Shown: in pieces, positions 1 through 53,009 of the stretch
How positions within the stretch are numbered: the stretch's first letter is position 1
Layout: each line of letters begins with the position of its first letter
DNA from: an uncultured Ectothiorhodospiraceae bacterium
Lineage (GTDB): Bacteria; Pseudomonadota; Gammaproteobacteria; S012-40
Direction of reading: 5' to 3'
Length of the DNA stretch: 53,009 bases
Assembly: GCA_945787125.1 (NCBI GenBank)
Contig: CALZHW010000006.1
Location: 1 to 53,009, forward strand
Position numbers and translations under genes: made by a program
The notes under the pieces: model-generated
The model's input: only the letters and a program-made list of their open reading frames with translations
What the model was told of the DNA's origin: nothing
Database searches by the model: none

Positions 1-1208
1 TGATGCACTAGCGGAATTTTTCGATTGATTCCCATGGCATGGGAGATGAGGCGGGATTTTATTGGGGTGAGTTGATTGGTAATGTTTAAACCGAGATTGC
101 GCACCGTTGACAGTGCCGGGTTATTATTGGCAAATAATAAATGAAAGGCATCCATGGCTGACATCATGATCGCGTTGTCACCTTTACGGCGTCTTTCATA
201 ACGCCTGAGCACTTGGAAGCCATTAAAGTCTCGGCCTTTTTCAATGGCTGAGAGCATCTCTTCAGCTAAGGTGGCAATGTCGAGCAAACCTAAGTTGACA
301 CCTTGTCCGGCGAGCGGGTGGATAGTATGCGCGGCATCGCCAACTAACACCAGGTTCGGCTGGCAATATTTATCGGCGTGTTGTTTTTTCAAAGGGAAAG
401 CGGCCCTCGCTGCGGCGCTTTCAATAATACCCATATCGGTTTCACCAATAGCTTCTTGCAGCTCACTCATAAAGGCTTCATTTGAGAGCTTGAGTAATCG
501 ATCAGCTTCGGCGTGACTGGTCGACCAAACAATTGAGCAGTAGTCGTTATCTAAAGGCAGAAATGCGACTGGTCCCGTGGGTAAAAAACGTTGTCGCGCG
601 GTGTTGTCATGGCTGTTTTGAGTTTTGACCGTTGTTACAACGCCCTTCTGTTCGTAATCACGACTGGTGACTGAGATACCAGCCTGGTTACGCAACCAGG
701 AACGAGCACCATCAGCACCCACGATTAAGCGCGCCGATAATTTGCTACCATCAGCAAGCATCAAGCATATACCATCGTCTATCTGCGAAAGTGATTCAGC
801 GATAGCGGGCTGCAGGTAAGTGATGTTGGACTGAGCATTGAGAACATCAAATAACGCACCCAGCGTTACCCTATTTTCCACAATGTGGCCAAGCTGCGGA
901 GTGCCAATATCTTCAGCGTCAAATAAAATTTCACCACTACCGGTTGAGTCCCAAACATGCATGCGGGTAAACGGTGTAACACGTTTTTCTTGCATCTTTT
1001 GCCAAACGCCAATGTGTTGCAGAATTTGTTGTGAAGCATAAGTTATTGCACTCACCCGCATATCGTAACCGTCAATCGGCCATGTTATGTTTGGTTTTTG
1101 ATGATCCAATACGGCAATGTTTAACGTTGAATCAGCCAGGGCACAGGCTAGCGCCGCGCCGACCATGCCGCCGCCAAGGATAATCACATCAAATTGCCTA
1201 TCTTTCAC
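1..1208 (-). CDS. ubiI: FAD-dependent ubiquinone biosynthesis hydroxylase UbiI/VisC family, 3' end runs off the window
   Basis: Not in the ORF track. GTG at 1208 overlaps the ubiH stop (GTGA) and reads KDRQFDVIILGGGMVGAALACA (GxGxxG). The same frame reaches position 1 (...MGINRKIPLVH) with no stop seen. Standard position after ubiH. Confidence 0.88.
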   Translation of the reverse strand, partial: MKDRQFDVIILGGGMVGAALACALADSTLNIAVLDHQKPNITWPIDGYDMRVSAITYASQQILQHIGVWQKMQEKRVTPFTRMHVWDSTGSGEILFDAEDIGTPQLGHIVENRVTLGALFDVLNAQSNITYLQPAIAESLSQIDDGICLMLADGSKLSARLIVGADGARSWLRNQAGISVTSRDYEQKGVVTTVKTQNSHDNTARQRFLPTGPVAFLPLDNDYCSIVWSTSHAEADRLLKLSNEAFMSELQEAIGETDMGIIESAAARAAFPLKKQHADKYCQPNLVLVGDAAHTIHPLAGQGVNLGLLDIATLAEEMLSAIEKGRDFNGFQVLRRYERRRKGDNAIMMSAMDAFHLLFANNNPALSTVRNLGLNITNQLTPIKSRLISHAMGINRKIPLVH

Positions 1209-2425
1209 AACGGCAGGCCGCGCGTTATTCGGGGCAAGCGACCCGCCAAACCCATGGCGTGTTGTGCCATGGAATGTTTGATGGGTGGGATTACATCGGC
1301 AAGCAATAATCCACGGCTGCGAAGTTTCGTCAACGGGAATAAGGTATTGGAAAACACCTGCGCCAAACCATCGGTGATTCGAGCCACAGTGTTCTGGTCT
1401 TTTTTACGCGCCTTCTCATATAACGCTAATACGTCCGACGAACCAATATCACTTTGCTGCCGAAGCGCATCGGCAATCACCTCGACCAAGCTGGCAACAT
1501 CACGAACACCCAAATTAAAACCTTGACCCGCAATAGGATGCAGAGCATGAGCCGCATTGCCGATAATGACAGCACGCTGCTTGAAATGTTTATCAATTTT
1601 CATCAGTGATAAAGGGTAGCAAAAACGTTTGGACGTTTTACTAAAACCGCCCGTGCGAAAACCAAAACGTTTTTCAAGTTCATTTAAAAAATCTTTATCA
1701 TCAAGCTCCATGATACTAGCACTGGCTTGACTGGCAACGGTAAAAACTAACGAACAACGATTTTCTGTCATGGGCAGAATGGCAATAGGACCTTCTGGTG
1801 TGAAGCGTTCATAGGCGATATTATCATGCGGCTTCCCCGGTGTTACGTTACTGACGATAGCGGTTTGCTGATAGTCTTTTTTATGAACGTTAATATCCAG
1901 CAATTCTCTAACCTTGGAGTTTTCTCCATCCGCACCCACAATCAATTGGGCATTAAGTGGTATCGATTTATCTTGCTGCACAATTCTCACTTGCGCTTGA
2001 TCTTCATTAAATGATAAGTCGGTAAGTTGTGCCGGGCATATCAATGTGACATTATCATGCTGTTCTATTTGTTTTAACAATACGTTGCCAAGCACGCGAT
2101 TTTCAATGACATAACCCAACGCGTCCAACCCTTCGTCTTGCGCATTTAAACGGGTTACACCAAATTGACCTTGACTTGAGACATGAATTTTTTTAATCGG
2201 GCTTGCCGCTGCTTCCAGCTCAGACCAAACCGCTAAACTCTTGAATACTTTCTTGCTGCCATAATTGAGCGCAACACTTCTGGCGTCATAACTGGGTTGA
2301 TTGTTGGAGCGGAAAGGAAATGCTTCAATGACGGCGATTTGCAAAGGCAACTTAGCCAGTGCAACCGCCAAGGTCGCACCCACCATGCCTCCGCCAATAA
2401 TAATTACATCATAATCATGCCGCAT
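1205..2425 (-). CDS. ubiH: 2-octaprenyl-6-methoxyphenol hydroxylase UbiH
   Basis: MRHDYDVIIIGGGMVGA, YDARSVAL, GADG, GNAAHALHPIAGQGFNLG. Start at ATG 2425 preferred over the ORF-track 2515. Follows pepP. Confidence 0.93.
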   Translation of the reverse strand: MRHDYDVIIIGGGMVGATLAVALAKLPLQIAVIEAFPFRSNNQPSYDARSVALNYGSKKVFKSLAVWSELEAAASPIKKIHVSSQGQFGVTRLNAQDEGLDALGYVIENRVLGNVLLKQIEQHDNVTLICPAQLTDLSFNEDQAQVRIVQQDKSIPLNAQLIVGADGENSKVRELLDINVHKKDYQQTAIVSNVTPGKPHDNIAYERFTPEGPIAILPMTENRCSLVFTVASQASASIMELDDKDFLNELEKRFGFRTGGFSKTSKRFCYPLSLMKIDKHFKQRAVIIGNAAHALHPIAGQGFNLGVRDVASLVEVIADALRQQSDIGSSDVLALYEKARKKDQNTVARITDGLAQVFSNTLFPLTKLRSRGLLLADVIPPIKHSMAQHAMGLAGRLPRITRGLPL

Positions 2426-3731
2426 GAGGTTTGGCCATGATAGCTTCAATTTCTGCAACAGTCTTGGGGGCCTTCTTAGACAAAACATCACAGCCATCTT
2501 CGGTGACGAGCACATCGTCTTCTATGCGGATACCGATATTCCACCATTTTTTACTAGCGCCTGGTGTTTCGGCGGCAATATATAATCCGGGCTCAATAGT
2601 CAATACCATGCCCGGCTCCAGCTTACGCCACTTGCCATTGATTTTATAATCACCGACATCATGCACATCCAACCCCAGCCAGTGCCCGGTACGATGCATG
2701 TAATATTTTCGATAATTTTCATTTTTAATATTGGTTTTCAGGTCGCCACGTAACAACTTATTTTCCAGCAGACCTTTCGTCAATTCTTTAACCGCTACTT
2801 CATGCGGTTGATTCCAGTGATTGCCAGGCTTAACGGCTTTTATCGCTGCCAGCTGGGCGCGTAATACAATTTCATAAATAATTTTTTGCGCTTGAGAAAA
2901 TGTGCCATTAACTGGGAACGTTCGAGTGATATCAGAAGCGTAACAGTCGAGCTCTGCCCCTGCATCAATCAATAGTAAATCACCATCTTGCAGTGGCGCA
3001 TCATTTTCAGTGTAATGCAAAATGCAGGCATTCGCACCGCCGCCAACAATGGACGTATAAGCCGCGGGGCAACCGTACTTAGTAAAGGTGTGCACCAGCT
3101 CCGCTTCAACAACATATTCACTGATGCTTGGCCGACAAGCCTGCATAGCTTTAATGTGTGCGGCAGAAGAAATGTCGGCCGCTTTGCGCATCAGTGCAAT
3201 CTCTGCTTTGCTTTTGCGCAGACGCATTTCATGCAGAACACTATCCAGTGACAAAAATTCCTGCGGCGCCAAAATGCCGGTGCGTGCTTTCTGCCTGACT
3301 TTATTAACCCAGCCCATCAGTCGTTTATCAAAGTGTTCATCATTACCAATGGCACAATACACACGCTCGCGATTTTCCAGCAGTTGCGGCAGTATCTCCT
3401 CAATTTGATCAATCGGATAAGCTTCTTGTGCATTGTATAACTGCAGCGCACCGGCCAAACCGGCTCGTCGCCCATTCCAGGTTTCCATTAACGGATCACG
3501 CTCGCGACAAAAAAGCACATACTCTCCAGCCTTGCGTCCAGGAATAAATACGGCAACCGCCTCCGGCTCTTTAAAACCAGTCAAGTAATAAAAATCACTA
3601 TCGGCACGAAAGGGAAACTCAGCGTCCCGATTGCGAATTTTCTCCGCGGCAGTCGGGACTATCGCTACACTATTTTTACCCAGCTGCTGCAGTAATTTTT
3701 TTTGGCGCTGTTTAAATTCTCGTTGATTCAC
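2415..3731 (-). CDS. pepP: Xaa-Pro aminopeptidase
   Basis: DFYYLTGF, LIDAGAE, ASDITRT, HRTGHWLGLDVHD, EPGLY and GIRIEDDV motifs of M24B peptidases; ygfB-pepP-ubiH synteny. Confidence 0.96.
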   Translation of the reverse strand: MNQREFKQRQKKLLQQLGKNSVAIVPTAAEKIRNRDAEFPFRADSDFYYLTGFKEPEAVAVFIPGRKAGEYVLFCRERDPLMETWNGRRAGLAGALQLYNAQEAYPIDQIEEILPQLLENRERVYCAIGNDEHFDKRLMGWVNKVRQKARTGILAPQEFLSLDSVLHEMRLRKSKAEIALMRKAADISSAAHIKAMQACRPSISEYVVEAELVHTFTKYGCPAAYTSIVGGGANACILHYTENDAPLQDGDLLLIDAGAELDCYASDITRTFPVNGTFSQAQKIIYEIVLRAQLAAIKAVKPGNHWNQPHEVAVKELTKGLLENKLLRGDLKTNIKNENYRKYYMHRTGHWLGLDVHDVGDYKINGKWRKLEPGMVLTIEPGLYIAAETPGASKKWWNIGIRIEDDVLVTEDGCDVLSKKAPKTVAEIEAIMAKPHAA

Positions 3732-3736
3732 GTTTT

Positions 3737-4309
3737 TTAATGAAATGTAATGGTTGATGTCGTTGAAGGCGTATCAACATTAAGCGTATTATAGACAACA
3801 TAAGCACCGATGCGGATGTATTCAAATATTTCGGCAAATGCTTCTTCGTTTTCGTTCTCATCATCTTCCGAATTATATCCAGCTTTACTGATATCTATCA
3901 TATCTTGCAATACTTCGCTCGCATCCTGCGGTAGCTTCTTGATGTCTTTCAAACCCGATAGGCTAAGTCCATATAAGAAACCTTGACACCAATGACCCAA
4001 GTCGTCTATCCGAATATCCAGTGGAGTATCGTCATCGTGAATGAGGATGTCGAGCTCGTAGTTTTGTTCCGTCAGATCTTTTAGCGCCTCATTATGCACA
4101 TCAGCCAAGAGACTAATGGCTGACTTTATGTTTAAATCTTGTGCATCGTAGTCACCAAGGATATGCGACAACCAGTTTTCCGGCGTGATCTTGCCACTCA
4201 CGCAAATCATTCCACACAGCGTTCCGTGGGCTTCCGAAGGATCAGTAATTGCGTCAGCATCCATCAATGCATTCTCAACCAACTCATAAGATAATTTTGC
4301 GTTAGACAT
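3737..4309 (-). CDS. ygfB: UPF0149 family protein YgfB
   Basis: SEAHGTLCG, WCQGFLYG, EIFEYIR; directly upstream of pepP. Confidence 0.9.
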   Translation of the reverse strand: MSNAKLSYELVENALMDADAITDPSEAHGTLCGMICVSGKITPENWLSHILGDYDAQDLNIKSAISLLADVHNEALKDLTEQNYELDILIHDDDTPLDIRIDDLGHWCQGFLYGLSLSGLKDIKKLPQDASEVLQDMIDISKAGYNSEDDENENEEAFAEIFEYIRIGAYVVYNTLNVDTPSTTSTITFH

Positions 4310-4658
4310 TAAAAACTCTCAAGTAAATAGCTTGGTAACCTAAAAAAGCAACGTTATGTGATCCGTTGCGTAGATTAAATTCAAGCCCAAAAAACGGCAT
4401 GTTTAGCGCTACAATTGTAACCGCATTATTCACTGATTGGCAGCATTTTCCCGGCCTATTTAATAGAATCTCCTGTTCTCATGTCAAATTCCATATAATT
4501 TCTAGCAGTCATCGCTTATCTTTAAAGCAATATAAAAAGTCGCTTTTGCTTATCTTTAAAGCATGCTAGCATTTACTCTATCTGCGCCCGGTCAACCTTA
4601 TGTAAGTCTTATTTAAGTGCGCAACAAAATCTTATCCAGTGGGATCAAGGGTTATGGG

Positions 4659-4898
4659 ATGAATAAATTCGATTCTGATAATTATGTTGCTCAAGAGTTT
4701 GATAATTTCGAAGAAAGCCTGCTCGCGTTATTGCACCTGGTTGAGCAACTAAAAGCCGAAAATACCGCTCTTCGTGCAAAACAAAGCATATTACTTGAAG
4801 CCCACAACGCGCTTTCAGACAAAAACGCGCTGGCTCGCAGAAAAGTCACCTCTATTCTAACCCGCTTGAAGAGTATGGAAACAGAGGCTGTAACATAA
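4659..4898 (+). CDS. Short coiled-coil protein upstream of zapA (ZapB-like / TIGR02449-like)
   Basis: Heptad-rich LKAENTALR...KNALARRKV...RLKSME; TAATG overlap with zapA. Confidence 0.75.
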   Translation: MNKFDSDNYVAQEFDNFEESLLALLHLVEQLKAENTALRAKQSILLEAHNALSDKNALARRKVTSILTRLKSMETEAVT

Positions 4899-5209
4899 TG
4901 GATCAACCCACACCTGTCAGCGTTGAAATATTGGGCAAAGAGTACCTAATATCTTGCCCGGAAAGCGAAAAAGAAGCGCTGTTAGCGGCCGCGCGTTACC
5001 TCGATGAAAAAATGCGCGATGTCAAAGAGTCCGGCAAAATCATCGGCACAGAAAGAATTTCAGTGGTTGCTGCACTTAATATCTCCCATGAATTACTCCA
5101 GCATAAGTTCACTGACCATCATAATGAAAAACAGGTTCGTGAAAGATTGCAGAATTTACAAAAAAGAATCACAAGAACACTGGACGATACCCCTCAATTA
5201 CCGATATAG
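4898..5209 (+). CDS. zapA: Cell division protein ZapA
   Basis: VEILGKEY..CP, AARYLDEKMR, ERISVVAALNISHE; upstream of 6S RNA. Confidence 0.93.
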   Translation: MDQPTPVSVEILGKEYLISCPESEKEALLAAARYLDEKMRDVKESGKIIGTERISVVAALNISHELLQHKFTDHHNEKQVRERLQNLQKRITRTLDDTPQLPI

Positions 5210-5221
5210 TCTACATGTAGG

Positions 5222-5403
5222 TGTTCTCTGCTGTGTTCGTGATGCTTGATTAATTTCTTGAGCCGATAATACCAGCCTTGGAGGCTAACCCCTGGTGATG
5301 TGTGCATGTCCGCTAGTCGGAAAGCCTGATTTGCCAGTTATTGTCTCCACTTGAACCGTCGGGTTCGAGGAGGACCGAGATCAGCGGCACGAGCGGAGAA
5401 CGC
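5222..5403 (+). ncRNA. ssrS: 6S RNA (ends approximate)
   Basis: Lies between zapA and ygfA. The 5' GTAGGTGTTCTCTGCT pairs with the 3' AGCGGAGAACGCCTAC. Contains TTGAGCCGATA and CTTGAACC-GGGTTCGAGG segments typical of gammaproteobacterial 6S RNA. Confidence 0.9.
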
Positions 5404-5446
5404 CTACTTTATTCACTATCCCATCAAAACGTTTGTTGATAAGTTT

Positions 5447-6046
5447 TTGATCACCAAAAAATCCATTCGCCAAAAAATCAGAGCACAACGACGCCAACTG
5501 ACAGCCATTCAGCGCCAAAGTGCTGGGCTTGAAGTATTACGCCAGTTGCGCCGACTGCCTGGCTTTTTGACCTGCAAGAAAATCGGTGCGTATATTGCCA
5601 ACGATGGGGAACTGCCACTAGATTATGTCGTGGATTTTTTTTGGGAAAGAAAAAAAAACAGTTATTTACCTGCGCTGTTTGGCAAAAATACACGTTTGAT
5701 GCATTTTGGCCATTTTTCAAAAAATAGCCAATTCACGCTGAATCGATACGGCATCCCTGAACCCAGCAGCCACATTCGGCGCCAACTAAAACCCCAGCAG
5801 CTAGACCTAGTTCTACTACCCCTTGTCGCCTTTGATGCAAATGGCAATCGCCTTGGTATGGGCGGCGGTTTTTATGATAAAACATTTGCCTACCTCAGAC
5901 GCAGGACAAACTGGCGCAAACCCAAGCTCATTGGGATTGCCTATGATTTTCAAGAAGCCGAACATTTACCCAGCGAACCGTGGGATGTGCCTTTGGACTA
6001 TATAGTGACGCAATCTCGAATAATTAAACCTAATATCCGTAGTTGA
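5447..6046 (+). CDS. ygfA: 5-formyltetrahydrofolate cyclo-ligase
   Basis: NRYGIPEP, LPLVAFD..GNRLGMGGGFYD, WDVPLD. Start moved to TTG 5447 because the ORF-track start lies inside 6S RNA. Confidence 0.92.
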   Translation: MITKKSIRQKIRAQRRQLTAIQRQSAGLEVLRQLRRLPGFLTCKKIGAYIANDGELPLDYVVDFFWERKKNSYLPALFGKNTRLMHFGHFSKNSQFTLNRYGIPEPSSHIRRQLKPQQLDLVLLPLVAFDANGNRLGMGGGFYDKTFAYLRRRTNWRKPKLIGIAYDFQEAEHLPSEPWDVPLDYIVTQSRIIKPNIRS

Positions 6047-6078
6047 GCGGCCTGTAGTGTGCGTCATTTTGTGCTGAA

Positions 6079-6137
6079 TTGCTATATGAAATACTTCCCA
6101 AATGGCTGTTCCCTTTGGGAAGTATTTCATATAGCAA
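6079..6137. repeat. Perfect 24-bp inverted repeat with an 11-nt loop
   Basis: TTGCTATATGAAATACTTCCCAAA (6079-6102) / TTTGGGAAGTATTTCATATAGCAA (6114-6137). Confidence 0.95.
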
Positions 6138-6241
6138 AGCAGTGCAAGAGGGCGTGCAATACAGGTTGCAGTGACTCACCAAAAGGGTAAACTACGGCGC
6201 AGTTGATATTTTTATTAAATTCATAATATTATATTGACCGA

Positions 6242-6411
6242 TAAACCTAGATTAATCACTTGAACCACGATTTTTAGCACAAGCTCTTGATGCACCTAGC
6301 AAATTCAAAAATATGCAGATCACCAATAAGGTGACCATGCAATTCTTGAATTCACTATGCACTTCAATATCTTGCACTAAAAATTCGCGCCAACTGATTA
6401 TTCTAGGTTTA
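6242..6411. mobile_element. 170-bp fold-back MITE (TAAACCTAG...CTAGGTTTA)
   Basis: Imperfect palindrome along its whole length; ends related to those at 24677 and 28111. Confidence 0.75.
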
Positions 6412-6452
6412 ACGTTCAACTGCGGAATCTAGGTTAAAGTAGTGAGAAAATA

Positions 6453-6905
6453 ATGCAATATTGGTTAATGAAATCAGAGCCCGATGCCTTTAGCATTGAT
6501 GATCTTCAACGCGTAAAAATTGAACCCTGGGATGGCGTGAGAAATTACCAGGCGCGCAATATGATGCGCGATCAAATGAAAAAAGGTGACCAGATCTTTT
6601 TTTACCATTCCAATTGTGATGTGCCGGGCATAGTGGGCATTATGCAAGTCGAAAAACCAGGCTATCTGGATCATACCGCGTTTGATCCTGAGGCAAAATA
6701 TTATGACCCAAAAAGCAAAGAAGACAATCCTCGCTGGTACATGGTTGATGTTAAATTTGTTAAAAAACTTAAACGCACCATTAGCCTGGCAGAACTGAAA
6801 GAACAGCAACCCCTGGAAGAGATGGCGCTGGTTAGAAAAGGTAATCGCTTATCGATTATGCCCGTTGAAAAACCTCAATGGGATTACATTCTTTCCTTGT
6901 TATGA
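6453..6905 (+). CDS. EVE domain-containing protein
   Basis: MQYWLMKSEP, WDGVRNYQARN, FFYHS, RLSIMPV. Confidence 0.93.
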   Translation: MQYWLMKSEPDAFSIDDLQRVKIEPWDGVRNYQARNMMRDQMKKGDQIFFYHSNCDVPGIVGIMQVEKPGYLDHTAFDPEAKYYDPKSKEDNPRWYMVDVKFVKKLKRTISLAELKEQQPLEEMALVRKGNRLSIMPVEKPQWDYILSLL

Positions 6906-7819
6906 CAACGAAATTTTTTCCCGAAAATGAGCCATTAATGATGAACTGGGAGCCCATTGAGCAAGCCATCAGCGACGCAGAAAATACACGCTTTCAGGTA
7001 GAGAAATCGCAGCCGGTTAGCGGCGGCAGCATTAATTCGGCATACCTGATTGAAGGCTGCAAGCAACAATATTTCGTAAAAACAAACACCGCAAAAAACA
7101 TCGATATGTTTGCTGCCGAAATCGAGGGTTTGCACACACTCTCTGCGGCAAAAGCGATTAAAGTACCACAGCCGATTTGCTGCGGCGCGCAAGGCAGCAT
7201 CAGTTTTATCGTGTTGGAATATGTGTCACTGACCCATGGCAATCAAAGCTCTGCTGAGGATTTTGGTCAGCAGTTAGCCGCCTTACATAAAGTGACAAAT
7301 TCGCAATTCGGCTGGCATCGCAGCAATACCATTGGTTCGACAGAGCAAATGAACAAACCCAGTAAAAATTGGCTCGATTTTTATCGGCAAAACCGATTGG
7401 TATTTCAAATTACCTTGGCGATAAAACAAGGACACAGCGGCCAACTGCAAAAACTCGGGGGTAAAATTTGCGATAATTTGGCATCGTTTTTTGAGACTTA
7501 CGACCCTCAGCCCAGTTTATTGCACGGTGATTTATGGTCAGGCAATTATGCCTATGACATCGCTGGCCGCCCGGTGATTTTTGACCCAGCCGTATATTAC
7601 GGCGATCGGGAAACGGACTTGGCCATGACTGAACTTTTCGGCGGTTTTCCGGCGGACTTCTATCGCGCTTATCACGCGGCGTACCCTCTGGATGATGGTT
7701 ACAGCGTCAGAAAAAATCTGTATAAGCTTTACCATGTTCTCAATCATTTGAATCTATTTGGCGGCAGCTATTATGCGCAATCAATCTCGCTAATGCAGTG
7801 TTTGCTGGCGGAAATTTAA
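6902..7819 (+). CDS. Fructosamine kinase family protein
   Basis: GGSINSA, YFVK, PSLLHGDLWSGN, FDPAVYYGDRETDLAM, LYHVLNHLNLFG. ATGA overlap with the EVE gene; start uncertain. Confidence 0.9.
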   Translation: MTTKFFPENEPLMMNWEPIEQAISDAENTRFQVEKSQPVSGGSINSAYLIEGCKQQYFVKTNTAKNIDMFAAEIEGLHTLSAAKAIKVPQPICCGAQGSISFIVLEYVSLTHGNQSSAEDFGQQLAALHKVTNSQFGWHRSNTIGSTEQMNKPSKNWLDFYRQNRLVFQITLAIKQGHSGQLQKLGGKICDNLASFFETYDPQPSLLHGDLWSGNYAYDIAGRPVIFDPAVYYGDRETDLAMTELFGGFPADFYRAYHAAYPLDDGYSVRKNLYKLYHVLNHLNLFGGSYYAQSISLMQCLLAEI

Positions 7820-7857
7820 TCATTAACTCTCAATACATCGACACCATCGCCACGCTA

Positions 7858-8016
7858 GGAGCCTGTCCGAGAATGGGAGCCGTCGCGAGGGAAAGTTATT
7901 TTAGAGCAGTTTTTTCGTTCATTTGAGGCGAATAGTTATTCTATTCAACGAAAATGAACGGAAAAAATGGTCAAAATAACAATCCGCAGTAGGTTCTCCA
8001 TTCTCGGACAGGCTCC
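7858..8016. mobile_element. 159-bp MITE, GGAGCCTGTCCGAGAATGG family (IS5-like ends)
   Basis: Perfect 19-bp TIRs, both ends in a CTAG context, central AATAG-n5-CTATT. A second copy lies inverted at 30159-30365. Confidence 0.88.
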
Positions 8017-8124
8017 TAGCAGCTATGGAACGCAATTTATTGATGTTTTTAGTTCCGCCCAACGCTTAAATCAAGTAAAATCGCGCAATTAATGCGCCCC
8101 AAACTATCACGAAAACAGGTAAAT

Positions 8125-9483
8125 ATGAGTAAAAAAGTCTACATCAAAACCCACGGCTGCCAAATGAATGAGTATGACTCATCAAAAATGGTAGATGTTC
8201 TGCATGATTCACATGCCATGCAGCGAGTGCAAACGCCGGAAGAAGCCGATGTTCTGCTGCTAAATACCTGCTCTATTCGTGAAAAAGCCCAGGAAAAAGT
8301 CTTCTCCGAGCTGGGTCGCTGGCGGGAATTGAAAGCAAAAAATCCGGCGCTGGTAATCGGTGTGGGTGGCTGCGTTGCAAGCCAGGAAGGCGCAGCAATT
8401 CGCGAGCGCGCACCCTATGTTGATATGGTTTTCGGCCCGCAAACCTTACATCGCCTGCCTGAAATGTTCGACTCCGTACAGAAAAAAAACATCCCCGTGA
8501 TGGATATCTCCTTTCCGGAAATTGAAAAATTTGACCGTTTGCCAGAACCTAAAGCTGACGGCCCCAGCGCATTTGTTTCCATAATGGAAGGCTGCAGCAA
8601 ATATTGCACTTTTTGCGTAGTGCCTTATACACGTGGCGAAGAAATCAGTCGCCCGTTCGATGATGTGTTAAACGAAGTTGCACAACTGGCAAAACAAGGT
8701 GTGCGCGAAGTGAATTTATTGGGGCAAAATGTCAACGCCTATCGCGGTCTGACCCACGATGGCGAAATTAATGACCTCGGTTTGCTGATTCACTATGTTG
8801 CCGCAATTGAAGGTATCGAGCGTATCCGCTTTACTACCTCACATCCGGTTGAAATGAGTGACAGTCTTATTCAAGCATTTGCCGAAGTGCCCGAGTTGGT
8901 TAGCCACTTGCACCTGCCCGTACAAAGTGGTTCAGATAAAATACTCAGCTTAATGAAACGTGGCCATACCGCGTTGGAATACAAATCTAAAATCCGTCGG
9001 CTGCGCGAGGCCCGCCCTGATTTAAGTTTATCTTCGGATTTTATTATTGGCTTTCCCGGCGAGACCGATGCTGACTTTGAAGCCACCATGAATCTCATTG
9101 CTGACATTGGCTTTGACCATTCTTTCAGCTTCATTTACAGCACCCGACCGGGTACACCCGCCGCCTCAATGCCTGATGACGTAAGCCTAAGCACCAAGAA
9201 AGAACGTTTGTCAATTTTACAACAAAGAATAAATCAAAAAGCTTTTGAAATCAGTCAAAACATGATTGGCACACAACAAAAAATCCTGATTGAGCGCTTA
9301 TCAAAAAAAGATGACAAACAAATCGCGGGGCGCACTGAAAATAATCGCGTAGTTAACATTGACGGCACACCTGACATGATAGGGCAATTTGTTGACGTAT
9401 TAATTACCGAAGCTTTGCCAAATTCATTGAGAGGAACCGTGATAAACAACGATACCCACAATCTAACCGCAAACAGAGCTTAA
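8125..9483 (+). CDS. miaB: tRNA-2-methylthio-N6-dimethylallyladenosine synthase MiaB
   Basis: [18 protein letters not shown], radical SAM motif CSKYCTFC, C-terminal TRAM domain. Confidence 0.97.
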
Positions 9484-9490
9484 ATTATAC

Positions 9491-10489
9491 GTGACAGAAA
9501 CCTACCCCTTACCTGAAAACGATAATGACGCCTTCACAAGCGTTTTTCAGTTACAACCTGAAGACAATCAGCGACTAGCTAATCTAAGTGGACAATTTGA
9601 TGAACATCTCGGGCAAATCGAGAAACGCCTCAATGTCGTGATCAATCACCGTGGCACACAATTTCAAGTGGTTGGTTCTCAGTTTGCGGTACAAAAAGCT
9701 GAAGCGGTACTGAAAGCATTATATAACGATGCTGAGCAACAAATTTCAGCGCAAAAATTGCAATTATTTTTACAAGAGTCCGGTGTAGAAACGCTTTTGC
9801 AAGGCAGTCCTGAAAATAACGCCGAACTGATCAAAATAAAATTACGTAATAAAATCATCAAAGCGCGCGGTGCCAACCAGGTTCAATATATCAATCAAAT
9901 GCAAACGCATGACATCAACTTTGGCATTGGCCCTGCGGGCACCGGCAAGACATACCTAGCCGTGGCGATGGCAGTAAAAGCGCTGGAAGAAGATCAAGTG
10001 CGCCGTTTGATTCTTGCCAGACCCGCCGTTGAAGCCGGCGAGAATCTGGGTTTTTTACCCGGTGATTTATCGCAAAAAATCGACCCGTATTTACGCCCGC
10101 TCTATGACGCTTTATATGAAATGCTGGGTTTCGATTATGTCGCCAAATTAATTGAAAAAAATATTATTGAAGTGGCACCCTTGGCTTTTATGCGCGGTAG
10201 AACACTGAACGAAGCCTTTGTTATTTTAGACGAAGCACAAAACACCACAAAAGAACAGATGAAAATGTTTCTCACCCGCCTAGGTTATGGATCTAAAGCT
10301 ATCGTCACGGGTGACATGACACAAACCGACTTGCCCAGCAAAACCCACTCCGGCCTACATCACGTAGTCAACATACTCAATGATATAGAAGGTGTTAGTT
10401 TTACATTTTTCAATCAAAAAGATGTCGTAAGACACCCGCTAGTACAGCGCATTGTTGGAGCCTATGAAAAACACGAGGCTAAAAATTAA
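9491..10489 (+). CDS. ybeZ: PhoH-like ATPase YbeZ
   Basis: GPAGTGKT, RPAVEAGENLGFLPGDL, FMRGRTL, DEAQN; miaB-ybeZ-ybeY synteny. Confidence 0.94.
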   Translation: MTETYPLPENDNDAFTSVFQLQPEDNQRLANLSGQFDEHLGQIEKRLNVVINHRGTQFQVVGSQFAVQKAEAVLKALYNDAEQQISAQKLQLFLQESGVETLLQGSPENNAELIKIKLRNKIIKARGANQVQYINQMQTHDINFGIGPAGTGKTYLAVAMAVKALEEDQVRRLILARPAVEAGENLGFLPGDLSQKIDPYLRPLYDALYEMLGFDYVAKLIEKNIIEVAPLAFMRGRTLNEAFVILDEAQNTTKEQMKMFLTRLGYGSKAIVTGDMTQTDLPSKTHSGLHHVVNILNDIEGVSFTFFNQKDVVRHPLVQRIVGAYEKHEAKN

Positions 10490-10491
10490 TT

Positions 10492-10962
10492 GTGGCTATA
10501 GCGGTCGATTTTCAACAACAATTTTCTGAATATGCAGATTTTATCCCCTCCCAACAAGCCATGCTTGAATGGTGTAATACAGCAGCGAAAGAACTTGATG
10601 ATAATATGGAGATGACAATTCGCATCACCGATGAAGCGGAAATGCAAACGCTGAACAACACCTATCGGAACAAAAACCAACCAACCAATGTTCTATCCTT
10701 TGCCGTTGATTTACCCGAAGATATTGATTTACCGCTGCTGGGTGATATAGTAATTTGCGCGCCAGTTGTTAACCGAGAGGCTGGCGAGCAAAATAAATCC
10801 AACGTATCGCACTGGGCGCACATAGTTGTACATGGCACATTGCACCTGCTAGGATATGATCATGTAGAAGAACACGAAGCTGACGAAATGGAAAATAAGG
10901 AAATTCTCATTTTGCAAAAATTAGGATATAAAAATCCCTATCTAATGACGGAAAATAAATGA
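10492..10962 (+). CDS. ybeY: rRNA maturation endoribonuclease YbeY
   Basis: PTNVLSF, LGDIVIC, HGTLHLLGYDH. Confidence 0.96.
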   Translation: MAIAVDFQQQFSEYADFIPSQQAMLEWCNTAAKELDDNMEMTIRITDEAEMQTLNNTYRNKNQPTNVLSFAVDLPEDIDLPLLGDIVICAPVVNREAGEQNKSNVSHWAHIVVHGTLHLLGYDHVEEHEADEMENKEILILQKLGYKNPYLMTENK

Positions 10963-11840
10963 AAGAAGGTCAAAGTAGTAACGGTTCTGAGTCACGATCG
11001 TGGTTTGAAAAAATCAGCCAAGCATTAACCGGCGAGCCTCGGGATCGGAAAGCACTTGTCGAACTATTGCGCGATTCAGAACAACGAAACTTGCTGGATC
11101 CAGACTCACTCGCAATGATTGAAGGCGTCATGCAAGTCTCCGAGATGCATGTTAGAGACATCATGATTCCACGCTCACAAATGACGGTAATCGAACGCGA
11201 AGTGTCTCCCGATGACTTTCTACCTACCGTTTTAGAGTCCAAACATTCCAGGTTTCCAGTCATCGGTGAAAACCGCGACGAAGTTGTTGGGATTCTTCTC
11301 GCCAAGGAATTGCTCCCCTATTTTGCTTCAACTGACAGAGAGCGATTTGATATGCGCGATGTCATGCGCACCCCGGTATTTATTCCTGAAAGCAAAAGAC
11401 TCAATGTATTATTAAAAGATTTTCGTTCTACCCGAAATCACATGGCGATTGTGGTCGATGAATATGGCGGCATCGCTGGGCTGGTCACTATCGAAGACGT
11501 GTTGGAACAAATTGTCGGCGAAATCGAAGATGAATATGATTTAGAAGAAGATTCCTACATCATGAAATATTCAAATGATCACTACTCAGTAAAAGCACTG
11601 ACTCCCATTGAGGATTTCAATCAATACTTTGAAACTGACATGAGTGAAGAAGATTTTGACACAATTGGCGGATTGGTAATGAATGCCTTTGGCCACTTAC
11701 CCTCGAGAGGCGAAACTGTCGCAATCGGTGATTACCATTTTACGGTCATGCGCGCTGATAAGCGACGTCTCCATCTATTACAGCTCTCCATCAAAAACCA
11801 ATTAACTGAGAATTCCACGACAACAAACAGTGAACATTAA
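10959..11840 (+). CDS. corC: CBS-domain Mg/Co homeostasis protein CorC (YbeX)
   Basis: HSRFPV, HMAIVVDEYGG, TIEDVLEQIVGEIEDE, DTIGG. Confidence 0.93.
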   Translation: MKEGQSSNGSESRSWFEKISQALTGEPRDRKALVELLRDSEQRNLLDPDSLAMIEGVMQVSEMHVRDIMIPRSQMTVIEREVSPDDFLPTVLESKHSRFPVIGENRDEVVGILLAKELLPYFASTDRERFDMRDVMRTPVFIPESKRLNVLLKDFRSTRNHMAIVVDEYGGIAGLVTIEDVLEQIVGEIEDEYDLEEDSYIMKYSNDHYSVKALTPIEDFNQYFETDMSEEDFDTIGGLVMNAFGHLPSRGETVAIGDYHFTVMRADKRRLHLLQLSIKNQLTENSTTTNSEH

Positions 11841-13350
11841 AATCGATAACCTCAAAAAAACACCCGGTGATATATTGGCGTTGGTGGCCGGCAGCATTGT
11901 GCCACTGGCATTCGCCCCATTTAGTATTTGGTTGATCGCACCGTTTTCTCTGATTCTTCTTATGCTGTGTTGGCACCAGGTGACTCCCGGCCGCGCTTTT
12001 TTCCGAGGCTGGTTATTTGGCCTAGGCATGTTTGGAGTTGGCACCTCATGGGTTCATATCAGCATGAATCAATATGGCGGGATTGGTATTCCACTGTCGG
12101 TTTTTCTAACGGCATTATTTGTCATGTTTCTCGCTTTGTTCCCAGCACTCACCGGCTATATGGCGCGTAAATTAACATTACGTGGCGGACACAGAATTGC
12201 GCGGGAATATTTATTAATTATTCCTGCCATGTGGATGCTGGTTGAATGGATTAGAGGCACGATTTTTACCGGCTTTCCCTGGTTATCTCTGGGTTACAGC
12301 CAAATAGACACGCCACTCAGTGGTTTTGCACCCTTACTGGGCGTGTATTTTGTTTCGTACGCCACTGCGATGTCAGCTGGCCTTATCGTTTACTTGTTGT
12401 TACAAGGAAAACCCGCGCTAAAAATTGCGTTCCCTTGCTTCATTGCTTTATGGGGAATCGGTGCAGCCCTCAAAGCCGCAGCCTGGAGCGACCCAATCGG
12501 TGAACCCATCACAATCAGTATGGTTCAAGGCAATATCGCGCAAGACAAAAAATGGCTGCCAGAACAACGTATACCGACCATCGATATGTATACCCGAATG
12601 AGTCGAGACAACTGGAGCAGTGATTTAATTATCTGGCCAGAAACAGCGATACCGGCGTTTTACCATCAATCGAGAGCTTTTTTGAAAAATATGGCGCAAG
12701 AAGCGCGAATGAATAGCTCGGAGTTACTGGTGGGCATACCCTTTTACAACAAGCGTGATGATCAATATTTTAACGCCATGATAAGCCTGGGTCTGGAAGA
12801 ACATTTTTATGAAAAAAAGCACCTGGTTCCGTTTGGTGAATATTTACCATTTAAAGATTATCTGGGTGGGTTTATCGACTTCTTTGACATTCCGATGTCA
12901 AACTTTTCACCCGGTCGACAAGACAAGCCATTGGTACATGTCGCAGGATATGATGCTGGCATCTCTATTTGTTATGAGGACATATTCGGTGAAGAGGTGT
13001 CGCAAGCATTGCCAGAAGCCAAGTTTTTAATCAACACCAGTAATGACGCCTGGTTTGGTGACTCACTGGCCCCGCATCAACATCTGGAAATCGCCCGAAT
13101 GCGCTCACTGGAAACAGGCCGCTACCTGGTACGCTCAACCAACAACGGCATTTCCGCTTTTATTGATGACAAAGGTAAAATCATCTCTCGTTCACCACAA
13201 TTTGCAACCCATGCGTTAACAGATTCCATTCAACCCATGAAAGGGATAACGCCTTACGCGATATTCACCAATATTCCGATAGTCTTGCTCGCGATTTTAT
13301 TACTGGGTATCGCTTATATTTTAGGCCGAAACGCCAAGCTGGCGAGCTAA
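11830..13350 (+). CDS. lnt: Apolipoprotein N-acyltransferase
   Basis: FTGFPW, WPETA, KKHLVPFGEY, ICYED, SNDAWFG (E-K-C triad). Confidence 0.96.
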   Translation: MNIKIDNLKKTPGDILALVAGSIVPLAFAPFSIWLIAPFSLILLMLCWHQVTPGRAFFRGWLFGLGMFGVGTSWVHISMNQYGGIGIPLSVFLTALFVMFLALFPALTGYMARKLTLRGGHRIAREYLLIIPAMWMLVEWIRGTIFTGFPWLSLGYSQIDTPLSGFAPLLGVYFVSYATAMSAGLIVYLLLQGKPALKIAFPCFIALWGIGAALKAAAWSDPIGEPITISMVQGNIAQDKKWLPEQRIPTIDMYTRMSRDNWSSDLIIWPETAIPAFYHQSRAFLKNMAQEARMNSSELLVGIPFYNKRDDQYFNAMISLGLEEHFYEKKHLVPFGEYLPFKDYLGGFIDFFDIPMSNFSPGRQDKPLVHVAGYDAGISICYEDIFGEEVSQALPEAKFLINTSNDAWFGDSLAPHQHLEIARMRSLETGRYLVRSTNNGISAFIDDKGKIISRSPQFATHALTDSIQPMKGITPYAIFTNIPIVLLAILLLGIAYILGRNAKLAS

Positions 13351-13368
13351 GGAATGTGTATGAAATAG
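13351..13368. mobile_element. Solo end of the GGAACGTG MITE family abutting the lnt stop codon
   Basis: TAA|GGAATGTGTATGAAATAG matches the ends of the 33184-33455 element (GGAACGTGTATGAAATAA). Confidence 0.6.
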
Positions 13369-13385
13369 TATTCTCAACGCTGTTA

Positions 13386-13441
13386 GGCGTCTGCTGTTGA
13401 CCATTATGTGAAGCTTCACATAATGCTCAACAGCAGACGTT
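13386..13441. repeat. Palindromic 12-6-12 site S1 with a 20-bp palindromic insert
   Basis: GGCGTCTGCTGT-tgacca-[TTATGTGAAGCTTCACATAA]-tgctca-ACAGCAGACGTT. Confidence 0.8.
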
Positions 13442-13593
13442 AAAAAAAGAGCGGCTTGATCCGAAACAATTAATTGAAACTACTCTATACGATTTTTTTT
13501 TGGACATCAGCTAATAGCCAATTCCAGCCGTTTAACATTTCATACTTCTGGTCATAGACCGTTGCTTATTTATCATTCCTGGAAAGTATTGAT

Positions 13594-13623
13594 AACAGCA
13601 GCAGTGTCGCGTAAGTTGCCGTT
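13594..13623. repeat. Palindromic 12-6-12 site S2
   Basis: AACAGCAGCAGT-gtcgcg-TAAGTTGCCGTT; arms fit the consensus AAYGDCHGC. Confidence 0.6.
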
Positions 13624-13769
13624 CTATTTCTTAGCCTCTACTCACACCGTCAGCTATTAATTGCCCTTCGATAATTGCAAACGAAGGTCTTAAGTACAGC
13701 TTTACGAACATAGAGTCCTTCCGTCAAATTTCTGCCAATTCTGTCAATTAACTCAGATGCGGTCATTTA

Positions 13770-13988
13770 AATTCAGTGGAAATCTATGTTATCTCATACA
13801 GTGACTATTTGGGACTAGGTTGACACATAGGGACATCAAGCATTGACTGAAAAGGGACTATCCTAAATCAAAGTAAAATTTACCATATAGAGTTTAAAGC
13901 TTTTGCAAGGGCAACAGATACTAAAAGGAATGAAATTTATTTAGAGTTAAAACAGGTTAAATTAGGCCACCCTAAACATAAGAAGTAA
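13770..13988 (+). pseudogene. Possible 3' remnant of an unknown gene with two in-frame TGA codons
   Basis: Frame reads NSVEIYVISYSDYLGLG*HIGTSSID*KGTILNQSKIYHIEFKAFARATDTKRNEIYLELKQVKLGHPKHKK*. It ends at the terminator hairpin; no homology recognised. Confidence 0.3.
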
Positions 13989-14010
13989 AAAGCCCTCGAA
14001 AGAGGGCTAT
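13987..14010. terminator. Intrinsic terminator (U-tract on the minus strand)
   Basis: AAAAAGCCCTC-GAAA-GAGGGCT, just downstream of the extended NTase reading frame. Confidence 0.8.
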
Positions 14011-14036
14011 AAAATAACTAAAAATTAAACTTCTAG

Positions 14037-14807
14037 TTATAGTCCTTTTCTTTTAGCATAAACATTTCTTTTAATTTTAATAGCTTCTAGTCGTTTAGGT
14101 AATTCTTTATCACGGAAAAGCTGATGAGGGATAAAATTAAAGTCAAAAACAAGCAGTACATCAATTTTAAATTCAAAATAACAATATACACCAGCAGGCG
14201 ACTCCGCTAGATGGAAGATTCTACCAGCAGCTTTTGTCAGCTGCTTAATGTCCTCTTCCTATAATAATCTATCAAAAAAAGCATTGACTATTTTAATGGC
14301 CACTTGTGCTTGAGTGATACCGTTAGTTGTTCTTTTAGATGTAAGTCTTTTTAAGTTCTCTAACCTACTTTGTAGACAAATCAAAGGGTGTAATAAGTAA
14401 ACTGAAAAGTCATCTGTTTCTACTTCAAGGGCTAAATTTTGAATGTCTTTGTCTTTAATTCCTAGCAAGTCAGCAAGAAAGTCTATTTGAAGTAGTTTAT
14501 TCCCACTACCCGTGTAACTAATAACCGCAATATTTGGTGTGTGGTCATCCATACTTGGTAAGGCTAAACTACCATTTAAAGCTACCGCTAATAACTCAGC
14601 ATCTTGTTTATTTCCAATGAAGTCGATATCTTGAGTTAAAGCGGGGGTTTTAATTTCAGGTAAGTCTATATTGTAAATGTAAACCCAAGCAGATATGGCC
14701 TGACCACCTACAAGGATAATTTTATGATCCGCTTCAGCATTGATTTTCTTAATTTGGAGAAGTGTTTGGTTTAAATCAAACGGCGTAACCCAACCATAGT
14801 CAATCAA
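14037..14807 (-). pseudogene. Nucleotidyltransferase-fold protein interrupted by one in-frame TAG (14259-14261)
   Basis: ILVGGQA...TQDIDF...IDFL NTase-like motifs. The frame continues 73 sense codons past the TAG (EEDIKQLTKAAGRIFHLAES...YAKRKGL) to TAA at 14037, followed by a terminator. Confidence 0.7.
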
Positions 14808-14818
14808 TGTATGACCGC

Positions 14819-14995
14819 CTAAAGACTAGGATTATTTTTGATTTTAGCGTTCTTAAAGGATTCAGGGTTAAATATACTTGCTTTTGCAAGAGATTGGTTT
14901 TGAGTTAATTTTTTGGCACGACAATCAGCAATAAACGATTTTTGACGTTCATTTTTATTAGGTAGCGATTGATAATCAATATAATTGATAGCCAT
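14819..14995 (-). CDS. Small basic hypothetical protein, putative partner (antitoxin?) of the NTase
   Basis: GAGAGG RBS before MAINYIDY; ends 11 bp before the NTase start; same AT-rich composition. Confidence 0.55.
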   Translation of the reverse strand: MAINYIDYQSLPNKNERQKSFIADCRAKKLTQNQSLAKASIFNPESFKNAKIKNNPSL

Positions 14996-15314
14996 AGCCT
15001 CTCTGAAATTTGCGGACAATAAAGTCATTACACGCCATATATACTACTTTTAACGGATTAGGTCAATAAGCCTTTATAAATATACTCTAACTGGTACTAC
15101 CCGGCTCCGAAATTACACCTAGATACCTAATCGAACTTCTGCTATCAGTTTCTAATTATTGGATTTCAAACAAAACGAAGGGCAGCTAACGCGATATTCT
15201 TCTAAGTCAGGTATATTTAACCAAAGTCTGCTCCAGGGTGTTAGTTGAAATTCAAATAAGATTTCGTTTAGCGTAATTTCGGTCAATTGATGCAGATCAA
15301 GTCGCTCGTTTTTT

Positions 15315-15344
15315 AGCGGCTGTTCAATAGACTTTGCTGCCATT
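15315..15344. repeat. Palindromic 12-6-12 site S5
   Basis: AGCGGCTGTTCA-atagac-TTTGCTGCCATT. Confidence 0.6.
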
Positions 15345-15405
15345 TATAAATATTGATCTAGTGTTTAAATTCTATCCAGCAGATGCACGTTGAAAATTAA
15401 AACCG

Positions 15406-15435
15406 AATATCTGCTTCTCGTGCGCTCCTGATGTT
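15406..15435. repeat. Degenerate 12-6-12 site S6
   Basis: AATATCTGCTTC-tcgtgc-GCTCCTGATGTT. Confidence 0.45.
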
Positions 15436-15450
15436 CATATATTAAATATG

Positions 15451-15480
15451 AATGACTTCTAAATAGACAAAGTAGCCATT
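15451..15480. repeat. Palindromic 12-6-12 site S7
   Basis: AATGACTTCTAA-atagac-AAAGTAGCCATT; same 6-bp core as S5. Confidence 0.65.
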
Positions 15481-15496
15481 TGCTATTAGGCGTGTG

Positions 15497-15554
15497 AATG
15501 TCCGCGCTTTTAGCCGTCATGTGAAGCTTCACATAATAGCCGAACTCAGACATC
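15497..15554. repeat. Palindromic site S8 with a 20-bp palindromic insert and duplicated core
   Basis: AATGTCCGCGCTTT-tagccg-[TCATGTGAAGCTTCACATAA]-tagccg-AACTCAGACATC. Confidence 0.8.
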
Positions 15555-15677
15555 AAGGTTTGATCTGACACGACAAGCCTTGTCGAGTCAGAATTTTAAC
15601 GCTGAATAAAAAAATCATTTTTCACATCATGAATGAGCGCATGCAAACCCCTAACCTTTCCCCGCAAATAAAGCTGG

Positions 15678-17510
15678 CTAAATGTCACCGAGAAAACCGC
15701 CAGATTGATGTTGCCAAAGTTTAGTGTAGAGACCATTTTCTGCTAATAACTCTCGGTGACTGCCTTGCCCAACAATACGTCCTTGGTCGATGACTACCAG
15801 GCGATCCATGGCGGCGATGGTTGATAGGCGATGTGCAATGGCGATAACAGTTTTGCCGTGCATAAGATGATTGAGCTGTTGCTGTATTGCCGCTTCCACT
15901 TCTGAATCCAAGGCGGAGGTTGCTTCATCCAACACAAGAATCGGTGCGTCCTTTACCAAAACACGAGCAATTGTAATTCGTTGCCGTTGCCCACCTGAAA
16001 GCTTAACGCCACGCTCTCCCACATAAGCATCATAACCGGTGCGTCCATCTAAATCGCGCAAGCCCAAAATAAACTCATGGGCGTGTGCGCGTTTCGCGGC
16101 TTCGACGGCAACGTCTATATCTGCATCGGGTCTACCGTACAAAATATTATCTTTAGCTGATCGATGCAGCAATGACGAATCCTGCGTTACGACACCGATA
16201 TTAGCGCGCAAGCTTTGCTGGGTGACTGTACTAATATCATAGCCATCAATAGTAATATCGCCATGTTCAATATCGTAAAAACGCATCAATAAATTGACTA
16301 ACGTTGATTTACCCGCGCCTGATGGTCCAACAATACCAATCCTCTCTCCCGCATGTAACTTTAAATTCAGATCTTTAATGACCGGATTCGCGTCATCATA
16401 AGCAAATGTAACATTATTAAAGCAAATTTCACCTTGATTAACGTTAAGTTTGGTCGCGTCGGTTCTGTCAATCACAGTATGAGGCTTTGCAATGGTTTCC
16501 ATTCCCTCATGCACAGCACCGAGGTTTTCAAAAATACCCGTCACTACAAACATTACCCATAGCGCCATATTATTAATGCGTATCACCAAACCTGTGGACA
16601 ACGCGATGGCACCCAAGCTAATGGCATCCTGTGACCACAACCAAATACCCAGCCCACAGGTTGCAACGATTAAACTCCCATTGATAAAAATGACACAGGT
16701 TTCCAGGGTGCTGATAAGACGCATTTGGTGAAAAAATCGCTGGGTTAATTCACGAATGGCTTCGCCTGCATAAGACTCTTCACGATCGGTATGTGAGAAC
16801 AGTTTCGCTGTTAGGATATTGGTATAACTATCAACAATTCGGCCTGTCAATGAAGACCGCGATTCGGATAACAATTTGGCTCGTTCTTTAACACGTGGCA
16901 CGAAGTACCAAAGCAAGAGCACGAAAGTCAGCATCCATAAAATTAACGGTATCATTAGCCGAAAATCGCTTTGTGCGAATAGTCCTAACGCCAATATGGC
17001 GTAGATCGATACGAACCATAATGTATCGATCACTTGAATCACTGATTCACGCAAAGACGGCGCAGTTTGCATCACTTTGTTGGCAATACGACCGGCAAAG
17101 TCATTATGAAAAAACGAGACACTTTGATGCAATACGTGTTTGTGGGTTTGCCAACGAATCAAAGCGGTGAAATTCGGCAAAATAGCGTGATTAACCAACA
17201 GCAATTGAATTCCATATACAATAGGCCGCAGAATAAGCGCCACAAATGCCATCCATAATAATAGCTCGCCGTGATCACTAAAAAAAGAGGCGGGTGTTTC
17301 TGCTGCTGTCATCAAATTGACTAGCTCACCTAAGAAGGCAAACAACAAAACTTCAATCAGTGCCACCACTAAGCCTACGATCAATACGGCAAAAATCACC
17401 GACTTGCACTGGCGAATAAAATACCAATAAAATCCAAGCAATTCGTTCGGTGGTGGAGTGGCTGGTGAAGGCTTAAAAGGTGAAATGCGTTGTTCAAACC
17501 AACGAAACAT
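15678..17510 (-). CDS. ABC exporter, fused permease/ATP-binding protein (MsbA/MdlB-like multidrug type)
   Basis: N-terminal TM domain; GPSGAGKS, LSGGQRQR, LDEATSALD, IAHRLST. Confidence 0.93.
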   Translation of the reverse strand: MFRWFEQRISPFKPSPATPPPNELLGFYWYFIRQCKSVIFAVLIVGLVVALIEVLLFAFLGELVNLMTAAETPASFFSDHGELLLWMAFVALILRPIVYGIQLLLVNHAILPNFTALIRWQTHKHVLHQSVSFFHNDFAGRIANKVMQTAPSLRESVIQVIDTLWFVSIYAILALGLFAQSDFRLMIPLILWMLTFVLLLWYFVPRVKERAKLLSESRSSLTGRIVDSYTNILTAKLFSHTDREESYAGEAIRELTQRFFHQMRLISTLETCVIFINGSLIVATCGLGIWLWSQDAISLGAIALSTGLVIRINNMALWVMFVVTGIFENLGAVHEGMETIAKPHTVIDRTDATKLNVNQGEICFNNVTFAYDDANPVIKDLNLKLHAGERIGIVGPSGAGKSTLVNLLMRFYDIEHGDITIDGYDISTVTQQSLRANIGVVTQDSSLLHRSAKDNILYGRPDADIDVAVEAAKRAHAHEFILGLRDLDGRTGYDAYVGERGVKLSGGQRQRITIARVLVKDAPILVLDEATSALDSEVEAAIQQQLNHLMHGKTVIAIAHRLSTIAAMDRLVVIDQGRIVGQGSHRELLAENGLYTKLWQHQSGGFLGDI

Positions 17511-17559
17511 AGTAATATCCTGAAAAAGTTAGGGAACGTGATAAAAAAATATTATCTCT

Positions 17560-17967
17560 TCAGGTTTGACTTGTATACGGGCAATTTCTGCATTTGTTAC
17601 TGCAGCATGAACCGCGCTTGAGGTGATACCAGCGACTAAAAACGTAATTACCATTTTCAATGGTATAGTCTATGTTGTTAATCAGCGCTTCATTTCCACG
17701 ATAGTGACTGGCAATGTTAAGAACTTCTTTGAGAGGCGTTAAATCAATAAATTGATCTATTTTTCCACTGACAGTCTTGGCAAGGCAATCAGCACATAGA
17801 CAATCTTGCTGTAACTCTAAAGGCATGAAGGCGGGATATTCCATGCACCAGCAGGATTCTCCTGCTTGGGTAACACCACAGGTAATATCTATGCCGCAAT
17901 TCGAACAGGGCTTTACTCTCTGTGACTCACCGTAATCAGATTTTTCATTCATACATATATTTGTCAT
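17560..17967 (-). CDS. Cysteine-rich CWC / DUF5522-like fusion protein
   Basis: N-terminal CSNCG..C......CWC...P....CLCADCL; C-terminal DYTIENG.YVFSRWYHLKRGSCC...CRNCPY. Start may be 17952. Confidence 0.75.
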   Translation of the reverse strand: MTNICMNEKSDYGESQRVKPCSNCGIDITCGVTQAGESCWCMEYPAFMPLELQQDCLCADCLAKTVSGKIDQFIDLTPLKEVLNIASHYRGNEALINNIDYTIENGNYVFSRWYHLKRGSCCSNKCRNCPYTSQT

Positions 17968-18154
17968 TCACAATTGGCGTTCAAATTATTTCCCGTAATC
18001 AGCGCTCGTAGTGGCAAAGCCTTATAGAGAGTGTTGGCAGCATGGATGCTGCCGTCAAGCCTACATGGACATATTTACAGCGTCTCTCGCTAAGGCTTTG
18101 CCGCTACGAGTGCTGGAAGGTGGCACTATTGCAACTTTGAACGCCGGTTGTGAG
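17967..18154. mobile_element. 188-bp MITE, CTCACAATCGGAGTTCAAA family
   Basis: TIRs TTCACAATTGGCGTTCAAA / TTTGAACGCCGGTTGTGAG; internal long stem and a GGCAGCATGGATGCTGCC hairpin. Same-length inverted copy at 51198-51385. Confidence 0.85.
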
Positions 18155-19012
18155 TTATATCGAACTCAACTGGTTTTTAAAAAACTCTGGTTCAGCCATT
18201 GCCCCGCGATGTATATCGGCGTTGTAATACTGCGTGCCGAAGCTTTTATTTTCCGCGGCATCTTCACGAAAACCGGTAAGCACAATATCTTTACTCGCAA
18301 TCGTTGCTGACCACCAGCCTGATGGATAGATGCATTGTGGGAAAAATAATGTTTTGCTGTCAATAAAACTAGCTGTTTTCATTTCCTGATGCATTTCGCG
18401 CAATATTTTCATATGTAACAGTGGTGATTCACTTTGCTGAATCAATAAACCATTTTCACCCAGCACGCGGTGACATTGCGTATAGAATGTTCTTGAAAAA
18501 AGTCCCTCAGCGGGTCCAACCGGATCAGTACTATCTATAATAATAATGTCATAACTGTTTGCCGCGGCGTCTTTCACCCATTGAATACCATCGATAAACA
18601 TTAACTCTGCACGTACATCATTATTGGATTCACACAGCTCTGGAAAATAGATTTCGGCTAAACGTGTCACCCGCTCATCGATATCAATTTGATGAACCAG
18701 TTCAATCTCGGGGTGCTTTAAAACTTCGCGCAACGTCCCGCAGTCCCCTCCACCTATAATTAAAACCCGCTTGGGATTTGGATGGCTAAAAATGACCGGA
18801 TGACTCATCATTTCATGATAAATAAAATTATCCCGGGTGGATACCATGGTGCATCCATCGATGAGCATCATGTTGCCAAATGTTTCGGTTTCGTAGATTT
18901 CTATTTTTTGAAAGGCAGATTGCTCTTCATGCAGTTTTTGTTTAATTTTTAAAGAAAACGCCGAACCTGTTGCCTCACTGGCTTCTGTCAGCCAAGTGTT
19001 ATCCAAAGCCAT
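18155..19012 (-). CDS. speE: Spermidine synthase (polyamine aminopropyltransferase)
   Basis: YHEMMSH, LIIGGGDCG, DIDERV, IIIDSTDPVGPAEGLF; GGAG RBS. Confidence 0.95.
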   Translation of the reverse strand: MALDNTWLTEASEATGSAFSLKIKQKLHEEQSAFQKIEIYETETFGNMMLIDGCTMVSTRDNFIYHEMMSHPVIFSHPNPKRVLIIGGGDCGTLREVLKHPEIELVHQIDIDERVTRLAEIYFPELCESNNDVRAELMFIDGIQWVKDAAANSYDIIIIDSTDPVGPAEGLFSRTFYTQCHRVLGENGLLIQQSESPLLHMKILREMHQEMKTASFIDSKTLFFPQCIYPSGWWSATIASKDIVLTGFREDAAENKSFGTQYYNADIHRGAMAEPEFFKNQLSSI

Positions 19013-19042
19013 ATTCACTCCCAAAACAATTCATTGATATTA

Positions 19043-19080
19043 GGAACGTGCATGAAATTTTCTAGCTATCTACACGTTCC
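19043..19080. mobile_element. 38-bp internally deleted GGAACGTG MITE
   Basis: TTA|GGAACGTGCATGAAA...TACACGTTCC|TTA in the divergent speE/speA region. Confidence 0.75.
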
Positions 19081-19185
19081 TTAAGGATTTCGGGCATATT
19101 TGCAACGAATGACAAAGTTACAGTAGCCGAAAGCACCGACGCACATTATACTTTGCGCACTATTAATTCTCAGCAGATTTTTTCT

Positions 19186-21072
19186 ATGACCGAATGGAGC
19201 ATTCAAAAAGCTCGTGCTTTATACAACATCAAGCACTGGGGTGATGATTATTTTGACATAAACCAACAAGGCCAGGTTACGGTCACCCCGCGCAAATCCG
19301 CCGGGCAGCCTATTGACTTGTTTGCTATCAGTCAAGAAATCAGGAAAATGGGCTTAAATTTGCCCGTATTGCTGAGAATTACCGATATATTAAGTGATCG
19401 GGTGGAAAAACTGTGCCATGCATTTGATACGGCGATCGAAACGCATGCTTATCAAGCCGATTATATTCCGGTTTATCCGATCAAAGTGAATCAACAGCGC
19501 ACCGTTGTTGAGCACATCCTGGCAGGCGAAACATCGCGCGTAGGTCTGGAGGCAGGCAGCAAACCGGAACTGATGGTGGTTTTATCACATGCAAATGCCG
19601 ATGGTGGAATTATCGTCTGCAATGGTTATAAGGATCGGGAATATATCCGCCTCGCTTTGATGGGACAATTGCTGGGGCATAAGGTATTTATCGTCGTTGA
19701 AAAACTCTCTGAATTGCAACTAATCTTACGGGAAGCCAAAGATCTTGGAGTCAGTCCTCTGATAGGAATAAGAATCCGACTCTCATCGATTGGCAAAGGT
19801 AAATGGCAAAACACCGGTGGCGAGAAGTCTAAATTTGGCTTGTCGGCGCAGCAAATCCTTGAGGTGATTAAGCATCTCAGTCAGCATAACGCACTGCATT
19901 GCCTCAAACTGCTACATTGCCATTTAGGTTCACAGCTGGCAAATATTCGGGATATACAAAACGGCTTTAAAGAATTTGCCCGCTATTTTTCCGAGCTAAG
20001 CAAGCTTGGCGTTGATGTTAGCCATGTCGATGTGGGCGGCGGGCTTGGGGTCGATTACGAAGGCTCACGCTCGCGCAACTATTGCTCGATGAACTACACC
20101 ATTCATGAATACGCCAATGACGTAGTAAAAGCGTTTGCACAAATTTGTGCCGAAGAAAAGATCAAACACCCAGATATTATTACTGAATCAGGCCGCGCCA
20201 TGACGGCCCACCATGCGGTCCTTATCACTAATATTATTGATGTCGAAGTACCGCAGGGTCAATCAGAGATTATTGCTGCAAGTAACGATAGCCCAATGGT
20301 TATTCAAAATTTATGGGACACATTGCAGAATATTTCTGAGCGTGCTGTACTTGAGGTCTACCATGATGCAGTACACTTGCTGGCGGAAGCACAAAGTATG
20401 TATACCCATGGCATTTTATCATTACAAGAACGCGCCCAGGCAGAGCAGCTTTATTTTGCCATTTGCCATCAATTGGTTGCACTACTATCCAATGCATCCA
20501 AATCCCAGCGTGAAATTATTGATGAATTGAACGACAAATTGGCTTATAAGTATTTCGCCAATCTTTCAATTTTCCAATCATTACCCGATGTCTGGGCTAT
20601 CGATCAAGTTTTCCCGGTCATGCCATTGCATCGACTAAATCAAGCGCCCGTTTGCCGTGTCACTATCCAGGATTTAACCTGTGATTCCGATGGCGCGATT
20701 GACCATTACGTGAATGGTGATAGCCTGGAGAGCACCATCCCCATGCACCCATTAACAGCAGGTGAGGATTATCTGATCGGCATTTTCCTGGTTGGCGCCT
20801 ATCAGGAAATACTCGGCGACATGCATAATTTACTTGGCGATACCCACTCGATAAACCTCGAAATAGATCATGACGGCAAGCATCATCTATACGAACCAGA
20901 ATTAGGGGATACGATAAAAGAAATTTTATCGTATGTGCATTTCAATGCGGAAGACTTGTTACGCAACTACCAACATAAAATTGATAATTGCGATCTGAGC
21001 CCAGAAAAAAGTGCACTCTTGTTTAGTGAGCTACAAGCCGGCCTGGAAGGTTACAGTTATTTAGAAGATTGA
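19186..21072 (+). CDS. speA: Biosynthetic arginine decarboxylase
   Basis: VYPIKVNQ, GLEAGSKPEL, GGEKSKFG, DVGGGLG, ESGRA, TCDSDG, GAYQEILGDMHNL. Confidence 0.96.
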   Translation: MTEWSIQKARALYNIKHWGDDYFDINQQGQVTVTPRKSAGQPIDLFAISQEIRKMGLNLPVLLRITDILSDRVEKLCHAFDTAIETHAYQADYIPVYPIKVNQQRTVVEHILAGETSRVGLEAGSKPELMVVLSHANADGGIIVCNGYKDREYIRLALMGQLLGHKVFIVVEKLSELQLILREAKDLGVSPLIGIRIRLSSIGKGKWQNTGGEKSKFGLSAQQILEVIKHLSQHNALHCLKLLHCHLGSQLANIRDIQNGFKEFARYFSELSKLGVDVSHVDVGGGLGVDYEGSRSRNYCSMNYTIHEYANDVVKAFAQICAEEKIKHPDIITESGRAMTAHHAVLITNIIDVEVPQGQSEIIAASNDSPMVIQNLWDTLQNISERAVLEVYHDAVHLLAEAQSMYTHGILSLQERAQAEQLYFAICHQLVALLSNASKSQREIIDELNDKLAYKYFANLSIFQSLPDVWAIDQVFPVMPLHRLNQAPVCRVTIQDLTCDSDGAIDHYVNGDSLESTIPMHPLTAGEDYLIGIFLVGAYQEILGDMHNLLGDTHSINLEIDHDGKHHLYEPELGDTIKEILSYVHFNAEDLLRNYQHKIDNCDLSPEKSALLFSELQAGLEGYSYLED

Positions 21073-21530
21073 CGACGATTGATGCTTAATACATCGACCA
21101 GCCGGTCTTCTTGCTCAATTCTATCAGCCAGGGTTTCACCCAGCGTCGACAAATCCTTTTCAAGGGCCGTTAAATCTTTACAATGCTCATCAGAATCGTA
21201 TTTATCATTGAAATCCAAAATCGTTTGAGTTGAACTTTCGATATAAGGATAAACTACCTCTGCAATATCCGCCACGGATGCTCGGCGCTCTTTGTTATTA
21301 TCGACGAAGCGATATAACCTAAAGTGTGCGTCAGCCGTATAGTCTATAAGAGACTGGCAAAATCGTTGAAGTAAATTAACGATGTACTCATTCTGATCAC
21401 CCCCGACATAAGGTCTATGCGCAGCTAGCTCGCCATAAAGCGCTAACATTTGCGTACGGTGATCAACGAGTTTCTGAATTGCACGGTGGGATTGAGAACG
21501 GCGCTCAACAGTAGCTTCAGTTGTTGTCAC
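21057..21530 (-). CDS. rsd: Rsd/AlgQ family anti-sigma-70 factor
   Basis: FCQSLIDY..AHFRLY, ILDFNDKY, DLSTLGETLADRIEQEDRL. Confidence 0.82.
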   Translation of the reverse strand: MTTTEATVERRSQSHRAIQKLVDHRTQMLALYGELAAHRPYVGGDQNEYIVNLLQRFCQSLIDYTADAHFRLYRFVDNNKERRASVADIAEVVYPYIESSTQTILDFNDKYDSDEHCKDLTALEKDLSTLGETLADRIEQEDRLVDVLSINRRQSSK

Positions 21531-21660
21531 AATTGGGTCTCCCAGAATAGTGGTTTATTGTTAACTAATCTTAACAAAAATAAGGCAAATATTGTACCGG
21601 AATAAAGCGGTTTTCACTATTTGCAGTGTACACCAAACCAAACCGAATGTGCATATTTCA

Positions 21661-22794
21661 TTAAACCTTAAATGGTGAAGTAGTTTGCAGTTCCACAATA
21701 TAATCACGCATATGATCTTCCTCTTTTTGCACAAATTCACCAATTATCTGGTTAAATCTTGCATCTTTCACCCAATGGGAAGACCAGGTGGGTGTAGGCA
21801 AAAAACCACGGCTGATTTTATGCTCGCCCTGAGCGCCGGGCTCAAACTGAGTTAAACCGTTTTCAATGGCATAATCTAAGCCCTGATAATAACAGGTCTC
21901 AAAGTGCAAATTATGATATTCATCAAAACAACCCCAATGGCGCCCGTAGAGATGCGTGCTATCGCGATAGAATATCGCACAGGCGACATATTTTCCCTGA
22001 TAAGACACCAGATTAACGAGAAATTGTTTCGCTAAAATTTCACCCATCGCTTTAAAAAAGCCCAGTGTAAAGGTCGGTAAACCACCTTTCTTGTGAAAGG
22101 TGATTTCATAAAAGGCGAAAATAACCGGCCACATGTCTGGCTCAATCTGATCGCCACTCAGCATGCTAAAGTGAAACCCCTGCGCTAGCGCCGATGCCCG
22201 CTCTTTTTTGATGTTCTTACGTTTGCGCGAGGCAAAGAAGGAAAGATAATGCTCAAAGGACTCATAAGCCTCATTTGTCCAGTGAAACTGGCAGCCTAAA
22301 CGTCGCATAAATCCACCGGCAGAAAAAGCCTGCATGTCTTGCTCTGCGGGAAACAAACAATGAAAGGTAGAGACTTCATGCGTCGCAATAAAGTCTTTTA
22401 TCGTCGCCAGTACCAGCGCAACAATGTCCTGCCTGTCGCACCTTTTATTGACGAAAATTCGGCTGCCGCTAACCGGGGTATAAGGTATTGCTGAAACCAG
22501 TTTCGGATAATAAGGCATACCAGCACGCTGATAAGCATCCGCCCAGGACCAGTCAAACACGAGTTCCCCATAGGAATCGCTTTTCAGATAAAGTGGCATA
22601 AAAGCCACTAACTGGTTTTTACTTTCAACTACCAGATGATGCGGAAGCCAGCCTAACTTTTCGCCGACACAGCCATGTACTTCTAATGCATTAAAAAACT
22701 CATAACTTAAAAAGGGAGAATCACCCACATCCAACTCGCTCCATTGAGCGACGTTGATCTCAGCCAGAGACCGAATAAACCGAGCTTGCATCAT
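21661..22794 (-). CDS. GNAT / FemAB-like protein (DUF482 family)
   Basis: SYGELVFDWSWA, YYPKL..AIPYTP, LYGRHWG, LHFETCYYQG, FEPGAQGEHK..RGF. Confidence 0.9.
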   Translation of the reverse strand: MMQARFIRSLAEINVAQWSELDVGDSPFLSYEFFNALEVHGCVGEKLGWLPHHLVVESKNQLVAFMPLYLKSDSYGELVFDWSWADAYQRAGMPYYPKLVSAIPYTPVSGSRIFVNKRCDRQDIVALVLATIKDFIATHEVSTFHCLFPAEQDMQAFSAGGFMRRLGCQFHWTNEAYESFEHYLSFFASRKRKNIKKERASALAQGFHFSMLSGDQIEPDMWPVIFAFYEITFHKKGGLPTFTLGFFKAMGEILAKQFLVNLVSYQGKYVACAIFYRDSTHLYGRHWGCFDEYHNLHFETCYYQGLDYAIENGLTQFEPGAQGEHKISRGFLPTPTWSSHWVKDARFNQIIGEFVQKEEDHMRDYIVELQTTSPFKV

Positions 22795-23051
22795 TAATAA
22801 TACATCATAATAATATGTAACTGTTCAGTGTGTTTAGATTTTGTTTCAGATCGAGGCGTTTTCGCGCACATAAAGAGGGCGCATAGTGAAATATGTAACC
22901 GATTGAGTACGAATACAACACTGATATGAGACAAAAGATGAATACGCTGAGTAGTTACCAAAATATTTAAATAAAATCCTAAACACTTACAGCCACCCTG
23001 TCGATATGACAATATCAACGAGTAAATTGGATAACAGGATTAACTGAAACC

Positions 23052-23810
23052 ATGTCGACTGAAGATTTATTAAGCCAGCTAAAAGACGCCTATATTACTA
23101 CCTTTCCTAACCAAACGAGTAAAATGGAAGCTCTCATACTCGAGATGGAAAAAGGCAATGACTACCAAAGTACTTTTGAAGCATTATACCGACAGGTACA
23201 CAATATAAAAGGCAGTGCCGGTGCCTTTGGGTTCACTATTATCAGTAGTATCTGCCACCAAATGGAAGACTACCTAACCAATAATATTCATCATACCGAC
23301 ACATCAAATTCTGCGCATATTAATCATTTACTCGCTTATGTCGATTTATTGACCGATACGTCGGAAGGCATTCTACAAGAATCTATCGACATCACAACGA
23401 TAGAAGCAAAACTGGAAGTCATCAGTCAAAAATCACTAGCAAACAGCAAAAAATGTCTCTGCGTCGGAGTTTCAGATTCACTTTATCACAAAATTGTTCA
23501 ACAGGTTTCCCAGTCCCTCGGCTTACAATGCTCGTTCGTCACCAGCGGCATGACCGCTATGGAAAGGTTATTACATGAGCATTTTGATGTTTTGGTCTGC
23601 TCTCGTGAAAATACGGATCTCAATGGCTTTACTCTTATCGCTGCACTGCGCCTCAACAAACGAAAGAACAGCCAAATACCTTCGATTCTGATTACCAGCA
23701 ATCCTGATCTTGCCATTCCGGAAGATCTGCAGCCAGACTTCATCGTCAAAAAAGACAAAGATTTCGCCACTGAGCTATCTCAAAGCATTGAAGGGATTGT
23801 GAATCGGTGA
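23052..23810 (+). CDS. Hpt domain fused to a degenerate receiver domain
   Basis: Hpt motif VHNIKGSAGAFG. Receiver-like SGMTAMERL..EHFDVLVCS....LNG..IPSILITS lacks the phosphoacceptor Asp. Confidence 0.8.
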   Translation: MSTEDLLSQLKDAYITTFPNQTSKMEALILEMEKGNDYQSTFEALYRQVHNIKGSAGAFGFTIISSICHQMEDYLTNNIHHTDTSNSAHINHLLAYVDLLTDTSEGILQESIDITTIEAKLEVISQKSLANSKKCLCVGVSDSLYHKIVQQVSQSLGLQCSFVTSGMTAMERLLHEHFDVLVCSRENTDLNGFTLIAALRLNKRKNSQIPSILITSNPDLAIPEDLQPDFIVKKDKDFATELSQSIEGIVNR

Positions 23811-23844
23811 TCCTAGAATAGGCAACGAATTGGTGAAAGATATT

Positions 23845-24078
23845 ATGTCACGCATGTCTCAACGAATGGCATTTTATCTCGACTTAAGTTACGAGAAATT
23901 CTTTTTTGTTTATACTGGTAAAGCAAAATATGTCGTCGCTCAAACAGATGGTGGCCGCACAGTTCGCTTTCCCGCTAACATTCTCAAGCCATATTTGACT
24001 CGACGTGGCATTCAGGGGCGTTTCATGATTTATTTCGATGAAAATAACAAGTTTAAATCACTGGAAAAAATGAGCTAA
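23845..24078 (+). CDS. DUF2835 family protein
   Basis: Y.G.AKYVVA...GRTVRFPA..LKPYLT..GIQGRF...FDENNKF.SL. Confidence 0.8.
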   Translation: MSRMSQRMAFYLDLSYEKFFFVYTGKAKYVVAQTDGGRTVRFPANILKPYLTRRGIQGRFMIYFDENNKFKSLEKMS

Positions 24079-24107
24079 CGTAATTTTTTTTGCCGCTCTT
24101 TACCTCT

Positions 24108-24674
24108 TTACCTACGTGACATGCGTGGCAGATAAATAACGTCTTCACGATACTCGCCAGGCAATAAGCCCTGCAAACTCCAGCTCCCTATAGAATATCG
24201 TATCAACCGTAAAGTGGGGAAACCAACGGCAGCCGTCATTCGCCTGACTTGTCGATTTTTACCTTCAGTAATGGCTAACTTGAGCCAGCTAGTGGGAATA
24301 CTGTCCCGCTGCCGAATCGGCGGGTTTCGGTTCCAAAGCCAGCCAGGTGTTACCACACACGTTGCTTTGGCGGGCTTGGTTACACCATCTTTAAGTTGCA
24401 CACCACGCTGCAATTGACTGACGGCGCTTTGATCGATAGCCCCTTCGACTTGCGCATAATAGGTTTTTATTTGTTTTTTGTCTGGATGACTAATCAGATG
24501 CTGCAACTGACCATCATCCGTTAAAATCACCAGCCCCTCACTGTCATAATCAAGCCGACCCGCAGGATAGAAACCATCGCGTGTGAAAAAATCAGCAAGT
24601 GTTTGACGTTTATCCTTATCGGTAAATTGACACATCACCTGGAAAGGCTTGTTAAGTAAAATAATTTTTGACAT
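24108..24674 (-). CDS. rluE: 23S rRNA pseudouridine synthase RluE family
   Basis: LNKPFQV.CQF, AGRLDYDSEGL, RNPPIR, EGKNRQVRRMTAAVGFPTLRL. Confidence 0.9.
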   Translation of the reverse strand: MSKIILLNKPFQVMCQFTDKDKRQTLADFFTRDGFYPAGRLDYDSEGLVILTDDGQLQHLISHPDKKQIKTYYAQVEGAIDQSAVSQLQRGVQLKDGVTKPAKATCVVTPGWLWNRNPPIRQRDSIPTSWLKLAITEGKNRQVRRMTAAVGFPTLRLIRYSIGSWSLQGLLPGEYREDVIYLPRMSRR

Positions 24675-24676
24675 TG

Positions 24677-24766
24677 AACCTAAATTATCAGTTGGGCGCT
24701 TAGTGAGGTCTTACCGCTACAGCTGCTGGAAAGAGGCAGTTTTTAACTTTGAACTCCGATTGTGCG
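24677..24766. mobile_element. Chimeric MITE remnant (ACCTA-family end plus CTCACAATC-family end)
   Basis: AACCTAAATTATCAGTTGGGCGC resembles the ends of the 6242 element. 24705-24766 aligns with 18093-18154 and ends TTTGAACTCCGATTGTGCG. Confidence 0.65.
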
Positions 24767-24832
24767 TTAAAAGAACCCAAATGCATGCCGCTACTTATAA
24801 CAAACTTAGCAACATCTCTGGAAAAAACCGTC

Positions 24833-26152
24833 ATGAAAACCATGCCACTCTTACTGACTATAACATCAATCGTAATTGTTACTTGGCCAATAACCACCTT
24901 TGCAGAACTAACTTCGACAACTGACTTATCAAACCCCGTGTACTCATCATTAAACCATGGGCCGCTTGCCACAGCAGAAAAAGCGTTTCAATCTGCACAA
25001 TACCTAACTGCCAGACCTGCCCTGAATACCACCTTGCTAAAAGATCCATTTTCTTATGAGTTTGCCACCACCGTCGATGCCTTATCGGTGGTTTCTGGAT
25101 CTGCGACTTCCGCGACTTCCAATAGCAATCCTGAGCCAGTCACAACGCCTTTAACGCAAAATTCCTCAGGTGTCGTTGGCATGGTTGATTTTATCGCAGA
25201 ATTTAACACAGATGCCGCAAATCTTTGGCAAAATGGGTTGTTTTTTCTATACACCACACTGACCTTCGGTGCAGCGCCCAGCACAAGTGGTTTACATAAA
25301 ACCAGCAATATTGATGCTGGCGGCAATACCTTGCGAGTCATTGAAGCCTGGTATGAGCATCATTTTAGCGTCAGCCAATTCTCGGCATTAATTGGCTGGC
25401 ACGATTTCAACAGCGAGTTTTATGTCACTGAGTATGCCAATTTATTTACCCATGCAGGATTCCAAATGGGGCAGACCCTTGCAAGTTATCGTCGTCCCTC
25501 AAACTACCCAGTCACTACACCAGGACTGCGGATTAAAAATGCGCTGAGTAACTCCTCTTATTTGCAGTTCGCACTTTATGATGGTACGACCAGCACCAGC
25601 GCCATTAATAAAGTTATTGAATTCAATGTCAGTCCAAGCGATGGTGTTTTTCTCGCAGCTGAATCCACTTACTTCAAGGGTAATCCCAGAAAAGCAGGTT
25701 ATACAAAACTTGCTGCAGGAGCCTGGTACTTACTCGCCAATAGCCGTAATCCCACGCTGCCTAATGCTGGGGCTTATGTCCTGGCTGAAGCATCGGCCGG
25801 GATGAATCTGGGCCTATTTTTCAAATTCAGTCAGACACGCTTAGACGACAATCAATATGATCAATTTTATACAGCTGGGCTAAATTATCGCGGCATTTTC
25901 TTGCAACGAAAAAATGACCTATTAGGGATTGGAATAATGCATACTCGCCAATCTAATGCTTACCTGACAACACAGACGGGCTCGAGAAAGCCCTTTTTTG
26001 CAGCAGAATCCGCTTTAGAAATAACCTATGTCGCCCAGGTCATGGACTGGCTAAAACTGCAGCCAACTTTTCAATACATCCACAACTCTCGCATAAATCC
26101 AGCATCAGTCAATACCGCAGTTATTGGTCTGCGGACGCAAGCCATTTTTTAG
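24833..26152 (+). CDS. OprB-like carbohydrate-selective porin
   Basis: Signal peptide; SNIDA, EAWYEH, DFNSEFY...YANLF, E.TY..QV..WLKLQP.FQYI, C-terminal Phe. Confidence 0.82.
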   Translation: MKTMPLLLTITSIVIVTWPITTFAELTSTTDLSNPVYSSLNHGPLATAEKAFQSAQYLTARPALNTTLLKDPFSYEFATTVDALSVVSGSATSATSNSNPEPVTTPLTQNSSGVVGMVDFIAEFNTDAANLWQNGLFFLYTTLTFGAAPSTSGLHKTSNIDAGGNTLRVIEAWYEHHFSVSQFSALIGWHDFNSEFYVTEYANLFTHAGFQMGQTLASYRRPSNYPVTTPGLRIKNALSNSSYLQFALYDGTTSTSAINKVIEFNVSPSDGVFLAAESTYFKGNPRKAGYTKLAAGAWYLLANSRNPTLPNAGAYVLAEASAGMNLGLFFKFSQTRLDDNQYDQFYTAGLNYRGIFLQRKNDLLGIGIMHTRQSNAYLTTQTGSRKPFFAAESALEITYVAQVMDWLKLQPTFQYIHNSRINPASVNTAVIGLRTQAIF

Positions 26153-26236
26153 TATTTCGAGAAGATTTGCCGGAGATTTGGCTAAAATAAGTCAAAATCC
26201 TTATAATTGACCTAAACCACTTTAAAGGAGTTGTAC

Positions 26237-26698
26237 ATGGAACGGTTCACCATGTCGTTAGAAGATGATCTCGCCAATGAATTTGATGAATATATAGGTA
26301 AAAAAGCGTATTCAAATCGCTCTGAAGCAATGCGCGACTTAATTCGCAATGCCCTGGAAAAAGAAAGAGTGGAAAAATCAGCATCCGGTCATTGCATCGC
26401 CGCATTGAGCTATGTTTATAACCACCATGAAAGCGAACTGGCATCCAAGGTAACCTCAACACACCATAATCATCATGATTTGACACTATCCACGATGCAC
26501 GTCCATCTTGATCACGATAACTGCCTGGAAACCGCGATTCTTCAAGGTCATATTGGGGAAGTTCAGGAATTTGCCAATTCCATTAAAGCTGTGCGCGGGG
26601 TGCGACATGGCAATTTATACATCGTCGCGGTCGATGAAACCACCGTTTCGCACTCGCCAGAGGGTAAAAAACATTCACACGCTAAGCCACGAACCTAA
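26237..26698 (+). CDS. nikR: Nickel-responsive regulator NikR
   Basis: RFTMSL (RHH), YSNRSEAMRDLIR, YNHH, HVHLDHDNCLE; AAGGAG RBS. Confidence 0.94.
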   Translation: MERFTMSLEDDLANEFDEYIGKKAYSNRSEAMRDLIRNALEKERVEKSASGHCIAALSYVYNHHESELASKVTSTHHNHHDLTLSTMHVHLDHDNCLETAILQGHIGEVQEFANSIKAVRGVRHGNLYIVAVDETTVSHSPEGKKHSHAKPRT

Positions 26699-26706
26699 AA
26701 ACGCTG

Positions 26707-26939
26707 GGAGCCTGTCCGACGAGTCCATGAATGGATGAAGGTACGAGCCCATGGATGGGCGAAGGTAGAACAATGCACTAGGGCAGGAGCCCGTAGATAG
26801 AATAACGCAGGAGCAGTTATCGAGAAGCAATTGTTGACGAGCCCATAAATGGATGAAGACTTGACGGCAGCATCCCTGCTGCCGACATTCTCTATAAGGC
26901 CTTGCCACTACGAGTGCTGATTTGGGCACCGATTGTGAA
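26707..26939 (+). mobile_element. Pile-up of nested mini-elements and MITE fragments
   Basis: GGAGCCTGTCCGA TIR, partial unit (26720-26743), 48-nt unit split by a 46-nt unit (26778-26823), partial unit (26838-26858), then a CTCACAATC-family fragment. Confidence 0.82.
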
Positions 26940-26967
26940 TTGTTATCCAGCTTTAATCAAAACCTCA

Positions 26968-27333
26968 TTATTGATCGAGTTTTTGTTCCCAAAAATTTGC
27001 CTTTGATTCATTTTTTTGCAAACCATACCAACCCTCGCGGTAGCCAACAACCAGATACTCCTGAGCTTGAGGGTGACCACTTATCGCCGCTTTGTGATAC
27101 CACTTAACCGCTTCTTTTTCATTGAATTGACCTGCAGAATCGCTGTGATACGCCATTGCTAAATTGAATTGTGCCTCGGCATTGCCTTGTTCAGCGAGAT
27201 TTTGCCAAATTGCTGCGGCTTTTTTGAAGTCTGCACTATTTGCAGCTTCATAACCTTCCTCAAAGTCAGCGGCCAACGCTGCCGATGAAAATACTGCAAA
27301 GCCCACCGCAATCATTAATTTTTTTACATGCAT
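26968..27333 (-). CDS. Secreted Sel1-like repeat protein
   Basis: Signal peptide; LAEQGNAEAQFNLA, EAVKWYHKAA.SGH..AQ. Confidence 0.85.
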   Translation of the reverse strand: MHVKKLMIAVGFAVFSSAALAADFEEGYEAANSADFKKAAAIWQNLAEQGNAEAQFNLAMAYHSDSAGQFNEKEAVKWYHKAAISGHPQAQEYLVVGYREGWYGLQKNESKANFWEQKLDQ

Positions 27334-27468
27334 ACGATTCTCCATCAAAATAAACACACAAACTTACTGTGTATTAAGATCGGATAGCGAGAAAATATAA
27401 TGAGTGAATATTCACTCGTTTTGTGTAAACTATTTCGCAAATATCACACACGTTGAATCACACTTACG

Positions 27469-28026
27469 ATGCACATAAACCCAGAAACTGGCCTAATCGA
27501 CGAAGCAGAGTACATTGCTTCACCCAATTGCGATGTACGGCCAACTAATGTAGCAATTAACTTATTGATCATACACAATATTAGCCTACCGCCCGGCAAG
27601 TTCGGCGGACCCTATATCAGCCAGTTGTTCACCAATCAACTCAATCCCGACGAGCACCCTTTCTTTCTTGAAATCAAAGACCTACGTGTTTCATCGCATT
27701 TGCTCATCCAACGCAATGGCGACATCATTCAATACGTTCCACTGGATAAACGCGCTTGGCATGCGGGTATATCCGAGTTTGATGGCAAGCCGCAATGCAA
27801 TGATTATTCAATCGGTATTGAGCTTGAAGGCACGGATGACCTGCCCTATGAAGCAATTCAATACCAGCAACTGGCAGCAGTAACACAATCTATTATGCAA
27901 CGGCACCCTGCCATCTCCCTTGATAAAATTTGTGGTCATTGCCACATCGCCCCAGGACGAAAAACAGACCCCGGTGCCGCCTTTGACTGGGAGCACTATA
28001 AAGCACTGCTTTGTGAGTCTCGCTGA
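27469..28026 (+). CDS. ampD: 1,6-anhydro-N-acetylmuramyl-L-alanine amidase
   Basis: IHNISLPPG, VSSHLLI, RAWHAG, CNDYSIGIELEG, GH.HIAPGRKTDPG. Confidence 0.95.
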   Translation: MHINPETGLIDEAEYIASPNCDVRPTNVAINLLIIHNISLPPGKFGGPYISQLFTNQLNPDEHPFFLEIKDLRVSSHLLIQRNGDIIQYVPLDKRAWHAGISEFDGKPQCNDYSIGIELEGTDDLPYEAIQYQQLAAVTQSIMQRHPAISLDKICGHCHIAPGRKTDPGAAFDWEHYKALLCESR

Positions 28027-28110
28027 AATCGTCAAAATTATGTCGGAAATTCAGCCGAAACACCGGCGATTGATGCAATTAATGCTGCTACAATCTGTGT
28101 GAGTCATTCA

Positions 28111-28339
28111 ACCTAAACTCACCAGTTGAGCGCTTCGAATCACGACTGAGTCTTTGGTATTATTGAATTATCGTGCTTTTCCCGCCTTCAACCAATAAGT
28201 GAATGTGCTACGAGGCGAATTATGCGTTTTTAATCGCCGACTGACGTCGTTGCAATCGCTCGCTATTACGCCTCATAGCGCCTAATTAATCACGATAAAA
28301 GATGCACTCTATACGCCGTCCAATTGATGATTTTTAGGT
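28111..28339. mobile_element. Degenerate ACCTA-family fold-back MITE
   Basis: ACCTAAACTCACCAGTTG / CAATTGATGATTTTTAGGT ends; internal inverted segments TTATCGTG/CACGATAA and GCTACGAGGCG/CGCCTCATAGC. Confidence 0.6.
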
Positions 28340-28423
28340 GCAACGTAGAAATTGGTCTATAATTACGGTGATTCACCTAATCTAATTTTTACAACATAAA
28401 ATCAGGATATCGCTCATTACAAA

Positions 28424-30139
28424 ATGACACAGAAAAACACAAACAAGCTGAATTGGTTGCGCAATCACACACTCGCGCTCATAGCCATAAGCACTTTAGC
28501 AGGCTGCGCGACGCTAAAACAGCCTGGTGAAATTTCGACTGAAGAACTCCGGTTAAGTGAGTATGCAACTATCGCTAGCATAGATGCCGTTACCAAACTT
28601 GAAAAAAATTATCATTCCTCCCGCAAATCAGAAATCGATGTTTTTGCTCCAACACATTACAGCACCGCCGGAGCAGCACTTGCGGAAGCCAAAGCCCTCA
28701 TTAATGAAAAAAAAGGCTCACGTGAGCAAATTGTTCACAAAGTGGCTGTGGGCGAAGCAGTGCTGCGCAATGCTGATCGCGTCATACGCCAGATAAAAGA
28801 AACACTGTCTGACGAAATAGAATTAAAAACCAAGCTGGAATCATTAAACACCGCAGATGTTTATGAAAACGAATATGGAAGCCTGTTAGATCGGCTTAAT
28901 CTAATTATTAAAAACATCGAAACAGGCAAAGCACCGACCAGCAGTAACCGTGAAAAACTTATCCAGGACATGCAACAGCTAGAATCCAAAACACGACGTT
29001 ACAACGCGATGCATGAGCCTGAAGAAATTCTCAAACGCGTTAAATATCGTGGCGGCGAAACATTAGCACCGCTGACATTCCAGGAAACGATTAACGTATT
29101 TGCTCGCGCAGAAGAATTTATCCAACAAAATCCAACTTATGACATTGGCATCGAACAAATAGGTAAAGAAGCATTATTTGCCGCCAAACGCGCGCTGCAC
29201 ATTACAGAGCAAGTTGCTGCGCTGAGCCAAAAAATCGATTTAGCACCAGAACAAATCATCCTGGATGAAGAATACCGGCTGCATCGGGTTGCGCGCGAGT
29301 TAAGCGACAAGGATTTCCGCGACAATCCGCTGGAAGCACAATCAGAGTTATTGACAAAAGCGGCCATTGCACACGCCAACGAGTTGCGGAAAAGAGAAGA
29401 GCTCGTTCTTGCATTAAAAGAAACACTCATTGAAGTACGGGACCCAGCCGCTCAATTCAGTTCGCTTAATGAAACCACGAATCAATTAAAAGCAGAAAAA
29501 AACGAATGGCTTGCCAAAGAAGCGCTTTACAAAGCTAAAGTCAGCGAGCTTGAAGAAAAGCTGCAACAAGCCATTGCGCAACTTGATCAAACTCAACAAA
29601 CCGTGCTCGCGATTCAAAACCAAAATTCCCCAGATAACCCAGCTAATCAATCAGCAGCAACGAATGAGCTGGACAAACAAGAATCAGTAGCGCAAAAAAC
29701 TATCGAGCTAGGCAATAGCGTCACACCATTACAACAAGACAAAAGCACATTAACTACCACCGCCACCCAGAACCAGCCTGCCAAATCAAAACTACCGGCG
29801 ACAATTGCCACTGATAAAACAAGGCTAGAAAATGCAGCGAATTTATCTACCGACAACGATCGAGTTGACATAGCGAATGAAACGGAAAGTCTTCAAAATG
29901 CGCCTCTGTCAACCAAAGATGATACTGAAAAAGCAGATATCACAGGGTTAGAAAAAGCCATAACTCAAGCGGTAAAAAACAAGAATGAAGAAGCGCTAGC
30001 AACTACGAAGCGACTAATCAAGCAATTGCAAGCCGACAGTAACACTGCAACAACAGATAACAATACAAGCACAACTAAAAATACTGAAACTAAACCAAGC
30101 AACTCACAAAATTCTATTTTCGTAGATGCAGGTGAGTAG
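28424..30139 (+). CDS. Hypothetical helical lipoprotein with a coiled-coil and low-complexity C-terminus
   Basis: Lipobox LAGC; 571-aa ORF; T/N/Q-rich tail. Confidence 0.75.
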   Translation: MTQKNTNKLNWLRNHTLALIAISTLAGCATLKQPGEISTEELRLSEYATIASIDAVTKLEKNYHSSRKSEIDVFAPTHYSTAGAALAEAKALINEKKGSREQIVHKVAVGEAVLRNADRVIRQIKETLSDEIELKTKLESLNTADVYENEYGSLLDRLNLIIKNIETGKAPTSSNREKLIQDMQQLESKTRRYNAMHEPEEILKRVKYRGGETLAPLTFQETINVFARAEEFIQQNPTYDIGIEQIGKEALFAAKRALHITEQVAALSQKIDLAPEQIILDEEYRLHRVARELSDKDFRDNPLEAQSELLTKAAIAHANELRKREELVLALKETLIEVRDPAAQFSSLNETTNQLKAEKNEWLAKEALYKAKVSELEEKLQQAIAQLDQTQQTVLAIQNQNSPDNPANQSAATNELDKQESVAQKTIELGNSVTPLQQDKSTLTTTATQNQPAKSKLPATIATDKTRLENAANLSTDNDRVDIANETESLQNAPLSTKDDTEKADITGLEKAITQAVKNKNEEALATTKRLIKQLQADSNTATTDNNTSTTKNTETKPSNSQNSIFVDAGE

Positions 30140-30158
30140 TCAGCCTACCTAAAGCCTA

Positions 30159-30365
30159 GGAGCCTGTCCGAGAATGGAGAGCCTGCTCGGCAACTGCTCC
30201 TGCGTTGCTCTACCTCCTGCATCCATGCAGTCGTGCGGATTGTTATTTTTGACCATTCCTTCCGTTCATTTTCGTTAAATAGAATGACTATTCGCCTCAA
30301 ATGAACGAAAAAACTGCTCTAAAATAACTTTCCCTCACGACGACTCCCATTCTCGGACAGGCTCC
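30159..30365. mobile_element. GGAGCCTGTCCGAGAATGG MITE (inverted copy of 7858-8016) carrying a 47-nt insertion
   Basis: Same TIRs and CTAG flanks; aligns to the reverse complement of 7858-8016 except for the insert at 30187-30233. Confidence 0.9.
30187..30233 (-). mobile_element. 47-nt double-hairpin mini-element
   Basis: CGACTGCATGGATGCAGGAGGTAGAGCAACGCAGGAGCAGTTGCCGA; absent from the empty copy at about 7988. Confidence 0.9.
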
Positions 30366-30449
30366 TAGCGTAAAAATAGTATACAATTATGGGCTTCCGA
30401 TAGGCAATATAACAAAGCGAATAGTGGATTATGAGGTTACCCTAAACAC

Positions 30450-31373
30450 ATGTCTGCTAAAAAACATAAGGCAAAAATCGGTATCGCTTTAGGCAGCGGC
30501 TCTGCTCGCGGCTGGGCGCACATTGGTATCATCAAGGCATTGGAAGCCAATGGCATCAAACCAGAAATAATCTGCGGCACATCAATTGGGGCGTTAGTTG
30601 GCAGCATGTATGCCACCAATGAGCTTGAGTTTCTTGAAAAATGGCTATTAAAACTCGATAAGCGAAAAATTGTCAAATACACAGATATAAGCTTATTAGC
30701 TGCTGGTGGTTTTGTTGAAGGCAATTCACTCATGAATTTTTTCAAAAAACAAATTGGCGATCATAATATTGAAGATCTCGACAAACAATTCGCCTGTGTT
30801 GCAACCGACTTGGAATCCGGAACGGAAAAATGGATTCAGCATGGTTCTATTCTCGATGCAGTCCGTGCTTCTATTGCTGTACCTGGCTTGTTTACACCGG
30901 TAAAATACCACAACCACTGGCTGGTAGACGGTGCCTTAGTAAACCCTGTACCTATCTCCGTATGCCGCGCACTTGGTGCGGAAAAAGTTATCGCTGTAAA
31001 TCTACACGTTGAAGCACTAGGCAAACCACTTAAACGCCCGCTGCCGAATCAAGACTCATTATTTAGCTCGCTCATTGAACGCACTATGCTTACAAAATTC
31101 ACCAATCAAGTGAAAGGCTCATTTCCAGATTTGTTTAAAGAAAAACAAATAGCACCCGGCATTTTCGATGTATTAACTAATTCAATCAACATTATGCAGG
31201 ATCGAATAACACGAAGCCGAATGGCCGGGGATCCGGCAGATGTTTTGCTCTTACCAAAGCTTGGACATATTGGGCTTATGGAATTTGATCGCGCAGAAGA
31301 AGCCATCCAAGCCGGCGAAGAAGTTGTCACACTTCATATGCCTTACATTAAAAGCATGCTTAACCTGGATTAG
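30450..31373 (+). CDS. rssA: Patatin-like phospholipase RssA
   Basis: LGSGSARGWAHIG, GTSIG, DGAL, MQDRITRSRMAGDP. Confidence 0.9.
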   Translation: MSAKKHKAKIGIALGSGSARGWAHIGIIKALEANGIKPEIICGTSIGALVGSMYATNELEFLEKWLLKLDKRKIVKYTDISLLAAGGFVEGNSLMNFFKKQIGDHNIEDLDKQFACVATDLESGTEKWIQHGSILDAVRASIAVPGLFTPVKYHNHWLVDGALVNPVPISVCRALGAEKVIAVNLHVEALGKPLKRPLPNQDSLFSSLIERTMLTKFTNQVKGSFPDLFKEKQIAPGIFDVLTNSINIMQDRITRSRMAGDPADVLLLPKLGHIGLMEFDRAEEAIQAGEEVVTLHMPYIKSMLNLD

Positions 31374-31376
31374 ACA

Positions 31377-32048
31377 TTGAATATTTCTGCCCTACAGCCA
31401 ACCAATATCAAAACAAGCAATGGCATCACCGCAGTACACTTTTCATTCAACGGGCCAGCCGGCAAGATTGAAGCGCTACTCACTGCGCCTGAAACAAATA
31501 ATGATTTCAACGCTATCAGTGTCATCTGTCACCCTCACCCATTACATGGCGGCACGCTTACCAACAAAGTCGTCCATATAGCAGCGAAAGCCATGAATGA
31601 TTTAGGCGTACCTGCGTTGCGATTTAATTTTCGGGGTGTTGGGCAAAGTCAGGGGGAGCACGATAATGCCGTCGGTGAGCGTGAAGATTTACTCGCCGCT
31701 ATTGAGCAAATACAGCAGCTCTACCCTCGGCGAGAGTTATGGTTGGTAGGATTTTCATTTGGCGCCTATATCGCTTTAGCAACTGCACATCAAAGCAAGG
31801 CAAAAAAACTGATAACCATTGCACCGGCTATTCATCTTTATGATTTCAACCAAATCGTTTTACCGAACAATGACTGGCTTTTAATTCAAGGTGATGCTGA
31901 TGAGATTGTTCCCGCGAAAGAAGCCATCCTATGGGCCGAGCAACTAGAACACCCACCCACTATTGCTGTGCTGCATGATGCAGGGCACTTTTTTCACGGC
32001 CGCCTAAATGAATTACGTGACATCATTGTAAAACACATAAACCCTTGA
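31377..32048 (+). CDS. Alpha/beta fold hydrolase
   Basis: CHPHPLHGGT, RFNFRGVG, GFSFG, QGDADE, AGHFFHG. Confidence 0.9.
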   Translation: MNISALQPTNIKTSNGITAVHFSFNGPAGKIEALLTAPETNNDFNAISVICHPHPLHGGTLTNKVVHIAAKAMNDLGVPALRFNFRGVGQSQGEHDNAVGEREDLLAAIEQIQQLYPRRELWLVGFSFGAYIALATAHQSKAKKLITIAPAIHLYDFNQIVLPNNDWLLIQGDADEIVPAKEAILWAEQLEHPPTIAVLHDAGHFFHGRLNELRDIIVKHINP

Positions 32049-32065
32049 AAATTCGAACAACAGCC

Positions 32066-32410
32066 ATGACTAAAAAACTAAATATATGTAACATCAGAGA
32101 TATACCGGAAAACACCTGCAAAGGGTTCGCACTAGAAAAGAACAATACCGAACAAACCATTTTCATTATCAACAAAGAACATCAATTTTATGCTTATAAA
32201 AATTTCTGCCCGCATACTGGCGCCCCGCTGAACTGGCAGGATGACGTCTATATGGATTTAGATAACAACCATATCCAATGTAGCGTGCATGGCGCTTTAT
32301 TCGAAGCGAAATCTGGCCGGTGCATTTGGGGCCCCTGTGTCAATCAATCGCTACTCTCAGTGACCATTGAAATTAACAACGGAAAAATTTCAATCACCCA
32401 GCCTGATTGA
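32066..32410 (+). CDS. Rieske 2Fe-2S ferredoxin
   Basis: CPHTG and CSVHGALF ligand boxes. Confidence 0.9.
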   Translation: MTKKLNICNIRDIPENTCKGFALEKNNTEQTIFIINKEHQFYAYKNFCPHTGAPLNWQDDVYMDLDNNHIQCSVHGALFEAKSGRCIWGPCVNQSLLSVTIEINNGKISITQPD

Positions 32411-32553
32411 CGAAGAAATATGCAATCAATTACCCGCTTGCCTTAATTCATAAAACAAAGTAATAATGTTTCAATCAAACAAATGAATATAGGCTCAAAA
32501 CCTGCCTCCATTAATTTAAATCGCATTTATTCACACACCACAGGAAAGTTGTA

Positions 32554-33180
32554 ATGAGTAATCTGTTCGTAAACCCATCGGGGGATCTGCAATTAAATCG
32601 TAACCGCTACTGCTCAACCTTAGTATTATGCGGCATTTTGTTAGGCGCGTCTTTTGCCATCTCCGCCAAAGATAAAAATGCCTATGAAGGACAGTTTTGG
32701 AGCACTGGTAAACATTTCCAGATTTCTGGTGAGACGGTAGCTATAGCGGAAGATGGAATCCATGACCCAACAAATATTACAGCGTTATTTGGCTTGCAGC
32801 CACCTGAAGAAGCAATGCGAAACTTCCCTCGCGACTCCGCCGGGCTGATAGACTGGGTACAAACTCTGGACAAAGGACACATCGCACCCCGCTCTGATTT
32901 ACACGGTGTGGGTGAGAATCTGCAGCCAATTGAGTTAGACATTATTTTCACCGCAATAAGCGCAATGAATCCCGTTTTATTCCAACATAAACAACACACT
33001 GCCTGGTTAGCCTGTGAAAATTGCCACCCAGCGATTTTTGTGAAGAAAAAGGGCGCCAATAAATTTACAATGGCTGATATATTGAATGGTAAATACTGCG
33101 GAGTTTGTCATGGTAAAGTTGCCTTCGCTCCCACAAAAAACTGTATTCGCTGTCATTCTGTCAACAAGAAAAAGAATTGA
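32554..33180 (+). CDS. Periplasmic c(7)-type triheme cytochrome
   Basis: Signal peptide; F.HKQH; CENCH, CGVCHGKVAF, CIRCH. Confidence 0.87.
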   Translation: MSNLFVNPSGDLQLNRNRYCSTLVLCGILLGASFAISAKDKNAYEGQFWSTGKHFQISGETVAIAEDGIHDPTNITALFGLQPPEEAMRNFPRDSAGLIDWVQTLDKGHIAPRSDLHGVGENLQPIELDIIFTAISAMNPVLFQHKQHTAWLACENCHPAIFVKKKGANKFTMADILNGKYCGVCHGKVAFAPTKNCIRCHSVNKKKN

Positions 33181-33262
33181 TTAGGAACGTGAATGAAATA
33201 ACTTGGATATCTGACGCTCATATTTAGTCTGTATTGGCAGGTTCTAATTGAACAAAAGTGCA

Positions 33263-33309
33263 TTAGGGCAGGACGCCCGTAAGTAGAATAACGCAGGAGC
33301 AGTTATCGA
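33263..33309 (+). mobile_element. 47-nt double-hairpin mini-element
   Basis: TTAGGGCAGGACGCCCGTAAGTAGAATAACGCAGGAGCAGTTATCGA inserted at GTGCA^GGAAT. Confidence 0.85.
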
Positions 33310-33372
33310 GGAATAGTCGTTCTATTTCGAGCTTTTGTGATTGCAGAACGTGCCAAGACGGGCTGAAGATGA

Positions 33373-33419
33373 CGACTGCATGGATGCAGGAGGTAGAGCG
33401 ACTCAGGAGATAAAGCCGA
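33373..33419 (+). mobile_element. 47-nt double-hairpin mini-element
   Basis: CGACTGCATGGATGCAGGAGGTAGAGCGACTCAGGAGATAAAGCCGA inserted at GATGA^GATGT. Confidence 0.85.
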
Positions 33420-33575
33420 GATGTAAAGATGGGTAAGTTATTTCATACACGTTCCTTAGCACAGCAATGCTCTCACCACTCATCAACATTTTATATACCG
33501 CTTAACAAAGAATGTTTGCACCCAGGATTCAAATGATTTAGCTTTACAATCTAATTATCTAATGAGTGCGCTTCA

Positions 33576-34484
33576 TTGCTCAATCAAATAAATCAAAAAG
33601 CCATCACCCTGCTCCGTCAACTTGATGACAGCAGGTTATCAACACGACTGCTTAGGGCCTTATATTGTACAATTTTAGAAATAAATGATAGCTATCTCAC
33701 TCTGCACGCTAAAAGTCTGGTGTATAGCACTTTGGTTAGTCTTGTACCCATTCTTGCTATTGGCTTTTCGCTGCTAAAATACTTTGGCGTACACAATCAG
33801 ATTTCTCCCATGCTGCATAACCTACTAGAGCCACTGGGTGATAAAGGCGATGAGATTGCAAGCTATATTATTAACCTGATTGACAACGTTGATGTCAACT
33901 TACTAGGAATTGTTGGAACATTAATACTGCTATACACTGTTATAAACACACTGACCCAAATTGAAGAAACACTAAATCATATTTGGAAGGTTAATAAACC
34001 CCGCTTTTGGTTAAAGAGGGTTTTTTATTATCTGGGAGTCATTATGCTATCCCCTGCTCTTGTAGTTGCTGGCTTGCTACTCACTGCCAGCCTAATGAAC
34101 AGCAATTTTGTTCAGACCATTCTCGAATTAGAGCCCTTTGGCACCTTGTATCTAACCCTCGTTTCTTTATTGCCATACTTTACAGTGATAATCGGCTTCA
34201 CGTTGGTTTATCTCTTTTTACCGAATACCAAAGTCAAAATTCTCACCGCCTTTGTCGGTGGTTTATCAGCGGGCTTGGCATGGAAACTTGTTGGTTATTT
34301 ATTTGCAGTATTTTTAAAAAACTCCTCCAATTATGATTTAATTTACTCTGGATTTGCAGCATTAATCATCTTTTTACTCTGGCTTTATATTAGCTGGTTG
34401 ATTTTTTTACTGGGCGGTCTGTTTGCTTATTCATTTCAAAACAGCGAAGTGTTCAATCAACCGGACAAAGAAAACGTAAAATAA
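33576..34484 (+). CDS. YihY / BrkB family membrane protein
   Basis: AKSLVYSTLVSLVP, IEETLNHIW, LPNTKV, IYSGFAAL..FLLWLYISW. Confidence 0.9.
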   Translation: MLNQINQKAITLLRQLDDSRLSTRLLRALYCTILEINDSYLTLHAKSLVYSTLVSLVPILAIGFSLLKYFGVHNQISPMLHNLLEPLGDKGDEIASYIINLIDNVDVNLLGIVGTLILLYTVINTLTQIEETLNHIWKVNKPRFWLKRVFYYLGVIMLSPALVVAGLLLTASLMNSNFVQTILELEPFGTLYLTLVSLLPYFTVIIGFTLVYLFLPNTKVKILTAFVGGLSAGLAWKLVGYLFAVFLKNSSNYDLIYSGFAALIIFLLWLYISWLIFLLGGLFAYSFQNSEVFNQPDKENVK

Positions 34485-34487
34485 AGA

Positions 34488-34519
34488 AATCAGAGCCCAT
34501 CAGTTAAATGGCTCTGATT
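34488..34519. terminator. Probable terminator hairpin between convergent genes
   Basis: AATCAGAGCC...GGCTCTGATT. Confidence 0.55.
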
Positions 34520-34539
34520 CCTTAAAAGTTCTATGGCGT

Positions 34540-35067
34540 TTAATTGTCAGAAACGAAGGTTTCGTCTTTGGCTGCTTCAGCATCGTCAGACGATGTTAAT
34601 TCTTTAACTTTTGATTTTAGTTTATCAAAAAAACCTGGTTCGTCGGCTTCTTTAGTGCTCGCTTCTAATTGCGCATCTCCCTCTACTGCAACTTCTGCTT
34701 GCGCTTCGACAGCACTTGCTTCTTCGCTGTCGGCAAGCGCATTTAATTTATCTTTAGCCGGTTCAGCTGTAGTTTCTTTCGCTGTTTCAAGTTGCTGCTC
34801 GGTTTTAGCTTGAGCGTCAGACGCAGTGCTTTCGCCTTGACCAATGATATCAGCGGCTTTATCTTTAGCGTCGTTTAGCAAGTTTTCTGAGCTTGCATCT
34901 TCAACATTAATACCACTTGCCATGGATTTGCCGGACGATATAGTATCGCTAACTTTTTGCACAACTTCCGCTTGATCAACAGCGTGAACAACACTGACAG
35001 CAGGCACCAATAAACTGGCAGCGAACAAAACACTTAATGCGGCAGGATGTTTTTTAATGAGTTTCAT
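34540..35067 (-). CDS. Secreted Ala/Asp/Glu-rich hypothetical protein
   Basis: AAGGA RBS, signal peptide ending VHA, acidic low-complexity body. Confidence 0.7.
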   Translation of the reverse strand: MKLIKKHPAALSVLFAASLLVPAVSVVHAVDQAEVVQKVSDTISSGKSMASGINVEDASSENLLNDAKDKAADIIGQGESTASDAQAKTEQQLETAKETTAEPAKDKLNALADSEEASAVEAQAEVAVEGDAQLEASTKEADEPGFFDKLKSKVKELTSSDDAEAAKDETFVSDN

Positions 35068-35449
35068 AGATATTTCCTTATAGAGTCATTAGTTTGGTAA
35101 AGATAGTTTGCTGAAATCTTGCGAATTTTTAGGCAGGGTATACCATAGAACTCAAACAGAAAAATGTGCATAATCATCGGGGTTAGCGTCCAACACCATC
35201 TACTGACACACATTTTAGAGCCAAGAAATACAGCTGTCTTAGTCTAGGCTCAGTGCGTTACGATAGCTAGCTTTTAATCGTAAAACATTGTCAGGAACGT
35301 GCACCACTACTCTGGAAAACTCAGCTGAGCATGACTTTAGGAGCAATGCCCAGAAAGTTACGCTCAAATATTCACCATTACATCAAGAGAAACAACAAAT
35401 ACCCGGCTACACTTGTTACAATAGCGTATGACTTCACATAAAGCGTAAA

Positions 35450-36307
35450 ATGAAAATACCAAACAGATTGCAGCCGCTAATCGACAATGGACTCATCGAT
35501 AGCATTATTTGTCAGTTAAAAAGTGGGAAAGAAGCCCAAGTTTACATGGTTCGTTGTGGCGAGAATGTGCGCTGCGCCAAGGTCTACAAAGAAGCCAATC
35601 AACGCAGCTTCAAGCAAGCCGTACAATACCAGGAAGGTCGAACATCGCGGAACAGCCGTCGCTCGCGTGCCATGCAGAAACGTACTCGTTATGGACAAAA
35701 AGAAAGCGAACAGGCCTGGCTTTCCGCTGAGGTAGATGCGCTATACAAGCTTGCTGCTGCGGGCGTGCGTGTACCCGAACCCTATGGTTTTGTTGATGGC
35801 GTATTACTCATGGAGCTAATTACCGATGACAATGGCCACGCAGCACCTCGCTTGAGTGATGTCATCTTTAGCGATGAGCAAGCACTGGAATACCATGAGC
35901 GGCTTATTGGTGAAATCGTACGCATGCTCTGTGCCGGACTAGTGCACGGCGATCTTTCTGAGTTCAACGTTTTAGTTGACCAAAACGGCCCTGTGATTAT
36001 CGACCTGCCGCAAGCTGTCAATGCCGCTGGCAACAACAACGCCGCTATGATGCTTGAACGAGACATCAACAACATGCGGGACTATTTCGGTCGTTACGCA
36101 CCTGAGCTACTGAGCACTGCATACAGCAAAGAGATCTGGAGCCATTACGAAAAAGGCAGGCTTAAACCCGACAGCACATTAACTGGTCAATATACAGAAA
36201 GTAGCTTCACGGCCGATGTTGATGGCGTTATGGTAGTCATCAATGACGCTCTGGAAGAAGAACTGGAACGACGCCGTTACGCGCAGGAGCAACTTGAAGA
36301 TAAATAA
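35450..36307 (+). CDS. RIO1-like serine/threonine kinase (PA4780-type)
   Basis: SGKEAQVY, CAKVYK, LVHGDLSEFN, IIDLPQ. Confidence 0.92.
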   Translation: MKIPNRLQPLIDNGLIDSIICQLKSGKEAQVYMVRCGENVRCAKVYKEANQRSFKQAVQYQEGRTSRNSRRSRAMQKRTRYGQKESEQAWLSAEVDALYKLAAAGVRVPEPYGFVDGVLLMELITDDNGHAAPRLSDVIFSDEQALEYHERLIGEIVRMLCAGLVHGDLSEFNVLVDQNGPVIIDLPQAVNAAGNNNAAMMLERDINNMRDYFGRYAPELLSTAYSKEIWSHYEKGRLKPDSTLTGQYTESSFTADVDGVMVVINDALEEELERRRYAQEQLEDK

Positions 36308-36387
36308 CTCGCATTTATCCCAGATGCTCAAATTTATCAGTCCCGCTACGGAAAGCTGGGATAAAGAAACCGGTAAATTAATTTTTT

Positions 36388-37377
36388 ATGCGAAAAAAAA
36401 ATAAAGTGACACACCAGCGCCGGCAAGAAATAGCAAAAAAAGGATTGCTACACCCACGGAATCTTCATCAAGGGCGTTATGATTTAATCGCGCTAAGCAA
36501 AACCTGCCCTGAATTAAAAAAATACTGTAAAGCTAAACCGAACGGAGATATGAGCATAGATTTTAGTCATGCTAATGCCGTGCTTTGCTTAAACAAAGCG
36601 CTGTTGGCGCATTTCTATCACGTCACCCACTGGTGCATTCCCGCAGGCTATCTCTGCCCGCCGATCCCTGGACGAGCTGATTACATACACTATATTGCTG
36701 ATCTTTTAGCAACATCCAACCAAGGTAAAATACCTACAGACAAAAATCTAAAAGTGCTAGACATAGGCACTGGCGCGAATTGTATTTACCCAATTATCGG
36801 CAGCCAAAGTTACGGCTGGCAGTTTATCGCGACGGACATAGATCCTCGATCAATCAAATCAGCCAAGCTGATCGCAGAGTCAAACGGTTGCCTGAGCCAA
36901 TTAATTAAAGTGATACCGCAAAGTGAAAAACAGAAAATCTTCACAGGAATAATCAATGATGAAGACCGATTTGATCTTAGCCTGTGCAACCCACCCTTCA
37001 ACGCATCTTTAGCTGAAGCTCAATTCAACACCCAGCGTAAGCTGCAAAATCTGAACAAAGGCAAGTTAAAAAAAAGCCAGATCAAACGCAATTTTGCTGG
37101 TCAAGAAACGGAGTTATGCTATCCCGGGGGAGAAATCAATTTTTTAACAATCATGGCTAATGAAAGCAAAATTTTTAGCGAACAGGTTTACTGGTTTAGC
37201 AGCCTGGTTTCCAAGAATGAAAATATCCGTCCATTAAAAAAACGACTAATCAAATTGGGCGCCAGGCAGATTGAAGTGATCGAAATGTCTCAAGGACAAA
37301 AGATAAGCCGGCTTATTGCCTGGAGTTTCCTGTCAATTGAGCAGCAGCAGAAGTGGGCGCAAGAACGCTGGAATTGA
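36388..37377 (+). CDS. rlmF: 23S rRNA m6A1618 methyltransferase
   Basis: LHPRN, YLCPPIPGRADYIH, LDIGTGANCIYP, CNPPF, MSQGQKISR. Confidence 0.95.
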   Translation: MRKKNKVTHQRRQEIAKKGLLHPRNLHQGRYDLIALSKTCPELKKYCKAKPNGDMSIDFSHANAVLCLNKALLAHFYHVTHWCIPAGYLCPPIPGRADYIHYIADLLATSNQGKIPTDKNLKVLDIGTGANCIYPIIGSQSYGWQFIATDIDPRSIKSAKLIAESNGCLSQLIKVIPQSEKQKIFTGIINDEDRFDLSLCNPPFNASLAEAQFNTQRKLQNLNKGKLKKSQIKRNFAGQETELCYPGGEINFLTIMANESKIFSEQVYWFSSLVSKNENIRPLKKRLIKLGARQIEVIEMSQGQKISRLIAWSFLSIEQQQKWAQERWN

Positions 37378-39070
37378 TGTACTCTGACCCACCTATCCAG
37401 GAAAACCCCAGATCACTAATGCCATCAGTAAGGCATTTAAACGTCTCAAGACCCGCATCATCCTCACTTCCGTCAAGCAAAAATGGATGAAAGAAAAATG
37501 ATGCCACGCCATCCCTAACCACGCTCGCATAACGGGCGTTCTCTAGCAAGTCATCACAATCTTCACTGTATGAATTATTGACTTTTATGTCTAAATGAAC
37601 TTGGATATTACCAATATTTTCAGGTATTACACGCTGCCCATAATAGTCTTCATGAATAAGATAAGGAAAAAACTGGCCGATGGCAAAATCCTTACCGGCT
37701 TCGGCTGAGTGTAGATCAGGATTATCCGCCGTATAATAAACGACACGTTGATACGTTGCATCAAAACGTTCTGGAAACGTTTTATAAGCTAGTGGCGACG
37801 CCTGGTAATGGGGTGTGGTCCAGGCATAAGGCGCGAAGCCTGAAGCAGTAAGATCCGTCAAGCCCTGATCCAAAACCTCCAATAGTGATTGCTGCGTTTC
37901 ACCATCAATAAGCTGATTGTCAACGACGTTCCAGAATTCATAATCAGTACCCGACAAAGCATTCTCAGGATTTCTAATATTTCCATATTGATGAGTATAA
38001 CCATGCATCACAATGCTCCCACCATTCTCTGTCATGTACTTAAGCGTATTGATCAGCGAGGTAGCCTCAGAAAACATAATATCCTCTGCTTCACCATTAT
38101 TGGACACACCCAAAGGATCAAGATAACGTGGAATTACTGCGATAGAAAACGGAATATTCTTTTCTGCTAAGTGATCAGTAAGGGCAAGCAGGCTCTTAGT
38201 AGGCGTTTTGGCATTGACATCCTCTAACCGTACTAGGGCATGATGACTTTCTTCATGCGCCACATCCAGCATATCATGCAGCATATCGGCAAGGACAAGA
38301 TAACGGTCACGTGGCCCCATGAAACTAAATGGAATATCCCCAACATACCAAAAGTTGTCTGACTGGACAATGTAAGGGTTCTGCTCCGCGGTTTTTTGAT
38401 TCGTTATCGACACCCAAGTGCGCAACTTGGCTGGATTCTCGATGATTATCGTTCCCAAGTCGGGGTCAGCAATACCTTTTCCAGTTTCAGCATCGTACTG
38501 ATAATGTTTTATAAAGTCTTTGGACTTATATGTTATTTTGTCAAAAAAACCCGGCTCCTGTACCTCTGAGCTTGGAGGCACATTAAACCCTTTTACGCTA
38601 CCTGAACGAAAACCATGCTTCGCTACAAACCCCAATTCTGTCTCATCAGTCAATGCCCACAAATTGTACTTAAACCAAACTAAGGTATTTTTACTGGCCA
38701 CTGCATCACGCAGAAATTCACGAGGGATTTTATTGTCAAAGAAAGAACCCAGGTAGAACGTCGCACGATAATCGTTGAGCGATCCAGGTACGTAGCTATC
38801 GACCTCAACAAGCTCTACAGCGAGGTCGAAATGACCAATCAAATTACGTAAAACAATGGCATACGCCAGACCTAATTTCCCAAACTCACTTGAAGGCTCA
38901 GAATCATAAGCGATTAATACTTCTTTTTTTAGACTCGGTGACAGGTCTGGGTCATTAAGCGTCTGTGTTTCTGGTGTTACTGGCATATCAGGTGCGCCAG
39001 ATCTCCCGCAAGCACCGAGCAGCAGTGATATCAATAACGTTATTATTAACAAAGAATTTTTATTTATCAT
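37313..39070 (-). CDS. Lipoprotein with a DUF2334 / polysaccharide-deacetylase-like domain
   Basis: Lipobox LGAC; VRLEDV, MHGYTHQY, TPHY, PENIGN, SFFFHP. Confidence 0.82.
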   Translation of the reverse strand: MINKNSLLIITLLISLLLGACGRSGAPDMPVTPETQTLNDPDLSPSLKKEVLIAYDSEPSSEFGKLGLAYAIVLRNLIGHFDLAVELVEVDSYVPGSLNDYRATFYLGSFFDNKIPREFLRDAVASKNTLVWFKYNLWALTDETELGFVAKHGFRSGSVKGFNVPPSSEVQEPGFFDKITYKSKDFIKHYQYDAETGKGIADPDLGTIIIENPAKLRTWVSITNQKTAEQNPYIVQSDNFWYVGDIPFSFMGPRDRYLVLADMLHDMLDVAHEESHHALVRLEDVNAKTPTKSLLALTDHLAEKNIPFSIAVIPRYLDPLGVSNNGEAEDIMFSEATSLINTLKYMTENGGSIVMHGYTHQYGNIRNPENALSGTDYEFWNVVDNQLIDGETQQSLLEVLDQGLTDLTASGFAPYAWTTPHYQASPLAYKTFPERFDATYQRVVYYTADNPDLHSAEAGKDFAIGQFFPYLIHEDYYGQRVIPENIGNIQVHLDIKVNNSYSEDCDDLLENARYASVVRDGVASFFFHPFLLDGSEDDAGLETFKCLTDGISDLGFSWIGGSEYINSSVLAPTSAAAQLTGNSRQ

Positions 39071-39429
39071 TAGTTAACCCACCAAAATGGAACAACGTCT
39101 GTTGATGAGTAATGGAGCACGGGGGAAATACACTGGATAGTCATTAGGAGAACTCTTTTTAGTTATTTTGTTGCTGTAAGCCGACAATTGTAATCTAAAG
39201 TGCTTCCTAAATACAAAATTTAATGCCCTACATAGTTTTTCGAACACCAAAACTCATGATGGTCATCGCTTTTAAGCTGGAGCCTGTCCGAATAATGATT
39301 GAGGAGATAAATAGGCCTTTTTGTGTTAAAGTAGGCAATGTTAATGAATTCCATCAGTTTTTGAGCTTCTCTGAGATAAGCATAAGATATCAGCAAGCTC
39401 TGAAAAAACAGATTCCTTGCTTGAAATAA

Positions 39430-39536
39430 TACCTAGATCCTGCAAGTGATCGTACCTGCGCAGTGCAAGATATTGATTTGCTATACGGACCAAGAGCCTG
39501 TGCTGAGTAGGAGCGAGCACTTGCAGGATTTAGGTA
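39430..39536. mobile_element. 107-bp fold-back MITE (TACCTAGATCCTGCAAGTG ends)
   Basis: TACCTAGATCCTGCAAGTGATCG / CGAGCACTTGCAGGATTTAGGTA; a solo end recurs at 43311-43330. Confidence 0.8.
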
Positions 39537-39622
39537 ATAGCATTATTTTTTGCCCGCAAGGAAAATGCGATAGAGAGAAGCAAAACACAACGCAGTATAA
39601 TTTGTAATAGGGTCATTAAATT

Positions 39623-39883
39623 ATGACAATGCTTTCAGAAGTAAGTACAGCACTTGTTCAGGATAAATATCAAGTTGAATCGGTCGTAAAAGTCGATACA
39701 CCCAAGGGCATGACGGGTGATGAGTGGTATCACTACACTATCATTTTTGGTAAAAAAACCATTGAAGGCATGAAGCCCGGCTCTTTATTTAGTGTCACCC
39801 AGCACGCCGAAGAATTTGTTGAGAATCTCAATGAGCGCAGCGGTAAATACGGCAGTCAAGCATACCGTTCAAAGAAAAAATAA
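39623..39883 (+). CDS. Hypothetical protein
   Basis: 86-aa ORF with protein-like composition; family not recognised. Confidence 0.65.
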   Translation: MTMLSEVSTALVQDKYQVESVVKVDTPKGMTGDEWYHYTIIFGKKTIEGMKPGSLFSVTQHAEEFVENLNERSGKYGSQAYRSKKK

Positions 39884-39934
39884 CTCACTTGCAGCACTTC
39901 GCCATCAAATTTCACAGTCCAGACACAAGAGGTG

Positions 39935-40029
39935 CGGGCCCATGGATGGGTGAAGGTAGAGCAATGCACTAGGGCAGGACGCCCGTAGGTAGAACAATGC
40001 AGGAGCAATTGCCGAGGAGAAATTGTCGG
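39935..40029 (+). mobile_element. 48-nt mini-element interrupted by a 47-nt mini-element (39969-40015)
   Basis: CGGGCCCATGGATGGGTGAAGGTAGAGCAATGCA[CTAGGGCAGGACGCCCGTAGGTAGAACAATGCAGGAGCAATTGCCGA]GGAGAAATTGTCGG. Confidence 0.85.
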
Positions 40030-40038
40030 ACAGAACCG

Positions 40039-40383
40039 CTAACAATTGAGCCGCATTCGCGTGCCACGAACCAGTGACATGGTGATCTCATCTGAACTAA
40101 ATTCTTTCGGGAAATACGCGCCGGAAACTTTAGCATCGTGAATGCTCGCACCATCAAGCCTGGTGCGGGTAAAGTCAATGCCACGTAAATCTGCCAAGCG
40201 AAAATAGCAGCCTGACATATTCAAACCACTCGCATCCATGCCGGTTAAATCCACTGCTCTGAAATCACACTGGCTTAAGTCACACTTTTGACCCTCTGCC
40301 TTACACTCATTAAACTCTTTGATCTTTCCTTCACGCAACAACTGATACATCTTATCTTTTTTGATTTGCGGCTGGCTGCTCAT
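40039..40383 (-). CDS. Pentapeptide repeat protein
   Basis: CDLSQ CDFRA VDLTG...ADLRG IDFTR; YQLLREG N-terminus and GTRMR C-terminus. Confidence 0.88.
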   Translation of the reverse strand: MSSQPQIKKDKMYQLLREGKIKEFNECKAEGQKCDLSQCDFRAVDLTGMDASGLNMSGCYFRLADLRGIDFTRTRLDGASIHDAKVSGAYFPKEFSSDEITMSLVRGTRMRLNC

Positions 40384-40418
40384 TTCGCACCTTTACTATT
40401 TAGTTGAATTATCACATG

Positions 40419-40440
40419 CCATTCTCGGACAGGCTCCTAG
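40419..40440. mobile_element. Solo right TIR of the GGAGCC MITE family
   Basis: CCATTCTCGGACAGGCTCCTAG, identical to the ends at 8016 and 30365. Confidence 0.8.
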
Positions 40441-40486
40441 AACTATCGGCATACAAATCAAAAGCTTAAAAACTCGCTCCTATGCA

Positions 40487-41236
40487 TTAATCGAATTTGC
40501 CAATCATGCGCCCGTTAAGCGGCTGCACTGGGCGAGCGTTCCGCGGGAACAATTCGGTAAACGCTGCAACCTGGGCAGCCGAGACAAAACCATGCTCTTG
40601 TAAAACATTCCAGTTTACACCTTCTGAGCAAGGCGGCGCCGTCAAGGAGCCAGTATAATTAAAATACGCCTTATTGACAGGCAGTAAGTCATTGATATCA
40701 ATTGACTTATTGACTTTATTCAGGCCTTTTGACAGCGGCATGGCATCCCAAACTAAAGGCAGGAATTGATTGTCAGCGCCTTTATTAAATAACATCGCTA
40801 CAATGGCAAACCGACCGTCGTCAGCCTGATGCACCAGGTGCGCCGCTAAATCTGCTTGTCGACCATGTATCTTATGCTCACTAGGGCTATGGAATTGAAA
40901 ATGCCGTAAGTGAAACTTTTGACCACCAATGACGGCATAACTGCCCGGCGGATAATTCACTTGTATCATATGACCATCATTTATGACCACAAAGTCCGCT
41001 GCTGCCTGGTACTGAAACTCAATTGCCTGCAAACCCATCGCATGCTCACCAACAATATTGACCGGAGATTGCGACTTTCCCATATCACACATCACATAGT
41101 CCGAGCTAAGCATTACCCAATACTCCGGGCCTGTGACACCGTCATAAGTCCAATGTATTACTTCATTATTAGTGCCTTTTACTGTACATCCTGTGAGCAG
41201 TATAATCATCATGATAAGCAACCGCTTTTTTCCCAT
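40487..41236 (-). CDS. Alpha-class carbonic anhydrase family lipoprotein with a non-canonical active site
   Basis: HWTY.G..GPEYW, QSPVNI, FHSPSEH, HLVH, YTGSLTAPPCSEGV.W, NARPVQPLNGR; lipobox LTGC. Confidence 0.88.
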   Translation of the reverse strand: MGKKRLLIMMIILLTGCTVKGTNNEVIHWTYDGVTGPEYWVMLSSDYVMCDMGKSQSPVNIVGEHAMGLQAIEFQYQAAADFVVINDGHMIQVNYPPGSYAVIGGQKFHLRHFQFHSPSEHKIHGRQADLAAHLVHQADDGRFAIVAMLFNKGADNQFLPLVWDAMPLSKGLNKVNKSIDINDLLPVNKAYFNYTGSLTAPPCSEGVNWNVLQEHGFVSAAQVAAFTELFPRNARPVQPLNGRMIGKFD

Positions 41237-41395
41237 TTTTTTGTTCCTCTCTCTACATCATGTACAACTGGCAATTTTAAATGACTTTAATCAAACCAAA
41301 ATATTAACACAAGACTAAGTCAGCACCCACACTACCTCATGAAGTTTAATTTCTGCTATGATTCCGCTCTCAGAGCTGTATTACAAAGGAACTTC

Positions 41396-42682
41396 ATGAA
41401 AGCATTAGTCGTCGGCGGTGGCGGAAGAGAACATGCACTCGCCTGGAAAATCGCCCAATCATCAAACATTGAGCACGTGTTCGTCGCACCGGGTAATACC
41501 GGCACGGCGCTTGAACCCAAAGTCAGCAATGTCAATATCGGGGTCGAAGAAATAGAAAAACTCGTTTTGTTTGCCACCGAAAATGATATTGCCTTAACCG
41601 TTATTGGCCCAGAGGTTCCTTTAGTCATCGGTGTGGTTGATGCATTTACAGCGGCTAATCTTGCGTGCTTCGGACCCAGTAAAAATGCAGCTCAACTGGA
41701 AGGCTCAAAAGCTTTCACGAAAGATTTCCTCGCACGGCACAACATTCCTACCGCAGCCTATGGTAACTTCACCAATATAGATGAAGCCACTGCATACATC
41801 AAAAAGATGGGGGCGCCCATCGTGGTCAAGGCCGATGGTTTAGCCGCCGGCAAAGGCGTCATACTCGCACAAACAGAACAAGAAGCCATTGCCGCGGTAA
41901 ACGATATGCTCGCCGGAAATGCCTTCGGTGACGCTGGACATCGAGTCGTTATTGAAGAATTTCTCGTTGGCGAGGAAGCCAGCTTTATTGTTATGGTGGA
42001 TGGCAAACACTGCCTGCCCTTTGCTACTTCGCAAGATCACAAAGCCCGAGACAATGGTGATACCGGACCTAATACCGGTGGCATGGGCGCATACTCTCCC
42101 GCACCCGTAGTCACCGCTGAAATACATCATCGCATCATGCAGCAAGTGATAAATCCTACGGTAGAAGGCATGGCCGCGGAAGGCAATGCTTACACAGGCT
42201 TTCTCTACGCGGGCTTAATGATTGCACCCGACGGCAGTATCAAGGTTTTGGAGTATAACTGCCGCTTTGGCGACCCTGAAACCCAACCAATAATGATGCG
42301 CTTGAAATCAGATTTAGCTGAATTATGTCTCGCTGCAATTGCCGGAAAACTCGATGAGACTCAAGCAGAGTGGGATAGTCGCAGTGCGCTAGGCGTCGTA
42401 TTAGCCGCAGGCGGATATCCGGACAGCTTTAACAAAGGCGATGTCATCAGCGGCTTACCCGAACATGACTCAGCATCACAAAAAGTTTTTCATGCGGGCA
42501 CGACGATTAAAGATGGAAAAGTTGTCACCAATGGCGGCCGGGTATTATGCGCCGTCGCTTTGGGAAATAATGTGACTGAAGCCCAGCAATCGGCTTATGA
42601 ACTAACCCGTCAGATTTCCTGGGATAATGTTTATTATCGTACCGATATCGGTCATCGCGCTATCACACGCGAGCAAGCTTAA
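41396..42682 (+). CDS. purD: Phosphoribosylamine--glycine ligase
   Basis: GGGGREHALAW, KADGLAAGKGV, QDHK, NTGGMGAY, YNCRFGDPE, GGRVL. Confidence 0.97.
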   Translation: MKALVVGGGGREHALAWKIAQSSNIEHVFVAPGNTGTALEPKVSNVNIGVEEIEKLVLFATENDIALTVIGPEVPLVIGVVDAFTAANLACFGPSKNAAQLEGSKAFTKDFLARHNIPTAAYGNFTNIDEATAYIKKMGAPIVVKADGLAAGKGVILAQTEQEAIAAVNDMLAGNAFGDAGHRVVIEEFLVGEEASFIVMVDGKHCLPFATSQDHKARDNGDTGPNTGGMGAYSPAPVVTAEIHHRIMQQVINPTVEGMAAEGNAYTGFLYAGLMIAPDGSIKVLEYNCRFGDPETQPIMMRLKSDLAELCLAAIAGKLDETQAEWDSRSALGVVLAAGGYPDSFNKGDVISGLPEHDSASQKVFHAGTTIKDGKVVTNGGRVLCAVALGNNVTEAQQSAYELTRQISWDNVYYRTDIGHRAITREQA

Positions 42683-42687
42683 TTTAA

Positions 42688-43263
42688 TTGATTACACGAT
42701 CATTGACTCTATTTAGCCTTAAAAAAGCCAGTAAAATACTTCATCAAGGCGGTATTATCGCCTATCCGACTGAAGCTGTTTTTGGTCTGGGCTGCGACCC
42801 ACTAAATGCCAACGCTGTGCATAAAGTATTAATACTTAAACAACGTTCAATATCAAAAGGATTGATACTGGTCGCTGCGGATTTTTCACAGCTCCGCCCC
42901 TTTCTGGCGCCCGTTAGCCCTCTGCTGTATGCTCGCATAATGCAACGCTGGCCGGGTCCGACCACTTGGTTGCTGCCCGCGAATAAAAAAGCACCTGGTT
43001 ATTTACGTGGAAATTCTAACTTACAAGCGGTTCGAGTCACAGCGCACCCAATTGTTAAACAACTTTGCGACAGCTTCGGTGGTGCTATTGTCTCCACCAG
43101 CGCCAACATCAGCAAACGACCCGCGGCGCGAAATGTGCTTTCAGTAAAACATTACTTTCATAACAAGGTTGATTTAATTATTAATGGTAAAACTGGCGAA
43201 CTAAATCAGCCCAGTGAAATCGTAAACGCTATGACTGGCCAGATTATTCGCCCTGGAGCATGA
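42688..43263 (+). CDS. tsaC: L-threonylcarbamoyladenylate synthase
   Basis: AYPTEAVFGLGCDP, KQR..KGLI, WPGPTT, STSAN. Confidence 0.93.
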   Translation: MITRSLTLFSLKKASKILHQGGIIAYPTEAVFGLGCDPLNANAVHKVLILKQRSISKGLILVAADFSQLRPFLAPVSPLLYARIMQRWPGPTTWLLPANKKAPGYLRGNSNLQAVRVTAHPIVKQLCDSFGGAIVSTSANISKRPAARNVLSVKHYFHNKVDLIINGKTGELNQPSEIVNAMTGQIIRPGA

Positions 43264-43275
43264 CAGAGCAAGGAT

Positions 43276-43307
43276 TGTTGGGCTCGCTATGGCTTTGCCC
43301 AACCTAC
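43276..43307 (-). repeat. GTAG-type REP sequence
   Basis: Minus strand reads GTAG-GTTGGGC-AAAGCCATAGCGA-GCCCAAC. Confidence 0.75.
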
Positions 43308-43364
43308 AAAATCTAAATCCTGCAAGTGCTGGAAGGTAAACGAAAAACTAACAAGGTGATATTT

Positions 43365-44708
43365 ATGAGAATTAACCGCAGACTCTTCAATTATAAGCTT
43401 GGGTTGCTTCGGCTTTTTACAACGTTACTTTTTAGTCTGCTAATTAGCATTCAAGCCATGGCACATTCTGGCACGCATGCCATCACACTGGTTTATTCTG
43501 GCAATCTTGATGGCGAGCTTGAGCCTTGCGGCTGTAGTGAAGGTAGCGACAAAGGTGGCATCAAACGCTGGGTACAAAAAATTGATGAACTGAGGATCGA
43601 AGACCCCGACCTTTATCTAATATCCGCTGGCGGGCTTATTACCAGCGAAGTACCGCAAGACAAAGTCAAAGCGGAGTATATTCTCAAAGGACTGGAGCAT
43701 CTCGACTATGATGCCGTTGCCGTGCAATGGAAAGACCTAGCATATGGCACAGACTTCATTAGCCATAGCAAACTCCCTTTCGTACTCACGAATGGCATTA
43801 GTGGAGAGTTTCTCAAAAAAAGTCTCATCAATAAAAATCACGCCAAAATAAGCTTTTTCAATTGGCTAGATCCTGTTAGCGATCCTCAAATCGGCATGCA
43901 GGCACCACTTGCCAATACAGACACACTAAGCTTGAGCGAAGCGCTGCTTGCCGCCAAGAAAAATAAACAAACCACTCTGCTATCAACCACATTAAGCTTG
44001 ACAGAAGCACAAAAACAACTTCCACTAGAAAACGTAGACCTACTTATTATCAAAGCCAAATACGAACATTACGGCGATGTGCAGAGTGTCAACGACATGT
44101 TGGTTCTTACACCTGGCTCGCGGGGAATGCGGCTCGCTAAACTTAAGCTCGATATTAATAACGATGGCGATATTAAAAAATGGCAACAGACAGTGATCCC
44201 ACTACCGCCAGAAGTGAAAGATGCTGAGCGTATGTTGGCATGGTACGCCGATTACAATGCCAAAGTAAAAGCCGACTATGAAAAAAGTGTGGCAATCAGA
44301 AAAAATCATGCCTCAGGCAACAGTCAATTTGCTGGCGAGTTAGTCTGCGAAACCTGCCATAAAAAAGAACACGACAAGTGGTTTGACAGTCGCCACGCTG
44401 AAGCATTTTACGCCTTGCAAGATGTCAATAAAGCGTTTGATCCAGCTTGCATTAAATGCCACGTTGTCGGCTTTGAAACTGAAGGTGGTTTTATCGACCC
44501 CAGCATTACAGAAAGTTTAATGCACGTACAATGCGAAAATTGCCATGGTGCCGCTAAGGCGCATGCTGATTCAGGGGGGCAACAAAAAACCGCAAACACT
44601 GATTGGTCAGCAGAACAAATGTGCCAACAATGTCATGTGCAGAAACACAGCCCTGATTTTAAGTTTGACGATTATTGGTCAAAAATATCACATGGTAAAA
44701 AAGATTAA
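43365..44708 (+). CDS. UshA-like (CxC) domain fused to a tetraheme c554-type cytochrome
   Basis: Signal peptide; YSGNLDGELEPCGC...GGIKR; four CxxCH motifs (CETCH, CIKCH, CENCH, CQQCH). Confidence 0.85.
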   Translation: MRINRRLFNYKLGLLRLFTTLLFSLLISIQAMAHSGTHAITLVYSGNLDGELEPCGCSEGSDKGGIKRWVQKIDELRIEDPDLYLISAGGLITSEVPQDKVKAEYILKGLEHLDYDAVAVQWKDLAYGTDFISHSKLPFVLTNGISGEFLKKSLINKNHAKISFFNWLDPVSDPQIGMQAPLANTDTLSLSEALLAAKKNKQTTLLSTTLSLTEAQKQLPLENVDLLIIKAKYEHYGDVQSVNDMLVLTPGSRGMRLAKLKLDINNDGDIKKWQQTVIPLPPEVKDAERMLAWYADYNAKVKADYEKSVAIRKNHASGNSQFAGELVCETCHKKEHDKWFDSRHAEAFYALQDVNKAFDPACIKCHVVGFETEGGFIDPSITESLMHVQCENCHGAAKAHADSGGQQKTANTDWSAEQMCQQCHVQKHSPDFKFDDYWSKISHGKKD

Positions 44709-45685
44709 CGCGCAAATCGGCTTCGGTCATGTACAGCCATTAAATCGTTCTCTGGGCCTTTTGCAACAATTCGATTGGGATTAATCGATTCATGACTCCA
44801 GTAGTAATGGGTTTTGATGTGATCCATATTAACCGTGTCTGCAATGCCAGGCATTTGATACAGCTCACGTAAGTAGTTTGAGAGATTCGGGTAATCAGCA
44901 ATGCGCCGTAGATTGCATTTGAAATGGCCGACATAAACAGGATCAAAGCGCAACAATGTCGGAAAGAGTCGCCAGTCAGCTTCTGTTATTTCTTCACCCA
45001 CCAAATAACATTGCTGAGATAAAATCTTTTCAATCTGATCCAATGCGGAAAACAATTGATCAAACGCTTTCTCATAAGCTTGTTGGGTGCGGGCAAACCC
45101 CGTTTTATACACACCATTATTGATGTTGTCGTATACCACTGCATTAATTTTTTCTATTTCCTGACGCATTCTCTCCGGGAAATAATCAACCTCAGTATCA
45201 CTGAATTGTGCAAACGCAGAATTCAACATGCGTATTATTTCTGACGATTCATTGTTAACGATAAGCTGCTGCTTTTTATCCCACAAGACAGGAACAGTGA
45301 CAATACCATTGTAATCTGGAGCGACTTTGTGATAAATCTCATAAAGGTATTTTGCCGCATATAAATCATCGCCTGTTGAATTTTTGTAGTTATCAAAGTC
45401 CCAACTTTTATCACCCATTTTGGGGTTGACCACAGAAAACGAAATCACTTCTTCCAGCTTTTTTAATTTCCTGAAAATCATTGTACGGTGCGCCCATGGG
45501 CAAGCATGAGAAATATATAAATGGTAACGACCTTTCTCAGCAGCAAAACCACTACTGCCCGTCGGACCAGCCGAACCATCTGCGGTCACCCAATTACGAA
45601 ACTGCGAATCCCAACGGACAAATTCACCTTTTTCTACGGGGAAGTCCAATTGGTTTTTAAGGTTTGCGTCGCCTGAAGACATCAT
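44705..45685 (-). CDS. yqjG: Glutathionyl-hydroquinone reductase / GST Xi-class (YqjG/ECM4 family)
   Basis: GRYHLY..ACPWAHR, TVPVLWD, NNESSEI, INNGVYK, HIK.HYY.SH. Confidence 0.9.
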   Translation of the reverse strand: MMSSGDANLKNQLDFPVEKGEFVRWDSQFRNWVTADGSAGPTGSSGFAAEKGRYHLYISHACPWAHRTMIFRKLKKLEEVISFSVVNPKMGDKSWDFDNYKNSTGDDLYAAKYLYEIYHKVAPDYNGIVTVPVLWDKKQQLIVNNESSEIIRMLNSAFAQFSDTEVDYFPERMRQEIEKINAVVYDNINNGVYKTGFARTQQAYEKAFDQLFSALDQIEKILSQQCYLVGEEITEADWRLFPTLLRFDPVYVGHFKCNLRRIADYPNLSNYLRELYQMPGIADTVNMDHIKTHYYWSHESINPNRIVAKGPENDLMAVHDRSRFAR

Positions 45686-45780
45686 TACTCCTTTCATCGA
45701 CAATGTGAGGGCTTCTGTTCTGAGTTAATAAAGGTGCCGGCAAAAGCTGATCAATTAGATTAAGGCAGGTAAAGCACTTA

Positions 45781-45796
45781 GGAACGTGCACGTTTC
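45781..45796. mobile_element. Minimal 16-bp remnant of the GGAACGTG MITE family
   Basis: TTA|GGAACGTGCACGTTTC|TAA: two end octamers fused. Confidence 0.55.
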
Positions 45797-45804
45797 TAAG
45801 TTAA

Positions 45805-45834
45805 CAAGCCAGCTGCATTTTAACAGCTGGCTTG
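45805..45834 (-). terminator. Hairpin terminator after the yceI-like gene
   Basis: CAAGCCAGCTG-n8-CAGCTGGCTTG. Confidence 0.65.
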
Positions 45835-45845
45835 AACAAATCCGT

Positions 45846-46406
45846 TTAGCGGTTTGCTTCTAATTGCAAATTAAGCTTCACGTCATCACCGACGGCAGGC
45901 AAGCCAAACTGCATGCCAAACTCTGAACGTTTGAATGCTGTGATTGCATCAAAACCGCAGACTTCGTTAATTTTCGGGTTGAATGGGTGTTTGCCACAAT
46001 TAATACTGCTTACATCCAAAACGACAGACTTAGTCGTATTCAAAATTGTTAGATCGCCCGTTACTTTAGCGGTATCCCCATTGAACTCAACTGCAGTAGA
46101 TTTGAATTTTATCTCAGGGAACTCTACAGCATTAAAGAAGTCTGGTGAGCGCAAGTGATCGTCACGTTTTTTAAAACCAGTGAAAACTGAAGCAGCATCG
46201 ATTGTCACTTCAACTTTACCAGTGCCTGCTTTACGATCCATTTCCAGGCTGCCTTTAGTGCTGGTAAACATCCCATGCATGGTCGAGAAACCCAAGTGGC
46301 TAATAGTAAAGTTAGGATAAGTGTGCTGTGGATCGACGGTATACGATTCCGCATTTGCACCAAAAGCCAAACCGGTTAAACATGCTGCCAAGACTATTCG
46401 TTTCAT
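45846..46406 (-). CDS. YceI family polyisoprenoid-binding periplasmic protein
   Basis: YTVDPQHT, HLGFST..G.F, RDDHLRSPDFF, GDLTI, KRSEFG. Confidence 0.92.
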   Translation of the reverse strand: MKRIVLAACLTGLAFGANAESYTVDPQHTYPNFTISHLGFSTMHGMFTSTKGSLEMDRKAGTGKVEVTIDAASVFTGFKKRDDHLRSPDFFNAVEFPEIKFKSTAVEFNGDTAKVTGDLTILNTTKSVVLDVSSINCGKHPFNPKINEVCGFDAITAFKRSEFGMQFGLPAVGDDVKLNLQLEANR

Positions 46407-46485
46407 TTATTACTCCTTGTAAAATTCACTATCAAAACTCATTAAACTATCTATCTAAACTAACTATATAAATTTAAACCCTTGC

Positions 46486-46716
46486 TTACTGATTATGACT
46501 ACCATCACACCAAGGTTTGTTTGCGGATTTCCCGCAGCCACAGACAAAAATCGGGCCATCTTGATCAGGGGTATGGGCTAAAGGGGTGACCTCTGTCCCT
46601 TGATGACTACCATCACAATAAGGGGCATTATTGGTTTTACCGCACTGGCAAATGTAGACTGATTCGCCCGCTTTTAGTTCTTTTATGTGCGGAGCTCCTT
46701 TTTCATATAACGCCAT
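46486..46716 (-). CDS. Tandem CDGSH 2Fe-2S protein
   Basis: CQCGKT..PYCDGSH and CGCGKS..PWCDGSH; AGGAG RBS. Confidence 0.92.
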   Translation of the reverse strand: MALYEKGAPHIKELKAGESVYICQCGKTNNAPYCDGSHQGTEVTPLAHTPDQDGPIFVCGCGKSANKPWCDGSHNQ

Positions 46717-46918
46717 ACTGGTTTTCTCCTGTATTTGATAAACGATATTCACATCACGAGAATAAGACAACTCTCACACAGCAAACAATAATAATTAGTG
46801 ATAAACGATCGAAAAAATCGATTGTAAGCTCACTATTAAAGCCTTCCATAGTACACCAAAACAATGAAACTACGTTATAATTCGCCACAACCTCACAAGC
46901 CATCACGCCGGAGTAGTA

Positions 46919-47767
46919 ATGCGTTTAACAGCACAATCATTTCGCCAATGGGAAAATAAGAGCATCACCTTGCTCGGTATGTCAGGCGTTGGCAAGACAC
47001 GCCTTTCCAACATACTAATGAGTCGTGATTGGTTTCACTTTTCCGGGGACTATCGAATCGGTACTCGCTATCTGGATGAACCGATTTTGGATAACATCAA
47101 ATCTCAAATGATGCAGATCCCGTTTCTCAGAGATTTATTGAGAACTGATTCAATTTACATCAAAAACAATATTACTGTTCACAATCTAAACCCGGTCTCC
47201 AGCTTCCTGGGTAAGTTGGGCAATCCTAAACAAGGCGGGCTTGCCTTAAACGAGTTCAGTCGCCGCCAGGAGTTACACCGACTCGCCGAAATTGCCGCTA
47301 TGAAAGATGTGCCGGAGTTTATCCATAAAGCGCAAAATATTTACGGTTATAAACATTTCATCAACGATGCCGGTGGTAGCCTGTGCGAATTGGATGACCA
47401 TCAAGTCTATGAGCATTTATTTGAACACACATTGATTTTGTACATCAAAGCCAGTAAACAGGATGAAGAAGCGCTGATTCAACGCGCAAAAAACGACCCA
47501 AAGCCACTCTACTACCGTGATAGTTTTTTAGTCGAGCAACTTGCAATCTACCTGCAACAACTCAGTATTGAGTATGTAGCATTAATTGATCCTGATGAAT
47601 TTGTCCGCTGGATTTTTCCGCGGTTGTTTTACTCACGAATTCCCCGTTACGAAGCCATTGCCGAACAATATGGTTATACTGTTACAACAGAAGATGTAGC
47701 AAAAGTCACTGACGAAGCAAGCTTTCTTGAAATGATAGAAAGCGCAATAAAACACCAACATAACTAG
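46919..47767 (+). CDS. Uncharacterised P-loop NTPase/kinase-like protein upstream of metA
   Basis: LLGMSGVGKT Walker A, DYRIGTRY, NDAGGSLCE, PKPLYY; 8 bp before metA. Confidence 0.82.
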   Translation: MRLTAQSFRQWENKSITLLGMSGVGKTRLSNILMSRDWFHFSGDYRIGTRYLDEPILDNIKSQMMQIPFLRDLLRTDSIYIKNNITVHNLNPVSSFLGKLGNPKQGGLALNEFSRRQELHRLAEIAAMKDVPEFIHKAQNIYGYKHFINDAGGSLCELDDHQVYEHLFEHTLILYIKASKQDEEALIQRAKNDPKPLYYRDSFLVEQLAIYLQQLSIEYVALIDPDEFVRWIFPRLFYSRIPRYEAIAEQYGYTVTTEDVAKVTDEASFLEMIESAIKHQHN

Positions 47768-47775
47768 GAAAAAAA

Positions 47776-48831
47776 ATGCCACTGGTTGCCCATTCCAACT
47801 TACCCACGTTTGACCGCCTGCGAGAGGAAGGCGAAACGATCATTGACGATGCCGCAGCGACTCATCAAGATATTCGTGAACTGCATATTGGCCTGTTAAA
47901 CATGATGCCGGACGCAGCACTAACGGCCACCGAGCGACAATTTTTTCGATTAGTTGGGGAAAGCAATCAGATTGCGCAATTTTACATGCACCCATTTACT
48001 TTGCCACAGTTGCCGCGCAGCCCAAAGGTTGCCGCACATATCCAACGCTATTACGAACCTTTTGAGCAGATAAAACAACAAGGCTTGGATGCACTGATCA
48101 TTACAGGTGCCAATGTTAGCCAAGCCAATCTGCAAAACGAGCTTTTCTGGCAACCACTGATCGAGGTCATTGACTGGGCATACGAAAACGTTCCCTCGAC
48201 GATTTGCTCATGCCTCGCAACCCATGCAGTGATGCAGTTTCGTTACCAACAAACCCGAACCCGTTTACCAGAGAAAAAATGGGGAGTTTTTCCGCATCGG
48301 GTCGTTGATCGTCATCATCCACTCGTTATTGGCGTAAACACATTATTTGATGTACCACACTCACGCTTCAATCAGATCACCCGTGCCCAATTTGAGTCTG
48401 CAGGCTTACAAGTTTTAGTTGAGTCAGATACCGCCGGTGTGCATCTGGCCGTCAGTGAAGATAAATTTCGGTTGATTTTTTTTCAGGGCCACCCTGAGTA
48501 CGATATGATCAGCTTACTCAAGGAATACAAGCGCGAAGTGGCTCGCTTTATTAAACAGGAATTGGAAGAATACCCAGCTTTTCCCAGTCACTATTTCAAC
48601 TTACAGACACAAGCGATTTTTGATGAGTACCGATTAAAAGTCCTGACTGGTGATAAAAAACTGCCTGAGTTCCCCGAAAAACTGGCGATCAATTACCTCA
48701 ACAATACCTGGCATGATACGGCTGAGGCAGTCATTAACAACTGGATTGGTAAAGTCTACCAGGTAACAAATAATGATCGCCGCAAGCTGTTTATGAGTGA
48801 GGTTGACCCACGTAACCCACTAGGGCTTTAA
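47776..48831 (+). CDS. metA: Homoserine O-acyltransferase MetA (probably succinyl-specific)
   Basis: HQDIREL, LLNMMP, TERQF, ITGAN, catalytic SCLA, PHSR, QGHPEY. Confidence 0.93.
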   Translation: MPLVAHSNLPTFDRLREEGETIIDDAAATHQDIRELHIGLLNMMPDAALTATERQFFRLVGESNQIAQFYMHPFTLPQLPRSPKVAAHIQRYYEPFEQIKQQGLDALIITGANVSQANLQNELFWQPLIEVIDWAYENVPSTICSCLATHAVMQFRYQQTRTRLPEKKWGVFPHRVVDRHHPLVIGVNTLFDVPHSRFNQITRAQFESAGLQVLVESDTAGVHLAVSEDKFRLIFFQGHPEYDMISLLKEYKREVARFIKQELEEYPAFPSHYFNLQTQAIFDEYRLKVLTGDKKLPEFPEKLAINYLNNTWHDTAEAVINNWIGKVYQVTNNDRRKLFMSEVDPRNPLGL

Positions 48832-48850
48832 TCGTTAGGAAGGCCCATTG

Positions 48851-50122
48851 TCAAATAATCTTAACCAAATGGTAATTCTTTTTACCTTTGCGCAAGACAA
48901 TAAATTGACCATCAACACTGTCTTCAAGGCTGATTTTCTTCTCGATATCTGCACACTTAACATTGTTGATTGCAATCCCATTACCTTGAATGGCACGCCT
49001 TGCTTCGCCTTTGGATTTTACTAATTCAGTCTCGGCGAGCATATCGATTAATAATATACCTTCTTCAATCTGCTTCTTAGCAATTTCGTTAGAAGGCACA
49101 TCGGTAAAAATATCCCCAATGTCAGCGGCTGACATGCCCGCAATTTCACCACCAAATAAAACCCGCGAGGCGGCCTGCGCTTTCGCCAAGGCTGTCTCGT
49201 CATGCACGATGCAGGTCATCGCATTGGCCAGGGCTTTTTGCGCCTCACGTTGCTCAGGCTGCGCGTTAACTGCAGCTTCCAACGCGGCAATTTCTTGCTG
49301 ATTCAGCCAGGTGAAAAATTTTAAATACTGAATAACATCGCGATCATCGGTGTTTAACCAAAATTGGTAGAAGCGATAAGGCGAGGTTTTCTTAGGATCC
49401 AGCCAGATTGTGCCCGCTTCGGTTTTACCAAATTTTGTCCCATCTGATTTCATAATTAATGGAAATACCAAACCATGGGCTTTTTTACCCCGCATCCGGC
49501 GCACCAACTCCATACCCGTAGTAATATTACCCCACTGATCACTGCCACCCGCTTGCACCGTGCATCCATGCTGATCAAATAAATGCAGAAAGTCATAACC
49601 TTGTAACAGCATATAACTAAATTCAGTGTAAGAAATCCCGTCTTCTCGTTCGATCCGGGATTTCACTGACTCTTTGGCTATCATGAAATTTACCGTGAAA
49701 TGTTTACCAATGTCGCGCAAAAATTCCATCATCGTGATAGACATTAACCAGTCAGCATTATTGAGCAACTTAGCCGGGCTCATTTGATCATCGAAATCCA
49801 GAAACCTCGCCAGTTGGCCTTTAATCGCCTCAACATTCGCATCGACCTGCTCTTTGCTTAGGAGTTGACGCTCATGCAGCTTGCCGCTAGGATCACCAAT
49901 CATACCGGTACCGCCGCCTGCCATAGCAATCGCCGTATGCCCAAAACGCTGCAATCTCGCCAAACTCATTATCGGCACCAGACTGCCCACGTGTAAACTA
50001 TCACCCGTGGGATCAAATCCAATGTAGACCGTCAGCTTTTCCTGACTGGCAAGCTCTTTCAAGCCTTCGGTGGCATCATATAACAGACCACGCCATTGTA
50101 ACTCTTCGATAATATTGCTCAT
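48851..50122 (-). CDS. tyrS: Tyrosine--tRNA ligase
   Basis: [39 protein letters not shown]-terminal S4 domain. Confidence 0.97.
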
Positions 50123-50144
50123 GTATTGTGATCCACATCCGTTC

Positions 50145-51065
50145 TCATTGATAAAATTTCGCTTCACCGGCGGGCCGAGTCTTAAAACGTTGATAACTCC
50201 ACTGGTATTGCTCCGGGCATTCTCTAATTATTTTTTCTAACATATTATTCATACAAGCGACTGCGGCGGCTTCATTGTCACCACCCACCTCTACCGGTGC
50301 CGGATAGATGAAAATCTCATAACCCTCGCCCTTAGCCAAGCGTTTTGCAAACGTAAAAATCGCCGGCGCATCCGATTTATTCAAGATACGGCTCACCAGG
50401 GTCATTGAATTTGCCGGTATGCCGAAAAATGGCGCAAATACACCGCCATTTCGACCAGGATCTTGATCGGGTAAAACGCCCAAGCAATTGCCTTTTTTTA
50501 AGGCTTGATACAACTGCCGCACACCGCGTAAATCCGCCGCAATCAGCGCAGCACCAAAACGGGTTCGTCCCGCTTTGATCAAATCATCTACTCCGTCAAG
50601 CTGTGATGGCCGATACATGGTTGCCATGGAATAACGCTGTGAAAGAAACAAACCCGCCACTTCCCACGCACCGAGATGGGGTGTTATCATTACCAAACCC
50701 TTGCCTTGCGTGAGTGCATCATCAACATATTGCAAACCATGCACGGCGACAATGGCCTGATCAAACCTGGCTGCTGGTCCATTCCATAACAGCGGCACCT
50801 CAAGCATCGCTTTTCCTGTTTCAATCAAACTACTCTTTACTAGAGCAGCTTGCTCAGGCAGCGTTAAATGCGGCAGGCAGGCGGCGATATTTCGAGCGCT
50901 AACGGCGCGCATTTCACCCTTACTGCGCCACAAACACCAACCCAGCAAAACGCCCAAACGGTGCGACTGAGGCAAGGAAAGCTTCGCCGCCCACCTGAAA
51001 GCAAAACGAACTAACGGTAGCCGAACTCGATGACGGAATCGCTTTAGTAATCCGGATTTTCTCAT
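50145..51065 (-). CDS. Lipid A late acyltransferase-family (LpxL/HtrB-like) protein
   Basis: [29 protein letters not shown]; start uncertain. Confidence 0.88.
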
Positions 51066-51197
51066 TAACTTGCGTCTATGCACCTGAAAAAGGGGCAATT
51101 ATACTGACTCCCTAGCAAATTTGGCAGCGCTTCGATGTTTTTTTGCACTTTAACACCAAAAAACCTTAAGGCGGCAGGTAGATGTTACGTTCTAAGG

Positions 51198-51385
51198 CTC
51201 ACAATCGGAGTTCAAAGCTGTAAAAGTGCAACCTTCCAGCAACCATAGTGGCAAAACCTTACCAAAAGACGCCGTGAATACGTCCCTGTAGGCTTGGCAG
51301 CAGCATCCATGCTGCCAACACTCTCGATAAGGCCTTGCCACTACGGGTGCTGATTACGGAAAAATATTAAAACTCCGATTGTGAG
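51198..51385. mobile_element. 188-bp MITE, inverted copy of 17967-18154
   Basis: CTCACAATCGGAGTT...AACTCCGATTGTGAG TIRs; internal GCAGCATCCATGCTGC and TACGTCCCTGTA hairpins. Confidence 0.88.
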
Positions 51386-51529
51386 TTAAGAAACATCGGC
51401 TTACCGACAATTCTCGCTGGAGGATACAAATACCGAGTAGAAATTAGGCTCCTGGAAGAAATGCGGGCTGGCTCGCATGGCAAATAAACGTTAAAATATC
51501 CGACTTTTGATTTTATAGTTGGAGCATCA

Positions 51530-53009
51530 ATGTCAGCATTACGCACGGATCTACTTAAGCAAATTCTCAACTCCAGAATCATGATTTTGGACGGCGCCAT
51601 GGGTAGCATGATCCAGACCTATAAACTGACAGAAGAAGAATATCGGGGTGAGCGATTCAAAGACTGGCCATCTGATCTTATCGGCAACAACGATTTGCTC
51701 AGCCTGACCCAAGCTAAAATCATTAAAGACATCCACTGCGCCTACCTTGATGCCGGTGCTGACATTTTAGAAACGAATACGTTTAACGCCAATTCGATTT
51801 CAATGAGCGATTACAACATGCAATCGCTGGCTTATGAGTTAAATGTTGCGGCAACACAATTAGCCCGTAGCGCCTGCGATGAATTCAGCACTGTAGACAA
51901 ACCTCGGTTTGTTGCCGGAGTGATCGGCCCAACCAATCGTACGGCCAGTATTTCCCCCGACGTCAATAACCCTGGCTCGCGTAATGTCACATTTCAACAA
52001 TTAGTAGAAACCTACACCGAAGCCACTCACGGGCTAGTCGATGGCGGCGCTGACATCCTGTTAATTGAAACCATCTTTGACACGCTCAATGCCAAAGCCG
52101 CCATTTTTGCGATTGAAAAATATTTTGAAGAAACCGGTAAAATATTACCAGTAATGATCTCTGGCACGATTACCGATGCCAGTGGCCGTACACTTTCGGG
52201 ACAAACCACTGAAGCATTTTACAATTCCTTGCGCCATGTTAATCCAATAAGCATCGGTTTGAACTGCGCCTTGGGGCCGGACTTACTACGTCCCTACATT
52301 GAGGAAATGTCACGCATTGCCAATGTCTGCATCAATGTTCACCCCAATGCAGGCTTACCCAACGAATTTGGCGAGTATGATTTAACGCCGGTTGACATGG
52401 CCAAAGAAATTGAAGATTGGGCTGAGCAAGGTTTTTTAAACATTGTTGGCGGCTGCTGCGGCACAACACCGGCACACATCAAAGCCATTGCCCAGGCGGT
52501 CGCCAAACACAAACCGAGAATTCAACCCGACAGACCCGCAGCCTGTCGTCTAAGCGGCCTTGAACCATTTAATATTGATGACAACAGTTTATTCGTCAAT
52601 ATCGGTGAGCGAACCAATGTAACAGGCTCGGCAAAATTCAAGCGGCTGATTCTCGAAGATAATTACGACCAAGCGCTGGATGTCGCCCGGCAACAGGTTG
52701 AAAGCGGCGCCCAGATCATCGATATCAACATGGATGAAGGCATGCTGGATGGATTAGCTGCCATGGAGCTATTTTTGAATTTAATTGCCTGTGAGCCAGA
52801 AATATCTCGCGTACCCATTATGATCGATTCATCAAAATGGGAAATCATTGAAACCGGCTTACGCTGCATTCAAGGTAAGGGCATTGTAAATTCCATCAGC
52901 CTTAAAGAGGGTGAGGAAAAATTCATCGAGCAGGCTAAACTGGTTCGTCAATACGGTGCCGCCGTCATCGTCATGGCATTTGACGAAACCGGTCAGGCCG
53001 ATACCTATC
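51530..53009 (+). CDS. metH: Cobalamin-dependent methionine synthase, 5' part
   Basis: Not in the ORF track. GGAG RBS and ATG at 51530; [54 protein letters not shown]. Runs off the window end. Confidence 0.97.

Follow-up and report, generated by a model that had tools for sequence, protein, structure and literature searches.

Two palindromic repeat units around an AT-rich island downstream of lnt, probably the ends of a decayed, gene-less RIT-type element

The window, a stretch of 53,009 nt analysed here from the 4,147,259-base assembly of an uncultured Ectothiorhodospiraceae bacterium, carries an AT-rich island between lnt and a convergently oriented gene for an ABC transporter (Table 1). 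From about 13400 to 15500 the GC content is 0.28-0.41, against 0.44-0.50 outside, which bears out the description of the segment as AT-rich in an earlier note on this DNA. That note had also proposed eight related sites here, S1 to S8, each with two 12-bp arms around a 6-bp core (12-6-12), and had read them as a decaying array of mobile cassettes. Two of them, S1 and S8, hold up as genuine and as relatives of one another, and each is the centre of a longer repeat unit to which the same label is applied below; S2 to S7 are no better than chance.

Table 1. Features of the island and its flanks (positions are those of the window)
Feature	Coordinates	Strand	Remarks
lnt, apolipoprotein N-acyltransferase (left flank)	11830..13350	+	LNT_N and CN_hydrolase domains
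Repeat unit, copy 1 (S1)	13379..13468	+	Palindrome, repeat alignment, RIT-type core
AT-rich interior between the two units	13469..15481		Accessory DNA in decay, 2.0 kb
S2 to S7	13594-13623, 13738-13767, 15134-15163, 15315-15344, 15406-15435, 15451-15480		Not beyond chance
Solo IS3-family left terminal repeat (insertion-sequence end)	13779..13833	-	About 55 nt left; adjoins S3
Terminator-like hairpin and T run	13991..14008	-	After the nucleotidyltransferase-like gene
Nucleotidyltransferase-like gene	14037..14825	-	About 262 aa on read-through; in-frame TAG at 14259-14261
69-aa ORF, candidate antitoxin-like partner	14819..15028	-	Directly upstream of the nucleotidyltransferase-like gene
83-nt stretch	15341..15423		Shares 77% identity with intergenic DNA of relative G005; overlaps S6
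Repeat unit, copy 2 (S8)	15482..15575	+	Diverged direct copy of the S1 unit
ABC transporter, fused permease and ATPase (right flank)	15678..17510	-	ABC_membrane and ABC_tran domains

The interior holds no conserved core genes and, compared with 40 genomes of the same family and class, matches nothing except for pieces of 55 nt and 83 nt. What it does hold is accessory DNA with a toxin-antitoxin-like gene pair, so that the earlier placing of a toxin-like pair between sites stands for S1 and S8. An exhaustive search found 1024 relatives of the nucleotidyltransferase-like protein at E <= 0.001, mostly 250-280 aa long (a word-index search with the read-through protein returned only the window's own 182-aa piece). 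An AbiEii/MenT-like nucleotidyltransferase toxin would be expected to carry a polymerase-beta-type motif (G-G/S ... D-x-D) and to match a known family. Among 30 family sequences, residues G41, Q42, D66 and D68 never vary, and six of these sequences show weak Pfam matches -- NTP_transf_8 in four, DUF2204 in one and AbiEii in one -- and the family profile, run against PDB, finds 8an4, an AbiEii/AbiGii toxin family protein, with an E of 0.028. Searches of Pfam, NCBIfam and PADLOC gave no match for the protein encoded in the window, nor anything for the island's ORFs in general. The gene is absent from each of 15 other genomes of the order. Seven viral loci carry a relative of the large gene, and in six of them an ORF of 58-71 aa lies directly upstream and ends in W-P-x-L or similar; the 69-aa ORF of the window, which has no family match, ends in N-P-S-L.

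The other recognizable piece is the end of an insertion sequence. Copies in four relatives, several of them at contig ends, have ends that match it at 81-91% identity; the full copy at locus L026 encodes two proteins, OrfA (134 aa) and a DDE OrfB (383 aa), and a weak HTH_Tnp_1 match was seen. Assignment to the IS3 family applies to the terminal repeat of the 55-nt remnant only, and the window retains no transposase gene.

The island lies where the gene order is broken. A small convergent gene is found 75-285 nt past the lnt match in 21 of the 25 relatives' loci that have room for it, and none is present in the window within 6.6 kb; the site of the insert replaces this neighbour. (A paralogue of the small gene, 49% identical over 45 aa, is encoded on another contig, C83, and gives no clue to the rearrangement.) The best relative of lnt, 76% identical at the protein level, has other neighbours, and a metagenome scan with Lnt gave 80 loci, again with 76% as the best identity, none of which has the ABC transporter gene or island DNA, so that no empty site was found. 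A look-up of public sequencing runs for 12900-16100 returned none. The heptamer AACGCTG occurs at 13378-13384 and again at about 15606-15612; its reading as a target duplication was rejected as unsupported, since by a rough estimate two stretches of about 60 nt are expected to have a 7-mer in common in about one case out of five. Downstream of lnt, then, lies a scar that earlier traffic of mobile elements has left at a gene-order break.

The S1 palindrome spans 52 nt (13388-13439), with 25 of 26 pairs formed and arms that are 96% complementary, and its layout reads 10-6-10-10-6-10. At its heart, at 13404-13423, lies a 20-nt core made up of TTATGTGAAG followed directly by CTTCACATAA. Its single-stranded folding energies of -24.1 and -27.3 kcal/mol (z -8.6 and -9.5) were equalled by none of 200 shuffles. 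S8 matches S1 over a 51-nt stretch at 73% identity and a 15-nt stretch at 87%, in direct order and with a 10-nt indel between them; its left arm carries a 10-nt insertion, its core (15517-15536) has one mismatch to that of S1 (TCATG...), and its folding is no better than that of shuffles (z -0.85 and -1.31, equalled by 33 and 23 of 200). Over the 147 columns of the S1/S8 alignment the mean column identity is 74%, around an identical centre of 19 nt. The 16-nt centre has two matches in the window, against 0.29 expected, and these are its only two places in the whole assembly; no S1-like match was found in the 40 relatives. A BLAST search of plasmids with S1 gave a 38-nt match (E 0.04) in six Klebsiella records, which is attributed to chance because that stretch is not palindromic and lies in the gcvA promoter region.

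The 20-nt core of S1 agrees letter for letter with the palindrome at the ends of RIT (recombinase-in-trio) elements, which encode three tyrosine recombinases, and with many copies the identity extends to 22 nt. RIT elements are widespread (they were reportedly treated by Ricker et al. in 2013), and the cores identical to that of S1 come from several phyla. The 19-mer common to S1 and S8 was found at 69 genome loci and nine viral loci, giving 79 copies at 78 loci; hits of all three Rit queries lie within 4.5 kb of 33 of these copies, and hits of at least one within that distance of 39. On one of the loci, a 3.6-kb contig (L087), two palindromes surround three overlapping genes for proteins of 311, 325 and 338 aa, all of them with Phage_integrase domains. 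A half-site of the form TTATGNNNRS lies within 50 nt of 61 of the 79 copies, always on exactly one side and never on both. In 52 of these 61 it begins exactly 6 nt after the core, which yields CATAA-N6-TTATG, an arrangement of arm, 6-bp spacer and arm, and where a second half-site was scored it follows 17 nt later (45 of 45); this layout was derived in the present analysis and is not a published definition. Where other genomes of the class have variant cores, the changes are symmetrical, as would be expected of a palindrome bound by protein.

The locus downstream of lnt has the palindromic repeats at both ends, in direct order, and the core that stands beside rit trios elsewhere; a recombinase trio and subterminal half-sites were not found there. 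No rit gene or remnant was detected in the island by tblastn with six Rit proteins from two of the public loci, L087 and L092 (best E 0.28), and between 13300 and 15700 the half-site motifs TTATGNNAAG and TTATGNRRAS occur only inside the two cores, so that neither S1 nor S8 has a half-site beside it. The supposition that the recombinase is encoded elsewhere found no support: the eight matches to PF00589 (Phage_integrase) in the assembly lie at eight separate loci, none adjacent to another, and no matching trio was found. The assembly, in 321 contigs, is 94.6% complete, so a trio may have escaped assembly, and the organism itself is not shown to lack one. Contig C8 begins with a truncated tyrosine recombinase, which was considered and set aside, as it is single and unlike the Rit proteins (27% over 96 aa).

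From these observations, S1 and S8 are probably the end units of a decayed, gene-less RIT-type element that inserted just downstream of lnt. So read, the structure is a decayed RIT-type shell and not an eight-site cassette array, and it is neither an integron attC nor a dif site. In an intact RIT element the three tyrosine recombinases act on ends built of TTATGnnAAG-like half-sites. The end palindrome is a 20-nt pair of such half-sites placed back to back, which at a distance of 6 bp from the first inner half-site creates the dif-like CATAA-N6-TTATG, and we infer that strand exchange in RIT-type ends would most likely take place in the 6-bp spacer of that sequence. The earlier note had recognized tyrosine-recombinase geometry in the sites; this holds in so far as the S1/S8 core is that of RIT ends, but the centred 12-6-12, judged by the half-site geometry, is probably not the exchange point in the RIT family. 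Recombination between two palindromes in direct order would delete or insert the DNA between them and leave one palindrome behind. Presumably RIT recombinases once bound S1 and S8, and the 2-kb segment would have entered, or been rearranged, through their action. At the present locus the core is intact in S1 and nearly so in S8, there are no inner half-sites and no rit genes, and the interior consists of junk and accessory cargo, namely one IS3 end on its own and a toxin-antitoxin-like pair whose nucleotidyltransferase-like gene is broken. With inner half-sites and rit genes absent, S8 decayed and only junk or cargo inside, the structure is most likely inactive today.

Several features speak against the RIT-type shell. 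There is no rit gene, no trio and no inner half-site, the last being present in 61 of the 79 copies. With arms of 26 nt, S1 exceeds every one of the 79 copies, in which they reach 19 nt at most. The outer 16 nt on each side of S1 mirror one another, which is not explained by simple decay of an element end, and no empty site or close relative was found that would fix the borders of the element. In none of the 78 loci do two palindromes surround cargo other than rit genes, so the S1-S8 arrangement is without precedent in that sample.

The best placed of the alternatives, though still unlikely, is that S1 is the solo footprint of a single RIT visit and S8 a local duplicate, the island having been formed by unrelated events. 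Excision would then have left spacer, core and spacer, and the interior would derive from events such as IS3 activity and ordinary acquisition, with the two units not marking the ends of one element; the solo IS3 end inside the island is in keeping with this. So are the 18 of 79 copies that have no half-site on either side, several of which are bare palindromes of 32-34 nt in unrelated sequence (L046, L057 and L066, for example), and a simple insertion into a parA gene (L065) with a palindrome at one end only, where recombination between its two inner sites would leave a footprint of this kind. Against it, two independent landings 2.1 kb apart, as the sole copies in 4.15 Mb, would be improbable. 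The homology between S1 and S8, direct repeats some 90 nt long, also reaches in direct order about 40 nt past the palindrome on both sides, as would be expected where a single integrated segment has its two ends, and the low-GC stretch begins and ends near both units.

A further possibility, to which we give rather little credence, is that S1 and S8 delimited a non-autonomous cassette: palindromes without inner half-sites would suffice for RIT recombinases acting in trans to excise and insert any cargo, in this case a toxin-antitoxin-like pair, and the 52-nt symmetry of S1 would reflect a hairpin or cruciform intermediate of the reaction. If this were true, RIT elements would operate cassettes much as integrons do with attC, or as pdif modules do.

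S1 could also be a hairpin of the host, regulatory or structural (an operator, a divergent promoter or something like a terminator), between convergent genes, its identity with the RIT core being coincidence or convergence. It lies 29 nt after the lnt stop, promoter-like hexamers are present on both of its strands (10/12 and 9/12), and no recombinase is present. This is nonetheless quite improbable, as the exact 20-nt match is to a motif that stands beside RIT half-sites in 61 of 79 copies, far beyond chance (with ten free positions in the palindrome, about one in a million). In addition, no T run follows S1 on either strand, no terminator is predicted at S1, and nothing resembling S1, nor any match to island DNA, follows lnt in any of 26 relatives' loci.

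The array of about eight 12-6-12 sites, in which a recombinase encoded at another place would act on a new type of mobile cassette, is very improbable and is largely refuted by the arms of S2 to S7. Their complementarity amounts to 7, 4, 3, 6, 7 and 8 of 12, respectively, and positions of this quality are not in excess in the island: at least 7 of 12 pairs are reached at 62 positions, against 51.5 +/- 7.2 in 300 dinucleotide shuffles (28 of which reach 62), and at least 8 of 12 at 15 positions, against 11.3 +/- 3.3 (52 reach 15). Such sites are common across the window, at 17.0 per kb (at least 7/12) and 3.8 per kb (at least 8/12), so the remark that no full site occurs elsewhere in the window is true only of the S1/S8 type. 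The proposed arm consensus AAYGDCHGC has 16 matches in the window, four of which fall in the 2.3-kb island against 0.20 expected, a number reached in none of 500 shuffles, and an 8-mer common to the left arm of S2 and the right arm of S1 can be seen by eye; the consensus, however, was derived from the very same sites. It fits only four of their 16 arms, and two of the four island matches are the ATG contexts of ORFs (38 aa at 13766 and 63 aa at 15343). No RIT half-site is present in any of S2 to S7, and a repeat search in the island found no family uniting them. With six of the eight sites due to chance, nothing is left to separate short modules, and those six should be dropped.

An integron attC site has two boxes, R'' (RYYYAAC) and R' (GTTRRRY), which are separated by 45-150 nt and can pair with one another. 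In a XerCD dif or pdif site a 6-bp spacer divides a pair of inverted arms, each about 11 bp long, and the central sequence is CATAA-N6-TTATG. That the locus is an attC cluster without an integrase, or a set of dif-like (pdif) sites, is hardly credible, even with hairpin-forming palindromes flanking a promoterless toxin-antitoxin-like cassette and with the half-site TTATGTGAAG resembling the TTATG-type arm of the genome's own dif on contig C3: by a crude test no box pair lies at any S site, the sole pair in the island (14788-14873, 8/20 end complementarity) being away from all of them, CATAA-N6-TTATG is absent from the window while the genome's ten such sites, including the canonical-looking dif at C3:34101, lie elsewhere, and Rfam, searched at E values up to 10 over 12500-16500, gave nothing above noise, its matches at S1 being to miRNA and snoRNA models from plants and animals. 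The distinction from attC and from canonical dif drawn in the earlier note is therefore upheld.

The idea of a new cassette system gives way to a kind already described, in RIT elements and in the three-integrase cassettes (MIC) of Bifidobacterium longum. RIT elements are defined by three tyrosine-recombinase genes, ritA-ritB-ritC, which lie next to one another and usually overlap (Van Houdt et al. 2009 and 2012; PMC3414803). In Sphingobium, Nielsen et al. 2017 (PMC5737581) describe imperfect palindromic repeats of 47 and 51 bp at both ends, also termed flanking direct repeats. The window resembles them in its palindromic repeats of about 50 bp at both ends in direct order, in the 20-nt core identical to that of RIT ends and in the presumed tyrosine-recombinase chemistry. 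It differs in lacking subterminal half-sites and, both in cis and across the assembly, rit genes, in S1 arms of 26 nt against at most 19 nt among the 79 database copies, and in an interior of 2.0 kb of foreign cargo and junk in place of the usual 3-kb trio. PMC10214605 and PMC3414803 state that RIT movement has never been reproduced in the laboratory.

Gene-less derivatives and solo palindromes among the public loci likewise have an RIT-type palindrome without recombinase genes. One of about 280 nt (L042) keeps its palindrome and inverted half-sites, unlike the window, and the solo copies (L046, L057 and L066) are single, whereas here two copies stand around 2 kb of cargo. With XerCD dif and pdif modules, and with integrative elements that exploit Xer, the locus has in common the order of arm, 6-bp spacer and arm and the TTATG-type arms, and pdif sites also bracket accessory modules that include toxin-antitoxin pairs; S1 and S8, by contrast, have no complete CATAA-N6-TTATG, and the dif-like site of this genome is on another contig. 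SE, GInt and Tn554-type tyrosine-recombinase transposons (PMC10214605) are similar in using several recombinases and in having inverted ends that are short and imperfect, with a footprint carried in a 6-bp spacer. Their gene sets (intA-tfp-intB-srap, ginABCD and tnpABC) were not found in the window, and no common core with their ends was seen, the text of PMC10214605 giving no end sequences.

For this genome the practical point is a small one: there is no working recombination system downstream of lnt. If S1, cargo and S8 were ever active together, they would show that a palindrome alone can define a mobile segment, and that DNA of the host, like accessory DNA, can be moved or deleted by RIT elements. 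A parallel for the latter is the MIC, in which, according to Lee et al. 2008 (PMC2430713), three contiguous integrases go with a conserved 20-bp palindrome and border deletions of the genome; its palindrome is of another sequence, and the window has no integrases. A 96-bp inverted repeat and IS3-type elements are also parts of the MIC, a resemblance to the solo IS3 end of the island that may be coincidence, and Lee et al. suggested a role in deletion for these cassettes in B. longum.

The AT-rich island at about 13400-15500 lies between lnt and an ABC transporter gene convergent with it, and is bounded by two palindromic sites, S1 on the left and S8 on the right. The earlier note's description of the segment as AT-rich is borne out by its GC content, 0.28-0.41 inside as against 0.44-0.50 outside, and its view of S1 and S8 as related sites agrees with the palindrome, the fold z-scores of S1 and the direct-repeat alignment. 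S1 contains a 52-nt palindrome (13388-13439, 25/26 pairs) laid out as 10-6-10-10-6-10, with the exact core of RIT (recombinase in trio) elements at its centre. S8 repeats S1 in the same orientation but has diverged: 15506-15556 matches 13393-13443 at 73% and 15482-15496 matches 13379-13393 at 87%, the two stretches being separated by a 10-nt insertion in S8, and in gapped alignment the likeness covers about 90 nt, running past the palindrome on either side. Sigma-70-like hexamers are also seen on both strands of S1 at 13397-13430 -- TTGACC-16-CATAAT (10/12) and TTGAGC-16-CATAAT (9/12) -- as consensus matches only.

Features of the island and the genes that flank it
Feature	Position	Strand	Remarks
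lnt	11830-13350	+	LNT_N and CN_hydrolase; left flank
Solo IS3-family end	13779-13833		55 nt; 81-91% identity to repeat ends in four relatives (G004, G005, G007, G010), often at contig ends
Terminator-like hairpin	13991-14008
Nucleotidyltransferase-like gene	14037-14825	-	262 aa on read-through of an in-frame TAG (14259-14261)
83-nt stretch	15341-15423		77% identity to relative G005 C80:3788-3870, intergenic between a 76-aa ORF and a 441-aa gene
ABC transporter	15678-17510	-	Right flank, convergent with lnt

The lnt locus was compared across family-level genomes and metagenome contigs with up to 76% Lnt identity (L004-L015, L115-L128, L169). Of the 25 relatives' loci with room for it, 21 have a small convergent gene 75-285 nt beyond the lnt match and four lack it; no such gene occurs within 6.6 kb in the window (13350-20000). 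Since it is missing here, and since no relative examined has the ABC gene or island DNA adjoining lnt, gene order is broken at the block from S1 to S8. In L115, the closest relative, the genes beyond the small gene have counterparts on contig C22 of the window's assembly or none in it at all.

The 19-mer common to S1 and S8 was scanned for in viral contigs and in single genomes of 185,579 species, yielding 79 copies in 78 loci, 69 of them genomic and 9 viral; by record title most are from Bacillota, with Bacteroidota, Actinomycetota, several classes of Pseudomonadota and others also represented. The recurring context is a palindrome with two TTATGnAAAG-like half-sites to one side of it and, beyond them, three genes in tandem. 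In L087, a 3.6-kb contig, the palindrome occurs at 105 and 3281; the three genes enclosed by the two copies overlap, encode 311, 325 and 338 aa, and all match Phage_integrase, with SAM-like N-domains -- the trio architecture described for RIT elements (PMC3414803). In 61/79 copies exactly one side has a half-site within 50 nt, in 18/79 neither side does and in none do both; all three Rit queries matched within 4.5 kb of 33/79 copies and at least one within 4.5 kb of 39/79, and many of the remaining copies have a contig end within about 100 nt. This context agrees with published descriptions of RIT ends: imperfect palindromic repeats of 47 and 51 bp at both ends of Sphingobium elements, also called flanking direct repeats (PMC5737581); a conserved 20-bp palindrome in the three-integrase cassettes of Bifidobacterium longum (PMC2430713); and, per a table note, terminal inverted repeats of 34 bp in the archetype (PMC10214605).

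RIT ends are built in a regular order: flank, 6 nt, the core halves TTATGTGAAG and CTTCACATAA, 6 nt, half-site, 7 nt, half-site, genes. The first half-site lies exactly 6 nt past the core in 52/61 copies, the second follows 17 nt after the first in 45/45, and the 6-nt spacers on either side of the core mirror each other at four or more of six positions in 52/61. Each palindrome half and its neighbouring half-site therefore make up one CATAA-N6-TTATG site, which has the geometry of a Xer-type site. In L065 a simple RIT insertion, read by eye, lies in a parA gene between the K-G-G and V-G-K-T-T codons; just one of its ends carries the palindrome, and the junctions repeat the 6-nt spacer. Strand exchange would then take place in the 6-nt spacers, the palindrome being the middle of the joined-ends site and remaining on one side after integration, and recombination of inner site with inner site would leave a bare spacer-core-spacer footprint. 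A gene-less derivative of about 280 nt (L042, 4715-4995) has two half-sites next to the palindrome and, about 200 nt further on, two inverted half-sites.

Some observations were made on the flanks of these elements. In the Lachnospiraceae loci L065 (3063-3120, 6440-6560) and L082 (4980-5100), the RIT element by eye splits a parA-like gene exactly at its Walker-A coding stretch, and the palindrome always lies towards the downstream portion of the gene, regardless of element orientation. Similar flank sequence abuts several proteobacterial and viral copies (L048, L073, L092, L099 and L095), and its translation resembles what we take to be a conserved motif of IS66-family transposases; the flanks of L087 also encode an IS66-like fragment. 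RIT elements seem to home into genes of other transposons. The outer flanks of L087 (1-104 and 3301-3581) are mutually inverted copies, about 85% alike by eye, and in each the same fragment of a transposase reads into the element. The arrangement may result from inversion involving two insertions or be an assembly effect.

The block from S1 through the island to S8 is probably the shell of a RIT-type element. Its two direct-order end units would bound a segment once inserted or rearranged by RIT recombinases; as it stands it lacks recombinases, one end is decayed, and the cargo is a mixture of junk and accessory DNA. No trace of rit genes was found in the island, and the eight Phage_integrase matches in the genome are all solitary. 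The main rival, which takes S1 for a solo footprint, S8 for a local duplicate and the island for something unrelated to both, is rather unlikely; bare 32-34-nt palindromes of the footprint type do exist (for example L046, L057 and L066). As single-stranded DNA, S1 is predicted to fold at -24.1 kcal/mol on the plus strand (z -8.6) and -27.3 on the minus strand (z -9.5), matched by none of 200 shuffles, and S8 folds no better than shuffles. That S1 is a hairpin of the host whose core agrees with RIT by coincidence is very unlikely. In the 4,147,259-base, 321-contig assembly the 16-nt centre occurs at just two places, S1 and S8.

The earlier note had proposed an array of eight related 12-6-12 sites, a reading now barely tenable. 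Arm complementarity in S2-S7, the putative sites between S1 and S8, is 7, 4, 3, 6, 7 and 8 of 12. When a 12-6-12 inverted-repeat score was computed at each island position, 62 positions scored at least 7/12, against 51.5 +/- 7.2 in 300 dinucleotide-preserving shuffles (28 of which reach 62), and 15 at least 8/12, against 11.3 +/- 3.3 (52 reach 15); the window-wide rates are 17.0 and 3.8 per kb. A repeat search of the island found no family joining S2-S7, and they are treated as chance. The outer-arm consensus AAYGDCHGC fits 4/16 arms of S1-S8. Its four matches in the island, against 0.20 expected (0/500 mononucleotide shuffles reach four), form a circular enrichment because the consensus was derived from the same sites; one lies in S1, one in the S8 insertion, and two are ATG contexts of small ORFs. 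That the sites are attC or dif is the least credible reading, both a crude attC test and a dif-pattern scan speaking against it.

Elsewhere in the assembly, a canonical-looking dif site, CATAA-N6-TTATG with long arms, is found at C3:34101-34128, with a weak Phage_integrase match nearby (C3:28131-28652). A tyrosine-recombinase gene at the start of contig C8 (1-780) is single and not Rit-like, its reading frame closing at 212 aa without reaching the domain's catalytic end. C95, C81 and C233 carry several copies of a repeat, about 180 nt long, that is 74-83% identical to 6760-6948 of L072, a gammaproteobacterial MAG contig; the repeat is unrelated to the palindrome.

Within the island, the solo end belongs to the IS3 family, since in L026 its copy leads into OrfA (134 aa) and OrfB, a DDE protein of 383 aa; only the end is left in the window, with no transposase gene beside it. 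The 83-nt stretch may be some small mobile element or a regulatory one. What had been called a toxin-like gene pair is fairly described as a pair: it appears to be a conserved two-gene module, broken here, though its toxin assignment rests on weak matches. At E<=0.001 a 182-aa part of the nucleotidyltransferase-like protein finds 1024 relatives, most of them 250-280 aa long; G41, Q42, D66 and D68 are invariant in an alignment of 30, six of which have weak Pfam nucleotidyltransferase matches, and the family profile weakly matches the AbiEii/AbiGii toxin structure 8an4, at E 0.028. Directly upstream is a 69-aa ORF, and 6/7 viral loci with a relative of the large gene have an ORF of 58-71 aa with a similar C-terminus in the same place. 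The module is absent from 15/15 other genomes of the order.

S1 and S8 share the hallmark core of RIT ends yet, going by their sequence, are not ordinary RIT ends, because half-sites are absent and the S1 arms exceed those of all 79 public copies (26 nt, against a maximum of 19). In 13300-15700 there are no TTATG half-sites outside the S1 and S8 cores, and the outer 10-nt arms of S1 are not such half-sites. None of the 78 loci offers a second RIT-type palindrome pair around non-RIT cargo. A bolder reading, in which such pairs define cassettes that RIT recombinases would mobilise in trans, is unlikely. Elements of this kind are already known, and the structure is most likely a relic; what is unusual about it is the pairing of RIT-type palindromes around non-RIT cargo, without half-sites and with a symmetry that extends over 52 nt.

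Follow-up and report, generated by a model that had tools for sequence, protein, structure and literature searches.

The window, a 53,009-nucleotide stretch of DNA from an uncultured Ectothiorhodospiraceae bacterium, carries short double-hairpin units that lie within other palindromic repeats and within one another, which raises the question of whether these units are mobile elements in their own right and, if so, what moves them. We conclude with high confidence that the unit is a gene-less mobile insertion module, and discuss below the mechanism by which it may move.

A conserved double-hairpin unit

The unit measures 46–48 nt and contains no gene. It opens with three bases, CGA or YTA, followed by hairpin 1, whose loop is NGGA. 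A linker that includes GGTAGA then leads to hairpin 2, which has GCAGGAGCA as its loop, and the unit closes with CGA. A preliminary description had listed five contiguous units in the window, two units split by insertions and two partial ones. The structural scanner located 26778–26823 (+), 33263–33309 (+), 39969–40015 (+) and 30187–30233 (−), and a covariance model trained on 46 foreign units and 4 window units recovered the same four together with 33373–33419, so that all five agreed exactly with the coordinates listed earlier. The type A unit at 30187–30233 (minus strand, 47 nt, covariance-model E = 1.7e-15) reads CGA CTGCA TGGA TGCAG GAGGTAGA GCAAC GCAGGAGCA GTTGC CGA and sits at CCGCA^GCAGG inside a MITE, MITE-1, whose filled copy spans 30156–30371. 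The type C unit at 33263–33309 (plus strand), detected by both searches, occupies another MITE at AAAAGTGCA^GGAATAG, a site resembling the hairpin-2 loop target and lying at the base of the GGAATAG/CTATTCC stem; copies of this host on contigs C36, C4 and C39 have the site unoccupied. The variant A′ at 33373–33419 (plus strand, E = 2.3e-7), also present on contigs C142, C211 and C145, has a normal hairpin 1 and linker, a second hairpin changed to GCGAC TCAGGAGATAAA GC, and the CGA end.

Two composite structures on the plus strand showed one unit inside another. The outer type B unit at 26744–26837 has its hairpin-2 loop broken after GCA by a 46-nt type C unit (26778–26823, E = 6.7e-9) of the sequence CTA GGGC AGGA GCCC GTAGATAGA ATAAC GCAGGAGCA GTTAT CGA, and in-silico removal of the inner unit left 46/48 identity to the canonical type B unit. 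The outer type B unit at 39935–40029 is slightly decayed and interrupted in the same loop, at GCA^GGAG, by a type C unit (39969–40015, plus strand, E = 1.7e-10), and yielded 43/48 identity after the same treatment. Both split units of the preliminary description were thereby borne out, as were the two partial ones, which are left halves on the plus strand. The first (26720–26743) comprises CGA, a hairpin 1 whose loop is degenerate, and GAAGGTA, and the next unit starts directly 3′ of its GGTA, the layout of nested type B insertions at GRTA^GA; the second (about 26838–26860) is a degenerate orphan (CGAGCCCATAAATGGATGAAGAC) of family D2.

The units fall into three subfamilies, types A, B and C, each with its own target. 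The stems covary, whereas NGGA is present in the loop of every hairpin of every subtype, and the hairpin-2 loop is intact in nearly all units across many genomes. Covariation was assessed with a pattern that places no constraint on three of the hairpin-2 pairs: these were all Watson-Crick in 31 of 33 matches in this genome (shuffles: mean 9.2, maximum 17) and in 120 of 131 matches in other genomes (mean 36.4, maximum 53). In alignment A1, 91.8% of paired cells were paired as against 81.3% after shuffling, a value reached by none of 500 shuffles. Both measures exceeded the shuffles and confirmed the stem covariation noted earlier. Stem wobbles and mismatches, counted by eye, amounted to 5 G-T versus 6 A-C, indicating no strand asymmetry.

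Discrete insertion into unrelated hosts

Four independent filled/empty pairs, collected as the preliminary description had proposed, contained the same 47–48 nt present or absent at the same point as a clean insertion in unrelated hosts: the MITE-1 of the window, a Pseudoalteromonas MITE, the BREX gene pglX, and TwoAYGGAY elements. The reverse complement of the filled MITE-1 (30154–30371) aligned to the empty copy (7852–8020, aligned over 7852–8022; plus strand; unoccupied site CCGCA^GTAGG at about 7988) with a single 47-nt gap and a 1-nt (A) ambiguity, as the earlier comparison of these copies had it, and across both MITE-1 subfamilies this site was filled in 12 copies and empty in 41. In genome G330, 3 of 20 TwoAYGGAY copies were filled at GCGACA^GGACGTCGC, in the loop of the second hairpin; the other 17 were not lengthened, and the three of them that were read all lacked the unit. 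A 48-nt relative of variant A′ lies in frame in pglX; 51 of 53 E. coli pglX matches fell in the 60–80% identity band, and the one that was aligned carried no insert.

These pairs speak against a reading that makes the unit an original component of larger repeats and explains the empty copies as precise deletions by slippage across hairpins, or that, as a variant, lets filled copies spread only via recombination between MITE copies. Hairpins do promote deletion, the junctions share 1–3 bases, and gene conversion could spread filled copies within one MITE family. However, the same 47-mer occurs in otherwise dissimilar hosts (three MITE families, TwoAYGGAY, pglX and the unit itself), the empty state is the large majority and the conserved one (pglX in E. 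coli, TwoAYGGAY in G330), the hairpin-2 loop stays intact as described above, and the exact site is particular to each subfamily. We consider this non-mobile reading, already disfavoured, highly improbable. Since the mobile unit carries no gene, it must be moved in trans, as the preliminary description had supposed.

Site and strand specificity, and wide distribution

The genome-wide count proposed earlier gave 73 covariance-model matches (E ≤ 0.01) across all 4.15 Mb. Iterative excision resolved 62 units. In 16 of these another unit interrupts the sequence; with the inner unit excised, they belonged to the same subtypes as the contiguous units. The left neighbour base was A in all 61 non-edge units and CA^ was the commonest target; nested and neighbouring units shared one strand, with strand mixing at 0 of 61 loci. 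The targets differed by subfamily. Type A used A^G sites in larger MITEs. For type B the target was GRTA^GA in the linker (16 of 23 units here, 10 of 12 foreign ones), a further 4 of the 23 lying directly 3′ of another unit's CGA. Type C inserted into the hairpin-2 loop at GCA^GGA, with 16 of 17 units in this genome at CA^GGA. The window targets, GCA^GAAG (26778), GCA^GCAGG (30187), GCA^GGAA (33263), GCA^GGAG (39969) and TGA^GATG (33373), were all A^G and four of them GCA^G, just as claimed before, and insertion into other palindromic elements and into the unit's own hairpin 2 was likewise supported. Junction ambiguity was at most 1–3 bases, with at most one base shared in most events, in line with the claimed lack of target duplication.

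Beyond this genome, the hairpin-2 pattern matched in 28 of 401 sampled Gammaproteobacteria. Chance is excluded as the origin of these matches, because the reversed pattern gave 0 matches in the same 401 genomes. Type A is near-identical in Methylococcales, Alteromonadales, Lysobacterales, Cellvibrionales and others. No published description of the unit was found in the literature.

The conserved features might instead reflect function as RNA, with the two GGA-loop hairpins of each unit offering a pair of binding sites to a Csr/Rsm (CsrA-type) dimer; arrays of nested units would then be multivalent decoys or regulatory tags on neighbouring mRNAs, and mobility no more than the means of spread, whichever kind of enzyme, Y1 or non-Y1, is the mover. 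The NGGA loops kept while stems covary favour this function, as do the cross-order conservation, which fits a conserved binding protein, and hairpin 1 (GCA-UGGA-UGC), which we take to resemble a selected CsrA site. The two GGA-loop hairpins with an AGGT-containing linker also mirror the TwoAYGGAY core in G330. According to Li et al. (bioRxiv 10.64898/2026.09.22.753630), AYGGAY loops have been proposed as Csr/Rsm sites and extra AYGGAY hairpins may form sponges; they also mention variants with additional AYGGAY hairpins, and a mobile-element-like expansion. Against an RNA role, orientation relative to co-directional flanking ORFs was mixed (12 same, 8 opposite at 20 loci, from crude ORF calls), the unit also occurs in frame within a protein gene (pglX), and both the exact junctions and the unvarying CGA ends belong to the DNA level. 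GacA/UvrY-type boxes, searched with a consensus sequence, numbered 6 genome-wide at ≤ 1 mismatch and 0 at unit loci. On balance, we regard function as RNA as unlikely.

The TwoAYGGAY motif itself (Rfam RF01731; Weinberg 2010, PMC2864571; for an extended form see Li et al.) resembles the unit in its two successive GGA-loop hairpins, AGGT-type linker and variable, multicopy occurrence, and a unit in a host hairpin loop looks like its "basal stem plus two hairpins". The unit differs in having no basal stem of its own and a hairpin-2 loop that is not AYGGAY. The Rfam model found nothing at E ≤ 1 in 26–41 kb of the window and, in the whole genome, three sub-threshold matches, all in a different MITE and none of them the unit. 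In G330 the unit is inserted inside true TwoAYGGAY copies, which makes it a guest of this family and not a member.

Candidate movers and known relatives

For the movement of the module, we propose a HUH single-strand mechanism, the prospects of which we put slightly below even. The unit would move as folded single-stranded DNA, cut and rejoined in trans by a Y1-kind HUH tyrosine enzyme related to IS200/IS605 TnpA, RAYT or TIRYT, with hairpin 1 as the left end, hairpin 2 as the right end, and CGA and GTAGA, which precede the two stems on the 5′ side, as putative guides. Integration takes place between A and G, in one orientation and without target duplication, at short single-strand-like sites inside or beside hairpins, of three kinds: the GGA loop of AYGGAY-type hairpins, among them hairpin 2 of the unit itself and the second TwoAYGGAY hairpin; GTA^GA 5′ of its own hairpin 2; and CA^GTAGG in the long-hairpin MITE. 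Y1-like traits are the different subterminal hairpins at the two ends, the lack of inverted repeats and target duplication, insertion after a short specific sequence, and a REP-like GTAG at the base of hairpin 2. According to PMC8266576, a RAYT was shown to cut at CA or CT with the choice made by a GTAG guide; against the HUH proposal, the guide rule given there, on our reading, yields neither the right-end cut CGA^ nor a TA^ target.

The preliminary description had named Y1 enzymes (IS200/IS605, RAYT) and IS110 recombinases as possible movers; neither could be tied to the unit. None of the 17 Y1_Tnp matches in this genome was flanked by units, and Y1 matches were present in all 5 other unit-rich genomes. 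An IS200-like gene on contig C100 has other ends and an in-frame stop, and the two classic RAYT genes of this genome have their own unrelated REPs in 2 and 5 copies. Classic RAYT did not co-occur with the unit (14/27 unit-positive versus 12/25 unit-negative genomes, or 11/24 with the unpublished genome G039 left out), the unit-rich genomes G225 and G064 giving no match to the classic RAYT query. The TIRYT-type Y1 was weakly enriched (18/22 versus 14/25, or 13/24 without G039) among related, non-independent genomes, and was missing from four unit-positive ones. In this genome, at 94.6% completeness, IS110 (PF01548) gave 0 matches. We found no longer element in which the same ends enclose a gene; a scan for left halves with no right half up to 400 nt away gave 3 sites, two leading to a variant or interrupted right half and one, a decayed remnant, to non-unit sequence. 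Because no mover was found, we infer a HUH-type mechanism rather than demonstrate it, and the whole explanation, a mobile module with Y1-type single-strand movement in trans, stands at about even.

Comparison with known systems placed the unit near REP/REPIN repeats and their RAYT (TnpA-REP), the "REPtrons", which according to PMC3733652, PMC6006769 and PMC8266576 are likewise short gene-less intergenic hairpin repeats of Gammaproteobacteria, with a GTAG-type motif at the hairpin 5′ foot (GGTAGA before hairpin 2 in the unit), occasional in-frame copies in genes and presumed trans movement by a single-strand HUH enzyme. Unlike a REPIN, the unit has two different hairpins in direct order instead of an inverted REP pair; unlike REPs, it has no unit-flanked cognate RAYT and no RAYT co-occurrence, is near-identical across orders, and nests exactly at defined sites with subfamily-specific targets. 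With both the REPIN geometry and the Rfam TwoAYGGAY model failing, the unit matches no characterised REP/REPIN class. IS200/IS605 elements and gene-less PATEs share with it the different left and right subterminal hairpins, the lack of terminal inverted repeats and target duplication, precise presence/absence, and integration, in a single orientation, immediately 3′ of a short specific sequence. In IS608 the hairpins lie 19 and 10 nt from the ends, as against 3 nt at each end of the unit, the whole of which is 47 nt; no full-length element with unit ends was found, and those of the IS200-like gene on C100 are different. IS1397 and ISKpn1 (IS3 family) and IS621 and relatives (IS110 family) also target REP hairpins, in the loop or body of the palindrome, but these are kilobase elements with their own transposase, whereas the unit, gene-less and 47 nt long, is also among its own targets. 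Long-hairpin MITEs of the ERIC/IRU and YPAL kind, non-coding repeats downstream of genes in enterobacteria and relatives, are the hosts in which the unit occurs here; it is 3–4 times shorter, lacks terminal inverted repeats and occupies a minority of their copies.

A mobile unit with a mover other than a Y1 HUH enzyme appears to us rather doubtful. Such a mover could be a strand transferase or nuclease, so far unrecognised, with a specificity for hairpin loops, possibly a widely conserved host protein reading GGA-loop hairpins; a rolling-circle Y2 transposase like that of IS91; or a recombinase of the IS110 type working in trans. No Y1 partner was found, the near-identity of type A suits a highly conserved reader, and the targets are GGA-loop hairpins like the unit's own, as if one protein reads donor and target. 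Insertion without duplication and a subterminal hairpin at the 3′ end are also features of Helitron and IS91 elements, and a gene on contig C132, presumably IS91-like from its CPSCGARRM motif, is itself struck by units. IS110 elements share a two-base core with their target, but at most one junction base is shared in most events here, and the PF01548 search was negative. The other options brought up no candidate protein, the IS91-like gene is interrupted, and nothing links a host housekeeping enzyme to insertion.

Against the HUH proposal, the near-identity of type A across orders is unlike REPs, which track their own RAYT lineage. It suggests either a very conserved partner or frequent transfer. 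Each unit brings two target-type hairpins, so each insertion makes new targets and nested arrays result.

Structure and subfamilies of the unit

The 47-mer, a gene-less two-hairpin element of 46-48 nt (the unit), was analyzed in its 4.15-Mb host genome (321 contigs, 43.5% G+C), of which the window comprises all of contig C6. From 5′ to 3′, the unit consists of a three-base head, hairpin 1 with a 4-5 bp stem and GGA in the loop, a linker with a TAGA end, hairpin 2 with a 5 bp stem and the loop GCAGGAGCA, where GC/GC pairing can form an AGGA tetraloop, and a CGA tail. NGGA was present in all loops. Re-reading of the sequence confirmed the window units as they had been described, and a structural scanner written for the analysis returned four of them with exactly the reported ends. 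A covariance model trained on four window units together with 46 distinct units of foreign origin recovered the decayed fifth unit (33373-33419) alongside the other four and gave 73 matches genome-wide at E ≤ 0.01; the initial profile search of the genome had yielded 106 matches at 61 loci. The split outer units proved genuine, showing 46/48 and 43/48 identity to the canonical unit once the inner unit was removed in silico.

The structure of the unit is conserved, beyond sequence alone. The covariation reported for hairpin 2 was reproduced with a pattern in which linker, loop and tail were fixed and three hairpin-2 pairs left free: stems were fully Watson-Crick in 31/33 matches in this genome and in 120/131 matches in other genomes, compared to shuffled-partner means of 9.2 and 36.4, respectively, and eight distinct fully complementary stems were found. 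In an alignment of 50 sequences, where the fetching pattern itself makes the columns that it fixes invariant, 91.8% of cells were paired versus 81.3% after shuffling, with 0/500 shuffles reaching the observed value and slid controls at 13-57%; the type B hairpin-1 figures in this alignment were lowered by a misalignment of one column. When the host MITEs were folded as single-stranded DNA, the unit appeared as two hairpins branching off a long stem.

Three subfamilies were distinguished, namely type A (CGA CTGCA TGGA TGCAG GAGGTAGA GCAAC...), type B (CGA GCCCA/ATCCA TGGA ... GAAGGTAGA ACAAT...) and type C (YTA GGGC AGGAC GCCC GTAGGTAGA ATAAC...). A fourth two-hairpin subtype of ~51 nt, CGA CCGCC ATGGAT GGTGG AAGTG CCGGATTT GCAGGAGCA ATAAACCGG TCG, occurred in five copies outside the window (C147, C17, C233, C29 and C52) and had been missed by the structural scanner because its linker lacks TAGA.

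Filled sites, empty sites and nesting

The unit is an insertion and not a deletion state. Paired filled and empty sites, which the preliminary description had proposed to collect, showed the same clean gap in four unrelated hosts. The chief host of type A units is MITE-1, a long-hairpin repeat of ~170 nt with 22-nt inverted ends (CTAGGAGCCTGTCCGAGAATGG), which has 169 end matches and two internal subfamilies in the genome and lies in the window at 7852-8020, 30156-30371 and, as a single end only, 40419-40441. The filled and empty window copies of MITE-1 differ by a single 47-nt gap with 1-nt ambiguity; genome-wide, 12 copies were filled at CCGCA^G[TC]AGG (^, insertion point) and 41 were empty, with both MITE-1 subfamilies represented. 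The fourth subtype occupies the opposite end of MITE-1, at CGCTA^CGGCTC. Another gammaproteobacterial genome (G330) contains 20 matches to the Rfam TwoAYGGAY model, three of which overlap matches to the unit pattern, run 45-47 nt longer and score lower; in these three long copies, a type A unit interrupts the second-hairpin loop precisely at GCGACA^GGACGTCGC. In a Pseudoalteromonas MITE pair, a single 47-nt gap was located at TTTA^GAAC. A ~215-nt Pseudoalteromonas repeat was present at 13 places in one PLSDB chromid, a record with 5 places that match the unit; the repeat carries the unit in some copies only.

The unit also occurs within protein-coding genes. A 48-nt unit of an A-like variant with a replaced second hairpin (A′) is inserted in frame, as 16 codons, in pglX, the BREX-1 methyltransferase gene, on a Moellerella plasmid (NZ_CP093250.1, 127705-127741) and on the E. 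coli ZF34 chromosome. The pglX gene of the E. coli AREA_497 plasmid lacks exactly those 48 nt, with 3-nt ambiguity (GAC), as presumably do the 51 E. coli matches to pglX of 60-80% identity, and the same 37-nt match within pglX was present on the Salmonella plasmid NZ_CP133280.1 and the E. coli ZF31 chromosome. Any unit copy was detected in only 2/5426 E. coli genomes, which makes a different host the most likely origin of the pglX insertion. The in-frame unit in a plasmid-borne BREX defence gene shows that the unit travels between distant hosts. Outside the window, C132:1097-1246 contains two units, to which the covariance model assigns 47 and 49 nt. Together they lengthen by 96 nt an ORF whose CPSCGARRM zinc-ribbon motif we take to be that of IS91-family transposases.

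To parse nested copies, contiguous units were removed and the sequence rescanned repeatedly, which gave 63 events; 62 were kept, and one on C81 was dropped because it evidently matched other sequence by chance. Sixteen of the 62 parsed units became visible only once an inner unit had been excised. The split units restore the same hairpin-1/hairpin-2 combinations as contiguous units, which favours insertion of whole units and speaks against duplication of half-modules on their own. An A was the left neighbour in 61/61 non-edge events; mixed strands were seen at 0/61 loci, neighbouring and nested units lying on the same strand.

Target choice differed among the subfamilies. Type C units of this genome were inserted at (G)CA^GGA in 16/17 cases, these sites being the hairpin-2 loop of other units or, within a different MITE, its look-alike GTGCA^GGAATAG. 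Type B units used GRTA^GA of the linker in 16/23 cases, and 4 were placed immediately behind the CGA of another unit. Type A sites were looser (NA^G), comprising A^G or A^N within larger repeats. The head triplet was rejected as the target selector, CGA- and CTA-headed units sharing the MITE-1-type site in different genomes. A 23-nt micro-insert, CCAA[AC]AGTAG[GA]CGCTTTTAGGCG, was also observed, splitting the hairpin-2 stem (A^AC) of one type C and one type A unit and occurring once elsewhere (C191:784-860, C34:8873-8948 and C3:2935, outside the window).

Host range and the search for a mover

In a collection of species-representative genomes, the hairpin-2 pattern was found at a minimum of 125 loci, and among the 80 matches listed were Methylobacter, Methylomarinum, Shewanella, Pseudoalteromonas and Paraglaciecola, as well as Lysobacterales, Cellvibrionaceae, Sedimenticolaceae and Acidiferrobacterales. 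An even sample of 401 gammaproteobacterial genomes contained the pattern in 28 (backwards control, 0), the present genome being the richest with 33 matches. Type A is nearly invariant across these orders. Foreign type B units were located at GRTA^GA in 10/12 cases. Among foreign type A units, many interrupt a flanking hairpin, whose loop they enter at CA^GGA or G^GA. Further carriers were seven Pseudoalteromonas chromids and six viral contigs (6 loci). One 1051-nt viral contig (IMG/VR) has three units and a linker with triple GTAG (GTAGGTAGGTAGA); two of the units lie in a large inverted repeat, ~370 nt apart, with no gene between the copies. The unit is a genuine and well-delimited mini-element that nests in itself, obeys exact target rules and occurs in a wide range of hosts.

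Integration of this gene-less unit is strand-specific and site-specific, adjoining or inside hairpins, and its ends are different hairpins with no inverted repeats and no duplication. Transposition by HUH enzymes of the Y1 class, single-strand tyrosine transposases, is homology-free and hairpin-reading, with cut sites chosen by bases 5′ of the stem. Among known chemistries, single-strand Y1 transposition may well be the best fit, a tentative choice that we infer from these features and against which several points weigh. The absence of target site duplication and the end hairpins, on which the preliminary description had rested its proposed Y1 and IS110 movers, stood; the association with Y1 genes, proposed there as a check, was absent for classic RAYT and weak for TIRYT-type proteins.

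All flanks of the 17 Y1_Tnp matches in this genome, mostly long proteins with several fragments, were read, and the unit was present in 0/17. Several long TIRYT-like Y1 genes (C82, C109, C126, C290, C229, C40 and others) were preceded by a small hairpin holding GGGGTCAG or GGGTCAGG, for example AAAGGG GTCAGAG CCCTTT, and at C290 an inverted copy of the hairpin followed downstream; a GGGGTCAG-type flank is described for TIRYT / subclass 2.1 in PMC6006769. The two classic RAYT genes (C99:4366-5856 and C298:1514-2137) were each enclosed by inverted REPs of their own, which are barely amplified, with 5 and 2 genome-wide occurrences of the respective head motifs. One Y1 gene was IS200-like with a stop in frame. 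IS110 recombinases, also named at the outset as possible movers, found no support, PF01548 (DEDD transposase) giving 0 matches in this 94.6% complete genome.

Co-occurrence across genomes was compared using unit-negative genomes hand-picked among larger, complete ones. Classic RAYT (E ≤ 1e-8) was detected in 14/27 unit-positive versus 12/25 unit-negative genomes (11/24 when the unpublished genome G039 was left out), which gives no sign of the co-occurrence that had been proposed as a check. TIRYT-type proteins (E ≤ 1e-10) were detected in 18/22 versus 14/25 (13/24 without G039), a weak co-occurrence; since related genomes are not independent, both sets of figures serve as leads only. Y1 matches were present in all five other richest genomes. 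No full-length relative combining the ends of the unit with TnpA was found in this genome, and the longer gene-bearing element that had been envisaged did not emerge from the left halves lacking a standard right half within 400 nt: of three such sites, two continued into a variant or interrupted right half, and the third, a decayed remnant close to the end of a contig, into non-unit sequence.

According to PMC8266576, one RAYT has been shown to cut at CA or CT under control of its GTAG. This guide rule was rejected as evidence for the Y1 reading: the CA^ targets fit, but the TA^ targets and the CGA^ end do not. Wobble asymmetry in the stems gave no signal that would name the folded strand.

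Relation to known elements and RNA motifs

The unit resembles REPs and REPINs in having a GT[AG]G-type motif at the 5′ foot of hairpin 2. Most of the units parsed here have GGTAGA ahead of hairpin 2, while some have GATAGA, AGTAGA, ATTAGA or GGTAGG; GGTAGA is also found there in all foreign units, for which the fetching pattern required it; hairpin 1 was preceded by CGA or YTA and no GTAG-type motif. In contrast to REPINs, the two hairpins are unlike and in direct order, with no inverted pair; unlike a REPtron, the unit boxed no cognate RAYT at any of the 17 Y1_Tnp flanks, and its presence does not track classic RAYT across genomes as expected of a RAYT lineage. It shares with gene-less elements derived from IS200/IS605 the distinct subterminal hairpins, the lack of inverted terminal repeats and target duplication, and, in types B and C, a single insertion orientation, 3′ of a short fixed target. 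Classical MITEs, which have inverted terminal repeats and duplicate their target site, differ, as the unit has direct CGA...CGA ends and its junctions share ≤ 1-3 bases. The behaviour of the unit is that of a minimal element of the IS200/IS605 or REP type, yet it fails the REPIN geometry and the REPtron test.

A scan of window positions 26000-41000 against Rfam gave nothing at E ≤ 1. The unit does not attain the Rfam gathering score of the TwoAYGGAY model (RF01731), and the only matches of this genome, three and sub-threshold (25-32 bits), are copies on C68, C113 and C19 of a different MITE, a second long-hairpin repeat whose core has two ATGGAT-loop hairpins (window copies at 17968-18154, 51198-51384 and 26853-26939). 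Genome-wide, there are 72 occurrences of the hairpin CAGCA-TGGA-TGCTG. The hairpin-1 loop ATGGAT of the unit fits the motif; the hairpin-2 loop is GCAGGAGCA, and a basal stem exists only if supplied by the host. With REPIN geometry, REPtron test and Rfam model all failing, the unit did not match a characterised REP/REPIN class. No published description was found for its motifs, for which all 15 papers listed concerned primers or unrelated sequence, or in the accessible literature on nested REPIN-like elements, REP/RAYT or TwoAYGGAY; the supplementary extra-hairpin figures of Li et al. (bioRxiv 10.64898/2026.09.22.753630) may show the same insert.

The same preprint reports TwoAYGGAY variants with additional AYGGAY hairpins and notes that a role as Csr/Rsm sites has been proposed for the loops, with extra hairpins possibly making sponges. 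The layout of the unit mirrors the TwoAYGGAY core and each loop holds NGGA. A putative Csr/Rsm-type RNA role may explain its conservation. However, orientation relative to neighbouring genes was mixed (12 same, 8 opposite), no GacA-type boxes adjoined the arrays, and such a role does not explain the junctions. By inserting in TwoAYGGAY loops, the unit links two fields, and it may account for the "extra AYGGAY hairpins" present in some members of this catalogued RNA motif.

On a broader and rather improbable view, a single superfamily of mobile DNA modules would comprise the 47-mer, the TwoAYGGAY "RNA motif" and a number of MITE cores from this genome, all moved by a hitherto undescribed, widely conserved system acting on GGA-loop (AYGGAY-type) DNA hairpins: one enzyme would cut and paste at the loop (A^GGA), the same hairpin would serve as donor end and target, and the 47-mer would be the minimal, self-targeting form. 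If this were true, part of a catalogued structured RNA family would be the footprint of mobile DNA.

The spread of REP-like hairpin repeats has long awaited an explanation, and REP insertion events are hard to see. The unit offers many exact before/after sites and three subfamilies with different targets, and is short enough to synthesise, so that cutting and joining are directly testable with oligonucleotides. Each insertion adds two more potential CsrA-type sites and, if transcribed, could rewire post-transcriptional control.
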